Source: Eledone cirrhosa
Taxonomy: Eukaryota
Length of the DNA stretch: 64,000 bases
Direction of reading: 5' to 3'
Assembly (NCBI GenBank): GCA_964016885.1
Contig: OZ024759.1
Coordinates: 32,426,001 to 32,490,000 of the forward strand
Part shown: one piece after another, positions 1-64,000 of the stretch
Numbering within the stretch: the stretch's first letter is position 1
Layout of the letters: every line of letters starts with the position of its first letter
The notes under the pieces: generated by a model
Database searches by the model: none
Told to the model about the DNA's origin: nothing
Seen by the model: the letters and a program-made list of their open reading frames with translations, nothing else
Position numbers and translations under genes: made by a program

Positions 1-120
1 GCGTGTCGGACACTAGTCCTTCATCGGAAGATAGAATGAGAAATAAAAGAAAAAATAGAAGGATTTAGGAAAGTGAGAAGAGGAGAAAGAAACGGAGAAG
101 TAGGCCTGTGTTCAGTCAAC
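1..120 (-). mobile_element. Truncated copy of the hammerhead-bearing repeat family at 13490-13700 (degenerate core)
   Basis: Reverse complement reads ttatttctcattctatcttCCGATGAaGGACtagtGTCCGACAC, versus ttatttctcattctttcttCTGATGAaGGACtagcGTCCGAAAC at 13565-13608. Confidence 0.6.
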
Positions 121-153
121 CATATTGAAACAACATCAACTGTAAATACATAC

Positions 154-637
154 CTGAAAGGCGTAGAATAGAGTAAGGTACCATGGTGGGGTCTCGGACA
201 CGTTGTAGATGAGATCGTTTCGCTGTTGTTCAATAATTACTTCAGAGTTGTTATGGTTGTCTTTTTCTGCCGGTTTCGATTCCAGCAGCTGCCAACCATC
301 ACCACCATCACCACCATCACCACCATCACCACCATCACCACCATCACCAGCAGCACCAGTAATATGTCCGCCATCTTCATCTGTGTAATGGTTGCTATTT
401 GCAGCAAATTTCTCATGAATAAGTTTTTCCATTTCATACATCACTGCCTTACTATTGCTCCTTACTATTTCTTCTTCTTTTTCTTCTTCTTCTTCTTTTT
501 CTTCTTCTTCTTCTTCTTCTTCTACTTCTTCTTCTCCCTCTCCTTCTACTTCTTCTCCATCAATCTCACCTACGTCGCCGCCACCATTGGATGAAGTGGT
601 ATTAACGAAGAGGTTAATGCTGTTGCTGTTGTTGTTG

Positions 638-669
<32 letters not shown>

Positions 670-1092
670 GGTGGTGGTCAATCCATTCGTTGCCATCGTT
701 GGTGGTGGTGGTGGTGGTGGTGGTGGTGGTGGTGACGACAGCGACGACGACGGCGGTGATGCTGATGATGATGATGATGCTGATGATGCTGATGCTGCTG
801 CTGACGGTGACAGCGGTTGCGGTGGCGGTGGCGGTGGCGGTGGTAGTACTGCTGCTGTTGTTGTTGTTGTAATTATTAGCGGTGGTGATGGCGGAGGTGG
901 CGGTGGTAGTTGCAGCAAATGTTTTGGAAGCGGTAGAGGGGGTGTTAGTGATAGTGTGTCTGATGTTGTTGTAGATAATGATGGTGATGATGATGATAGT
1001 GGGGGTGGCGTCGTTGTTGTCATCGAACCCGCGGGCAACGTTTCGATATCCACTGAAATCTCCATCTCTACCGGCTCATTCTTCCGATCCAT
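154..1092 (-). CDS. First coding exon of an SLC23-family (nucleobase/ascorbate transporter, SVCT-like) gene with a long low-complexity N-terminus; gene continues beyond window start
   Basis: ORF 136..1092(-) ends in NDLIYNVSETPPWYLTLFYAFQ, matching the SLC23A1/2 motif DMIYxIEDxPPWYLCxFLGLQ. A CAG|GTATGT donor follows at 154/153 (phase 0, 313 codons). Confidence 0.85.
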
Positions 1093-2040
<948 letters not shown>

Positions 2041-2153
2041 TTGATGTTGTTGATCTTCTTCGTGTGTTAAAGTAATGGTATTCGTATGTACGGGTATATA
2101 TATGAGTATATATATTTATGTGTGTGTATATTAGTGGATATGCATGTAACTTT

Positions 2154-2190
<37 letters not shown>

Positions 2191-2617
2191 CTGTGTGTGT
2201 ATGTGTTTATGTATATATATATATATATATAATGTGTGTGTGTGTGTATGTGTTTATGTATATATATATATGTGTGTGTGTGTGGATCTCCAAGGCTTTG
2301 CTAGTAGAGGTCTAATAAGGCAGGAAATTGATGACAGCTTCTGATGCCAGGGCAATTTACAATTCTTCTCAAATAAATCTCCTCAGTAAGAATATATAAA
2401 GTTAATTCTTTAAATTGTCTTCATTCTCTCCAAAAGAGTCTCTCTTTCACTCTCTTTCTCTCTCTTTCTCCTGCTCTCTCTCACTTACTCTCTCTCTTTC
2501 TCTACCTCTAGCACTTTCGATCTCGACAACCAACAACACAACCAAACACACTGGCAGACGACATCACACTGAGCTAGTTGAAATGGTTGTTTCGTTATAT
2601 ATATCTAAATATGTGTG

Positions 2618-2686
<69 letters not shown>

Positions 2687-2704
2687 GTGTATATGCATAC
2701 ATGA

Positions 2705-2774
<70 letters not shown>

Positions 2775-2792
2775 GTGTATATGCATACATGA

Positions 2793-2870
<78 letters not shown>

Positions 2871-2934
2871 GTGTGTGTGTATGTATATGTATATATGTAT
2901 ATATATATGTATATATATATATATGTATATGTAT

Positions 2935-2966
<32 letters not shown>

Positions 2967-3004
2967 TATATATATATATACATATATATACATATGTATA
3001 TATG

Positions 3005-3035
<31 letters not shown>

Positions 3036-3639
3036 AAAATTAAAACGCGTAGTAGCATAATGATCAAATGCACCGTTTAGATAAGGGAGTTAAATAGAGA
3101 GGGAGAGAGAGTGTGGCTAGAGAGGGATGGAGAGGGAGAGAGAGAGACAGGAGGTAGGAGAGACAGGAGAGTAAGGGCGAGAGTGATGGTAGAAGGAGAT
3201 AGAGAGGTGAGGAAGAGATAAGAGTATCTTAAAGAAGTTAATTAACCTATCATGGCAGTTTCATGTGACCTGTGAACTTTCATTTTTACACCAATTTGTA
3301 GAGGGACAGACAGGTCAAATTTTGACCTGGTCAGTCTCCCAAAATATCGTGTCCTTCGGGGCAAAAACATCTAACATATCACAAATATTTTTTGCAAAAC
3401 TTCAATTTTTAAAAAATGGCTGAAGCAAAGTCACTTTCTTCCTTGTCAAGACAAGAAGATGGGAAGATGAAGCTAAACCTACTTGATCAACAGCTTTCTC
3501 TTCTGATCTTTCTCATTCATCACACCATTCACTTCAAGCTTTCCATAAATTATTGAAACTGTCGTCAAGTACATCAACATATACTCTTGCCAGGTGCAAT
3601 GTGTCCCAACACAGAAGTGCTGCCTAACTCCCACCGTCA

Positions 3640-3976
3640 TCGCCCTCTCCATCTCTCTCTCTCGCCCTCCCCATCTCTCTCTCCCTCCCCATCTCTCTCG
3701 CCCCCTCCATCTCTCTCTCTCTCCCTCCATCTCTCTCTCTCTCGCCCTCCCCATCTCTCTCGCCCTCCCCATCTCTCTCGCCCCCTCCATCTCTCTCTCG
3801 CCCTACCCATCTCTCTCTCGCCCTCCCCATCTCTCTCTCGCCCTCCCCATCTCTCTCGCCCCCTCCATCTCTCTCTCTCTCCCTCCCCATCTCTCTCTCG
3901 CCCTCCCCATCTCTCTCTCTCCCTCTCCATCTCTCTCTCTCGCCCTCCCCATCTCTCTCTCCCTCCCCATCTCTCT
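3640..3976. repeat. Pyrimidine-rich minisatellite (CGCCCTCCCCATCTCTCT)n
   Basis: Directly visible ~18-20-bp units. Confidence 0.9.
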
Positions 3977-4789
3977 GTGTAGTGAGCAAATGTCGATGGC
4001 TGAAGAACTGAGCTTTGCTTTCCATTTGTACGAGCCTCATATCTTGTTGTCCTCCTTGCGCTCATTCTTCGATTTATACCTATAACCTATCTAAATGTCA
4101 CCAACAACGATAGAAGTTCATTGTCAGCCACTGCAGCTTCGACGAACTTATTGAAAACAAATGTTAGTGCATGTAATTTATTTTTACCCTTGTTTTCATA
4201 TTGTGGTATTTGTGTAGTGTCTTGGATAACGTTTATTTAATCTTTTGTTTATTTATGGTGTGTTTTTGCGGGGTGAAGGCCGGGTGTAATATTTTTCTCA
4301 CAGAAATTCATTTCTCGGTCTCTGTCATGTCAGACTAACGATGCTGTTTCTTTTTTTTTTTTTTTTTTTTTTGTTCATAGCTATTCCAGCCGTGACCATC
4401 TCGTGTTGTTTAGTATTTCTGATATTGTATATCTAGAATTACACTTTGTAATACGTCAGTTTTTAACAGAATATAGAGTAGATTGCAATTTGAGGGAGAT
4501 ATAGCTGCTATGTTTAGCAGTGAAAGGCTACCACTTCGTTGGCACCACATGTAGATGTTGTTCATTTGTGTAGCTACAGTTCGGCCCATCTTCAATCTAA
4601 ATTTCGTAACTGTATTTGTTTAACACTCGTTAAGAAACAAATGTAAACAAAATATGGTTATTTTTTTACAATTAAACCCATCTCGTGTTAGGGGGGAAAT
4701 TTATGTTTTTTCTAAGGTTTTTGTCACTCATCACCCTGTCAAATCACACCACACTTATCATAACTTCATACTTATTTCCCTTCTATCAC

Positions 4790-5310
4790 TTCCATTCCTC
4801 CGGAGCAGGGAGGGTTAATCTGTTTGGACAAGGACCAGCAACCTATCTAGAGTTGATGCCACGAAAATTCACCTGGTACAACCCTTCAAGGTGGTTGGCG
4901 AAAAGAAGGGCACTTGTAGAAACCATGCCTAAAAAGACATAAAAAACGTGGCTGGCTTAACAGCTTTCTATCACAACTGCAATGCACCAGCATTATACCT
5001 CGAGATGGATGAGTCAGACCAACTGAACAAAGAGAAAATAGAATGTCAGCGTTCATTGATGAGCCTTGTGCTGCTTTCACCAAGCTAGACAAAGTGAGAC
5101 GGAAGAGAGAGCTGGTGGACGTATTTGCAGCAGAAATACGGCAGTTGGCTATGCTAGCCGAGTTGACAGGGGAAAATCTTGAAAGGGCTGTGTGGGTGGC
5201 ATTCATTAACGGATTCCCCGGTGAGATTTCGGTGAAGATCCAACAGTTGCCGGGCAACATAAAAATGACCAAGAGCGAGCTAATTACACAAGGCCCTACA
5301 GGGACTGCAG
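4790..5310 (+). mobile_element. Degenerate LTR-retrotransposon gag-like remnant
   Basis: Translations ...PATYLEL... and ELVDVFAAEIRQLAMLAELTGENLERAVWVAFINGFPGEI resemble gag capsid-type motifs (ESVDxFaxxIRxLa, AFxxGLP). Frameshifted. Confidence 0.5.
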
Positions 5311-5414
5311 AAGCGGGCAGGCCGCTTAATAAAGTTCGGGGTTAACCACAAAATCGATATGTATATCATCATCGTTTAACGTCTTTCTATCTATATAAAT
5401 GTATACAATAAACA

Positions 5415-5507
<93 letters not shown>

Positions 5508-5788
5508 GCATACATTTATATAAATACACATACTTATATATGTATATATATATGTGTGTGTGTGTGTGTAGATATATAGTTGGTGCTCTTAAGTTTGACA
5601 TGGCCTGAGCCTGTACTGGCCGAAATCTGTATATAAGTTATATATATACACACAAACATGTATATTTATATAGATACATATATGTATACACACTTATAAG
5701 TATATATACACACATATATATATATACATATGTGTGTGTATATATATATATATACACACATATGTGTATATATATATATATATATATA

Positions 5789-5976
5789 TTAGAAAGTGAG
5801 GGTTTTTTTACAAAATGAAAAATAACCGGTGTCCTACACGAGTGAAAGTATAAGGAAAAAAGATGAAATCGAAAATGCAACTGGAGTCTTATTTTTAAAT
5901 AAATATATATATGTATTTGGTTCCTTTACCGGTGGTTTCGCAGTTCTTCTGCTTTTCAAAAGTAGAGTTGAGATGG
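5789..5976 (+). repeat. ~190-bp repeat, inverted relative to the copy at 15702-15885
   Basis: ttagaaagtgaggg...gtagagttgagatgg is the reverse complement of ccatctcaactctac...cctcaatttctaa. Both copies abut (TA)n on their outer side. Confidence 0.85.
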
Positions 5977-6434
5977 AGGGTCTGTGGTTTTTCTCACATC
6001 TCTACGGCATAGATACATATATATGCCATAGTGTAGGCAACCCGTCTAGGAGAGCTACCACTCCGAATAAACTGGTGCAGGGTGGAGAAGCCCCCTAAGT
6101 CCAGATAAGATGACTTCTCTAGTGCTGGTGGTACGAATAAAAGCACCTAGTCCATTCTGTAAAGTGGTGCTGGTGTTAGGAAGGGCATCCAACCAGTATA
6201 TTAATGCCAAATATTATGAGCACAACATACAAATATAACAATAACTACGTAAACAGTAATAACACTAATCACAGTAGTGGGTGAGGGAGGGGGCATGCAT
6301 GTGCAGGTGCAGGCATTTGTGACCGACATCAAGCAATTGCATAACAACAACAACAATAACAACAATAATAATAATAATGATGATAATGATTTTAAATATT
6401 TTTCATTGCAGAGAAAAAGGAAAAATCAACGAAA

Positions 6435-6592
6435 GATGATACATCTCAGTGTTACCACACTTAATGTTGGCACCCTGAGATGTAGCTCTGATGAGAAAGT
6501 GGAGATGCTAGAGAGAAGACGTGGATGCATGCAAGATGTGAGATGGAGAAGTGCCTCAGCAAGACTAATCACAGGCAAGCAGCTTAGCTATA
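6435..6592 (+). mobile_element. RTE-clade LINE AP-endonuclease fragment, truncated at the giant palindrome
   Basis: IHLSVTTLNVGTLRCSSDEKVEMLERRRGCMQDVRWRSASARLI matches the RTE APE N-terminus (TLNVGT...ERR..D..C.QE.RW.G..AR). Confidence 0.7.
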
Positions 6593-8549
6593 AGAAATCA
6601 AGTAGTGGTTTACCCTTTAACTAGGTACTACTGCAGCAGTTGCCTCAAAAGGTAGATGGCATCCGTAGTACTTTTACCTGCCACAAATCCAAACTAAAGA
6701 GGTATGTAATGTTTTCTTTGATCTATACACATACATTCCATTAGATACACACTTTATGTCAACAACTCTCACACTTTGGATCTTGTGTTTATGTGGCTTT
6801 CTGGCACATCTTCACCCACTCAATATGCTTTCTTTGTAATTAAAAAAAATACACATACAAATAGTGTTACCCCTTCTAAGAAACTAAACTAAACCATCTC
6901 GACACTGTATACATACTTTCTAACTCAATTTTCTCTCTATAAACCTCATTCTGTAGATCTTTCTTTAGAGACATACATATAAAACGATATACTCTAAACT
7001 AAGAAAAATATATAAACCGTCTTCTCTATACCTTTCCTTTTTTCTTATAATAAACCTCTATACACAGCTACATTTTATTATCTTCTCTATTTCTTTCACA
7101 CGTGTCCTCTTGTATGTAGAGAGAAACCTTTGTGAGAATCGAACTCATGATTGTAAAGTCCGACAACTTTACATAGATACTTTGCTCATTGATGTCCAAT
7201 TTTTTCGGCGCATGCGTACGTTAGTAAAAATTAAATGGCCGCATGAAGAACATCATGTTTTACAACGTGAATTAAAAAAAAACTTAAAAACTTGGATTTT
7301 ACTAATTTTACGGAGGTAAAGTAAAGCTTTATTTTATGTTGATCAGTTTTATTGAAACATGTTCTGTTTATTTCCCTCCATAATGTCAGAAATAATTATT
7401 TAAACATTAGTTTTGTTTACATTCTAATGTAATACAACACCCCCTCCTAAATATTTCTTGGTCATACGAAATAGTGTATTTTTTTAATTACTATTTAAGC
7501 TGGTAAATAATATATTTCTATTTCCCTTCATGATATCTTCGTATTTTGTAATCAGAGGTTAACTGTTGATCAGTGTTAACTAGATCGATATCGCTTTAAC
7601 CTACAATCATTTATATTCTTAGTTTCTTTCGCTAGAAACTTCATTTACATTTTTAGTTTCTTTTTTCAACACTTCATCTACATTCTTTGTTTCCCTCCAG
7701 TTTTGTTTAGCTACTGCCACATTTATAGGTCATACGAAATAGAATTTAGTTTATTTTCTTTATTATTTAAATAATATATTTCTAGTTCCCTTCATGATAT
7801 CCTCGTGTTTTGTTGTAAATTCGTTTTGGAGGACTTGCTCCTGTCACACATGATGTTGGTTACTATATTCTGTTTATTAATATTAACCAGAATCTTTTGA
7901 GATTTGTCTTCTTAAACGGGGTAAATATTACACCCGTCTCGTTTTGGCCACAAAACTTAGGTTTTGTACCCATGTTTTTAGATATCATGATCGTAATCAA
8001 AGATTAACTGTTGGTCAGTGTTAACTAGATCGATATCACTTTAACCTACGTAACATAGAACTATTTACATCCTTAGTTTCTTCTCACGAAACTTTATTTA
8101 CTTTCTTCGTTCTTTTTCAACACTTCATTTACATTCTTAGTTTCTTTTTTCGTCATTGAAAAGACAACTAAGAATGTAGATGAAGTTTCTAAAGAAAGAA
8201 ACTTAGTTGTGTTTTTTTTAGACATCATCATCGTAATCAGATCGATATTATTAACCAGACCGATACCGCTTTAACTTTTAATCGACGTAACTAATGACTA
8301 TTTACATTCTACTTTATACACTTCATCTACAGTCTTAGTTTTTTTCTTTAAGAAACTTCATATACATTCTTAGTTTCCTCTATTTAAATGTTTTTATAAT
8401 AGAAGACAAAATTGGATGAATTTTATAAAGTTTAACATTCTTTTTAATGATAATGTATGTAAATGACTTTCATTTCTTTTACAGATGTCCATCCTTCAAG
8501 TCCATATGCTGTGTTGTTTGCCGTAACAAGTGGGAATGACCAGGTTTCT

Positions 8550-8962
8550 GTTAATAAAGAAAGTTTACATATTATATACGAATTGTATTCAGATTATTTT
8601 GCCAAAAATGAATAAAGAAAGTTTAGATCGTATATACGAATTGTATTCAGATTATTTTGCCAAAAACGAATAAAGAAAGTTTACATCTTGTATACGAATT
8701 GTATTCAGTTTATTTTTCCAAAAATGAATAAAGAAAGTTTACATTGTATATACGAATTGTATTCAGATTATTTTGCCAAAAATGAATAAAGTTTACATTA
8801 TTATATACGAATTGTATTCAGTTTATTTTTCTAAAAATTAATAAAGCAAGTTTACATTTTATATACGAATTGTATTCAGATTAATTTTCAAAAAATGAAT
8901 AAAGAAAGTTTACATCTTATATACGAGTTGTGTTCAGTTTATTTTTCCAAAAATGAATAAAG
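8550..8962. repeat. ~58-60-bp tandem sub-repeats in the left palindrome arm (about 7 copies; about 3 in the mirror region 9825-10000)
   Basis: Repeated aataaagaaagtttacat..tatatacgaattgtattcag.ttatttt units. Confidence 0.85.
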
Positions 8963-10455
8963 AAATCAAGAGTCAACAAGAAACTGAGAAAGACGTGCTA
9001 CAAAGAACGTAAGTGTTTATGAAGTTTCTAAATAAAGAAACTAAGAGTAAGATAAAGTTTCTTGAAAGAAACTAAGAGTTACATAAAGTTTCTTGAAAGA
9101 AACTGAGAATAATGAAGTTTCTAAATAAAGAAACTAAGAATGCTTTTGAAATTATCGAAAAAAAAATCTATGAAATAAGACCCCCTCTTTTTAATTTTTT
9201 TTTATTAAAGGGAGGTAACTCTGTAATATTTTGAAAGAATTACCTCCCTTTGAAACACCTTCGTCACCGTCGTTACCACCGTCGGCACCTTCGTAACCGT
9301 CGTCACCTTTACCGCCGCCACCTGGTGGCGGAGGAAAAGATACCGACGACGACGGTGGTGCACCACCGTCTTCGTCGGTATCTTTTCCTCCGCCACCAGG
9401 TGGCGGCGGTAAAGGTGACGACGGTTACGAAGGTGCCGACGGTGGTAACGACGGTGACGAAGGTGTTTCAAAGGGAGGTAATTCTTTCAAAATATTACAG
9501 AGTTACCTCCCTTTAATAAAAAAAATTAAAAAGAGGGGGTCTTATTTCATAGATTTTTTTTTCGATAATTTCAAAAGCATTCTTAGTTTCTTTATTTAGA
9601 AACTTCATTATTCTCAGTTTCTTTCAAGAAACTTTATGTAACTCTCAGTTTCTTTCAAGAAACTTTATGTAACTCTTAGTTTCTTTATTTAGAAACTTCA
9701 TCATTCTTAGTTTCTTTCAAGAAACTTTATCTTACTCTCAGTTTCTTTATTTAGAAACTTCATAAACACTTACGTTCTTTATAGCACGTCTTTCTCAGTT
9801 TCTTGTAGACTCTTGATTTCTTTATTCATTATTGGAAAAATGAACTGATCACAATTCGTATATAAGATGTAAACTTTATTTCTTTGTTGGAAAAATAAAC
9901 TGAACACAATTCGTATATAAGATCTAAACTTTCTTTATTCATTTTTAGAAAAATAAACTGAATACAATTCGTATATAATATGTAAACTTTCTTTATTAAC
10001 AGAAATCTGGTCATTCCCACTTGTTACGGCAAACAACAGAGCATATGGACTTGCTGGCTGGACATCTGTAAAAGAAATGAAAGTCATTTACATACATTAT
10101 CAATAAAAAGAACGTTAAACTTTATAAAATTCATCCAATTTTGTCTTTTATTATAAAATCATTTAAATAGAGGAAACTAAGAATGTAGATGAAGTGTATA
10201 AAGAAAGAAACTAGGAATGTACATGAAGTGTATAAAGAATAAATGGTTATTTGTTACGTAGATTAAAATTTAAAGCGGTATCGATCTGGTTAATAATATC
10301 GATCTGATTACGATGATGATGTCTAAAAAAAACACAACTAAGTTTCTTTAGGAACTTCATCTACATTCTTAGTTGTTTTCAATGACGAAAAAAGAAACTA
10401 AGAATGTAAATGAAGTGTTGAAAAGGAACAAAGAAAGTAAATAAAGTTTCGTGAG

Positions 10456-11235
10456 AAGAAACTAAGAATGTAAATGGTTCTATGTTACGTAGGTTAAAGT
10501 GATATCGATCTAGTTACGTAGATTAAAAGTTAAAGCTATATGGATCTGGTTAATATTTGATGACGATGATGATATCTAAAAAAAAACAACTAAGAATGTA
10601 GATAAAGTTTCTAAAGAAAGAAACTCAAAACGTATATGAAGTGTCTAAAACTAAGCATGTAAATGAGGAAAAAAGAATCTAAGAATGAAGGTTCGTAAGA
10701 AGAAACTAAGGATGTAAATGGTTCTATGTTACGTAGGTTAAAGTGATATCGATCTAGTTACGTAGATTAAAAGTTAAAGCTATATGGATCTGGTTAATAT
10801 TTGATGACGATGATGATATCTAAAAAAAAAACAACTAAGAATGTAGATAAAGTTTCTAAAGAAAGAAACTCAAAACGTATATGAAGTGTCTAAAACTAAG
10901 CATGTAAATGAGGAAATAAGAATCTAAGAATTAAGGTTCGTAAGAAGAAACTAAGGATGTAAATGGTTCTATGTTACGTAGGTTAAAGTGATATCGATCT
11001 AGTTACGTAGATTAAAAGTTAAAGCTATATGGATCTGGTTAATATTTGATGACGATGATGATATCTAAAAAAAAACAACTAAGAATGTAGATAAAGTTTC
11101 TAAAGAAAGAAACTCAAAACGTATATGAAGTGTCTAAAACTAAGCATGTAAATGAGGAAAAAAGAATCTAAGAATGAAGGTTCGTAAGAAGAAACTAAGG
11201 ATGTAAATGGTTCTATGTTACGTAGGTTAAAGTGA
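10456..11235. repeat. ~243-bp unit repeated about three times in tandem, only in the right arm
   Basis: aaatggttctatgttacgtaggttaaagtg recurs at ~10472, ~10716, ~10961 and ~11205. Confidence 0.85.
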
Positions 11236-12342
11236 AGGGAACTAGAAATATATTATTTAAATAATAAAGAAAATAAGCTAAATTCTATTTCGTATGACCT
11301 AGAAATGTGGCAGTAGCTAAACAAGACTATCGTCTAAACAAAGAATGTAGATGAAGTGTTGAAAAAAGAAACTAAAAATGTAAATGAAGTTTCTAGCGAA
11401 AGAAACTAAGAATATAAATGATTGTAGGTTAAAAGTTAAAGCGATATCGATCTAGTTAACACTGATCAACAGTTAACCTCTGATTACAAAATACGAAGAT
11501 ATCATGAAGGGAAATAGAAATATATTATTTACCAGCTTAAATAGTAATTAAAAAAATACACTATTTCGTATGACCAAGAAATATTTAGGAGGGGGGGGGG
11601 GTTGTATTACATTAGAATGTAAACAAAACTAATGTTTAAATAAGTATTTCTGACATTATGGAGGGAAATAAACAGAACATGTTTCAATAAAACTGATCAA
11701 CATAAAATAAAGCTTTACTTTACCTCCGTAAAATTAGTAAAATCCAAGTTTTTAAGGGTTTTTTTTAATTCACGTTGTAAAACATGATGTTCTTCATGCG
11801 GCCATTTAATTTTTACTAACGTACGCATGCGCTGAAAAAATTGGACATCAATGCGCAAAGTATCTATGTAAAGTTGTCGGACTTTACAATCATGAGTTCG
11901 ATTCTCACAAAGGTTTCTCTCTACATACAAGAGGACACGTGTGAAAGAAATAGAGAAGATAATAAAATGTAGCTGTGTATAGAGGTTTATTATAAGAAAA
12001 AAGGAAAGGTATAGAGAAGACGGTTTATATATTTTTCTTAGTTTAGAGTATATAGTTTATATGTATGTCTCTAAAGAAAGATCTACAGAATGAGGTTTAT
12101 AGAGAGAAATTTGAGTTAGAAAGTATGTATACAGTGTCGAGATGGTTTAGTTTAGTTTCTTAGAAGGGGTAACACTATTTGTATGTGTATATTTTTTAAT
12201 TACAAAGAAAGCATGTTGAGTGGGTGAAGATGTGCCAGAAAGCCACATAAACACAAGATGCAAAGTGTGAGAGTTGTTGACATAAAGTGTGTATCTAATG
12301 GAATGTATGTGTATAGATCAAAGAAAACATTACATACCTCTT

Positions 12343-12446
12343 TAGTTTGGATTTGTGGCAGGTAAAAGTACTACGGATGCCATCTACCTTTTGAGGCAAC
12401 TGCTGCAGTAGTACCTAGTTAAAGGGTAAACCACTACTTGATTTCT
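12343..12446 (+). mobile_element. RTE reverse-transcriptase fragment at the right tip of the palindrome (mirror copy at 6593-6696, minus)
   Basis: Translates as FGFVAGKSTTDAIYLLRQLLQ*YLVKG, matching the non-LTR RT motif QFGF.PG.STTDAIF.LRQL.EKY. Confidence 0.75.
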
Positions 12447-13020
12447 CTATTTATTTTTGTCAAAATAAACTGAACATGATTTGTATATAAAATGTAACCT
12501 TTTTTTATTAACAGAAACTTCGCCATTCCCACTTGTTACGACAAACAACACAGCATATGACCTTGAAGGCTGGACATCGGTAAAAGGAAATGAAAGTCAT
12601 TTACATACGTTATCAATAAAAAGAATATTAAACTTTATTAAATTCTTCCTATTTTGTCTTTTATTATATATAGATGTAAATAGAGCAAACAAGAAAACCT
12701 TTTCCTACATCGAGGGAGGTAACTAAACTAAGTATGTAAATGAAGTTTAATGTAAATCAAGTTTCTAAAGAAAGGAAACTAAGAATGGAAATGACGTGTT
12801 GAAAACGAACAAAGAAAGTAAATGAAGTTTCGTAAGAGGAATCTAAATCGTTCTATGCTACGTAGGTTAAAATGATATCGATGTAGTTAATACTGACCAA
12901 CAGTTAATCTTTGATTACGATGATGATATCTAAAACAACATTTCGTTCGAAACTAGACGGGGATAATATTGGCTATGATCAAAGACGACAGATCTCATAA
13001 GATTCTGGTTAATATTAAAA
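12447..13020 (+). repeat. Third, more diverged partial copy of the palindrome-arm sequence
   Basis: cattcccacttgttacgacaaacaacacagcatatg... matches ~10012-10100. gttaatactgaccaacagttaatctttgattacg...gattctggttaatattaa matches the reverse complement of ~7880-8025. Confidence 0.8.
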
Positions 13021-13289
13021 TGTGCTAGAAAGTCACATAAAACTACTGAGATTTCAGTTTGACAATCGCCACAGACAGACGAATGTGAGAAAGTTCTCCA
13101 ACCCAAGTTAACTAGGAATCTTTAAAATTCTTCCCACCGAAGTTATTACTGGATCTACCAACTCATAACATTATAATATTATAAAATTAAATCAAAAATT
13201 GTTTTCGGTTCTTATATATTTGATATATATTTTCCTTATCGAGCCCTCTTTAGATTTTAGTCTTCAATTTTATTATTATTACTATATAC

Positions 13290-13468
<179 letters not shown>

Positions 13469-13489
13469 CATACATATATATAGCTTTGC

Positions 13490-13696
13490 AAGAGATGTCA
13501 ACATGAATGGACCTATTATTTTTATCTAAAGACATTTTTTCCAATTCCATCCCCTTAGTCTATCTTATTTCTCATTCTTTCTTCTGATGAAGGACTAGCG
13601 TCCGAAACGTTAAAACCTCTTCCTGCTATATCAAGCGTTAATCTAATATATACCTTCCATATACTGTACCGATTGTGTTGTTATTTCTGTTTACCT

Positions 13697-13700
<4 letters not shown>
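13490..13700 (+). mobile_element. Penelope-like pLTR/retrozyme-type repeat with a minimal hammerhead ribozyme (core 13584-13611); copies at 47700-47920, 35085-35170(-) and 1-120(-)
   Basis: tctt-CTGATGA-a-GGAC-tagc-GTCC-GAAA-CG-T-T-aaaa. The 47.8-kb copy has tctt/aaga as stem I. Flanked by TA/TACA repeats. Confidence 0.7.
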
Positions 13701-13728
<28 letters not shown>

Positions 13729-13730
13729 CA

Positions 13731-13766
<36 letters not shown>

Positions 13767-13834
13767 TATTCTGAATTAATATATATATATATTAATTCTG
13801 GCAATATTACACAAATATGACCCTCCCCAACTAT

Positions 13835-13920
<86 letters not shown>

Positions 13921-14089
13921 GTATATATATATATATAATAAAATAAGAGGAGGCTGGACTTGTGTAAATCCTTGAAAGGTTTATTATACTTTCAAAGAAA
14001 CAAAGGATTTTCTTCTGGGTCTCAATTCCCTTCCTAAACATAAACATTTTTCGCTTTAAAATCATCTACTGCACTATATCATATATGTA

Positions 14090-15183
<1,094 letters not shown>

Positions 15184-15184
<1 letters not shown>

Positions 15185-15700
15185 TGTAAGTCTGGATACA
15201 TATATGTATGTACGTATAGATACTTATATTTAAGTAACAGCCGTACTAAGAGTGGGAAATGAAATTTCGTTTCATTTTTTCCGTTTATCGTTTTTGGTGC
15301 ACCCGGCTGATTAACCCACTCGATATGCAAATTAGGCTGCTCAGTCGTTAATACGCATAAGGAAAGTATATACTTTCAGACTTTCACTCATCTGGCAGGA
15401 AGGTATACGTTGCTGACGATAGCTAATAAGCTTGAAACTAGTACAGCGTCCCTTTGTCAGTGTTGAACAAATGAGCAACGATGGTTACTAGACACAGTAC
15501 GGCTTAATTCGGGATGTTTGTTTACAAACACACCGAGCATTATAATAAATGTTCGGTGAATCCATACGTACATATATATATGTGTGCATGTATGTATATA
15601 TATATACATACTACTGTACGTCTGTATACATATATGTATGTACGTATACATACTTATATTTAAGTAACAGCCGTACTAAGAGTGGGAAATGAAATTTCGT
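15184..15700 (+). mobile_element. Repeat with ~75-bp terminal direct repeats and an internal minimal hammerhead ribozyme (15408-15448); second copy at ~29355-29670
   Basis: atacatatatgtatgtacgta...gtgggaaatgaaatttcgt occurs at ~15195-15270 and ~15625-15700. Ribozyme motif: CGTTG-CTGACGA-t-AGCT-aata-AGCT-t-GAAA-CTAG-T-A-CAGCG. Confidence 0.7.
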
Positions 15701-15701
15701 G

Positions 15702-15878
15702 CCATCTCAACTCTACTTTTGAAAAGCAGAAGAACTGCGAAACCGGTAAAGGAACCAAATAAATATATATATTTTTTAAATAAGACTCCAGTTGCATTTT
15801 CGATTTCATCTTTTTTACTTATACTTTCACTCGTGTAGGATACCTCGGTTATTTTTCATTTTGTAAAAAAAACCTCAA

Positions 15879-15885
<7 letters not shown>
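15702..15885 (-). repeat. Inverted copy of 5789-5976
   Basis: Reverse-complement match, followed by (TA)n. Confidence 0.85.
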
Positions 15886-15951
<66 letters not shown>

Positions 15952-16131
15952 TATATAGTTAGGAAAGCAGAAAATTGCTTATTGTAATCCAGTTTCTTGG
16001 ACAGTTCCAACGTACGGTTAGGGGTAACTCCACAAGTATAGCGAAATAAGATTTCGCTTACCAATGAAACAGCCGTAAATACCTGGATAAAATCCTTTTT
16101 TTAATGCTTACTTCTGTTTTCTCTTTTATTC

Positions 16132-16202
<71 letters not shown>

Positions 16203-16205
<3 letters not shown>

Positions 16206-19200
16206 GAAATGGACTGCAGAGGTGAAATTAAAAGCCAGCGAAACTCGTCAAATATGGAACTAGAGGTTTTGAGCAAGGGGTGGAACCTGGTTTATGGGTC
16301 ACCACCAAGCAAAGGTATTGTGGAGACCCTGAAGAACCATAGCTTTCTGAGGACTCTGGCACAGAAAGAAAGAAAAAGAAAAGAAATCGAGAAGTCCTAT
16401 GTCTTCATAGCGCTACATATGGCGATGCTAAGCCGTGTCCTCAAGGAGGAGAAAAACTGGGAGAGAGAAAAAGGAAAAGAAAAAGAAAAGGAAGCAAGCA
16501 CAAGCACGGACCTGAAAGAAAATGAGATACCCGCCGCCACAGTCAGGGAAGGCAGGCCGAGCAACTAACAAACAAACGGTAACGGTGAGAAGCCAAATCA
16601 CATTCCGAAAGAAAACCAAGTAGAGAGGGACCAGTGAACAACTGCAAAGGAATAACAGAAGGCGCCGAGACACTGGGAGCAAGAAAACCCAGGTAACGTG
16701 CAAATTCTTCAGGAACAGGACCTGCTGGCATGGAGAAACAGGGACAGGCTGCAGATTCGCTCACCCCAGTCCCCAAGCGAACTATGCCCATCCTACTCAC
16801 ACAACATGCCCAAGCCAAAACCAAAACCGATGCAAGCTGCCCCAGAAGTATGCGGATGTCGCGCGTGCCACGTTAACAAGGAGAAGGCACGCATATGCCG
16901 ATGAGATACAGATGGCAGCAGCAGAGCAAAAATATTTTTCAGTGATTGCAGAGAAGATTGTGGGACAGCTGACCTGGCTGCATCGTTTTCAGAACCAGGG
17001 TCACTCACACCAGCACTCGAGACCACCACAATTATGGGACCCATAGTAGCCGCCGCTGACACCAAGCCAGGTGTCATACCGACAACTATTGCTTGCACCC
17101 CCAAAAGTCACACCAGTGCTGCTGCTGAATGCTAGAGGCCTGGTGAAACTCACTAACATGAGTAAAATTTCCTACCTTGGAGACTTAGCCATAAGCAATC
17201 AAGCATTATGTATGGCACTAACCGAAACGCACCTGACAAGCAGTATAGCAGATGCGGAAATACATATACCAAAATATACTCTATTTTGTTCGGACAGGAA
17301 GGAGAGAACTCGTGGTGGGGTTTCTCTGTATATCCGTGAAGATGTCACACCAATTGTACTGTTGACACATTCAAACTCAGTCTGTGACACACTGATAGTA
17401 CATTTGAAGCAACTAAAGACAGTAATATGTGTCACATATCGACCGCCCGATGCCCCCAGTCATGAGGGTAAATTTGAGGATAGCCTCAGTAGGATAGAAG
17501 AGGTCCTTGACAACCTGGACCAGGGTCTCAACATTCTACTGCTGGGAGACTTCAACCTGCCAAAGGTCAAATGGCCTGAGGGCCACCTCCTCCCTGGAAT
17601 GACATCAATAGAACAGAGACAGACGGTGACTTTGCTGGCCCTCTCACACAGGCTGTTCATGGAACAAGCAGTACTCTTCCCAACAAGAGGCGATAATGTC
17701 CTAGATCTCTGTTTTACGAACAACGAAGTGCTCATCCACAATGTAAAGGTCATACCAACATTTCTCTCGGATCATAACCTAGTAGAACTAATGATATGTG
17801 GTCCGGGAGAACCAACAGAGACACAACCATCAAGAAGCACTGAGACCTTATCCAGCCTTAACTTCTACAAGGCTAACTGGAAAAAGATCAAGAGGGAAAT
17901 ACGGAAGCAAATATGGAGCGACAACATCACCACACAAGACACCAACACACAATTTCAACACTTCATGACAACGATACAAACTATATACCAAACGTTTGTC
18001 CCGGAGAAAAAGGCCAACAAACACAAAAATCTTATTCCCAGAAATAGGAAAATCCTTATGCGACGAAGAACCAGGCTCTCAAACCAGTTGAATGCACAAG
18101 AAAACAAAAACAAGAAGGAATCCTATTTGAAACGTGCACTACTTGACATCGAGATTGCCCTCAAACTTTCCCATGAAAATGAGAGGGCAAAGAAAGAAAG
18201 CAAGGCCATAGAAAATATTAAAACAAACCCTAAGGCCTTCTTTAAATTTGCAAAAGGGACTGCCTCGGTACACTGCAAGATTGGGACACTCTTCCATAAA
18301 GACAATAAGTGAAATACTGAACGAACAGTACAAAAGTGTGTTCACATGGCCACTGAGGCACATCCAAATAACAAAGCCAGAGGATTTCTTTGATGCCACA
18401 ACACTCCGTGAAGAAATGGCGACCATCAACCACATAGACATAACGGAGGAGGATGTGGTATACGCCATAGATGAAATTAGAACAGACTCAGCTGCTGGAC
18501 CTGATGGATTCCCAGCAGTTCTCTTAAAAACATGTAAACGTGCCTTAGCAACTCCACTGACGACGCTCTTCAGAAGCTCCTTGCTAGCGGTAGACTACCC
18601 AGGGAGCTGAAAGGCACAATATGCCCTATCCATAAAGGAGGTAGCAGAGCGGGGGCCAAAAACAATAGGCCAGTCTCCCTGACGTCACATATCAGTAAGG
18701 TCATGGAGCGAATCATCAGAAAGAAATTGATCACTTTCCTTGAGGAAAATGACCGCCTGACTTAAGGCAATCCAGCGAAGCTACACCAAGATGATTGCGG
18801 CGATGAAGAAGATAAGCTACTGGGAGAGGCTAAAAGAACTGAACCTCTATTCCTTGGAACGAAGACGGGAGAGATACGCAGTGATCTACATGTGGAAAAT
18901 CCTAGAGGTACTAGCACCAAACTTTGGCACTGGGAGCTGGACCAACACCCAAACAGGACGTCACTGTGTGGTGCCAAAGGTTCCGTCTTCTACATCTCGA
19001 ATAAGGAGCAGATATTGCAATAGCCTGGGGTTCAAGGGCCCTCAACTCTTCAACAAGCTGTCGAGGGATCTGAGAGATCTACATGGTGTTGATGTGGATG
19101 TTTTCAAGAAACATCTCGACACCTTCCTATCCAGGATACCGGATGAGCCCGCAGCAAGGCACGAGGGAAACCTAAGGGTAGCAGCAACGAACTCCCTCTT

Positions 19201-19294
19201 GCACCAGTGGCCAACTAATACAGGCTGGAGATAACATGTGTAGCAACAAGGGCGGTGCCCCAGCATGGCTTCAGCTGGATGGCTGGAACCGGTA
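16203..19294 (+). mobile_element. CR1-group LINE inserted in (TA)n: degenerate ORF1, AP endonuclease, partial RT with the core deleted, and the C-terminal region
   Basis: ORF 17071..18312 has APE motifs LLNARGL, ALTETHL, RGGVSLYI, TYRPP, LLGDFNLP, PTRGDNVLDLCFTN and SDHNLV. Further motifs: AAGPDGFP, RPVSLTSHISKVMERII, and the CR1-type tail ERLKELNLYSLERRRER. TA arrays on both sides. Confidence 0.9.
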
Positions 19295-19295
19295 A

Positions 19296-19335
<40 letters not shown>

Positions 19336-19835
19336 TATATACATATCTATCTATCTAGGGCGGGTAAAATTCCCGAGATCCATGGACGAGTTCTCTGCAG
19401 CGGTGTCTGCCCCTCATTATCGCTGCCATGTCCTGCGTCTCCAACAGACCAGTGTCTGTCCTTAGGGCATCAACATACGTTAACCTTGGTCTTCCTCTTC
19501 CAGTGTGTCCATGCAGGAGCTCCCACAGGAGCACTGAGTGCCAACTGTTGGGATCCAAACTCTTTATAATATAACCATGCTGTACTACCCCAAATATCGA
19601 ATACTCTGGTGAGAAATGGTTTAATTTCAAACTGAATCAATCCTGATTTATATTTATATATAAGTAAGAAATAGTTCTGTGTGAGCAAGACATGGTCACC
19701 TGACTCGACTTGCCCCAAACCAGACAACCCGACTAACTCATGCTAGTGTGCAAAAATGGACGTTAAATGGTAACGATAATGATGATATATATATATATAT
19801 ATATGGAAAATTAACATGGAAAATTAACGTTAAAC

Positions 19836-19866
<31 letters not shown>

Positions 19867-19867
19867 A

Positions 19868-19900
<33 letters not shown>

Positions 19901-20089
19901 GAATGGCGTCAGATTAATGTAAGTGAGATGAGAACTATATAGAGTGTAAATTGGTGTATTATTGGCTACTGGAAGTGGTGGTGCTGCAGACTAAAGAGCA
20001 AGTACTAAAGACTGGTGCTTTTCTGAAACCCGGTGTATTTTTACTTTGTTTCATAAGATAGCCTCTCATCAAACGTCTCTTCACCTATA

Positions 20090-20400
20090 TTTGTACAGTA
20101 CATAACAGATGGTTGGCCTGATTCTGGCCAGGACTGTACTGAAAGTGTTCGTGAATATTTCACTTATCATTGTGGCTAAGTGTAGTTGATGGTATTGTCT
20201 GCAAAAACGCGAAGTCAATCGCTAAGTCAATAAGGCCTAAAGTTCTCCGGCTATTACACAAAACCCATCTTGGTGTTACAAAGACTATTCCGGTCCAGAG
20301 AGTGTGTATTCTGGATTAAGATCACACATGAAGTAACAACATTGAAAGTTACCGTGCCTGTCAAGCAACTCACAATAGACAGTGCTCGGAACTTTGCCAT
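20090..20400 (+). mobile_element. Gypsy/Ty3 pol fragment (integrase H2C2 zinc-binding region)
   Basis: Frameshifted YITDGWP...EYF...VVDGIV...KVLRLLHKTHLGVTKT..RSRECVFWIKI...ACQ. Confidence 0.75.
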
Positions 20401-20733
20401 GTACTATTGCTACATATCCATAGTAGACAATTTGCTTAGATATTTGTCAGTTCCGAGGTTTATCTTGTCTAATGGCAGCAGACCATTATAATTATTTTGT
20501 CACAATGAAGACAACCTGCCAACCTCTAAAAACTCAAATGGGGAGTACCATGAAAAACAGTGACCCAAAACGAGGAGAAATGAGGCGAAATGGGGAGATT
20601 TTACGCAATGAAAACTATACCCATTAAAGAAAATTGTATTGAAACACATTTTAAAGAACAAACTCTAAATAAATCTTTCTCTTCTCACCTTTACATCTTG
20701 CCTAGTTATTTGTTTTTCCTAGTACGATACCTT

Positions 20734-20782
<49 letters not shown>

Positions 20783-20819
20783 CGTAAAATAAGAAAATTA
20801 TAAAATTAACTTACTTACT

Positions 20820-20856
<37 letters not shown>

Positions 20857-21129
20857 ACTTATTTGAGTTTTTAACTCAATATATACTTTTGATATATATA
20901 TATAATATCAAACCGTCCATAAAAATTGACGCATTGGATAATATCGTCCTCGATACACTATACCTTATCTGAAAGAAAAAATGTTTAATGGCTACTGACA
21001 CAGAAGGAGGATTAAACTTTAAGAGGAGAGTTTTGACTGTAATATACAAGGGAAATAACTCTCATGGTGAAATGTAAGGAAGGTAACTCTAAAATTACGG
21101 AGTCTGACAGAGGCACATTGCAAACAATT

Positions 21130-21240
21130 TTGGTGGGAAGGCAAGTCGATTAAATCGACCCCAGTACGTTACTGGTACTTTATTTTATCGACCCCATCAG
21201 GATGAAAGGTAAAGCTAACATCGACGGGATTTGATGGTGA
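21130..21240. mobile_element. Fragment of an abundant cephalopod-type SINE; more copies at ~25680-26215, 34720-34805, 41195-41350, 48100-48230, 50690-50795 and 53570-53700
   Basis: Recurrent gtcgattaaatcgaccccagtac...ctggtactttattttatcgacccc...ggatgaaaggcaaag...ctcggcgggatttgaactc. Confidence 0.7.
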
Positions 21241-21354
21241 AATGTTGAACTTCAATTGTTACCGACAACGAGTGTTCCTGTTGAATCTACGAAAGTGCAT
21301 GTTCGAGAAATTAACATATAAGTGGCTGAATATTCCATGGTGACATTGCAGCGT

Positions 21355-21531
21355 TAACCCTTTAGCAATCACTACTCTTTATTAACTATTGTATTTTCAC
21401 GGAAAAGGCTTTATCTCACATAATATCGAATCTACGAGATTTCGTTAATGTCGTTATGAGCGGCCAGTTACGACCTGTTTGAACAGAAAGATGTGAGAGA
21501 AATATGGCCGGTTTAAATGCTAAAGGGTTAA
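21355..21531. mobile_element. piggyBac-like MITE (TTAA-CCCTTTA TIRs); relatives at 26282-26534 and 58022-58238
   Basis: Begins TTAACCCTTTAGCA and ends TGCTAAAGGGTTAA. The internal sequence is shared among the three copies. Confidence 0.7.
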
Positions 21532-22245
21532 GGTAATTTCTAGGGAGATTGAGCATGACAAAGCTGGTCCCTTATATAAGAGGTACAGCGTGAAATAAAG
21601 TGTTTTGCTCAAGGAGACAACCCGTTACCCGACCTAACAAACGAACTCATAACCTTACAAGCATCAAGAGAACAATTTAACCACTAAGTCATACGTTTTT
21701 TTACAGTGAAATTATATTTTTATTATACAGAGCATATAAATAAATTTACAGTAGAATAACAAATATGTTTTAAATATATATATATAAATAACATTACAAA
21801 TGCTCAGATAACATTAAAAATTGCTCGCGATTCTTTCAGAAAGATATATTCTTTTAATGGATATTCTTTTAATGGATATTCTTTTAATGGATATTCTTTT
21901 AGTGGATATTAAAGAAAATGTAAAGGAAGAGGTGAACAATAGAGCCAACACGAGCAAAAGACAGCAGCCAGGAGTACCGGGTAACCTCTCTAATGATTTA
22001 ATACGTTTTGGGATTATTTGAAGCAGTGATTCACTAAATAGATGTTACTAGGACATTTGGTATTACGGGGAGACATTAACGGTTTGTCTTGTTTATTCTC
22101 TTCATTTTCGTTTTTTTTTTTTTTACTTGGACTACCTTTTATTTTCTATATCTATCCTTTGTCATCCTGTCTCTATTTTTGTACTCTCGAAGAAGAACTC
22201 TCTTTCCCCTTTTCCATATAAAGATAACTTTGTTAGTATTATATA

Positions 22246-22356
22246 TAGAGGGTGTCCCCCGCAAAAAAAAAAATGGATAAACACTTTGATTACCTGTACA
22301 GGCAATATTTATTAGAATACTGTTGAAGTGTGTATACATTTTTGGGGACACCCTGT
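22246..22356. mobile_element. Tc1/mariner-type MITE (TA-CAGGGTGTCCC TIR); copies at 31569-31671 and 36130-36233, related copy at 29875-29955
   Basis: gggtgtccc...ggggacaccctgta termini with the shared core aatattgcctgtacaggtaatcaaagtg. Confidence 0.75.
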
Positions 22357-22975
22357 ATTTTAATGTTTATAAAACACACAGACTTAAGTAAAACAGTAAA
22401 ACATAATGAACTTCAAAGTACAAACAAAGCTATTACGGATCGATTAACGGTCTACTTAGCTCTAGAATCGGAAAAAATCAATCAACTATACTCAGAAATG
22501 ATTTTATCAGTAAATTTATAAAAAGATACCTCCATCGATTTCAGTGAGAAATAATGTTTTCCCCTCGTTTGTGTGCGTCATTAAAGGTTTAATCTAGAAC
22601 CTCTATACTTGAGTACATTCCTCCATTTAACTAAAAACAAAAAAAGGAAAGCCTAATTTCCAACAGATTTGAAGGCCATATTCTTTAAAAACACATCAAA
22701 CACTACAGGAAAAACCTCCTTTTGTTTTTTATTAATTGTTTTTATATGCATGTGTATATAATGTCTATTTACGTTTGCGTGTGGATGTATATCATTATCA
22801 TCATCGTTTAACGTGTTTTCCACCCTAGCATGGGTTAGACGAGTTGAACTATGGTGAGATAGGCCAGGTCAGGTGACCATGTCTTGCTCATGCAGTACTG
22901 TTTCTGGCTTGGCTTCTATGGCTGGATGTCATTCCTAACGTCAACCACTTTAAAGTGTGGACTGGGTGCTTTTTG

Positions 22976-23013
<38 letters not shown>

Positions 23014-23029
23014 AGGTAATTCCGAAGAA

Positions 23030-23280
23030 AAAGCAAAGGAAAAAAGAGTGCTCTATGTATAGAGCAGAGCTATTTAATTAGAAAGTGTACAACATTATAT
23101 AACTACTCCATTACCAAAGGTTTCTGTATCACAGACAATATTGATATACGTCTGGATCGGTCGTCAGACAGAGATGTTATCTGTCTGATAAACAATCCAG
23201 CCATATATTAATATTGTCTGGGATCCAGAAACCTTTGTTAATGGAGTAGTTATATATTGTGTTGTTAACTTTCTAATTAT
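23030..23280. mobile_element. Fold-back element (~200-bp palindrome + tail) in (TA)n with a hammerhead-like motif on the minus strand (23106-23173)
   Basis: The arms taattagaaagt...acagagat and atctgtctg...actttctaatta are mirror images. Minus strand reads CTCTGT-CTGACGA-(stem)-GAAA-CC-ttt-GG-T-A-ATGGAG. Confidence 0.7.
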
Positions 23281-23289
23281 ATATATATA

Positions 23290-24055
23290 TCATCATCATC
23301 ATCTTCGTTTAACGTCCATTTTCCACGCTAGCATGGGTTAGACGGGAGTTGTCCCACTTGAGGCAAGGCTGGTCGGGTGACCGTGTCTCGCTCATATAGG
23401 ACTATCTGGCAGGTTTTCTACGGCTGGATGCCCTTCCTAACACCAACCACATTTCCAGTGTGGAACTGGGAACTTTTTACCGTGTTACCTACACGGCCAC
23501 ATTACAGCGTGGACTGTGTGTTTTTTTTTTGTCGTGACACCTTCATGAACTTGATCTCATTTTCTCGTGCTGTTGGTGGTAGTGGGAGGATAGGGTAGGG
23601 GTAGTAGATTGGGGTGTATATTTGGTTAAGAGGTGCCTACTGACTGTAGGTTTCGCTTTGTACATAGGCATGGCAGGTCTTCTGTATTACTACGTAACGC
23701 CAAAGGTCTCGGTCCAGAGACATTGTCTTAGAGAGATGTAAGTGTGTAAGGTCGGAATTTATCAGATCATCCCAGGTTTTTCTGGGTCTACCTACTCCGA
23801 AACTACCATCAATTTTGATCGCCCTGCACTTTTTTATGCAGCTGTGATCTTTCATGCGCATCACATGGCCATACCAACGTAGTCTTGTCTCAAGTAAACA
23901 GCATCTGATCTCTCTTATTCCTAATTTCTCACTTAGTTCATTTATGCTTTGCCGTTCACGTATATTACTATTACACATCCAATGGAGCATGCATGCTTCG
24001 TTCCTTTCCAGTCTACGCAGGTCATCTGCACGTAATGCCCATGTCTCACTGCCAT
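23290..24055 (-). mobile_element. RTE-clade LINE 3' fragment with (GAT)n tail; related copies at 57088-57830(-), 40605-40890(-), 47255-47435(+) and 22795-22975(-)
   Basis: MLHWMCN...[11 protein letters not shown]...GRPRKTW is the typical RTE C-terminus. The 3' UTR ends in ggacgttaaac(gat)n. Confidence 0.85.
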
Positions 24056-24065
24056 TATATTTAAT

Positions 24066-24475
24066 TTGTTGGGATTCAACAAGCTTAAAAATTGTTATAA
24101 CTGATATAAAGCACTCAACAGATAGTGAAGTAAATATACAATATATTAATAAATGGAAACTTTATAAAACCATAATTATTTTATTATATATATTTCAAGG
24201 GCGACCAAGGTAAATTATGGTGCGCTTTCATCAGATAAAATACAGATTTCAACCTCAACGGTTGAAATTCGCTGGATAGTCAGATAGACTATCCAGAGAA
24301 TTTCAACTGTTGAGGTTGTCTTTTTTCCGGGTATGTCAATATTTATTTATAAAACAAATCTGTATTTTATCTGATGAAAGCGCACCACAATTTACCTTGG
24401 TCGCCCTTGAAATATATATAATAAAATAATTATGGTTTTATAAATATAGTTTCCATTTATTAATATATTGTATAT
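24066..24475. mobile_element. Fold-back element (~340-bp palindrome + tail) with hammerhead-like cores on both strands
   Basis: CTGATGA at 24371 (+) and its mirror tcatcag at 24228-24234. Stem I TATTTTAT/ATAAAATA; GAAA at 24409. Nested central hairpin. Same family as 43553-43980. Confidence 0.7.
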
Positions 24476-26641
24476 ATATATGGTGGCAAATCAAAAGAAA
24501 GTTATATATATATATATATATATATACATACAAATAATGAATCAAAACATCAATGGACTTTATCTAGAGCCATAATAACCAAATGAAAAATATATATGTC
24601 TATATATAGAGAGAGAAATAGTCATATATTGTATAAGAAATACAGTATATTATATATATACCAAATACATATTCTATAGAAGAATATGTGTACACATGCA
24701 TGCATCATCATCATTTTACGTTTGCTTTTCCCTGCTTGCAAGGGTGGGACGGGAACTGATTCTCGCTTGATTTCTACAGCTGATGCCCTTCCTAACACCA
24801 ACCTCATTTACAGTGAGTGCTGGGTGCTTTTTTTCCGTAGTACCTACACGTCCACTTTACAGTGTGGGCTAGGTGCTTTTTTTTTTGCCGTGGCACCTCC
24901 ACGACCACTTTACAGTGGAATGATATGGACCCCAGTCCCTATCATCTCATTTCTACAAGTAAATAAACTGAAGCAATGTGAAATAAAGTGTCTTGCTCAA
25001 GGAAATAACACATCACCCGGTCTGAGAATTGAACTCACAACCTTTCGATTGCAAGGCCAATGCTCTAACCACTAAGCCATGCGCCATGTGTGTGTATATA
25101 TAAATGTATTGACCATGAGCTTGGCTGGTCTCACCTGGCGATTCAGCCGGATCAATTAGAGACCGTTGCTTCTGACAGGACCTGTTGGAAGGCATGCTTA
25201 AGGACTCTGCCTCCACAACACCCCCAGGAATAAGTGGGTGAAGAAAATGATGATGATGATGACCAGCTAGCAATTTTATAAAACCTCTGAAAGAATAAAG
25301 CAATGATAATGATTAAATCATGCAAAACCATTTTACTGGCCTGAGAGCTGATGAAGGTGAAAATGTGTCTTGAATATCACCTTTCTTTATTTCCTTCTTC
25401 CAGTCACTTCTGTGTATCAACACACTTCTCCTTGTTCTCCCCCCTCTTTCAATCTTTTCTATATTACATCTACCTGTCACCCACCTTGTGGATTATTTCT
25501 CTGTCAACCACTGGTCGCTGGTCTCTGTCCTCTGAGGCTTATTTGCCCATTGCTGTCTTTGACAGCATTTAGCTGTTTTAATGGCTGTTCTAGCGATCAG
25601 TTTTCATATGTATTCAAATACATTCTTGCTTCATCTCGATCAGAGACAACATTGTTTTAATAATAATGATTTTTAATTAAGACACAACACCAGTAATTTG
25701 TTGGGAAGGGAAAGTCAATTATTTTGACCCCAGTATATAACCGGTATTTTATTTTAACAACCCTAGAAAGATGAAAAGCAAAATTAATGTCGCAAGATGT
25801 ACAAACTTAAAGCTAGTTAGTTAGGCACCTCTTATAAATACTGTAATGACATCTTATCTGACACTCTAGCAATTCTGCAGGTCCTCCACCGCCCTAGGAA
25901 AGATTTCAGATTTAGGCTCAAGGCCAGTAAAATTTAGGGAGAAAGAAGGAAGTCGATCATATAGACCCTAATACATAGCTGGTACTTTATTAAATTGAAT
26001 TTGGGAGGATGAAAAACAAAGTTGACCTCAGTGGGATTTGAACTCAGAACATTGCAAAGCATTTTGTCTGACACTCAAATAATAATAATAATTGTTTCTA
26101 CTTTAGGCACAAGGCCAGCAATTACCCAGGGCATTACTGGTACTTTATTTTATCGACCCTGTAAGGATGAAAGGTAAGCTAACCTCGGCGGGATTTGAAC
26201 TCAGAACGTAAAGGGCTATAACTCTATGCTGAATTGACCGCCTAATAATAAAAGTTCATGGAATGTGTCAAAAATTATAAATTAACTCTTTAGTATTTAA
26301 ACCGGCCATATTTGGTCAGAATTCTCCCACCTCTTTCTGTTTAAACCGGCCAGATTTGGTCAGAATTCTCCCACCTCTTTCTGTTTAAACCAGCTGTAAA
26401 TGGTCGCTAATACTGATCTTAAGGTATTGTTCTCAATAAATAATATAAAAATCTCATAGATTAGATATTATGTGAGATAAAGCTTTTACCATGAAAATAT
26501 AATAGTATATATAGAGTAAATATTAAAGGGTTAAGAACTTTTAAAATAAGCCTTTATTTGTCTGGATATCTTTGTTATTTGATAGGGTATGGGGTGAGTA
26601 TCTGTGTGAGACAGGGGAGGAAGTAGTTGGATGGGTGTAGA

Positions 26642-26946
26642 CTATGTTTCAATTTCATATCGAAGGGGTATAGTAAAGTTCTGAATCTTTCCATGACCCC
26701 ATACCTGTAAAGTTTGAGGATGAAGTTCAACAGTAGCAAAGCAGGTAGTGTCTGGTGATGCTTCGATAACTCCGGGGTAGGTGATGTGGTATATACCTGC
26801 AGAATCTTTGGCAGAGCCACCCTGGTGCTCGTGTCCAGCAAAGTAAGCTACTACACACTTGAAACGAGAAATTAACTGGAGCACGGAAGAATGGTCCCAG
26901 CAGAGACTTTGGATGTTACAGGAATCTTCAAAGACTGGACAGTGAC
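26642..26946 (-). CDS. ADPRM: ADPRM (Mn-dependent ADP-ribose/CDP-alcohol diphosphatase), last coding exon
   Basis: Acceptor ttccatag|GT at 26947/26946. Translates GHCP...CVVAYFAGHEHQGG...GIYHITYPGVIE (metallophosphoesterase GHxH motif). Stop at 26642-26644. Confidence 0.9.
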
Positions 26947-27160
26947 CTATGGAAACAAACAGAACCATTTATATATATAAAATGTGTGTATATATATATA
27001 GTTATGTAATAAACAACATATGTTGTTTATTACATAACTATTAAGCTCTGTTACCTACATAGAGCACTCTTTTTTCCTGGACTTTTCCGACGGAATTACT
27101 TCATTTATATATATATATATAAATTACAGAATAATCAAAACTATGTTCAAAACATTTTAT

Positions 27161-27207
27161 TGCTGACAATCGTTTCTTCCAAACTTTCGTTTGGAATCAT
27201 TGGAGCA
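27161..27207 (-). ncRNA. Hammerhead-ribozyme relic in the ADPRM intron (sense to ADPRM); core mutated
   Basis: TGCT-CCAATGA-TTCCAAAC-gaaa-GTTTGGAA-GAAA-CGATTG-TC-AGCA: stem I, 8-bp stem II with a GNRA loop, GUC site; CUGAUGA is changed to CCAAUGA. Confidence 0.55.
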
Positions 27208-27419
27208 CTAGCAAAGTTTAGACATATAATTAACCTCCTATTCCATAGAACAATCGTAAAGATACGTAGATATTAGTGTTGTCATTAACAGTGTCATATT
27301 TAAAGAGTGGAGATGATGTGGTCAGTATCAGTGGATGCGACAAAGATTATAAAAGAATAATACAACAATTATAGAGGAATTAAAGAAGAAAGTTACTCGT
27401 AAAACGAGGACATTAGCAA

Positions 27420-28535
<1,116 letters not shown>

Positions 28536-28591
28536 ACAAGATAGGTTTCAACAGAGTTTGTCGACTAAAGTCTAAATTTGACTAAACTTAC

Positions 28592-29252
28592 CACAGATCA
28601 CAACATTTTGATGCAATTCTTCAGCCTGCTGCAAAGATGCAGACATCCATTCCATCTGGTCTCTGCCAATGGCACCATTGTATCCAACAATCATGGAACA
28701 GGAATAATCGAGATCTTCTGCGCTATTCGTGTCTTCATTTTGGTTAAATTTAATAAACATTTCCTTGGCCAATCTGTAATTTTTTCCCAACGTGTCGATA
28801 ACATTGAGGTTGTAACAATCAAGAATAAGGATCTTTAATGCCTTGTGTGGCACCAAAGAATAATATCCTTTACCTGGAACTTTCTCACAGCTGCTATTAA
28901 AAGAACCATTTAATGTGGAAGAATTTAGAAGTTCTTCATGAGGGAAATTATAGAATTCATGGTTACCCCAAATGTGATAGACATTTCTGGGAAATTTTGA
29001 GAATAATGTTTTTATACATTCTAATGCTGTGTCTCTCTGGCCATTTCGTCTGTTGTAGCCGTCCAAGAGGTCACCAAGTTGAAGGATAAATGACACTTCA
29101 TGAGCAGAATTCATCCAATGATTAATGGCGGTGTTTGTCTGTTCCAGGGAACCACGGAAGTATCGTTTGTGGAGTTTGTGATAGTCATAGCCATCTTCTT
29201 TGTCAGCATACTGTATATCAGTGATGAGGCCAAACGTCAGGATGGCAGCCAT
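28592..29252 (-). CDS. ADPRM: ADPRM, first coding exon (spliced CDS 966 nt, 321 aa)
   Basis: MAAILTFGLITDIQYADKEDG...LQLGDLLDG...WGNHEFYNF...YNGAIGRDQMEW carries the ADPRM hallmarks DxQYAD, GDxxDG and GNHE. Acceptor tttcag upstream of the ATG at 29261; donor G|GTAAG at 28592; phase 1 joins exon 2 in frame. Confidence 0.92.
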
Positions 29253-29354
29253 ATTGGATTCTGAAACCAGATAGATAAGTTGAAAAATAGATTGACAAGA
29301 AAGAATAGATTGTAAAATAAGAAAATATATAAAAAACATGGGAAAGGAAAGGGC

Positions 29355-29670
29355 AAGGCTGCTCAGCTGTTAATATGCATAAGGTAAGTATATACGTTCA
29401 ACAATCTGGCAGGAAGGTATGTTGCTGACGATAGCTAATAAGCTTGAAACTGGTACAGCGTTCCTTTGTCAGTGTTGAACAAACGAGCAACGATGGTTGC
29501 TAGACACTAAGGCTTAATACAGGATGCTTGTTTACAAACACACTGAGCATTATAATAAATGTTCGGTGAATCCATACGTACATATATATATGTGTGCATG
29601 TATGTATATATATATACATACTACTGTACGTCTGTATACATATATGTATGTACGTGTACATACTTATATA
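29355..29670 (+). mobile_element. Second copy of the 15.2-15.7-kb hammerhead-bearing repeat (motif 29420-29460)
   Basis: gttgCTGACGAtAGCTaataAGCTtGAAACtggTAcagcg, with flanking homology to 15335-15660. Confidence 0.7.
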
Positions 29671-30577
29671 TATATATATATATATATATTGAAAGCACAT
29701 GGAAAAATTTTCTATTATCAACTGTAGTCTACCCTATGCTAGATTTGACCTCAAAATATTAAAGTACAAAACTCTATACCACATATCACCTGTTACATGT
29801 AACACTAATTAACAACACTTTCTACTACTACTACCATCACCACCACCACACACACACACACACCATACACACACAAGGTGTCCCACAAAAAATCGATATC
29901 ATTTCCTAGTCTAATAACATCTCATGTGGTGTCAATTTTATTGGGACACTCTGTATATATATTATGTCGGGTCACTCTTGAGTGCTACTGGTAACATATA
30001 ACCCAGTACAACCTGTCGCATGGTCGGTTCATCGGCGACTAAACCGGCAACCCCACCAAGTTGGTGAGGTGGGTGATTTTGGACACCCTGCAAGACAAAA
30101 AACAAAACCTGACAAAGGGCAGAAGAACTCATAAGAGTCAACGGCCATCCAAAAGTGTGTAAATATGTATATACACAGTACATATGTATGTATATGTGTA
30201 TATACATGGGTGCATGTGTATGTATATGCGCGCGGACATAGAAATAGTCGGGCTGGACACCCGATCGTGCGGTTAAACCACTGGGAGTGAAGGACCCCTA
30301 GCCTTTGTCAGGGCATTCTCCTTATAGAAAGCAACTCAGGAAACTGGGATAACTCCGATATAAAACCTGCGGTTCAGTAGTGACCGATGGTGTTGATCTT
30401 TTCTTCTTTTCAGGTTATAGCTACTGTCGCTGAGAGAGTGGGATTGGCTCAGTGCACAGTCTTTCCTCACTTAAAAAAATATCTTCACGCACAGCCATTG
30501 CACGATAGAATTAATTGATAATTATTAATAATAGTATATCGTGCAATGGCCATACTCGATAACGAGGGGGCAGCCAT

Positions 30578-30619
<42 letters not shown>

Positions 30620-30900
30620 AGTAAGGTTGCTCGGATGCGTCCATAGGCGGTGTGCCGGTTAAGCACTCGACGGCCCGCGCAAACAGCATGATGGCAGATG
30701 ATAGGAATTCGAAGGGTCGTAGTCCAGCAGAAAGAGGATTTGCTTCGAAATCACTAGACGTATCTAAAGAACTTGCGAATCCAGAGTTAGGTTCGATCCA
30801 CAAACAGATCGTACCTCGAGCTGTTCGCCGCAGAAACAATTGTAATGCGTAATAAATCGTGTTCCGATGCATCACTGATTCTTCGTTTTCCATATTATAT

Positions 30901-30957
<57 letters not shown>

Positions 30958-31051
30958 CAGAGGAGGTGACGAATGGAGAGATGTTGTGCTGAATAGGACC
31001 CGTCCCACCCTTGCAAGCAAGGAAAAGCGGATGTAAAATGATGATGATGAT

Positions 31052-31090
<39 letters not shown>

Positions 31091-31710
31091 GGAGAGGGCC
31101 CTCCGCTGAGATTTTATCATTTGCGGTCAATTTATAGAACACTCCTTAGAATTTCTGTCGAAAATATTTATTTTTCCTCCTTTTTTCTCTCATTCTGACC
31201 CCCGAATATGCCGTTAGTTGAAAGTACACGGGGGAAAAAGGAGGAAAAATAATTATTCCCTATTGAAATTGCAAGAGGTGTCCTTCTAAAATAATATTCC
31301 TGTATCTAAACAAACATACATTAACAATGCACCTAAACATACATAGAGTATGTCCCCGTTCTGGGTTTTTCCCAGTCAGTATACCGCTAACACTTCTGGT
31401 TGTCACATGAAGCAGTCAAACCGAAACTTCAAAGTCATTGTCACTTTTGCCATTCAGAAAATAAAAAAAATTTACACTCTACCTACACGTATTGAGTACT
31501 TCTTTAGTCAGTGTTTCAATGTTTTAAGTATTATGACATTTTAAACACCCATTTTTATTATATATATACACAGGGTGTCCTAAAAGTGTATATACACAGG
31601 TTGTGCATTCTAATAAATATTGCCTGTACAAGTAATGAAAGTATGTATACAATTTTTGGGGACACCCAGTATATATATATGTATGGAGATTTCTTACGAA
31701 TGATATTCTT

Positions 31711-31783
<73 letters not shown>

Positions 31784-31989
31784 CACACACATCCGTAAGA
31801 ATATCATTCGTAATATATCCCCAGGAATCATTTCTTGGGAATGAAACAGTTCTAGTCCTGTAGAAGTCATTTCTCTAATAAAATGAATATAACTACGTTC
31901 TACTAACGTATTAAGTCCTTTCTTTAAGTGTGGTCACCTCCCGATATACATCGTGATTCTATGTATTATGTGTGTGTTTACATATATAT

Positions 31990-32147
31990 ATATTTAATAT
32001 AGAAATGGCTTCTACAAGACTAGAACTATTTCATTCGAAGGAAATCATCAGGAAAGTCATGTAGAAGCTATTTCTATATTAAATATTTATACTCTGCTAT
32101 GTATTGAGTACCTTACTCACTGTGGTTACCCCCCGATTGAAGCCGGG

Positions 32148-32150
<3 letters not shown>
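31990..32150 (-). mobile_element. Hairpin + tail element with a hammerhead-like core (minus); relatives at 31835-31885(+) and 55935-56105(-)
   Basis: Minus strand: ...ctacatgactttc-CTGATGA-t-TTC-cttc-GAA-t-GAAA-tagttctagtcttgtagaagc..., enclosed by a long stem. The plus-strand tail reads tactctgctatgtattgagtac. Confidence 0.55.
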
Positions 32151-32221
<71 letters not shown>

Positions 32222-32706
32222 TATATATACATACATATATATATTATATATATTATATATATATATATTTACATAATAAACAACACAATATAATTATTCC
32301 ATACATTATACGATATACATAGAGCAATCTTCCTTCTTTTACCTTTCCTACGGAAATATTTAACACACAGAGACACAGGCACACACCCACACACATATAT
32401 ATATATATATATTAAACATAGTTAATTAAATAGGTAACGAAGCATGTAACAGAGAGGTCAGCTTATATTACATCAGTTAACATTAAAGCCGTACTTACTT
32501 TACTAGGAACCAGTGGAGTTTACTGATCACCATTTGCCGATTGTTAAGGACAACAAAGCGTATTTTGATAAACTAATGATGGGTTTTATAGGTCGGCTTA
32601 CGAAAGTAAAAGCAACAACAGAAGTTTACACGCAGTGGACTGATGATTGATATATATATATATAGTTATATATATATTTATATAGTTATGTGTGTGTGTA
32701 TATATA

Positions 32707-32790
<84 letters not shown>

Positions 32791-32962
32791 ATATATATAT
32801 AGTTACGTAAGAGGGACTGACAGCGATCGATATATGTATGTATATATGTATGTATATATATGTAAATATATATATATATATATTGTGTGTGTATGTATGT
32901 ATCGGGAAGAGGGTCAGGACCCCGACGGCTGAGCTCCGGCCGCTTCGACAGCTAGATCCGAA

Positions 32963-33011
<49 letters not shown>

Positions 33012-33633
33012 TTTGTTGGTTCACCACTGGATTATATATATATATGGTTACGTAAGAGAGAGAGAGAGAACGTGAGAAAGGTACATAAAAGAGAAAGTAT
33101 GTGTGTTTGTGTGTCTACATAGTTTCAACCACAAGCCCCGGCACCACCGTCCCTAACACAAAAGAGTTGAAGATAATTATACATTGTATATTTACCAATC
33201 GCTTCCTTTTTGTGCCGGTTGCTATCGAACCTCCGGTGCGTTCGGCTCTCGTTTTCCGGAAAACCGTTTACCTCCGCCAAATCCAAATCGGGAAGGGAAC
33301 ATCACGCTCGCCCGAAGAAGGAACCCCGTGAAGTAGAATTGGCTGATGTAGCAGGTAACGCTGGCTGTTCTTCGCATCACTGATTTAGCCAATCTTGTCT
33401 TCGAGGCACAGCTGAGATGTACCGTCCAGTTAAAGGCATATAGTGTGTGTGTGTGTGTATATATATAGGAGTAGGTAGCTGTCATTCCCTGACGTTATCT
33501 CTAGGGATCCGGGAATCAGTAGACAGGACCTGGGGGCAGCGATGGGGGACAGGGAATTCTGGGGGATGAGAGTGAGATCCATCATCTCGACAGTAGTCGA
33601 CGAATGATGATGATGATGATGTGTGTGTGTGTT

Positions 33634-33890
33634 AAGGCACATGGCTTAGTGGTTAGAGCATTGGGCTTGCAATTGAGAGGTTGTGAGTTCGATTCTTGGA
33701 CCGAGTGATGCTTTGTGTCCTTGAGCAAGACACTTTATTTTACGTTGCTCCAGTTTACTCAGCTGTAGAAATGAGTTGCGATGTCACTGGTGCCAAGCTG
33801 TATCGGACAGAGCCTTTCCCTTGGACATCATTGGTGGCGTGGAGAGGGGAGACTGGTATCCATGGGCGACTGCTGGTCTTCCTCAAATAC
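33634..33890 (+). mobile_element. tRNA-derived SINE; partial copies at 24950-25085(-), 21590-21690(-) and 60440-60910
   Basis: A box tggcttagtggttagagc, B box gagttcgattc, then the conserved tgtgtccttgagcaagacactt domain. Confidence 0.8.
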
Positions 33891-34475
33891 ACGAGTGCTC
33901 GCGCTAATTATTATCATTATAATTAACGACAATAACAACACAAACAAAGAATGTTACATGAACAGATTATATTTAATAAAAACAACAACAACAACAATAA
34001 AACGAATACGAAAGTTGCGGCTACAAAACTGTTGTCTACATCTGAAATAATTGGTTAGAAACCAACTGTGTTGTTTCCACGCCAGCGGAACTTACAAGCT
34101 GAAATTTTGATTATATATTCTTTATATATACATATATATTTGTTAAATACACACACACACATACACATTTTATATATACACAGGAACATTCAATATTTGT
34201 TTATGTCTATCGATCCTGTATATTTTCTCGCGTTTTATAATTGTCAAAAGTCGGAGACGAACGAATGAAGGGTTTGTTGTTTCGGATGAGGTTTTTTCTT
34301 GCTATTTTTCAAAACAAACCAGTTTGAGGTAGAATTTGGCCAAGAAATCTTCTACTACTTTCTTTTTTCGAAATTATATTTTCATATTTAATAATAATAA
34401 TAATAATAATAGTTTTCTGCTCCATAAAAAAACAAACGTACAAACACACAAACAAATCAACCACTGTCTGTGATA

Positions 34476-35857
34476 ATGGAGGAAAACACAGAACGGTATA
34501 AAGACTTATCATCAAAGAGGCAGAAGAAGTCTTCTTGTGGTGACGGTGGGGATTTACCAAAAGAACGGGACCAGGTATTGCAAACTAATAATTGTTTCTA
34601 CTTTTAGTACATGTGTGTACTCGCATACAAGTCACACCTTCATTTTCCAAACATTTACAATAATGTGCTATACCCTTTGAATTGAGGTTTTCTGGGTTCA
34701 GATATGTTGCTTGTTGGGCGAAAATCGATTAAATTGATCCCCAGTGTGTTACTGATACTTTATTTTATCGATCCCGAAATGATGAAAGGCAAAGTTGCCC
34801 TCTAATGATGTTGTTGCTGTTATTTAGGCTCGGGTTGAACAGTGTTAACCTGTGGTCGGACCCCTAGCCTGTCAGATATTTCGGCCACACTCCACCAGAG
34901 GCGTAACTAGAGTATAGCAAGCATGGCATGTGGACTTTATGGGTATCTGAAAGATGGGTGTCAAATTTATGGGCAGGGACGCAATTTCTTTGCTTCTCAT
35001 AGGCGTTAATTTCCCTAGTTACGCCTCTGTTCCCCACCACAGCACTGGTCAACAATACAGTACAGTGAAGATATAAATTAGTTTAGCATTTTATATAGGG
35101 GGGGGGGGAGTCTTAACGTTTCAGGTATTAGTTCGTCATAAGAAGATAGAATGAAAGAAATAGAAAGATAGAGAAGATGAGGTTGAGAAATGGGTGTGTC
35201 TGTGTACGGATATCTGATCGAGTACATACACACATGCATACATACATACACACATGCATACATACATACATGCATACATACATACATACACACATGCATA
35301 CATACACACATGCATACATACATACACACATGCATACATACATACACACATGCATACATGCATGCATGCATGCATACATACATACATACATACATACATA
35401 CATACATACATACATACATACACACGCATACATACACACATGCATACATACATACATACATACATACATATACATATGATGGCTGCAACTCAATTTAGAG
35501 TAATGCTATCGTTTGAAACTTAAGCATGAGCATCAGCAACTTGGCTTTTTTGTCATGCTAGGGGCTTGCTTGTGGCCAGCCATGCCATGCATCGAAAAAA
35601 ATGTCACATATCAAGCGATGCCTGAGCTTGAAGCTTTTTTAAGTGAGGAAAGGCTTATATATATATCATCATCATCATCATCGTTTAACGTCCATCTTCC
35701 ACGCTGGACGTTAAACGATGATGATGATGATGATGATGATATATATATAAGCCTTTCCTCACTTAAAAAAGCTTCAAGCTCAGGCATCGCTTGATATGTG
35801 ACATTTTTTTCGATGCATGGCATGGCTGGCCACAAGCAAGCCCCTAGCATGACAAAA

Positions 35858-35888
<31 letters not shown>

Positions 35889-36249
35889 TATACCCTCACA
35901 CACTCACACACATGAGGGTTGACTGAAAGGTCGATAAGCTGACTATGAAAGAGTGATGCTAGAGCTGTGAAATCTTGCATGCATTAATTTCACCTCTTCT
36001 CATCAATAACTGCATTGTTTCTTTCCAGGGAGAATGTTAAAAGATTAAATCTCATTTGGTTATTCTATGAGAGGGTCGTGGTCAGCCTATGAACTTTTCA
36101 GCTGCCCCTCATATATATATATATATATATGCAGGATGTTCCCCAAAAACGTATACACACTTCAACATTATTCTAATGAATATTGCCTGTACAGGTAATC
36201 AAAGTGTGTATACATTTTTGGGGACACCCTGTATATATGTCTGTGTATG

Positions 36250-36283
<34 letters not shown>

Positions 36284-39200
36284 TTATACATACATACCAG
36301 GGGCTGTATAGAATACTCTAGAAATTCCATTCTCTATTACACCACACTCTCTCCATATCAACCACATTCCTACATTTTAATTAATTATCAACATGGAGAA
36401 GGATTTTCTGATTTTTTTCCATGATTATTGTTTTGTTTTACTTATTTAGGATGATGGTGTTTTACTTATTTAGGATGATGGCTCACTGGTTAGGGTTCGA
36501 TTCTTGAACATAATTTTTATGATAGAACTGGGGCCCTATCATTAAAACACCAAAGAAAACTCTTATGAGAGATGGCCACATAGGAGAACTGCTGAACCTT
36601 CTTCGGTATGAGTTGTGTCTGGTAGGACTGGGCTCTTATTAAAACATCTGAGGAACCTCCTTTGTGGTACAACCTTGTGAAAGGTCTGCTAAACTTGCAC
36701 ATTTCTAAGCTGTAACAACATGATAGGACTGGGGACCTGTCATTAATATAGCCAAGAAACCTCTTATGAAATGCAACCACATAGGATACCAATTAAACCT
36801 ACATAGGTGTGAGCTGTATCAACAACATGATAGGACTAGGGATTCTATCATTGAAATAAACAAAAAAAACCCTATGAGATACAACTTTGCAGGAGGCCAG
36901 CTAAACCTACATAGCAGTGAACTGCAACAACAATGTGACAGGACTGGGACCCTATCATTAAAATACCTAAATAACCTCTAATGAGATACAACTAAACCTA
37001 TTTAGGTGTGAGGTATAAATTTAATTTCATTTAAATTTTTTTTTTTATTTAGGGTGATGGAGCAGCTGAAGGAAACTCAACAAAAAAAGAAAATAAACCC
37101 TTCTCTGTGAAGATGGAACTTGATGTGGTCCAGATCCTCTTATTTATTGGTGCTTTAGCTACAAGAACTTGGCAGATAGGACTTCCTCGGGCTGTTGTGT
37201 GAGTACCGTCTCGTAACTCTTGTGTTTTCTATCTCTATCGATAAACTGAGATTGAGATTGACTGGTATTTAGACTGAATAAAGATTTTAGACATGATAAA
37301 CACACCCAGTACACTCTGTAAAGTGGTTGGTGATAGGAAAAGCATCTAGCCATAGAAAACTTTCCAAACAAAGGGTTTTGAGGACCTTTCAGTTGTGTCA
37401 AAAACATGACAATCTCCCTAGTGTTGGTGATTTACATGATAAACACACCCAGTACACTCTGTAAAGTGGTTGGTGATAGGTAAGGAATCCAGCTGTAGAA
37501 AACTTGGCAAATATTTTTTATCCATATTCCATATATTTCTAATAAAATCTTCTCCTTATTGTTGTAATTTCTCTTCATTTGTTTCTTCACTTTAGGTTTG
37601 ACGAACTCCATTTCGCTAAATTTGTTTCTTTGTATCTCCAAAATATATTTTTCTTTGACATTCACCCACCCCTGGGGAAGCTGTTATTAACATTGGCAGG
37701 TAAATATATGATTGAGTCTTTATTCCAAATATCCAAATATCTTTGACTGTTCAACACATTGTCTAAACTCACACCTCCCTTTTTTTTTTCTCCATCCCTC
37801 TGTCTATTTATCTGTCTATCTGTAATTAGCACAGTACTCCTGGCTTAGTGGTTAGGGTGTTGTGCTGGACTCGGGACCATAAGGTCCTGAGCTCAATTCT
37901 TCCTCTATATCTTCTTCTCACTCCCTCTTTCTGTATCTGGAAGAAACTGGCTGTATTCAGACCCGGAGAGGAAGTGGAATCTGCCAGGTTTAGAATATCC
38001 AAGACATTCTAAATGTCACTACGACCCCCCCCCCCCCACTACAACTCCATCTGGAATTAAAGGCTCCATGGCATGGCATGGCATTTGTGAATGTAGGCTT
38101 CATGTATAGTTATTTCTAATAAGTAATTCCTCCACATGTGATTTTTATTAAAGTTTTTATTAAAATCTCTATTTCCAGGGCATTACACAGGGTTTCAGGG
38201 TAACCTAAGTTTTGATCGGATCGGAACAGGTAAATATTGATTTTATACTTCACCCCACCCCCCTTCCTTAACACTTTAGTGTGAGATGGTCCTCATAACA
38301 GTTTAAGCTCCAGGTCCCCTAATCTTGGAGAAAACTCCTAAGTAACTTTGAGGTTGTTCTGGGGTGGGAAACCCACAAGTTGTAAAAGGGTCCCCATAAG
38401 AGGCTTACCACTAAGGGCTGGTGTTAGCATTAAAGTCAACTAGGGAGCCCTATTGTGTGTAGATATCAGGGGAGTACATTACTGAACTTTAAAGGATCAC
38501 AGTTTTATAAAGGGCTGGTGTTACCATTAAAGTCAACTAGGGAGCTCTGTTGTGTGTAGATATCAGGGGAGTACATTACTGAACTTTAAAGGATCACAGT
38601 TTTATAAAGGGCTGGTGTTACGATTAAGGTCAACTTAGATATTTTCTACTAAACCATTACAGGTTGTTTAAAATTAATATATTTCCTTCCCCAGCTAATG
38701 ATGTTGTTGTTGTTCTTCTATATGTCCAGAATATCCATCAGCGGTACCTGTCAGCCAGTTACGACTACTGCCAGCATTATTAGGAAGTCTTCTGGTTCCC
38801 CTTGTCTACCAAATTGGTGTTGAACTCCGCCTTTCTCGATGGGCAGCACTTTTAGCTGCCAGCTTTATTTTATTTGGTAAGCTACCTCTCCATCCTGTCT
38901 CCTCTGTTCTTCCCTCACCTTCTGTCTTCTGTCACCTTCTGACATCTGTCACCTGTTTGCTGTCACCTTCTGTCTTCTGACATCTGTCACCTGTTTTCTG
39001 TCACCTTCTATCTTCTGACATCTGTCACCTGTTTGCTGTCACCTTCTGTCTTCTGACATCTGTCACCTGTTTTCTGTCACCTTCTATCTTCTGACATCTG
39101 TCACCTGTTTGCTGTCACCTTCTGTCTTCTGACATCTGTCACCTGTTTGCTGTCACCTTCTGTCTTCTCCTAACTATAGCCTCTTAACCAAAATTTAAAA

Positions 39201-41138
39201 TATTGTGCCTTTATTAAAACACAAAGAATGTTCTTTATAAATCTTTAATTTTTCAAATAATGCCTAGTTTAACCCTTTCATTACCTTATTTTTAATGAAA
39301 AACTCTGCCTATAGTTTGCAACTAATATTTTAAATAAAAACAATATTTGGAGGGATTTAGTAAACGAGAAAATCTTTTCATTTCATCGCTAAGCTGGTTT
39401 TGGAACTTAACAAAGGTTCGTACATAAAATTATGAGGGAAGGTTTTTTGATAAAACAACAAAGGATCTTACATGAAATTATGGTGGAAGGTTTTTAGATA
39501 AATATAAACACTTTAAAACAAAGAACTTTGTATCATAAAGCCAAGGGTTGTTTCAGAAGGTTTGGTATCAAAAGTGTTAAAACCCAAGACTGTTCCTCAT
39601 TATTCCCTTATTTTTCAGACAATGCCATCCTTGTGCAGTCCCGTTTCATCTTAATGGAGGGCATGCTTCTTTTCTTCATAGCGTTGGCTCTTCTCTGTTT
39701 TCTAAAGTTCCACTATATGCCTGAACAGTGAGTTCTTATCCTCTTTTGTTTTCATTTGTTTTAGTCTTTTATTGGTTTCAGTCTTTAGACTGTGGCCACG
39801 CTGGTGCATTGCCTTGATTTAATTGATCATATCAGCCCCAGTACTTATTTTATCCATTTCTATTTATCTTTTAAAGATGTTATAGTATATAACAATAGTA
39901 GTAATGATAATAATTTCTAATTTTGGCACAATATATATATCACCTTGATCACCTTGACCAACCAGTCTGTCGAGCGTCCATTCAGCGCCACTGGTCACAG
40001 CACGCCATCCATTCCTCTCTGGATCGTGCTTTCCCCATTCATGTATTCCGAATCGTATTCTTAAAATCGTAACTCCACCCTCGTGGAGGCCTTCCGAGTG
40101 ATCGTTTCCGCTCGCGCGGGTACCACTCGGCAACTGCGCGGGCCCACCGATTATCGGTGAACCGGGCGACGTGTCCAGCCCATCTGAACTTGCTGCGCAT
40201 CTGGCGGGTCTCGCACAGCCCTAACACATGGCACCTGATCTTCTTCTTCTCCTCCATTAGGTGGTTCAGTCCTTGCCCCTCTGCCAAAGACCTGCAGTTG
40301 TAGGTGCATATGGCAAGGTTAGTCCTGTTCCTTGGCGGCCTTTGGGAACCTGTATATATATATATATATATAAATATATATACAAATGAATATATGATAG
40401 GGATAAACACTAATACAAGTATACAAGTGTTTGCATTGCAAATGACCAATGACCAATTCAAACACTTGTATACTTGTATCAGTGTTTATCCCTATCATAT
40501 ATTCATTTGTATTACACGGCTCAGAAATATCCCTTTCTTTGAGCTATTTAATTGTAAAAGACTATTTGAGTTTATAACTCTATATATAATATATATATAT
40601 ATATCATCATCATCATCATCATCGTTTAACGTCCGTGTTCCACGCTTGCATGGGTTTGGACGGGAATTTTCCCACTTGAGGCAAGATTGGTTGTCTTGCT
40701 CAGGACTGTCTGGCGGGTTTTCTACGGCTGGATGCCCTTCCTAACACCAACCACGTTTACAGTGTGGACTGGGAGGTTTTTACCGTGTTGCCTACACGGC
40801 CACATTACAGCGTGGACTGTGGGTTTTTTTTATCATGACACCTACACGACCTCATTTGTTTCGGACTGGATGTTGTGGTACCAACATAACTTTACATCAA
40901 AATATATATATATATCGAAATATAATATATATATATATATATGAAAAGAGTCAGGACCCCGACGGCTGAGCTCTGGCCGTTTTGACAGCTTGATCCAAAC
41001 TGTTCGGATCTAGCTGTTGAAACAGCCGGAGCTCAGCTGTCGGGGACCTGAATCTTTTCATATTACACACTCTACTACCCCAAGCATTGAGTACTCTGGT
41101 GAGTTATGGTCCACCTGGTTTTTACCACATCCTATCTG

Positions 41139-41181
<43 letters not shown>

Positions 41182-41633
41182 TGCGCACACACCAAGGCAG
41201 TGGCTTGGCAGTATCGGTAGAGCATCAAACAACATGCTTTGTGGCATAGTTTTACAGCCTTTAGAATAAAGTACCAGTAATGCACTGGGGTTGATTTAAT
41301 CGACTTTCCATTTCCTCCCATAAATTGCTGGCCTTGTGCCTAAATCAGAAATCATTATTATTGTTATTATTGTTATTATTATTATTATTAGTAGTAGTAG
41401 TAGTAGTAGGTGGGTGAATTCGAGGAGGAGAGGGGTGCCCCTCCCGGGTGCTCTCGAAGAGTCGGGTGGTTCAGGATTGGTGGTCACAAATTGGGGAATT
41501 TTCCTTGTATTTTTATTGTTATTTTGTTATTGTTACTTATATTGTTTACACGTCTATGTAACCTTCCCCCCCCCCACTGTCCCTGTTTTGTATTGTCCCC
41601 TATATGTCGGCCCTAGTGGCCAATAAATGAAAC

Positions 41634-41664
<31 letters not shown>

Positions 41665-44003
41665 TCCAGGGAGTTCAATCCCCAGTGGTGGCTCTGGCTG
41701 TCTCTTACTGGTCTTTCATTGATGTGTTCCTTCAGGTAGGTACTCATAACTCTCTCCCCCACCTCCTCCCCACCACCCCTCCGTCTCACCACTCCTCCCC
41801 ACCACCCCTCCGTCTCCCCACTCCTCCCCACCACCCTCTACTCCCTATCAGTCACAGCTGGTCTGCTGGATAAAACCCACCTTGGACCACAAAATCCAGT
41901 CTAGTCCATTCCATGATGGTATGGCCTTTAATGGTGATGGTGAGAATGAAGATGAGTTAAGAATGATGGTTGTAGTGGTGGTGGTGGTGGTGGTACGTCA
42001 GCTGATGGTGGTGGTGGTGGTGGTGGTGGTGGTGGTACGACAGCTGATGGTGGTTGTGGTGGTGGTGGTGATGGTGGTGGTACGACAGCTGATGGTGGTG
42101 GTGGTGGTACGACAGCTGATGGTGGTTGTGGTGGTGGTGGTGATGGTGGTGGTACGACAGCTGATGGTGGTTGTGGTGGTGGTGGTGATGGTGGTGGTAC
42201 GACAGCTGATGGTGGTTGTGGTGGTGGTGGTGGTGGTACAACAGATGATGATGGTGGTTGTGGTGGTGGTGGTGGTGGTGGTACAACAGATGATGATGGT
42301 GGTTGTGGTGGTGGTGGTGGTGGTACGATAGCTGATGGTGGTGGTGGTGGTTGTAGTGATGGTACAACAGCTGATGGTGGTGGTGGTGGTAATGGTGGTG
42401 GTGGTGGTTGTGGTTGTGGTGGTGGTGGTGGTAGTTGTGGTGGTACAATAGCTGATGGTGCGAAGATAGTGACTGATGATGATGGTGTTGGTGGTGATAG
42501 TGATGAGGAGACAAATGATGACTATGATGATGGTGAGAATGTTACAGACATGATAATAGTGATGTGATTCTTAGCAGCCTCTCGTCGCTCGGGTTGCACT
42601 CCGCCGTTGGGGAGTGGCCCGATTGACGCGCAGAGTACTGAGGCCCTTTTCTACATGCTGTTTTAACCATAAGATGACGCCATCCCACTGGCTGGGCGGG
42701 CAGGCCGGTACCTCTTCAGTTTAGCTAGGGTTTGAACTCTAGAAGATGATGAATCATCTCTAGGACCAATAGTCTGATACCTGTGTAGCATGGTAAAACC
42801 TGCCAGGACATTGAGTCCCGCTACCATAGCTATCAGACAGCCAGGGTCACCCGTGCGCCACTTTTGAGGCACTGAAGTAGGATTTTGCAGAAGAATAGTG
42901 ATGTAACGATAATTATGATAACTAAATTTTAAATGTCTCTGATTCTCTGTTCTAAAATCAATAATTATCTTTGATTTTTCAGCATTAAATATATTGGTTT
43001 GATGACATTCCTGCTGGTGGTGTTGTTAATGGCTAAAGACTATTGGATAATGTTGGCAGACATCCTTAAATCTGATGTAAGTTGGTCTTGGGTTGTTTGG
43101 TGGTGGAGCTGTGGCATAGTCCAAAAAAAAAAAGTTCAAAGTCTGTCTCACACCCAGAAATTCATCAGGCCAGTGCTTATCCTGGTTTCCATAGCGTGAA
43201 GCGGTGAGACTATAAGACTTCCCCCTGGACAGAACAACAGTCTATCACAGGGTTAAAGTCTGCTCACACCCAGAAGTTCATTAGGGTGGTGCTTATCCTC
43301 GGTTTCTTTGGCATTAAGTAACAAAGAGTACCACACTCTTCCCCCCTGGACAGGACACAAACCCATCACAGGTTTAAACCCACAAATATTGCTGGTACTG
43401 TATGTGTCTCTGTGTCTCTGTATATAAATATCTGGATGTGTGTACACGTATGTGTATGTATAAGTGTGTATTTATACATGTGTCTGTGTATTTAAGTGTT
43501 GGTGTATCTATCTATATATATATATATATATATGCAAAAGTTTTATTTAAGATTGTTGGGTTACAACGAGTAAATATTTTATAACTGATATAAAAGCACT
43601 CAACAGTTTCTGGAGTAGGTTTACGATATTAAACAAATGGAAACTATATTTATAAAACCATATTTATTTCGTTATATATATTTCAGGGATATCATATTAA
43701 AAATATGGTATGCCTTCCTCAGACAAAATACAATACATAAGCTGTTTTATAAATAATGTTTGACATACCTTATAAATAATGCAACTTCCATTTAAAAATC
43801 AACTTTTTAAATGGAAGTTGCATTATTTACAAGGTATGTCAAAAATTATTTATAAAACAGCTTATGTATTGTATTTTGTCTGAGGAAGGCATACCATATT
43901 TTTAATATGATATCCCTGAAATATATATAACGAAATAAATATGGTTTTATAAATATAGTTTCCATTTGTTTAATATCGTATATATATATATATATATTAA
44001 CTA

Positions 44004-44055
<52 letters not shown>

Positions 44056-46842
44056 CTTTTAAATTGCATTTGTGATAATATTTTACACGTTTTTATTGTA
44101 TGTAAACTTCCCCCTTTGTATTTGTCCCCTTCTTTTGTGCCCCTGTGGCTAATAAAGAAACATATCTATATATATATATGTGTGTGTATGTAATTATAAG
44201 TATGTGTGTTGTTTGTATATTTTAGATTTCTATAATTCTCAAGTAACATTATTTCTTTTGTTTTTTCTCCTCCTCCTTCACCACCAACAACAACAACAGT
44301 TGTGTCTCGTCCAACATTTCTTTGCCCGTTTCACCTGTCTGATTGTCATACCTGTGTCCCTCTATATTGGAATATTCTTCATACACCTGAGTATTCTCAC
44401 CAAAGCCGGACCCCACGATAATGTCATGACCAGTGCTTTTCAGGCTAGTCTAGAGGTAAGACAATTGTTCAGTTCTTTGAGGGAGGTGAGGGTTTAGATC
44501 AGTGGTTCTCAACCTTTCATTGCCAACGGGACACCTTGGAACACATGAAAAAAATAGTGGCACGCCTGGCTAAATATATATGGAAAATATTTGAATTTTA
44601 CAAAATAAAAACATGGCAAGTCATACAACTGTAGTCATAGATGGTATACAACTGTAGTCATAGAAGGTATACAACTGTAGACACAGACTAGTCATAGATG
44701 GTATACAACTGTAGTCATAGATGGTATACAACTGTAGACACAGACTAGTCATAGACGGTATACAACTAGTCATAGATGGTATACAACTGTAGACACAGAC
44801 TAGTCATCGACGGTATACAACTGTAGTCATAGGCGGTATACAACTGTAGTCATAGACGGTATACAACTGTAGTCATAGACGGTATACAACTGTAGTCATA
44901 GATGGTATACAACTGTAGTCATAGAAGGTATACAACTGTAGACACAGACTAGTCATAGACGGTATACAACTGTAGACAGAGACAAGTCATAGACGGTATA
45001 CAACTGTAGACAGACAAGTCATAGATGGCATACAACTGAAGACATGTCAGAGACACATAGAATGACTCAAACTAAATTTTAAAAAACACAGCTATGAACT
45101 TTATTGCAGTGTTTTGAATTTCTTTAGACTCAGCTAGGTCCTTATTGAGCACATAGGCCTATGATCTATGACATTCCAGTTGTGACCATCTCAGCTGTTG
45201 TTTCTAGGCTAATGGTCACAACTGGAATGTCATAGATCAAAAAACGGAACATGATTTGACTGAGGCCCCTATCATTAAACACCCAAAAAACCTCCTATGT
45301 AGGAGGCCAGCTAAACCCTACATAGAGGTGAGCTGTAAATTTCATTTTTCTACCATTATAATGAGTTTTTGTTTTTTTATTTGTAGGGTGGTCTTGCAGC
45401 GTTGACCAAAGGTCAGCCACTAAATGTAGCCTACGGGTCCCAGATCACATTACGTTATAACAACAACCCATCACCAGGCCGGCCTTGCTGGTTACACTCT
45501 CACCCACATGTCTACCCTATCCGGTATGGGGATGGCCGAGGTAGTAGTCATCAACAGCAGGTCACCTGTTATATCTTTAAGGATCTCTACAACTGGTGGA
45601 TTATCAAACATCCAGGCAGGTAAGTCATCTGGACAACTGGACAACTGGTTATCTGGACAACTGGTCATCTAGTCATCTGGACAATTGATCATCTAGTCGT
45701 CTGGACAACTGGTCACCTGGTTGTCTGGACAACTGGTCACCTGGTTGTCTGGACAACTGGTCACCTGGTTGTCTGGTCAACTGGTCTCTCTTTCATTCTC
45801 TCACTCTCTCTCACCCACTCTATCACTGTCACTCACTCTCTCACTCGTCTCTCCCTCTCAATATCCATCACCCTCTCTCTCTCACCCCCTCTCTCTCACC
45901 CCCTCTCTCTCACTCCTCTTAATTACAGCAACACTTTAATGGTGAATGATCCTCCACAACCAGTGAAACATGGAGACTTGATACAGTTGGTACATGGATT
46001 AACTGGCAGAGCATTGAACAGGTTCGTTACCTAGCAACTGATCCACTGTTTTTCTCTTGTTACCCAGCAACTCATCTAGTGTTGTTTCTTGTTACCTAGC
46101 AACTGTTCTAGTCTTCTTTGTTGTTGCCCAGCAACTAATCTAGTCTTCTTTGTTGTTACCTAGCAACTAACTGATCTAGTCTTCTTTGTTGTTGCCTAGC
46201 AACTGGACTAGTTGTTGCCTAGCAACTGATGTAGTGTTGTTGTTTCCTTTTGTTTTTTTTTAATGAATTTTTGTTTGCTTGTTTGTTGTGGTAGTGGTGG
46301 TTGTTATTGTGGTAGTGGTGTGTGTGTGGTGGTTGTAGTGGTGGTGGTGTGTGTGTGGTTGTTGTTGTGGTAGTGGTGTGTGGTGGTTGTAGTGGTGGTG
46401 GTGTGTGTGTAGTGGTGGTAGTGGTGTGTGGTGGTTGTAGTGGTGGTTGTAGTGGTGGTGTGTGTGTGGTTGTTGTGGTAGTGGTGTGTGGTGGTTGTTA
46501 TTGTGGTAGTGGTGTGTGGTGGTTGTTGTAGTGGTGGTAGTGGTGTCTCTAGTTGTTGTAGTGGTGGTAGTGGTGTCTCTAGTTGTTGTAGTGGTGGTGT
46601 GTCAGCCTAAGAACTGCTCTGCCAACCCTCATACATACAATGTCTACAGTTAGGTCTAAACCTGTGACAGGGGACCCACTCATTATATTGATCTCTATAT
46701 CTTTACCTCCATCAGCCATGATGTGGCGGCACCCATGAGTCCACAGAACCAAGAAGTCTCCTGTTATATTGACTACAATGTATCAATGCCATCTCAGAAT
46801 CTATGGAGAGTTGTAAGTCTTACCCTCTTTCTCTCTCTCTCT

Positions 46843-46876
<34 letters not shown>

Positions 46877-46885
46877 TACTCCTTA

Positions 46886-46918
<33 letters not shown>

Positions 46919-47133
46919 TTATCTCTCTGTCTGTGTGTGTGTTTATATATATATATATTTATCTCTCTGTCTGTGTGTGTGTTTATATATATATATATTT
47001 ATCTCTCTGTCTGTGTGTGTGTGTTTATATATATATATATTTATCTCTCTGTCTGTGTGTGTGTGTTTATATATATATATATTTATCTCTCTGTCTGTGT
47101 GTGTGTGTTTATATATATATTTATCTCTCTGTA

Positions 47134-47168
<35 letters not shown>

Positions 47169-47220
47169 TTATCTCTCTCTGTCTGTGTGTATATATATAT
47201 ATACACCTGTTTGTCTCTGT

Positions 47221-47256
<36 letters not shown>

Positions 47257-47648
47257 AGTTCCACACTGTAAATGTGGTTGGTGTTAGGAAGGGCATCCAG
47301 CCCTAGAAAACCTGCCAGATAGTCCTATATGGGCGAGACACGGTCACCCGACCAAACCTTGCCTCAAGAGGGACAACTCCCGTCTAACCCATGCTAGCGT
47401 GGAAAGTGGACGTTAAACGAAGATGATGATGATGATATATATATATATATATATATATGGGAAAATGTTTGACCCCGACGGCAGAGCTCAAGCCGTTTCG
47501 ACGGCTATTTCAGTCCAGAAATAGCCGTCGAAACGGCTTGAGCTCTGCCGTCGGGGTCAAACATTTTCCTATTACCCACTCTACTACTCTAAGTATTGAG
47601 TACTCTGGTGCGTTATGGTCACCTGGTTCCTTACCACACCTCCTTCGT

Positions 47649-47686
<38 letters not shown>

Positions 47687-47981
47687 AACAGAGTTTTCCA
47701 AGAGTTTTCAACATGAATGGACCTGTTATTTTTATCTAAAGACATTTTTTCTAATTCCATCCCGCCCGTCCCCTCAATCTATCTTATTTCTCATTCTTCT
47801 GATGAAGGACTAGCATCTGAAACGTTAAGACCCTCTTCCTGCTATATCAAGTGTTAACCTAATATATACCTTCCATATACTGTACTGATTGTGTTGTTAT
47901 TTCTGTTTACCTTTTACATACACATATATATATATATCTGTTAACTTCTTTTCACTTTCCTTTTCTACTTCTCCTCCCACC

Positions 47982-48038
<57 letters not shown>

Positions 48039-51000
48039 TCTTCTACTTTTTTCCTGTCATTTTTCACCTGACATATTGCATTTGCTTGCTATCATTATTA
48101 TTATTCAAATCCCACCAAGGTTAACTTTATCTTCCATCCTTACAGGGTTGATAAAATGAAGCACCAGTAATGCACTGGGGTTAATTTAATTGACTTTAAT
48201 TCCCAAATTGCCTATAGTAGAAATCGTTATTATTATTATTATTATTATTATTATTGCCCTGGTGGTCAGGGTCACTGTGGCCTTTTAATGGGCTTTCTCC
48301 ACAAATGTCCCTCGGAAGTCTCCCCCCTATTGGGGAATTTTTCATTGTTATTTTTTGTTACATCCTGTTTTTGGTTTTTTTACACGCAGAAATGCCCATT
48401 TGTACCGTCCTTAATGTCTACTTTATGTAAACCCTTGTGGTTAATAAAGAAAGCATTATTATTATTATTATTATTATTATCATCATCAGGAACTTGTGAA
48501 CCGTGATTCTCACCACGACAACTGGCAAACTATCAACAGTTTGGTAAGGTTACACCATGTCAACACAAGTCAAGCTCTTAAGGTAAACAACAGTTCTTCA
48601 CTTTCAATCTTAACATAGTTAGACTGTCTATCTAATCTGGTCTCATCCAGTCTGGTCTGGTTAAATCTGGTCTAGTCTGGTCTGGTATTACTGTGTGCAT
48701 CAGGTAAACAGTTACCTGTCTATCTACCTGTCACTAACATAACACTGTATACCTGCAGGTTCCACCCAGGTAAACAACCTGTCTGTCTATCTACCTGTCT
48801 ATCTATCTACCTGTCTACCTGTCTATCTATCTACCTGTCTACCTGTCTATCTGTCTATCTGTCTACCTGCCTGTGTGTCTGTCTACCTGTCTATCTATCT
48901 ACCTGTCTATCTATCTACCTGTCTATCTGTCTACCTGTCTGTCTGTCTGGCTGTCTATCTGTCTGTCTACCTGTCTTTCTGTCTATCTACCTACCTACCT
49001 CGAGAATGGCCCGTGTGAATGGGCCTTCACTCTACATCAGACTATAGGTGAGGAAGATGAAAGACCAAGGGAGCACCCCCTCTCTGTGCTCCTGAGGAGA
49101 AGGGTTGCACACTTTTTTTCGGGGGTGTGTGCGACCCCCCAAGGCGCCTCCTCCCTATTGAGGATTTTGTTACAAAATTTATTTTGTTATATTTTATTTT
49201 ATTTTTATACTTTTATATCTTGTTATTGCCTCCTCCATATTGAGGACGCCTTTGCATGTAAACTCCCCCCTTTGTACTTGTCCCACTTTTGATGCCCTGG
49301 TGGCAAATAAAAAGAAAGTTGTCTATCTACCTACCTGTCTATCTACCTACCCGTCTATCTACCTACCCGTCTATCTACCTACCTGTCTACCTACCCTTCT
49401 ATCTACCTACCCATCTATCTACCTACCTGTCTATCTACCTACCTGTCTATCTACCTACCTGTCTATCTACCTACCTACCTGTCTATCTACCTACCTGTCT
49501 ACCTACCCGTCTATCTACCTACACATCTATCTACCTACCTGTCTATCTACCTACCTGTCTATCTACCTACCTGTCTACCTACCCGTCTATCTACCTACCC
49601 ATCTATCTACCTACCTGTCTATCTACCTACCTGTCTATCTACCTACCTGTCTATCTACCTACCTACCTGTCTATCTACCTACCTGTCTACCTACCTACCC
49701 GTCTATCTACCTACCCGTCTATCTACCTACCCATCTATCTACCTACCTGTCTATCTACCTACCTGTCTATCTACCTACCTGTCTATCTACCTACCTACCT
49801 GTCTATCTACCTACCTGTCTACCTGCCTACCCGTCTATCTACCTACCTGTCTACCTACCTACCCGTCTATCTACCTACCCGTCTATCTAGCTACCCGTCT
49901 ATCTACCTACCCGTCTATCTACCTACCCGTCTATCTACCTACATGTCTACCTACCCGTCTGCGGAATCAAAAGAGGATATGTCGCTGGAAAAGTGAGGTG
50001 GTAGATGAGGGAGAAAGGAAGGCGGGTGTTAGGAACCCATCTATCTACCTACCTGTCTATCTACCTACCTGTCTATCTACCTACCCGTCTATCACTAACA
50101 TAACACTGTATATCCTCAGGTGTCAGGTAAACAGTTACCAGAATGGGGTTTCCATCAGTTGGAAGTTGTGACAGACAGAATCACAGAACAGGACCCGACC
50201 ATATGGAATGTTGAGGAACACCGCTACACCAAAGGTCTGTGGTTGATGACAGTTATTTCATTTCTTTCAGGTGTTGTACAGGTGTCATCACCATCATCTC
50301 CGTCATCACTGTCATTGTCATCATTAATGACATCACCACAACCACCATCATCATCATTGTCATCACCATCACAACCACCATCACCAACACCATCACTACA
50401 AACATCACCATTACTACCACAACCACCTTCACCACCACTACAATTATCACCATTACTACCACAACCACTATCACCATCACTACAATCATCACCATTACTA
50501 CCACAACCACTATCACCATCACTACAACCACCACCACCATCACCACCACCCCAACCACCATCCTCAACACCATCACCATCACAACCACCATCACCACCAC
50601 CACCATCACTACAATCATCACCATCACCACCACAACCACCATCCTCAACACCATCTGTAAAATAAGTTGGATTACTTTGAATAAATAATTGTTTCTACTT
50701 TTGGCACAAGGCCAGCAATTACCCAGTACATTACTGGTACTTTATTTTATCGACCCCGTAAGGATGAAAGGCAAAGTTAACCTCGGCGGGATCTGAATAA
50801 ATAATGAATGAATATTACATAATTTATCTACTAAATTTCGTAGCTGTTGATTAAATATATTTTATTGCTTATTTAAAGATTCACTTCTTTAAAATTTTCG
50901 AATGTCAACACTTCCGGTTAGCGATCGCTTAAATAAACATTCATATATTTCCGTTACTAATTTTCTCCTAATGCAGTTTATATATAATATCGTGTTTTTT

Positions 51001-52670
51001 TAATGTATCATAGATTACGTTACTGATTACATTAGACAGTGTAACGCAGTCTTCATTCAATTTCTGTGTATATTGTCAATTACGATTTTATTTGATGTAT
51101 CATATCTCCATGTATATATACCTGCATATAATATCAATATGCACACTACAGATGCTAGCAGAAAACCACCCCAAGGGTGGTTTATCTGCTAGTTATTATA
51201 ATTACTTACATTTGGACGACTACATTTCAAATTTCTTTATTAATTAATTAATAGAAATACAGTTTTAATATTCAATATATTCCATTAGAAATATACTGTA
51301 TAGGTAGTTATTTCTATAAAATATATTGTATAGGTAGAGTTATTTCTATAAAATATATTGTATAGGTAGTTATTTCTATAAAATATATTGTATAGGTAGT
51401 TATTTCTATAAAATATATTGTATAGGTAGTTATTTCTATAAAATATATTGTATAGGTAGTTATTTCTATAAAATATATTGTATAGGTAGTTATTTCTATA
51501 AAGTATATTGTATAGGTAAGGTTATTTCTATAAAGTATATTGTATAGGTAGTTATTTCTATAAAATATATTGTATGGTTATGGTTATTTCTATAAAACTG
51601 TTAAATTGTCTGATTTTAGCCTCTGGTAAAGAAGGACAGACACGAGAGTTGAGTGAGGCAGAGATGATCCCATCTGAACCAACACAGTTATCTTTGTGGG
51701 CCAAATTTTGGGAGTTACAGGTAAGCAATAATTGCAACTTCTGCCAAAAGTTGCAATTGGCTGATAGTATCATAGTCATCATCATCATCATTATCATCAT
51801 CATTTTTGTTTAACAACCACTTTCTCTGCTAGTAAAGGTTGGATGGGTCTACATAGGCCAAGTCAGTACTGAAGCAGGGCTACTGAGCTCCCAGAGAGGC
51901 CAAGGGATCTGCATCTCATTTACATATGGTCTCATGTTTAACCAAGTGCACAGGAGTTGTTGTTCTGTCTTTAACACAACTAAAGAGTCCTTCCAACCCT
52001 TTGCTTGGCAAACTTTCTACAGCGGGATGCCCTTCCTATCACCAACCACTTTACTGAGTATACTGGGTGTATTTATCATGTAGATCATCAACGCTAGAGA
52101 GATTGTCATGACTTTGACACAACTGAAGGGTCCTTCCAATCCTTTGTTTGGCAAACTTTCTACAGCTGGATGCCCTTCCTATCAACAACCATTTTACAGA
52201 GTGTACTGGGTGTATTTATCATGTAGATCACGATTACAAGGGAGGCTGTCATGTCTTTGACACAACTGAAGGGTCCTTCCAACACTTTGTTTGGCAAGCC
52301 AGCAATGAAAAAAAACACCTATAGAAACATTGTTTCCTCTGTCTAATCTAACAGTGAGATTTTATTTTTCTTAATTCATCATGTTAATGACATTTATAGT
52401 CATTAACATCAACATTTTTACATAATTTTCCCTACCCTTTCTAATGCCAACCCATACTTTATTTATTTATGGTGATTCTGATGCTAAAAATCTTATTTTG
52501 TTCTGACAATGTTTTTATTTTAGGTGAAAATGATTTCTTCAAACCATGATGTAGATTTAGAACACAAATACAGCTCTGGTCCTTTGGAATGGCCCCTCAT
52601 GGATAAGAACGTGGCCTACTGGATCAGTCCTTATACCAATGTAAGTTCTCATAGATGTTTTACATATATA

Positions 52671-52716
<46 letters not shown>

Positions 52717-52759
52717 GACATATATATATATATATATATGGACATATATATATACATAT

Positions 52760-52802
<43 letters not shown>

Positions 52803-53410
52803 CATATGGGCATATATACATACATATCGACATATGTACATACATATGGATATATATTGACATCAATACTCATCTTCTTCCATTTCTTAGAGGGTTCTAA
52901 AACCCCACTATCAGGCTAAAATTTCTTTAGTCAAAAAGTATGGTGAAAGCTTCTATTTCACACTCACTCACTGTTTCAAAACAAACTTATATATATATAT
53001 TCATATATATATACATATTTAAATACACATATATATATATATAGGCACCCGTTTTACGTGTGTTGTGTTGAGGCAAATAACTATGTGTATACTCTGGTAA
53101 TGTATCTTACATTGCCCATTGAGTGCACTGAGATACAACCGGTACTGGCATTGATAAATATGCTGGGTTCGTCAACTCCTTATTATATATATATATATAT
53201 AGGAACCAGTAAGACCCCGACGGCTGAGCTCAAGCCGTTTCGATGGCTAATTCTGGACTAAAAAAAAAAAAAAATTCCAGAATTAGCCGTCGAAACGGCT
53301 TGAGCTCAGCCGCGGTGTCTTACTGGTTCCTATTACCCACTCTACTACCCTAAGTATTGAGTACTTTGGTGCGTTATGGTCCACCTGGTTCCTTACCACA
53401 ACTCCTTCGT

Positions 53411-53444
<34 letters not shown>

Positions 53445-55878
53445 AATATACATCTATCTTAAACAAGTCTCAGAACTAACTATAGAGAATATCACATTAG
53501 AATAAAGAAAACCATATGAGTATTTTCCCAGAGGCAAAATTAACTTGTGTGTGAAACAACAATGGCTTCTGATTTAGGCACAAGGCCTACAAATTTGGAG
53601 GAGGGGAAAGTCGATTAAATCGACCCCAGTACATAACTGGTACTTTATTTTATTGATTCTGTAAGGATGAAAGGCAAAGCTAACCTCGGTGTGTGAAACA
53701 GTTATTATAGGTAAATGTGTTTTGTTTGTTTTTAGGCACAGATACACCTTCTGGGGAATATCTTTATCTGGTATCTCTGCACCGCTTCACTCTTTGGTTA
53801 TTTACTTCTGTGGTTGTTTTACCTGCTACGAAGACGACGTTTCATTTTTGATTTAAACAAAGGTGAGTGTATGTATAAGGTATATTGAATTATTGGAGAG
53901 ACAGGTGTGGTGTGGTGTGTTGAGTGGTGTGATGTAGTGGTGTTGGGGTGTGGTGTAGTGTGTTGAGTGGTGTGGTGGTGTAGTGTGGTGTGGTGTGATG
54001 TGGGAGTGTGATGTAGTGGTGTTGGGGTGTGGTGTAGTGTGTTGAGTGGTGTGGTGTGATGTAGTGGTGTTGGGGTGTGGTGTAGTGTGTTGAGTGGTGT
54101 GGTGGTGTGATGTGGGGGTGTGGTGTAGTGGTGTTGGGGTGTGGTGTAGTGTGTTGAGTGGTGTGGTGGTGTAGTGTGGTGTGTTGAGTGGTGTGGTGTG
54201 ATGTGGGGGTGTTGGGGTGTGGTGTAGTGTGTTGAGTGGTGTGGTGGTGTAGTGTGGTGTGGTGTGGTGGTGTTGTGGTATATTGAGTGGTGTAGCGGTG
54301 CGGTGTGGGGGTGTGTTGTGGTCTAGTGGTGTAGTGTGGTGTAGTATGGTGTGGTGTGTTATGGTGTTGTATTAATGGAAAGACAGGTGTGTGGTGTGGT
54401 ATTGCCTTGGTGTGGTATAGTTGTGTTGTGTTGAATTATGGTAGAGATAGGTTGTGATGTGGTGAGGTGTTGTGATGTTGTAGTGTCATGTTGTGTGTAT
54501 GTATCTATTGTGCTCGTGTCTTTGGGTTTTGTGTTGTCTGCTCTGTGTTGTGTTGTGTTGTCTGCTCTGTGTTGTGTTGTCTGCTCTGTGTTGTGTTGTC
54601 TTGTCTGCTCTGTGTTGTGTTGTCTGCTCTGTGTTGTGTTGTCTTGTCTGCTCTGTGTTGTGTTGTCTGCTCTGTGTTGTGTTGTGTTGTCTGCTCTGTG
54701 TTGTGTTGTCTGCTCTGTGTTGTGTTGTCTTGTCTGCTCTGTGTTGTGTTGTCTGCTCTGTGTTGTGTTGTGTTGTCTGCTCTGTGTTGTGTTGTCTGCT
54801 CTGTGTTGTGTTGTCTTGTCTGCTCTGTGTTGTGTTGTCTGCTCTGTGTTGTGTTGTGTTGTCTGCTCTGTGTTGTGTTGTCTTGTCTGCTCTGTGTTGT
54901 GTTGTCTGCTCTGTGTTGTGTTGTCTTGTCTGCTCTGTGTTGTGTTGTCTGCTCTGTGTTGTGTTGTCTGCTCTGTGTTGTCTTGTCTGCTCTGTGTTGT
55001 GTTGTCTGCTCTGTATTGTGTTGTCTGCTCTGTGTTGTGTTGTCTGCTCTGTGTTGTGTTGTCTGCTCTGTGTTGTGTTGTCTTGTCTGCTCTGTTTTGT
55101 GTTGTCTGCTCTGTGTTGTGTTGTCTTGTGTTGTCTGCTCTGTGTTGTGTTGTCTTGTCTGCTCTGTGTTGTGTTGTCTGCTCTGTGTTGTGTTGTGTTG
55201 TCTGCTCTGTGTTGTGTTGTCTTGTCTGCTCTGTGTTGTGTTGTCTGCTCTGTGTTGTGTTGTCTTGTCTGCTCTGTGTTGTGTTGTCTGCTCTGTGTTG
55301 TCTTGTCTGCTCTGTGTTGTGTTGTCTGCTCTGTGTTGTGTTGTCTGCTCTGTGTTGTCTTGTCTGCTCTGTGTTGTGTTGTCTGCTCTGTATTGTGTTG
55401 TCTGCTCTGTGTTGTGTTGTGTTGTCTGCTCTGTGTTGTGTTGTCTGCTCTGTGTTGTGTTGTGTTGTCTGCTCTGTGTTGTGTTGTCTGCTCTGTATTG
55501 TGTTGTCTGCTCTGTGTTGTGTTGTGTTGTCTGCTCTGTGTTGTATTGTCTGCTCCGTGTTGTGCTGTTGCTGCGAATGCCCCCCCCCCCCTCTCTATAT
55601 ATCTATATTCTCTGTATTCTCTATTTCAGTGGAGTGGAACCAGTTTACGTTCACAGGTCATTTGTTAATTGGAGGTTTCTTATTCCATTACCTGCCTCAC
55701 TTTATAACTGATCGAACCCTCTTCCTCCATCACTACCTGCCGGCTCTCTTGTTCCAGGTGATTACCTGTGCTGCTGTCTTTGATCATCTCATCCTCATAT
55801 CAACCAGGTAAGTACCTAATCTCACTAATGTCCTACTGAATATCTATAGATCTGTGTGTGTGTGTGTGTGTGTAGATC

Positions 55879-55938
<60 letters not shown>

Positions 55939-57883
55939 TTATAAGGGGCACAGAGAGTGCTAAAAGGTACGTTATTCCGGGTTGAATCGGAGGTAACCAC
56001 AGTAAGTAAGGTACTCAATACATAGCAGAGTATAAAAGTTTTAATATAGATGAGATTCTACAGGACTAGAACTGTTTCATTCTTCAGAAATCATCAGGAA
56101 TCCCATATATATATTTTAACGATCTTTTAATTTCTTCTTTAATATATACTCTAGTTCTACCAACTGTTGAGTGCTACTTATCTGATATATGCATAGTTTT
56201 ATTGTTCTACAATATTACTCACATTCTACATATATATATATATATATATATTTATATATGGAAACTGGAAATGCATTGACTGCATACAGACAGACATTTT
56301 CATTTTTATATATATATAGATAACAATATATATATATATATGTGTATGTATATATATATATATATGTGTACCCATTATTATCTATATATATAAAAACGAA
56401 AATGTCTATCTATATGGTGTCGATGCATTTTCAGTTTCCATCCGATTTTGTTCAAATTTGATACATAGGTTATTTAGCTCCCAGAGCATGTCAACATGTT
56501 AACATTTAGTTGAAATCTTTCTCTCCCCTAAAATAGCAGCGTTCTGGGGCTATTTAAAGACAGCACTGTTGATGAGAGAGGGGGTCTTTATTTACAGTAC
56601 AGTGGCGGAAGGTGTGCCCAGCAATGACGGGCTCTTTTGCTAGTATATATATATATATATATAGGAAAAAGTATGACCCCGACGGCAGAGCTCAAGCCAT
56701 TTCAACGGCTATTTCTGGACTGAAATAGCCGTCGAAACGGCTTGAGCTCTGCCGTCGGGGTCATACTTTTTCCTATTTCTTACTCTACTACCCTAAGTAT
56801 TGAGTACTCTGGTGCGTTATGGTCCATCTGGTTCCTTACCACAATTCCTTCGCTATATATATATATATAGAAGTAGTAACACAACAGTTAGTTCACCATA
56901 CCGAGAACAATTGTTTCACCTGAAGTGGATCTTCAGCTCGGACTTAGAGTCCGCTTAAGGTGAACTAACTGTTGTGAACTAACGGTATGGTGAACTAACT
57001 GTTGTGTAACTACTTCTACCTAACTCGTCCCATGGACTGAGTGCGCTACCACTACGGATATTACCTTCCATTGTTCTACCCCTATATATCATCATCATCA
57101 TCATCATCATCATCGTTTAACGTCCGTGTTCCATGCTTGCATGGGTTTGGACGGGAGTTTTCCCACTTGAGGCAAGAGTGGTTGTCTTGCTCGCATAGGA
57201 CTGTCTGGCGGGTTTTCTACAGTTGGATGCCCTTCCTAACACCAACCACATTTACAGTGTGGGGCTGGGAGGTTTTTACCGTGTTGCCTACACGGCCACA
57301 TTACAGCGTGGACTGTCTGGCAGGTTTTCTACAGCTGGATGCCCTTCCTAACACCAACCACATTTACAGTGTGGGACTGGGACGTTTTTACCGTGTTGCC
57401 TACACGGTCACATTACAGCGTGGACTGTGTGTTTTTTTTTCGTGACACCTACACGATCTCATTTGTTTCGGCCTGGATTTTGTGGCACCAACATAACTTT
57501 ACATTGAAAGGGGCGGTGTGGATGGGGTGGGGGGAGGGGGGGGGGGGTGTATTTTGTTAGAGATGCCTACTGACTGTAGTAGGTTTTACCTTGTATTTAG
57601 GTAACGCGGGTCTTCTCTGTTACTGAGTACCGCCAAAGGTCTCGGTCCAGTAACATTGTCTTGGAGAGGTGTAAGTGTGTGAGGTCGGAATTTATCAGCT
57701 CGTCCCAGGTTTTTCTGGGTCTGCCTACTCCGTGGCTACCATCTATCTTTATTGCCCTGCACTTTGTTATACAGCTGTCGTCTTTCATGCGCATCACGTG
57801 ACCATACCAACGTAGCCTTCTCTCGAGTAAACAACATATATATATATACATATATATATACACATATATATATACATATATAT

Positions 57884-57916
<33 letters not shown>

Positions 57917-58911
57917 CATACACACACACACACACACATATATATATACACACACACACATATATATACATACATACACATCTACCTGCATCAGTTGTTA
58001 GCTGCCGTGACACTGCTTCCTTTAACCCTTTAATGTTCAAACCGGCCAGAATTCTCCACCTCTTTCTGTTGAAACTGGCTGTAACAGGCTGCCCATACTG
58101 ATGTTAAGGTATTGTTCTCAAAATAAATAACATTAAAATCTCATAGATTCGATATTATGTGCGATAATTATGTAAGATAAAGCCTTTACCATGAAAATAT
58201 AATAGTATATATAGAGTAATGTGAATGTTAAAGGGTTAAAACCTCCATACTTCCTGAGATTCGCCAACACTACACCTAATATCCCTCCTCCATACACACA
58301 CATGTATATCATGACTCATACACTGTTCACTTCCCTGACATTTGTACATTATTCTATGCACTATACATGCACCTTTGATGAGCTGTAGTGCACCTGAGCA
58401 CTGTACACAATAATTTCATTATAGTTCTTTGAGTCTCAGTCATTGATGTTAGTTAACTGGAAAGTTTGTTGAAATGAATATCAAGCCCCTACCTGCAGCC
58501 TCAGATATTCAGGACGTATCGGAGGGTTCTTGCTGTTCCCAGCAAGCATTCCTTTTGAAGCGTTCCAAAAAGCGTGGCGGGGCCAATTTTAACCATCCCT
58601 GGAAACTTTTTGAGATAGTACCTAGTGCGCCTATGACAATCGGGACCACCTTGATTTCATGGCAGTTCGAAATCCTTTTAACCTCCCACTTTAAGTCCTG
58701 GTATCGGTTAATTTTCTCCCTCTCCTTCTCTTGCACTCTCGTGTCGAATGGGCAGGCTACATCCACAATCAGGCACGATCTTTCTTCCTTGTCGAAAACC
58801 ACCAGGTCAGGTCTATTGTGTTCCAGTTTCTTGTCCGTCTGTACCCTAAAATCCCACAGCACCTTCACCTGATCGTTCTCCATCACCGCCTCTGGCTTAT
58901 GCTCATACCAC

Positions 58912-58948
<37 letters not shown>

Positions 58949-59424
58949 CATACACTGTCCAAATCTTGCTAGTAGGGAAAAGAGACATTAGGTGATGATG
59001 GCAATGATGGTGATGACAATGATGACGATGACAGTGATGACGACAACACTGATGATGACAGTGATGACGACAACACTGATGATGATGATGATGAGAGTGA
59101 TGACAACACTGATGATGATGAGAGTGATGACGACAAAACTGATGATGACAGTGATGATGGCCGGTGACGACGACGATGATGATGACAAGGATATATTTTC
59201 CCTTTTTACATTATATTTCATTTATTTTATCTTCCAGGTTCCTACCTCACCTGAGCAGCAATGTAGTGAAATACCTGGTTGTCCTGGTTGTATTAGTTGC
59301 TATGGCTGTCTTTATTTATTTCTCTGCCTTCTCCTATGGTAATGTCCCCTTAACAGCCCCCGACATTCAACAGATGTCCTGGAAAGACACCTGGGACTTC
59401 CTTGTCCGTGTCAAATTAAGATAG
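34476..59424 (+). CDS. POMT1: Protein O-mannosyltransferase 1, 19 coding exons, 2313 nt / about 770 aa
   Basis: Phase-consistent GT-AG exons: 34476-34574, 37053-37198, 37596-37699, 38179-38229, 38730-38876, 39619-39727, 41670-41735, 42983-43076, 44300-44455, 45387-45619, 45929-46021, 46716-46812, 48490-48582, 50120-50234, 51620-51720, 52524-52640, 53736-53862, 55630-55807, 59238-59424. Motifs: [38 protein letters not shown] domains ([28 protein letters not shown]; LNSHDVAAP; [15 protein letters not shown]), AQIHLLGN and [11 protein letters not shown]. Exon 1 is the least certain. Confidence 0.93.
35546..35859. repeat. ~310-bp near-perfect palindrome with a 10-nt loop in POMT1 intron 1; the centre is an RTE 3' tail
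   Basis: The arms tgtcatgctagggg...cgtttaacgtcca and tggacgttaaacg...cccctagcatgaca match apart from (CAT)n length. Loop 35695-35704. Confidence 0.92.
39940..40350 (-). mobile_element. Internally deleted RTE-like LINE (endonuclease N-terminus fused to the C-terminus)
   Basis: ICTYNCRSL...VLGLCETR is joined directly to [41 protein letters not shown]. Confidence 0.75.
40380..40580. mobile_element. ~130-bp palindrome + tail in (TA)n
   Basis: atacaaatgaatatatgatagggataaacact...agtgtttatccctatcatatattcatttgtat. Confidence 0.75.
40942..41135. mobile_element. GC-rich hairpin (~110 bp) + ~85-bp tail family in (TA)n; copies at 47457-47650, 53200-53410 and 56662-56853, half copy at 32905-32965, tail only at ~19570-19625
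   Basis: gaccccgacggc(a/t)gagctc...gagctc(t/a)gc(c/t)gtcgggg hairpin followed by cactctactaccc.aag.attgagtactctggtg.gttatggtc... Confidence 0.85.
43553..43980. mobile_element. Fold-back element: ~360-bp near-perfect palindrome (43622-43980) + tail, with hammerhead-like cores on both strands
   Basis: Plus strand: TATTTTGT-CTGAGGA(43880)-AGGcATAcCATATT-ttt-AATATGaTATcCCT-GAAA-tatatata-ACGAAATA. Mirror tcctcag at 43716-43722. Confidence 0.75.
44615..45045. repeat. Minisatellite (gtcatagacggtatacaactgta)n following a hAT-like terminus cagtggttctcaacct at 44500
   Basis: Directly visible ~23-bp units. Confidence 0.85.
48780..50095. repeat. (CTAC/CTAT/CTGT)n tetranucleotide compound array in a POMT1 intron
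   Basis: Directly visible; interrupted at ~49000-49320. Confidence 0.9.
51290..51597. repeat. 30-bp tandem repeat (tataggtagttatttctataaaatatattg)n
   Basis: About 10 units visible. Confidence 0.9.
54530..55560. repeat. (TGTGT/TGTCTGCTC)n compound minisatellite
   Basis: Directly visible; explains the spurious Cys/Val/Leu ORFs. Confidence 0.95.
56381..56643 (+). mobile_element. Non-autonomous Helitron; inverted 5' fragment at ~56260-56322
   Basis: A|TCTATATATATAAAAACGAAAATGTC 5' end; 3' GCCC-agcaatgac-GGGC hairpin followed by CTAG|T. Confidence 0.7.
56866..57085. mobile_element. Fold-back element containing a well-formed minimal hammerhead on the minus strand (56901-56941)
   Basis: Arms tagaagtagt..acacaacagttagttcaccataccg / cggtatggtgaactaactgttgtgt.actacttcta. 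Minus strand: CCGAG-CTGAAGA-t-CC-acttca-GG-t-GAAA-CAATTG-T-T-CTCGG. Confidence 0.7.
58425..58910 (-). mobile_element. R4/Dong-like non-LTR retrotransposon 3' fragment (restriction-like endonuclease), abutting (TAA)n
   Basis: [31 protein letters not shown]...IVDVACPFD...EKINRYQDL...[10 protein letters not shown] contains the RLE PD-(D/E) motif. A (TAT)n tract lies at 58911-58946. Confidence 0.85.
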
Positions 59425-61135
59425 ACGATAATTATCGTTAGTCACACACCTCTCTTCCTTCCTCTACTCCCCTCCCCTCCTTCAATCTCCAGTCACCGTT
59501 GTCATCATCATCATCATCATCGCCACCAACATGACCATGGCCATCACCATCATCATCACCATCATCATCATCACCATCATCATCATCACCACCACCACCA
59601 TCGTCACCATCATCATCACCACCACCACCACCACAACCACTATCAGAACCATCACCATCACCACTATCATCATCACCATCATCATCACCACCGTTACTAC
59701 CATCACCATCACCACAGTCACTACCATCACCATCATCACCACCACTACCACCATCACTATCAGAGGGTTCAATTAAATGATGACTTGCTAATGACTTCAT
59801 GATGACTTAATATTTCCATAGGTAAATGTAGTGATGAATTGATGACTTAATGTAATGATGACTTGATGTGGTGATGACATGATGATGACTTAATGTGGTG
59901 ATAACTTGATGATGACTTAATGTGGTGATGACTTGATGACATGATGACTTGATGATGACTTAATGTAATGATGACTTGATGATGACTAAATGTGGTGATG
60001 ACTTGATGATGACTTAATGTGGCGATGACATGATGATGACGCAATATATATCACTATGCAAACGCACCTCAATTTCTCTTTCTCCACACACACACACACA
60101 TATATATATTATCATCATCATCAACACTATGCAAACACAGCTCAATCTCTCTCTCTCTATCTTTCACTCTTTCTATCAATATATATATATATATATATAT
60201 ATATATCTGTCACATCTATCACCATGGTAACACAGAGCTCATCTCGCTGTGTCCCCCACCCGCCCCTCACATATATTTTTTATCTAAAAAAGTGCAATAA
60301 ATCCCCTTTTTATTCGTTGTTGTCATTTTAACACCGAACTTCTCGTGTAACTCTCCATATTGGTGAGCCTTTTCTCACCTGACACACCTTCAGGCCCATG
60401 GAATTGTCACCATCACCCCTCCAACCTCACACCAGGGGAGGCATTGTGTCCTTGAGCAAGACACTTTATTTCACGTTACTCCAGTTTACTCAGCTGTAGA
60501 AATGGGTTGCAACATCTCTGGTGCTGAGATGTATTGGTCATTGTCTGTCCCTTGAACAACACCATATATGGTATATATATATATATATAGAATATAGAGT
60601 GTATATATAGTATATATTGTCATGTCACTGGTACCAAGCTGTATGGGCCTTTGTCTTTCCCTTGGACAACATTATATATAGTATATAGAGTGTATATATA
60701 GTATATACTGTCATGTCACTGGTGCCAAGCTGTATGGGCCTTTGTCTTTCCCTTGGACAACGTTGGTGGCTTGGAGAGGGGGGGGGGAGACAGGTATGTA
60801 TGGTGAACTGCTGGTCTTCCTCAAACAACTTTGCCCGGACTTGTGCCACGAAGGGGCACATTCTAGGTGAAAATCCCATGGTCATTAATGGCCGAAGGTG
60901 GTCTTCAATATATACACACATACATATACATACATATATACATATACATACATACATATACATACATACATATACATACATATATAAAGAATACATGTTT
61001 CCCTGTGGTTATTTGGATGATAAACACTCCTTCTGACAAGCATCCAATTATGTATCGACACACACTCATACACATATATATATATATACATGCACACACA
61101 ATCACACACATATATATATATATACACACACAGAT

Positions 61136-61166
<31 letters not shown>

Positions 61167-61213
61167 CACAGACAGACGCACAGATATACACACACACACA
61201 TAAATATATATAT

Positions 61214-61293
<80 letters not shown>

Positions 61294-61597
61294 ATATATA
61301 TATACACACAGATACACACACACACACATATATATATATATACACACAGACACACGCACAGATATACACACACTCACATAAATATATATATACACACAGA
61401 TACACACACACACACACATATATATATACACACAGATACACACACACACATATATATATATACACACACATATACACACACACGCACATATACACACAGA
61501 TACACACACATATATATATACACACGCACATATATATATATACACACATATACACACAGATACACACACACACATATATATATATACACACTCAGAT

Positions 61598-61656
<59 letters not shown>

Positions 61657-61701
61657 TATATATATACACACAGATACCCACACATATATATACACACAGA
61701 T

Positions 61702-61738
<37 letters not shown>

Positions 61739-61747
61739 CACACAGAT

Positions 61748-61788
<41 letters not shown>

Positions 61789-62190
61789 GATACACACACA
61801 CACATATATATACACACAGATACACACACACACATATATATATATATATACACACAGATACACACACACATATATATATACACACAGATATTTCCTCTGC
61901 TGAAGCATAATATAACATAAAACAATACAGACATTATAAAATAAACTCCAACTCCAGTCCAACGTTAACATTTTTCATCTTTTAAAGCTTTATTTATAAT
62001 AAATACTATTTAATAAAAACACTAACTTGAACAAATAATAGTTTGTTATTTGTTATTATATATTTCTTATATATGTATATATGTATATATGTTTATATAT
62101 AAATGTATATGTTCACATGATCATCATCATCATCATCATCACCATTTTACGTCCGTTCGTCCACTTTAGCATGGGTTAGACGGGTTTTAT

Positions 62191-62309
62191 GCTTACAGCA
62201 CCTAGGGTTCCCAAGTGGTCACCCATCTAAGTACTAACTAGGCTTGACGTTGCTTAACTTCGGTGATCGGACGAGAACCAGTGTTTTCAGCATGATATGG
62301 CCATTGTTT
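62191..62309 (-). pseudogene. Full-length, diverged 5S rRNA copy fused to an RTE 3' tail
   Basis: Minus strand: ...ggccatatcatgctgaaaacactggttctcgtccgatcaccgaagttaagcaacgtcaagcctagttagtacttagatgggtgaccacttgggaaccctaggtgctgtaagc, matching the 5S consensus. Confidence 0.85.
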
Positions 62310-62447
62310 TATATATATACATCTATATATATGTTTTTATGTATATATATATGTGTATATGTTCACATGATATTGTTATATATATATATATATATATATG
62401 TTTATGTATATATATATATATATATGTATATGTTCACATGATATTGT

Positions 62448-62482
<35 letters not shown>

Positions 62483-62633
62483 ATATATATGTATATGTTC
62501 ACATGATATTGTTATATATATATATATATATGTTTATGTATATATATATATATATATGTATATGTTCACATGATATTGTTATATATATATATATATGTAT
62601 GTATATATATGTGTATATGTTCACATGATATTG

Positions 62634-62673
<40 letters not shown>

Positions 62674-62703
62674 ATATATATGTATATGTTCACATGATAT
62701 TGT

Positions 62704-62736
<33 letters not shown>

Positions 62737-62821
62737 GTTCACATGATATTGTTATATATATATATATGTATATGTTCACATGATATTGTTATATATATAT
62801 ATATGTATATATATATATGTG

Positions 62822-62868
<47 letters not shown>

Positions 62869-64000
62869 CTTCACATCATATTGTTATATATATATATATA
62901 TATATATGTGTATATGTTCACATGATATTGTTATAAAGATTGACACCATATTGTCAGATATTAGCGATATATATATATATTGACATCATATATTATGTTG
63001 TGTATGTTAAGTGTTGTATATTGTGTGTCGTATGTTGTTAGGTATGAAAGTGTAGTTGTGGTATAGATTGATTGATTATTTTAATGTTAAGTATGTTTAT
63101 ATATGTGTGTGTATGTGTGTATATAAATATTTGTTTGTATGTGTGTATTTAGATATTGTTACTGTGTGTGTATGTTACTGTGTGTGTTTTTATGTATTGA
63201 CACACTATGTGTATGTATATATATTGATACACTGTGTGTGTGTGTGTATTTATACACTATCACTGTGTGTGTGTGTATCTATATATTGATACTTTGTGTG
63301 TGTTGTATATATTGTTGACACTATTACTATATATATATATATGGCTGCAACTGTAGCTCCTGAGACCAGATTTGCTCAAGCAAATTTTTCCAAAGAGAAC
63401 CAGTGAAGTATGATCACCACGGTGTTGTGAGGGTTCACGGGCAACCTGATGCAGGACCTCAAGCCAGGGAGATCCATAGTTGTCGTCAGTGTGTGAAGGA
63501 GTCCAAGTCTCTAGCAGGCTTGAAAAGCCATACCCGAGTGTCCCACATCTGAATCTGACAAGCGATTGCAATACTCTTGGCAGAGTTTGCAGCCATCATA
63601 TATATATATATATTTGTTTTGCAAGGTTTTTTGCTATGAAATTGTGTGTCAAAACAAATATTATTATACTTGGGGAGGGTCATATTGTTATAATATTGCC
63701 AGAAATAATAACAGAACACACTCACTGTTTGGTTTGGGTTGGTTTTCAGTTCTGAATCTTTTATATCTCCATAGTTAATTGGCAATCATAGTTATCTGGC
63801 AATCAATGTTTATCATTGATTCCTAATGGTGTGCTGTTGTTGTTGTTGTTGTGATGGTGGTGGTGGAGGAGGCGATGAGAGAACTTGTCCCCAGATTTTG
63901 AAATAAAAACCTAAAAGTTGTCAAAATTAACCTACAACTATCTTTCGTTCTATAATACAAAAGTGTTTATTTTAAAGTGTTTATATTTATTTAAAAACTC

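Follow-up and report, generated by a model that had tools for sequence, protein, structure and literature searches.

Background

The rDNA palindrome of Tetrahymena forms by inverted amplification seeded by short inverted repeats. In yeast, in the part of the ODIRA literature drawn on here (PMC4689423), closely spaced inverted repeats give rise to hairpin-ended linear molecules, inverted dimers and re-integration; such repeats end up in the middle of a long palindrome by way of a hairpin-ended intermediate, and the arms later undergo asymmetric deletions at short repeats. Stable inverted junctions in that system retained loops of at least 17 bp, and those with loops of 2-4 bases rearranged within about 100 generations. 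Among transposons, Tetris (PMC4079207) and the two-TIR and extended-TIR copies of Galileo (PMC3573991) are, in the sections of these accounts cited here, multi-copy and non-coding, with kilobase-long inverted arms of modular and unequal tandem repeats. Their arms are extended with neighbouring sequence, Galileo inverted repeats lengthening by recruitment of adjacent sequence (PMC3573991), and copies exchange sequence with one another.

We analysed a palindrome in a 64,000-bp window of the Eledone cirrhosa genome (GCA_964016885.1, contig OZ024759.1, 32,426,001 to 32,490,000; all positions below are those of this window). It shares each of the listed features with Tetris and Galileo, as far as the cited sections go, but has no target duplication of 7-10 bp, no middle domain and no element-like termini. 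It resembles the ODIRA products in both the origin of the centre and the asymmetric deletions; however, the events in the cited part of PMC4689423 are single-locus events with stable loops of at least 17 bp, whereas here one and the same loop-less centre is found in numerous copies of a dispersed repeat. The non-autonomous Helentrons (HINEs) of oyster, as presented in the cited part of PMC7492417, have in common with it internal tandem arrays, short inverted repeats, GTC-rich runs, the lack of a target duplication and one weakly similar 17-bp motif; their 5' and 3' modules differ, which makes them asymmetric, whereas here the whole element is a palindrome in which no 3' module was found. Lastly, V(D)J signal joints and Transib-type ends (in the parts of PMC6620893 and PMC4411706 used) have a precise head-to-head GTG/CAC junction like the present one. 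Yet the palindrome shows no RSS-like heptamer, no transposase and no free CAC ends (among the 18 of 66 loose ends listed), and other copies of its family have several GTG/CAC junctions in a row.

Results

The centre of the palindrome lies between positions 9360 and 9361, with zero spacer, and reads GTG/CAC (9358-9363). The left arm (6593-9360, minus strand) is 2,768 bp long and the right arm (9361-12446, plus strand) 3,086 bp, confirming the originally predicted lengths of about 2.77 and 3.09 kb and the absence of a spacer. The 14-mers of this region that also occur on its own reverse complement number 3,633, against at most 11 in 100 two-base-block shuffles. The 5.85-kb mirror-image stretch without a central gap is real. 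Its symmetry is first broken at +/-11 from the centre (9350 C versus 9371 T), and the arms do not mirror each other throughout, as had been supposed: the segment 7795-8021 (minus strand, by sequence comparison) occurs only in the left arm, and about 10516-11232 only in the right.

The centre is occupied by a GC-rich core (9256-9465) of four alternating inverted 37-bp half-units (9286-9322, 9324-9360, 9361-9397, 9399-9435) with a 30-bp partial unit on each side; the C-rich strand of each half-unit reads CACC...CCGCCACC. GC content reaches 62% in 9301-9400, so that the earlier description of the arms as AT-rich does not extend to the core. The folding z-score is -6.68 for 9361-9600, and a hairpin with a 16-bp stem and a 13-nt loop (9207-9251, mirrored at 9470-9514) flanks the core. 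This layout is the reverse of that of the usual foldback transposon, the most symmetric part being a GC-rich central hairpin. Unlike the foldback transposons in the sections cited above, the palindrome has a centre that is both its most symmetric and its family-conserved part, and that is itself an array of inverted GC-rich units.

Imperfect, nested GC-rich hairpins sit at the axis and AT-rich iterated sites flank them. This arrangement would suit a hairpin-ended virus or linear plasmid that had integrated as a concatemer, the palindrome being its junction, in line with the hairpin-ended element first proposed. That reading found no coding or database support and is extremely improbable. Pfam gave no family above cut-off in the 34 scanned of the region's 43 frames of at least 32 aa, no replication or capsid gene was found in the arms, three sequence patterns had 0 matches in viral contigs, and there was no match in 50,697 phage records, a set that covers animal viruses poorly; moreover, the arms extend into host retroelement relics. 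Inversion of a Penelope-like retroelement was also considered and found no support: Rfam returned only sub-threshold miRNA hairpin matches and no hammerhead ribozyme, and the Pfam scan of the region frames showed no GIY-YIG or RT coding domain.

Between the core and the outer arms lie tandem arrays of unequal copy number, as the original prediction of ~30- and ~60-bp sub-repeats and a right-only ~243-bp triplication had it. A 31-bp array is present in 3.4 copies on the left (9034-9139) and 4.9 on the right (9598-9748); a 58-bp array in 7.2 copies on the left (8553-8965) and 3.2 on the right (9817-9997). The right arm alone has a 244-bp array of 3.3 copies (10440-11235, plus strand), the units of which are identical at 242-244 of 244/245 positions and only about 72% alike to the left mid-arm. 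The 31-bp units are small dyads of AGAAACT and its complement. There are 46 exact dyad sites of this type between 7541 and 11500, a density of 11.6 per kb that compares with 0.07 per kb outside 6301-13400.

The substitutions between the arms are not simply scattered over the unique parts, as had been thought, but uneven: 1 of 282 sites differs in the core, 40 of 791 in the mid-arm and 15 of 1,198 in the outer arms (0.4%, about 5% and 1.1-1.5%, respectively). Fisher tests give p = 8e-5 for core versus mid-arm, 8e-7 for outer versus mid-arm and 0.33 for core versus outer. A third, older partial copy of arm sequence directly adjoins the right arm in the same orientation (12437-13018, plus strand), with 85-87% identity in the first 255 bp. 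The copy opens with 10 bp (CTTGATTTCT, also at 9812-9821) that are at once the last 10 bp of the arm, and its part 12892-13018 is 76% alike to 7877-8019 of the left-only segment. Compared with this copy, the two arms have 4 and 8 private substitutions among 253 sites, so that the two arms have aged separately.

The outer 1.2 kb of the arms has a different character. The outer left arm (6593-7794, minus strand) is 97.4% identical to the outer right arm (11233-12446, plus strand), which meets the 244-bp array through a 3-bp microhomology, TGA, at 11233. Beyond about 7540 the outer left arm is poor in the family dyad motif, and it contains a LINE relic and a SINE-like relic; for these reasons the outer arm is likely captured host DNA. 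At the outer end, the relic is of reverse transcriptase (12346-12446, plus strand; mirrored at about 6593-6693, minus strand): when only 1 kb was searched, tblastn matched the RT-bearing protein P0026 to 12346-12423 (46% identity over 26 aa, E = 4.6e-4), a match absent from the whole-window search. A short stretch at 7137-7170 (plus strand, mirrored near 11903) is, by eye, weakly similar to the B-box region in SINE-like repeats of the window, of which those at 25027 and 33694 were used for comparison. Outside the left arm, a decayed LINE AP-endonuclease fragment (6403-6594, plus strand; tblastn matches to 6403-6609), which we take to be RTE-type, is supported by 23 protein matches at E<=0.001, PF03372 being present in 12 of the 15 scanned; it halts where the left arm starts, with a 2-bp overlap. 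The same window holds a small fold-back with captured unique flank at 35546-35859.

The ends of the arms bear directly on whether the palindrome is a conventional non-autonomous foldback transposon of Mutator or P type, with modular inverted repeats of about 3 kb, no middle domain and ends at 6593 and 12446 or decayed. Both arms finish at the same mirrored base, the sequence is multi-copy, and long arms of tandem modules in unequal numbers are as in the cited sections on Tetris and Galileo. Nevertheless, no target-site duplication is present: no direct repeat longer than 4 bp occurs within about 25 bp of the arm ends, only the 4-mers CTAT and ATAA being common to 6571-6596 and 12443-12470, against 8-10 bp in Tetris and 7 bp in Galileo in those sections. 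The ends fall in a reverse-transcriptase relic, no element-like termini were found at them, and what follows on the right is again family sequence, with 10 bp in common with the end of the arm. We regard this reading as quite unlikely. Of the original suggestion of an undescribed foldback-like element, the architecture stands; the missing target duplication and termini, and a symmetry that peaks at the centre, do not agree with it.

Contigs from public runs were compared with 445 bp of the central region (8966-9410). Runs X1, X2 and X3 gave 104, 101 and 115 matching records, respectively, with 85-100% identity; these cover all 30 bins and spread over four identity classes, the listed pieces being 62-383 nt long. 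The three runs are one sample, possibly the assembly's source or a sister species, and the best run contained only 0.24 of the window's sequence words; with family evidence from this one sample, the "private" states discussed here could be population differences. The palindrome is a member of a non-coding repeat family with multiple copies, which answers the single-copy question raised at the outset. Record 16 of X2 (depth 24.5) aligns without gaps across the centre (9307-9395), thereby spanning it as the original prediction had asked of independent sequence, albeit in a sample that may be the assembly's own source; it is the one bridging piece among the 24 of 331 listed. Its loose end carries a second GTG/CAC centre, and an X3 loose end at 9285 leads to a further head-to-head junction. 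No joints are listed in the contig alignments, and five RAD reads of run X5 fell outside the core.

The +/-11 mismatch is itself a family state, C at 9350 accounting for 41-64% of depth with no variant listed at 9371, and a further mismatch at +/-6 is found in most family depth (81-100%). Since contigs cover and bridge the centre, one of them carrying a second centre, the centre has been inherited as a module of the family, differing among copies in its number of half-units, and is not a one-off break. The inherited mismatches at +/-6 and +/-11 show that no fresh hairpin exactly at 9360/9361 re-created the centre of this copy. Local homogenisation is seen in letters that both arms have in common but that the family contigs lack or carry only as a minority (G at 8997, the other letter having 63-85%; C at 9143, the other letter having 100%), and in the joint lack of an extra C after 9236 that 65-76% of family depth has; variants at 9017 and 9096, which may derive from other sub-repeat units, were left uncounted.

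These comparisons leave little room for an assembly or library artefact, whether a fold-back chimera or the false joining of arms that belong to two different family copies. The family is multi-copy and no read was aligned across the outer junctions. However, the palindrome is not a simple read chimera, because both arms carry private substitutions relative to the older third copy; the arrays are unequal, the centre is asymmetric in the same way as in the family contigs, and the arms jointly differ from family states. We consider an artefact very improbable. A one-off inverted duplication, induced by a break in ordinary repeat-rich DNA and giving the centre no special role, would account for the host relics in both arms, the microhomology joins and the lack of a target duplication, and has a small example at 35546-35859. 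It is largely refuted for the centre by the multi-copy contigs that share this centre, its inherited mismatches and its extra junctions, and three divergence levels do not fit a single event. As an account of the whole palindrome it is very unlikely; the duplication originally suggested probably holds for the outer 1.2 kb of each arm.

The GTG/CAC junction raises another explanation. The superfamilies Transib, Chapaev and CACTA start with CAC, and the palindrome could be a DNA transposon turned inside out: the centre would be a precise head-to-head fusion of two such ends, comparable to a V(D)J signal joint, the sub-repeats subterminal transposase sites, and the junction would later have been amplified within a larger unit. 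CACC starts all four half-units, and the centre has the highest symmetry, as expected of fused termini; signal ends do join precisely head-to-head and can re-integrate, as the cited part of PMC6620893 describes. Yet a trinucleotide join of this kind could also arise by chance in a CACC-rich core. From the placement of contigs across the centre we infer that they supply at least 36-59% of the depth at 9350, so that the fused state is common and not a rare by-product; no loose end lies at 9360/9361 among the 18 of 66 listed, although overlaps of 30 bp may escape alignment. In addition, the first seven bases, CACCACC, differ from the RSS heptamer, a single joint leaves the extra centres of other copies unexplained, and no transposase or other mobilising enzyme was found in the 106 window frames scanned. 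We judge this origin unlikely.

A derivative of a Helentron or HINE, in which an HUH rolling-circle element with tandem repeats and captured host DNA had its hairpin and GTC-rich microsatellite module inverted and duplicated during strand-displacement replication, is also a quite unlikely candidate. The lack of a target duplication, the captured relics and the internal arrays are Helitron traits according to the cited part of PMC7492417; the left module of the oyster elements there has likenesses in an inverted repeat of 11 bp, spaced by 1 nt, and in CGTC-rich runs, and a 17-bp stretch of the flanking hairpin agrees with the oyster CL8 central repeats at 14 positions in a comparison made by eye. 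Hairpins and CGTC-rich runs are present, but by eye their order fits the HINE 5' module only partly, and the succession subTIR, IR, microsatellite, repeats, 3' subTIR and palindrome is absent in either orientation. The repeat units, of 31, 58 and 244 bp, compare with mostly 140-180 bp in HINEs, oyster arrays gave 0 matches to the 14-mer taken from the window itself, and the palindrome is symmetric, with no separate 3' subTIR or stem-loop module seen by eye.

The core also carries a divergent pair of putative CTCF sites. The human consensus for CTCF that PMC6746451 quotes has just two exact matches in the 64-kb window, both in the core and each at the apex of a half-hairpin: 9315-9328 on the minus strand at left and 9393-9406 on the plus strand at right. 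When a core half was shuffled 20,000 times, an exact match arose 0 times with dinucleotides kept and, in another 20,000 shuffles, 8 times with trinucleotides kept, the motif having been noticed after the fact; since it is half-palindromic, a CACC-rich hairpin apex is predisposed to match it. No family variant is listed over 9309-9338, though core depth is highest there.

Discussion

We favour, with about even confidence, the view that the palindrome belongs to a dispersed repeat family in which fold-back copying and joining by microhomology start from the GC-rich core of alternating inverted units of about 37 bp. Where a break or a stalled fork exposed one strand, the core would snap back into a hairpin; synthesis primed by this hairpin would then run outward along the arm, building or repairing the mirror image. 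In the present copy, synthesis may have continued into neighbouring host DNA, with its LINE and SINE-like relics, before the free end was joined through microhomologies of 2 bp (left end), 10 bp (right end) and 3 bp (at 11233). Repeated repair of cruciforms or hairpins could keep the inner 280 bp near-identical, while the mid-arms would drift or exchange with other copies. Copies may spread non-autonomously as hairpin-ended or inverted-dimer fragments, and the dense arm dyads are putative binding sites for a trans-acting protein. Against this view weigh the inherited mismatches at +/-6 and +/-11, the instability of 2-4-base loops in yeast and the lack of a mobilising enzyme among the 106 window frames scanned.

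A bolder possibility, which we hold to be quite improbable, is a selfish DNA defined by its centre and not by its ends, which would multiply as hairpin-primed inverted dimers, grow its arms into host DNA wherever it newly inserts and plant divergent putative CTCF sites as chromatin boundaries. CTCF-like motifs have been reported at cephalopod domain boundaries and loop anchors. If the sites are bound, a mobile palindrome would be linked to boundary turnover; if such a selfish DNA exists, ready-made boundaries would be spreading through a large invertebrate genome. Should copies prove to have fixed ends and target duplications, the family would be a new foldback family of the ordinary kind.

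Palindromes that span several kilobases and lack a loop are, as a rule, unstable. The one described here has grown old where it lies, in a region that bears genes, and other members of the family have its centre too. The family could show whether short inverted repeats within a repeat drive inverted duplication of host DNA, and it offers many natural replicates of how perfect-centre palindromes form, homogenise and are tolerated in an animal germline.

Structure of the palindrome

The two arms, at positions 6593 to 9360 (left) and 9361 to 12446 (right), meet at 9360/9361 with zero spacer, and 3,633 14-mers in the palindrome are matched on the opposite strand, a number that did not exceed 11 in any of 100 shuffles. 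The loop-less palindrome of the original prediction is thus borne out, as are its sub-repeats of about 30 and 60 bp in unequal numbers and its array of about 243 bp on the right only: we identified a 31-bp sub-repeat (3.4 copies left, 4.9 right), a 58-bp sub-repeat (7.2 left, 3.2 right) and a 244-bp array of 3.3 copies confined to the right arm. The description of the arms as AT-rich mirror images holds in part, having missed a GC-rich core (9256 to 9465) and a segment found only in the left arm (7795 to 8021). Arm sequence recurs a third time, in an older copy (12437 to 13018) that adjoins the right end and had likewise gone unnoticed. The palindrome is real, has aged and lacks a loop; its layout is that of a foldback element turned inside out, and its family is apparently undescribed. 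No account of it appeared among the papers listed in our literature searches, and an entry in Repbase or Dfam is possible.

The core consists of four alternating inverted 37-bp half-units, each reading CACC...CCGCCACC on the C-rich strand, and is flanked on either side by a hairpin with a 16-bp stem. The first 240 bases of one arm exhibit a folding z of -6.68. A dyad motif, AGAAACT with its complement, occurs at 46 exact sites in 7541 to 11500 (11.6 per kb versus 0.07 per kb elsewhere) and at one site in 11500 to 12436. No frame of the palindrome region reached the Pfam cut-off (34 of the 43 frames of at least 32 aa scanned), and scanning 106 frames revealed neither a transposase nor a Rep nor a recombinase. 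A 100-codon open frame rich in proline, glycine and aspartate crosses the centre (9297 to 9596, forward strand); it has no Pfam match and is probably incidental to the GC-rich units. Rfam gave only sub-threshold matches on the region, including eight miRNA matches that reflect generic hairpins, and no tRNA was found. The gathering score was met solely by one 5S rRNA copy, a full-length match of 89.6 bits at 62190 to 62308 on the reverse strand.

Arm ends and flanking sequences

A reverse-transcriptase relic makes up the last ~100 bp at the outer end of each arm (46% over 26 aa; E = 4.6e-4 when the search was confined to 1 kb), with a weak SINE-like relic further inside the arm. On the left, the palindrome is flanked by a LINE endonuclease relic that extends 2 bp into the arm; homologues of this endonuclease relic were absent in a first search and recovered by a profile-free search of the whole library. 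Taken alone, the two short relics match no Pfam family. The right-arm end and the start of the third copy have 10 bp in common, and the junction of the right outer arm with the 244-bp array exhibits a 3-bp microhomology. No direct repeats longer than 4 bp flank the palindrome ends. Two candidate target duplications, a 4-bp CTAT and an imperfect 5-bp repeat, were dropped as offset and at chance level. A 304-bp TTAA-flanked Kolobok-type core was also rejected, because contigs of the family from public reads cross that junction (run X2, record 14, 9112 to 9307).

In its build the palindrome is like Tetris, for which parts of PMC4079207 describe modular arms, a middle domain and 8-10-bp duplications. 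We did not class it as a foldback element because it lacks such a target duplication. The undescribed fold-back element of the original prediction therefore stands as to architecture and falls as to target duplication, the direct repeats being of 4 bp at most; a plain foldback transposon is quite unlikely.

The window is eukaryotic and rich in microsatellites, with genes split by introns; judged solely by its SINE and LINE motifs, it looks octopus-like. The nearest exon-like Pfam match lies at 28575, with a protein O-mannosyltransferase gene beyond it; the palindrome is therefore dispersed rather than part of a satellite block. The frame at 28575 to 29369 (reverse strand, 265 aa) exhibits a calcineurin-like phosphoesterase domain (PF00149), and the O-mannosyltransferase comprises four exon-like frames (PF02366, PF16192) in 38702 to 59421 on the forward strand. 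A broken LINE at 16068 to 19234 (forward strand) retains an AP-endonuclease ORF (PF14529, PF03372), an upstream CCCH-like frame and a C-terminal piece; its reverse-transcriptase core seems mostly missing. An inverted pair of ~260 bp (90%), at 5717 to 5976 and 15702 to 15957, brackets the large palindrome and probably represents two copies of a dispersed repeat.

Smaller palindromes are also present. An AT-rich one of 359 bp (43622 to 43980) is 97.5% self-complementary, has a loop of a few bases and ends at a TA run; with its 70% relative at 24143 to 24466 it likely forms a separate palindromic MITE-like family. A 314-bp fold-back at 35546 to 35859, with a loop of ~10 nt and within a common repeat tail, mirrors ~110 bp of flank having almost no further match in the window, and looks like a one-off snap-back duplication with captured flank. 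Two short palindromes lie at 40380 to 40512 (133 bp, ~25-nt loop) and 31684 to 31823 (140 bp, around a TA run).

A repeat family in public reads

A search of public runs with positions 6300 to 13200 listed seven runs, four of which contain part of the region (shares 0.24, 0.17, 0.17 and 0.06), all from one study; none of the seven listed is an RNA run holding the region. Contigs were aligned over 8966 to 9410 for X1, X2 and X3, three runs of one sample with short contigs, and for X5, a reduced-representation (RAD) run that gave five partial reads, none on the core, an absence that carries no weight for such a library. X1, X2 and X3 contributed 104, 101 and 115 contigs in four identity classes, spanning all 30 bins (for X1, 31 at 99% or above, 20 at 95-99%, 38 at 90-95% and 15 below 90%), so that the sequence is not single-copy; a single copy with no relatives would have spoken against a mobile element. 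Depths of the listed contig pieces (24 of 331) extend from 3-9 up to 56-156, a spread that suggests tens of copies, summed contig depth not being equal to copy number. The inner units have a summed depth 2.5-4.3 times as high as the adjoining arm bins that we chose.

The centre is bridged by a contig of the public runs, record 16 of X2 (9307 to 9395; four differences, no gaps, depth 24.5), one of the 24 pieces listed of 331. The palindrome belongs to a multi-copy family and its centre is inherited, as seen in one sample that is possibly the assembly source or a sister species. The loose end of record 16 contains a second GTG/CAC centre, and a loose end of X3 at 9285 a further head-to-head junction (among the 18 of 66 loose ends listed); the number of half-units thus differs among copies. 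The GTG/CAC join is also the point of likeness to V(D)J signal joints (parts of PMC6620893 and PMC4411706). An inside-out transposon with CAC ends is nevertheless unlikely; no free CAC ends are seen among the same 18 of 66 loose ends. The contig alignments list no joints.

The mismatch 11 bp from the centre is a family state, C at 9350 being retained in 41-64% of depth and 9371 having no listed variant, and an additional mismatch at 6 bp occurs in 81-100% of family depth. Such inherited asymmetries count against an origin of the centre as a hairpin artefact of the library or as a hairpin newly formed exactly at 9360/9361.

Divergence between the arms

The unique parts had been thought to differ merely by scattered substitutions. 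Divergence is in fact uneven: the arms differ at 1 of 282 positions in the core block, at 8 of 175 and 32 of 616 in the mid-arm, and at 6 of 392 and 9 of 806 in the outer blocks (outer arms, 6593 to 7794 and 11233 to 12446). The mid-arm exceeds both the core (p = 8e-5) and the outer arm (p = 8e-7), with p = 0.33 for core versus outer. CpG decay between the arms, at 3 of 56 substitutions, is uninformative. A single event is therefore insufficient, and a one-off duplication is very unlikely; the break-induced inverted duplication proposed originally is, as a pure one-off, contradicted for the centre by this unevenness and by the centre shared with other copies, but likely explains the outer 1.2 kb of each arm. 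Of 253 ungapped columns compared with the third copy as outgroup, 214 are shared; private changes number 4 in the left arm, 8 in the right arm and 27 in the third copy. Both arms thus carry private changes and have aged separately, unlike a fold-back read chimera. Together with the inherited centre asymmetries, these separate changes make an artefact highly improbable.

At a few sites the arms agree with each other against the family: both have G at 8997 (another letter in 63-85% of family depth) and C at 9143 (another letter in 100%), and both lack an extra C after 9236 that is present in 65-76%. Sites 9017 and 9096 were excluded and 9308 was not relied on, as other sub-repeat units may align at these positions. 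The agreement suggests that one arm was copied from the other, unless the family consensus of the sample simply differs from that of the window organism.

Comparison with known elements and a possible origin

Three sequence-pattern scans of viral contigs each gave 0 matches, and two of GTDB gave 1 and 0, the single match being the motif itself and nothing more. Seven metagenome loci with the pattern (50-58% GC) have otherwise nothing in common with the region, and phage blastn gave no match. The earlier idea of a hairpin-ended replicon junction finds no related viral or phage sequence and no Pfam match above cut-off in the arm frames scanned, and a viral junction is extremely unlikely. Oyster HINEs resemble the palindrome in their short inverted repeats, their GTC-rich runs and one motif of weak similarity, yet they are asymmetric (parts of PMC7492417 and PMC5139131). 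A Helentron derivative is quite unlikely. The palindromes in the pertinent portion of PMC12448946 are gene-scale and unrelated.

We prefer, with evenly divided confidence, a hairpin-seeded model. The inherited core, when single-stranded, would snap back and prime synthesis outward; this would build or mend the mirror arm and, in this copy, may have continued into host DNA. Free ends would then be closed via microhomology. Cruciform repair may hold the core symmetric, the mid-arms drifting or swapping with other copies. The mode of copy movement is the weakest step of the model. In yeast, according to excerpts of PMC4689423, closely spaced inverted repeats give rise to hairpin-ended linears, inverted dimers and re-integration, with loops of at least 17 bp at stable junctions. 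In Galileo, adjacent sequence is recruited to lengthen the inverted repeats and chimeric copies form (sections of PMC3573991). Within the window itself, the fold-back at 35546 to 35859 is a small parallel.

Candidate CTCF sites in the core

The half-hairpin apexes match exactly the human CTCF consensus (as quoted in a passage of PMC6746451), at 9315 to 9328 on the reverse strand and 9393 to 9406 on the forward strand. The window has no exact match besides these two divergent sites; allowing one mismatch raises the count to four, all inside the core, versus 0.24 expected. The match, spotted post hoc and to a half-palindromic motif, was found in 0 of 20,000 dinucleotide and 8 of 20,000 trinucleotide shuffles of the core half, and in 4 of 388 hairpins made from core 8-mers, precisely those with the real stem. 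No family variants are listed over 9309 to 9338. CTCF-like motifs are described at cephalopod boundaries and loop anchors in parts of PMC9023564 and PMC13652810. Judged from sequence, and with low confidence, the core might be that of a centre-defined mobile palindrome that would spread divergent pairs of candidate CTCF sites.
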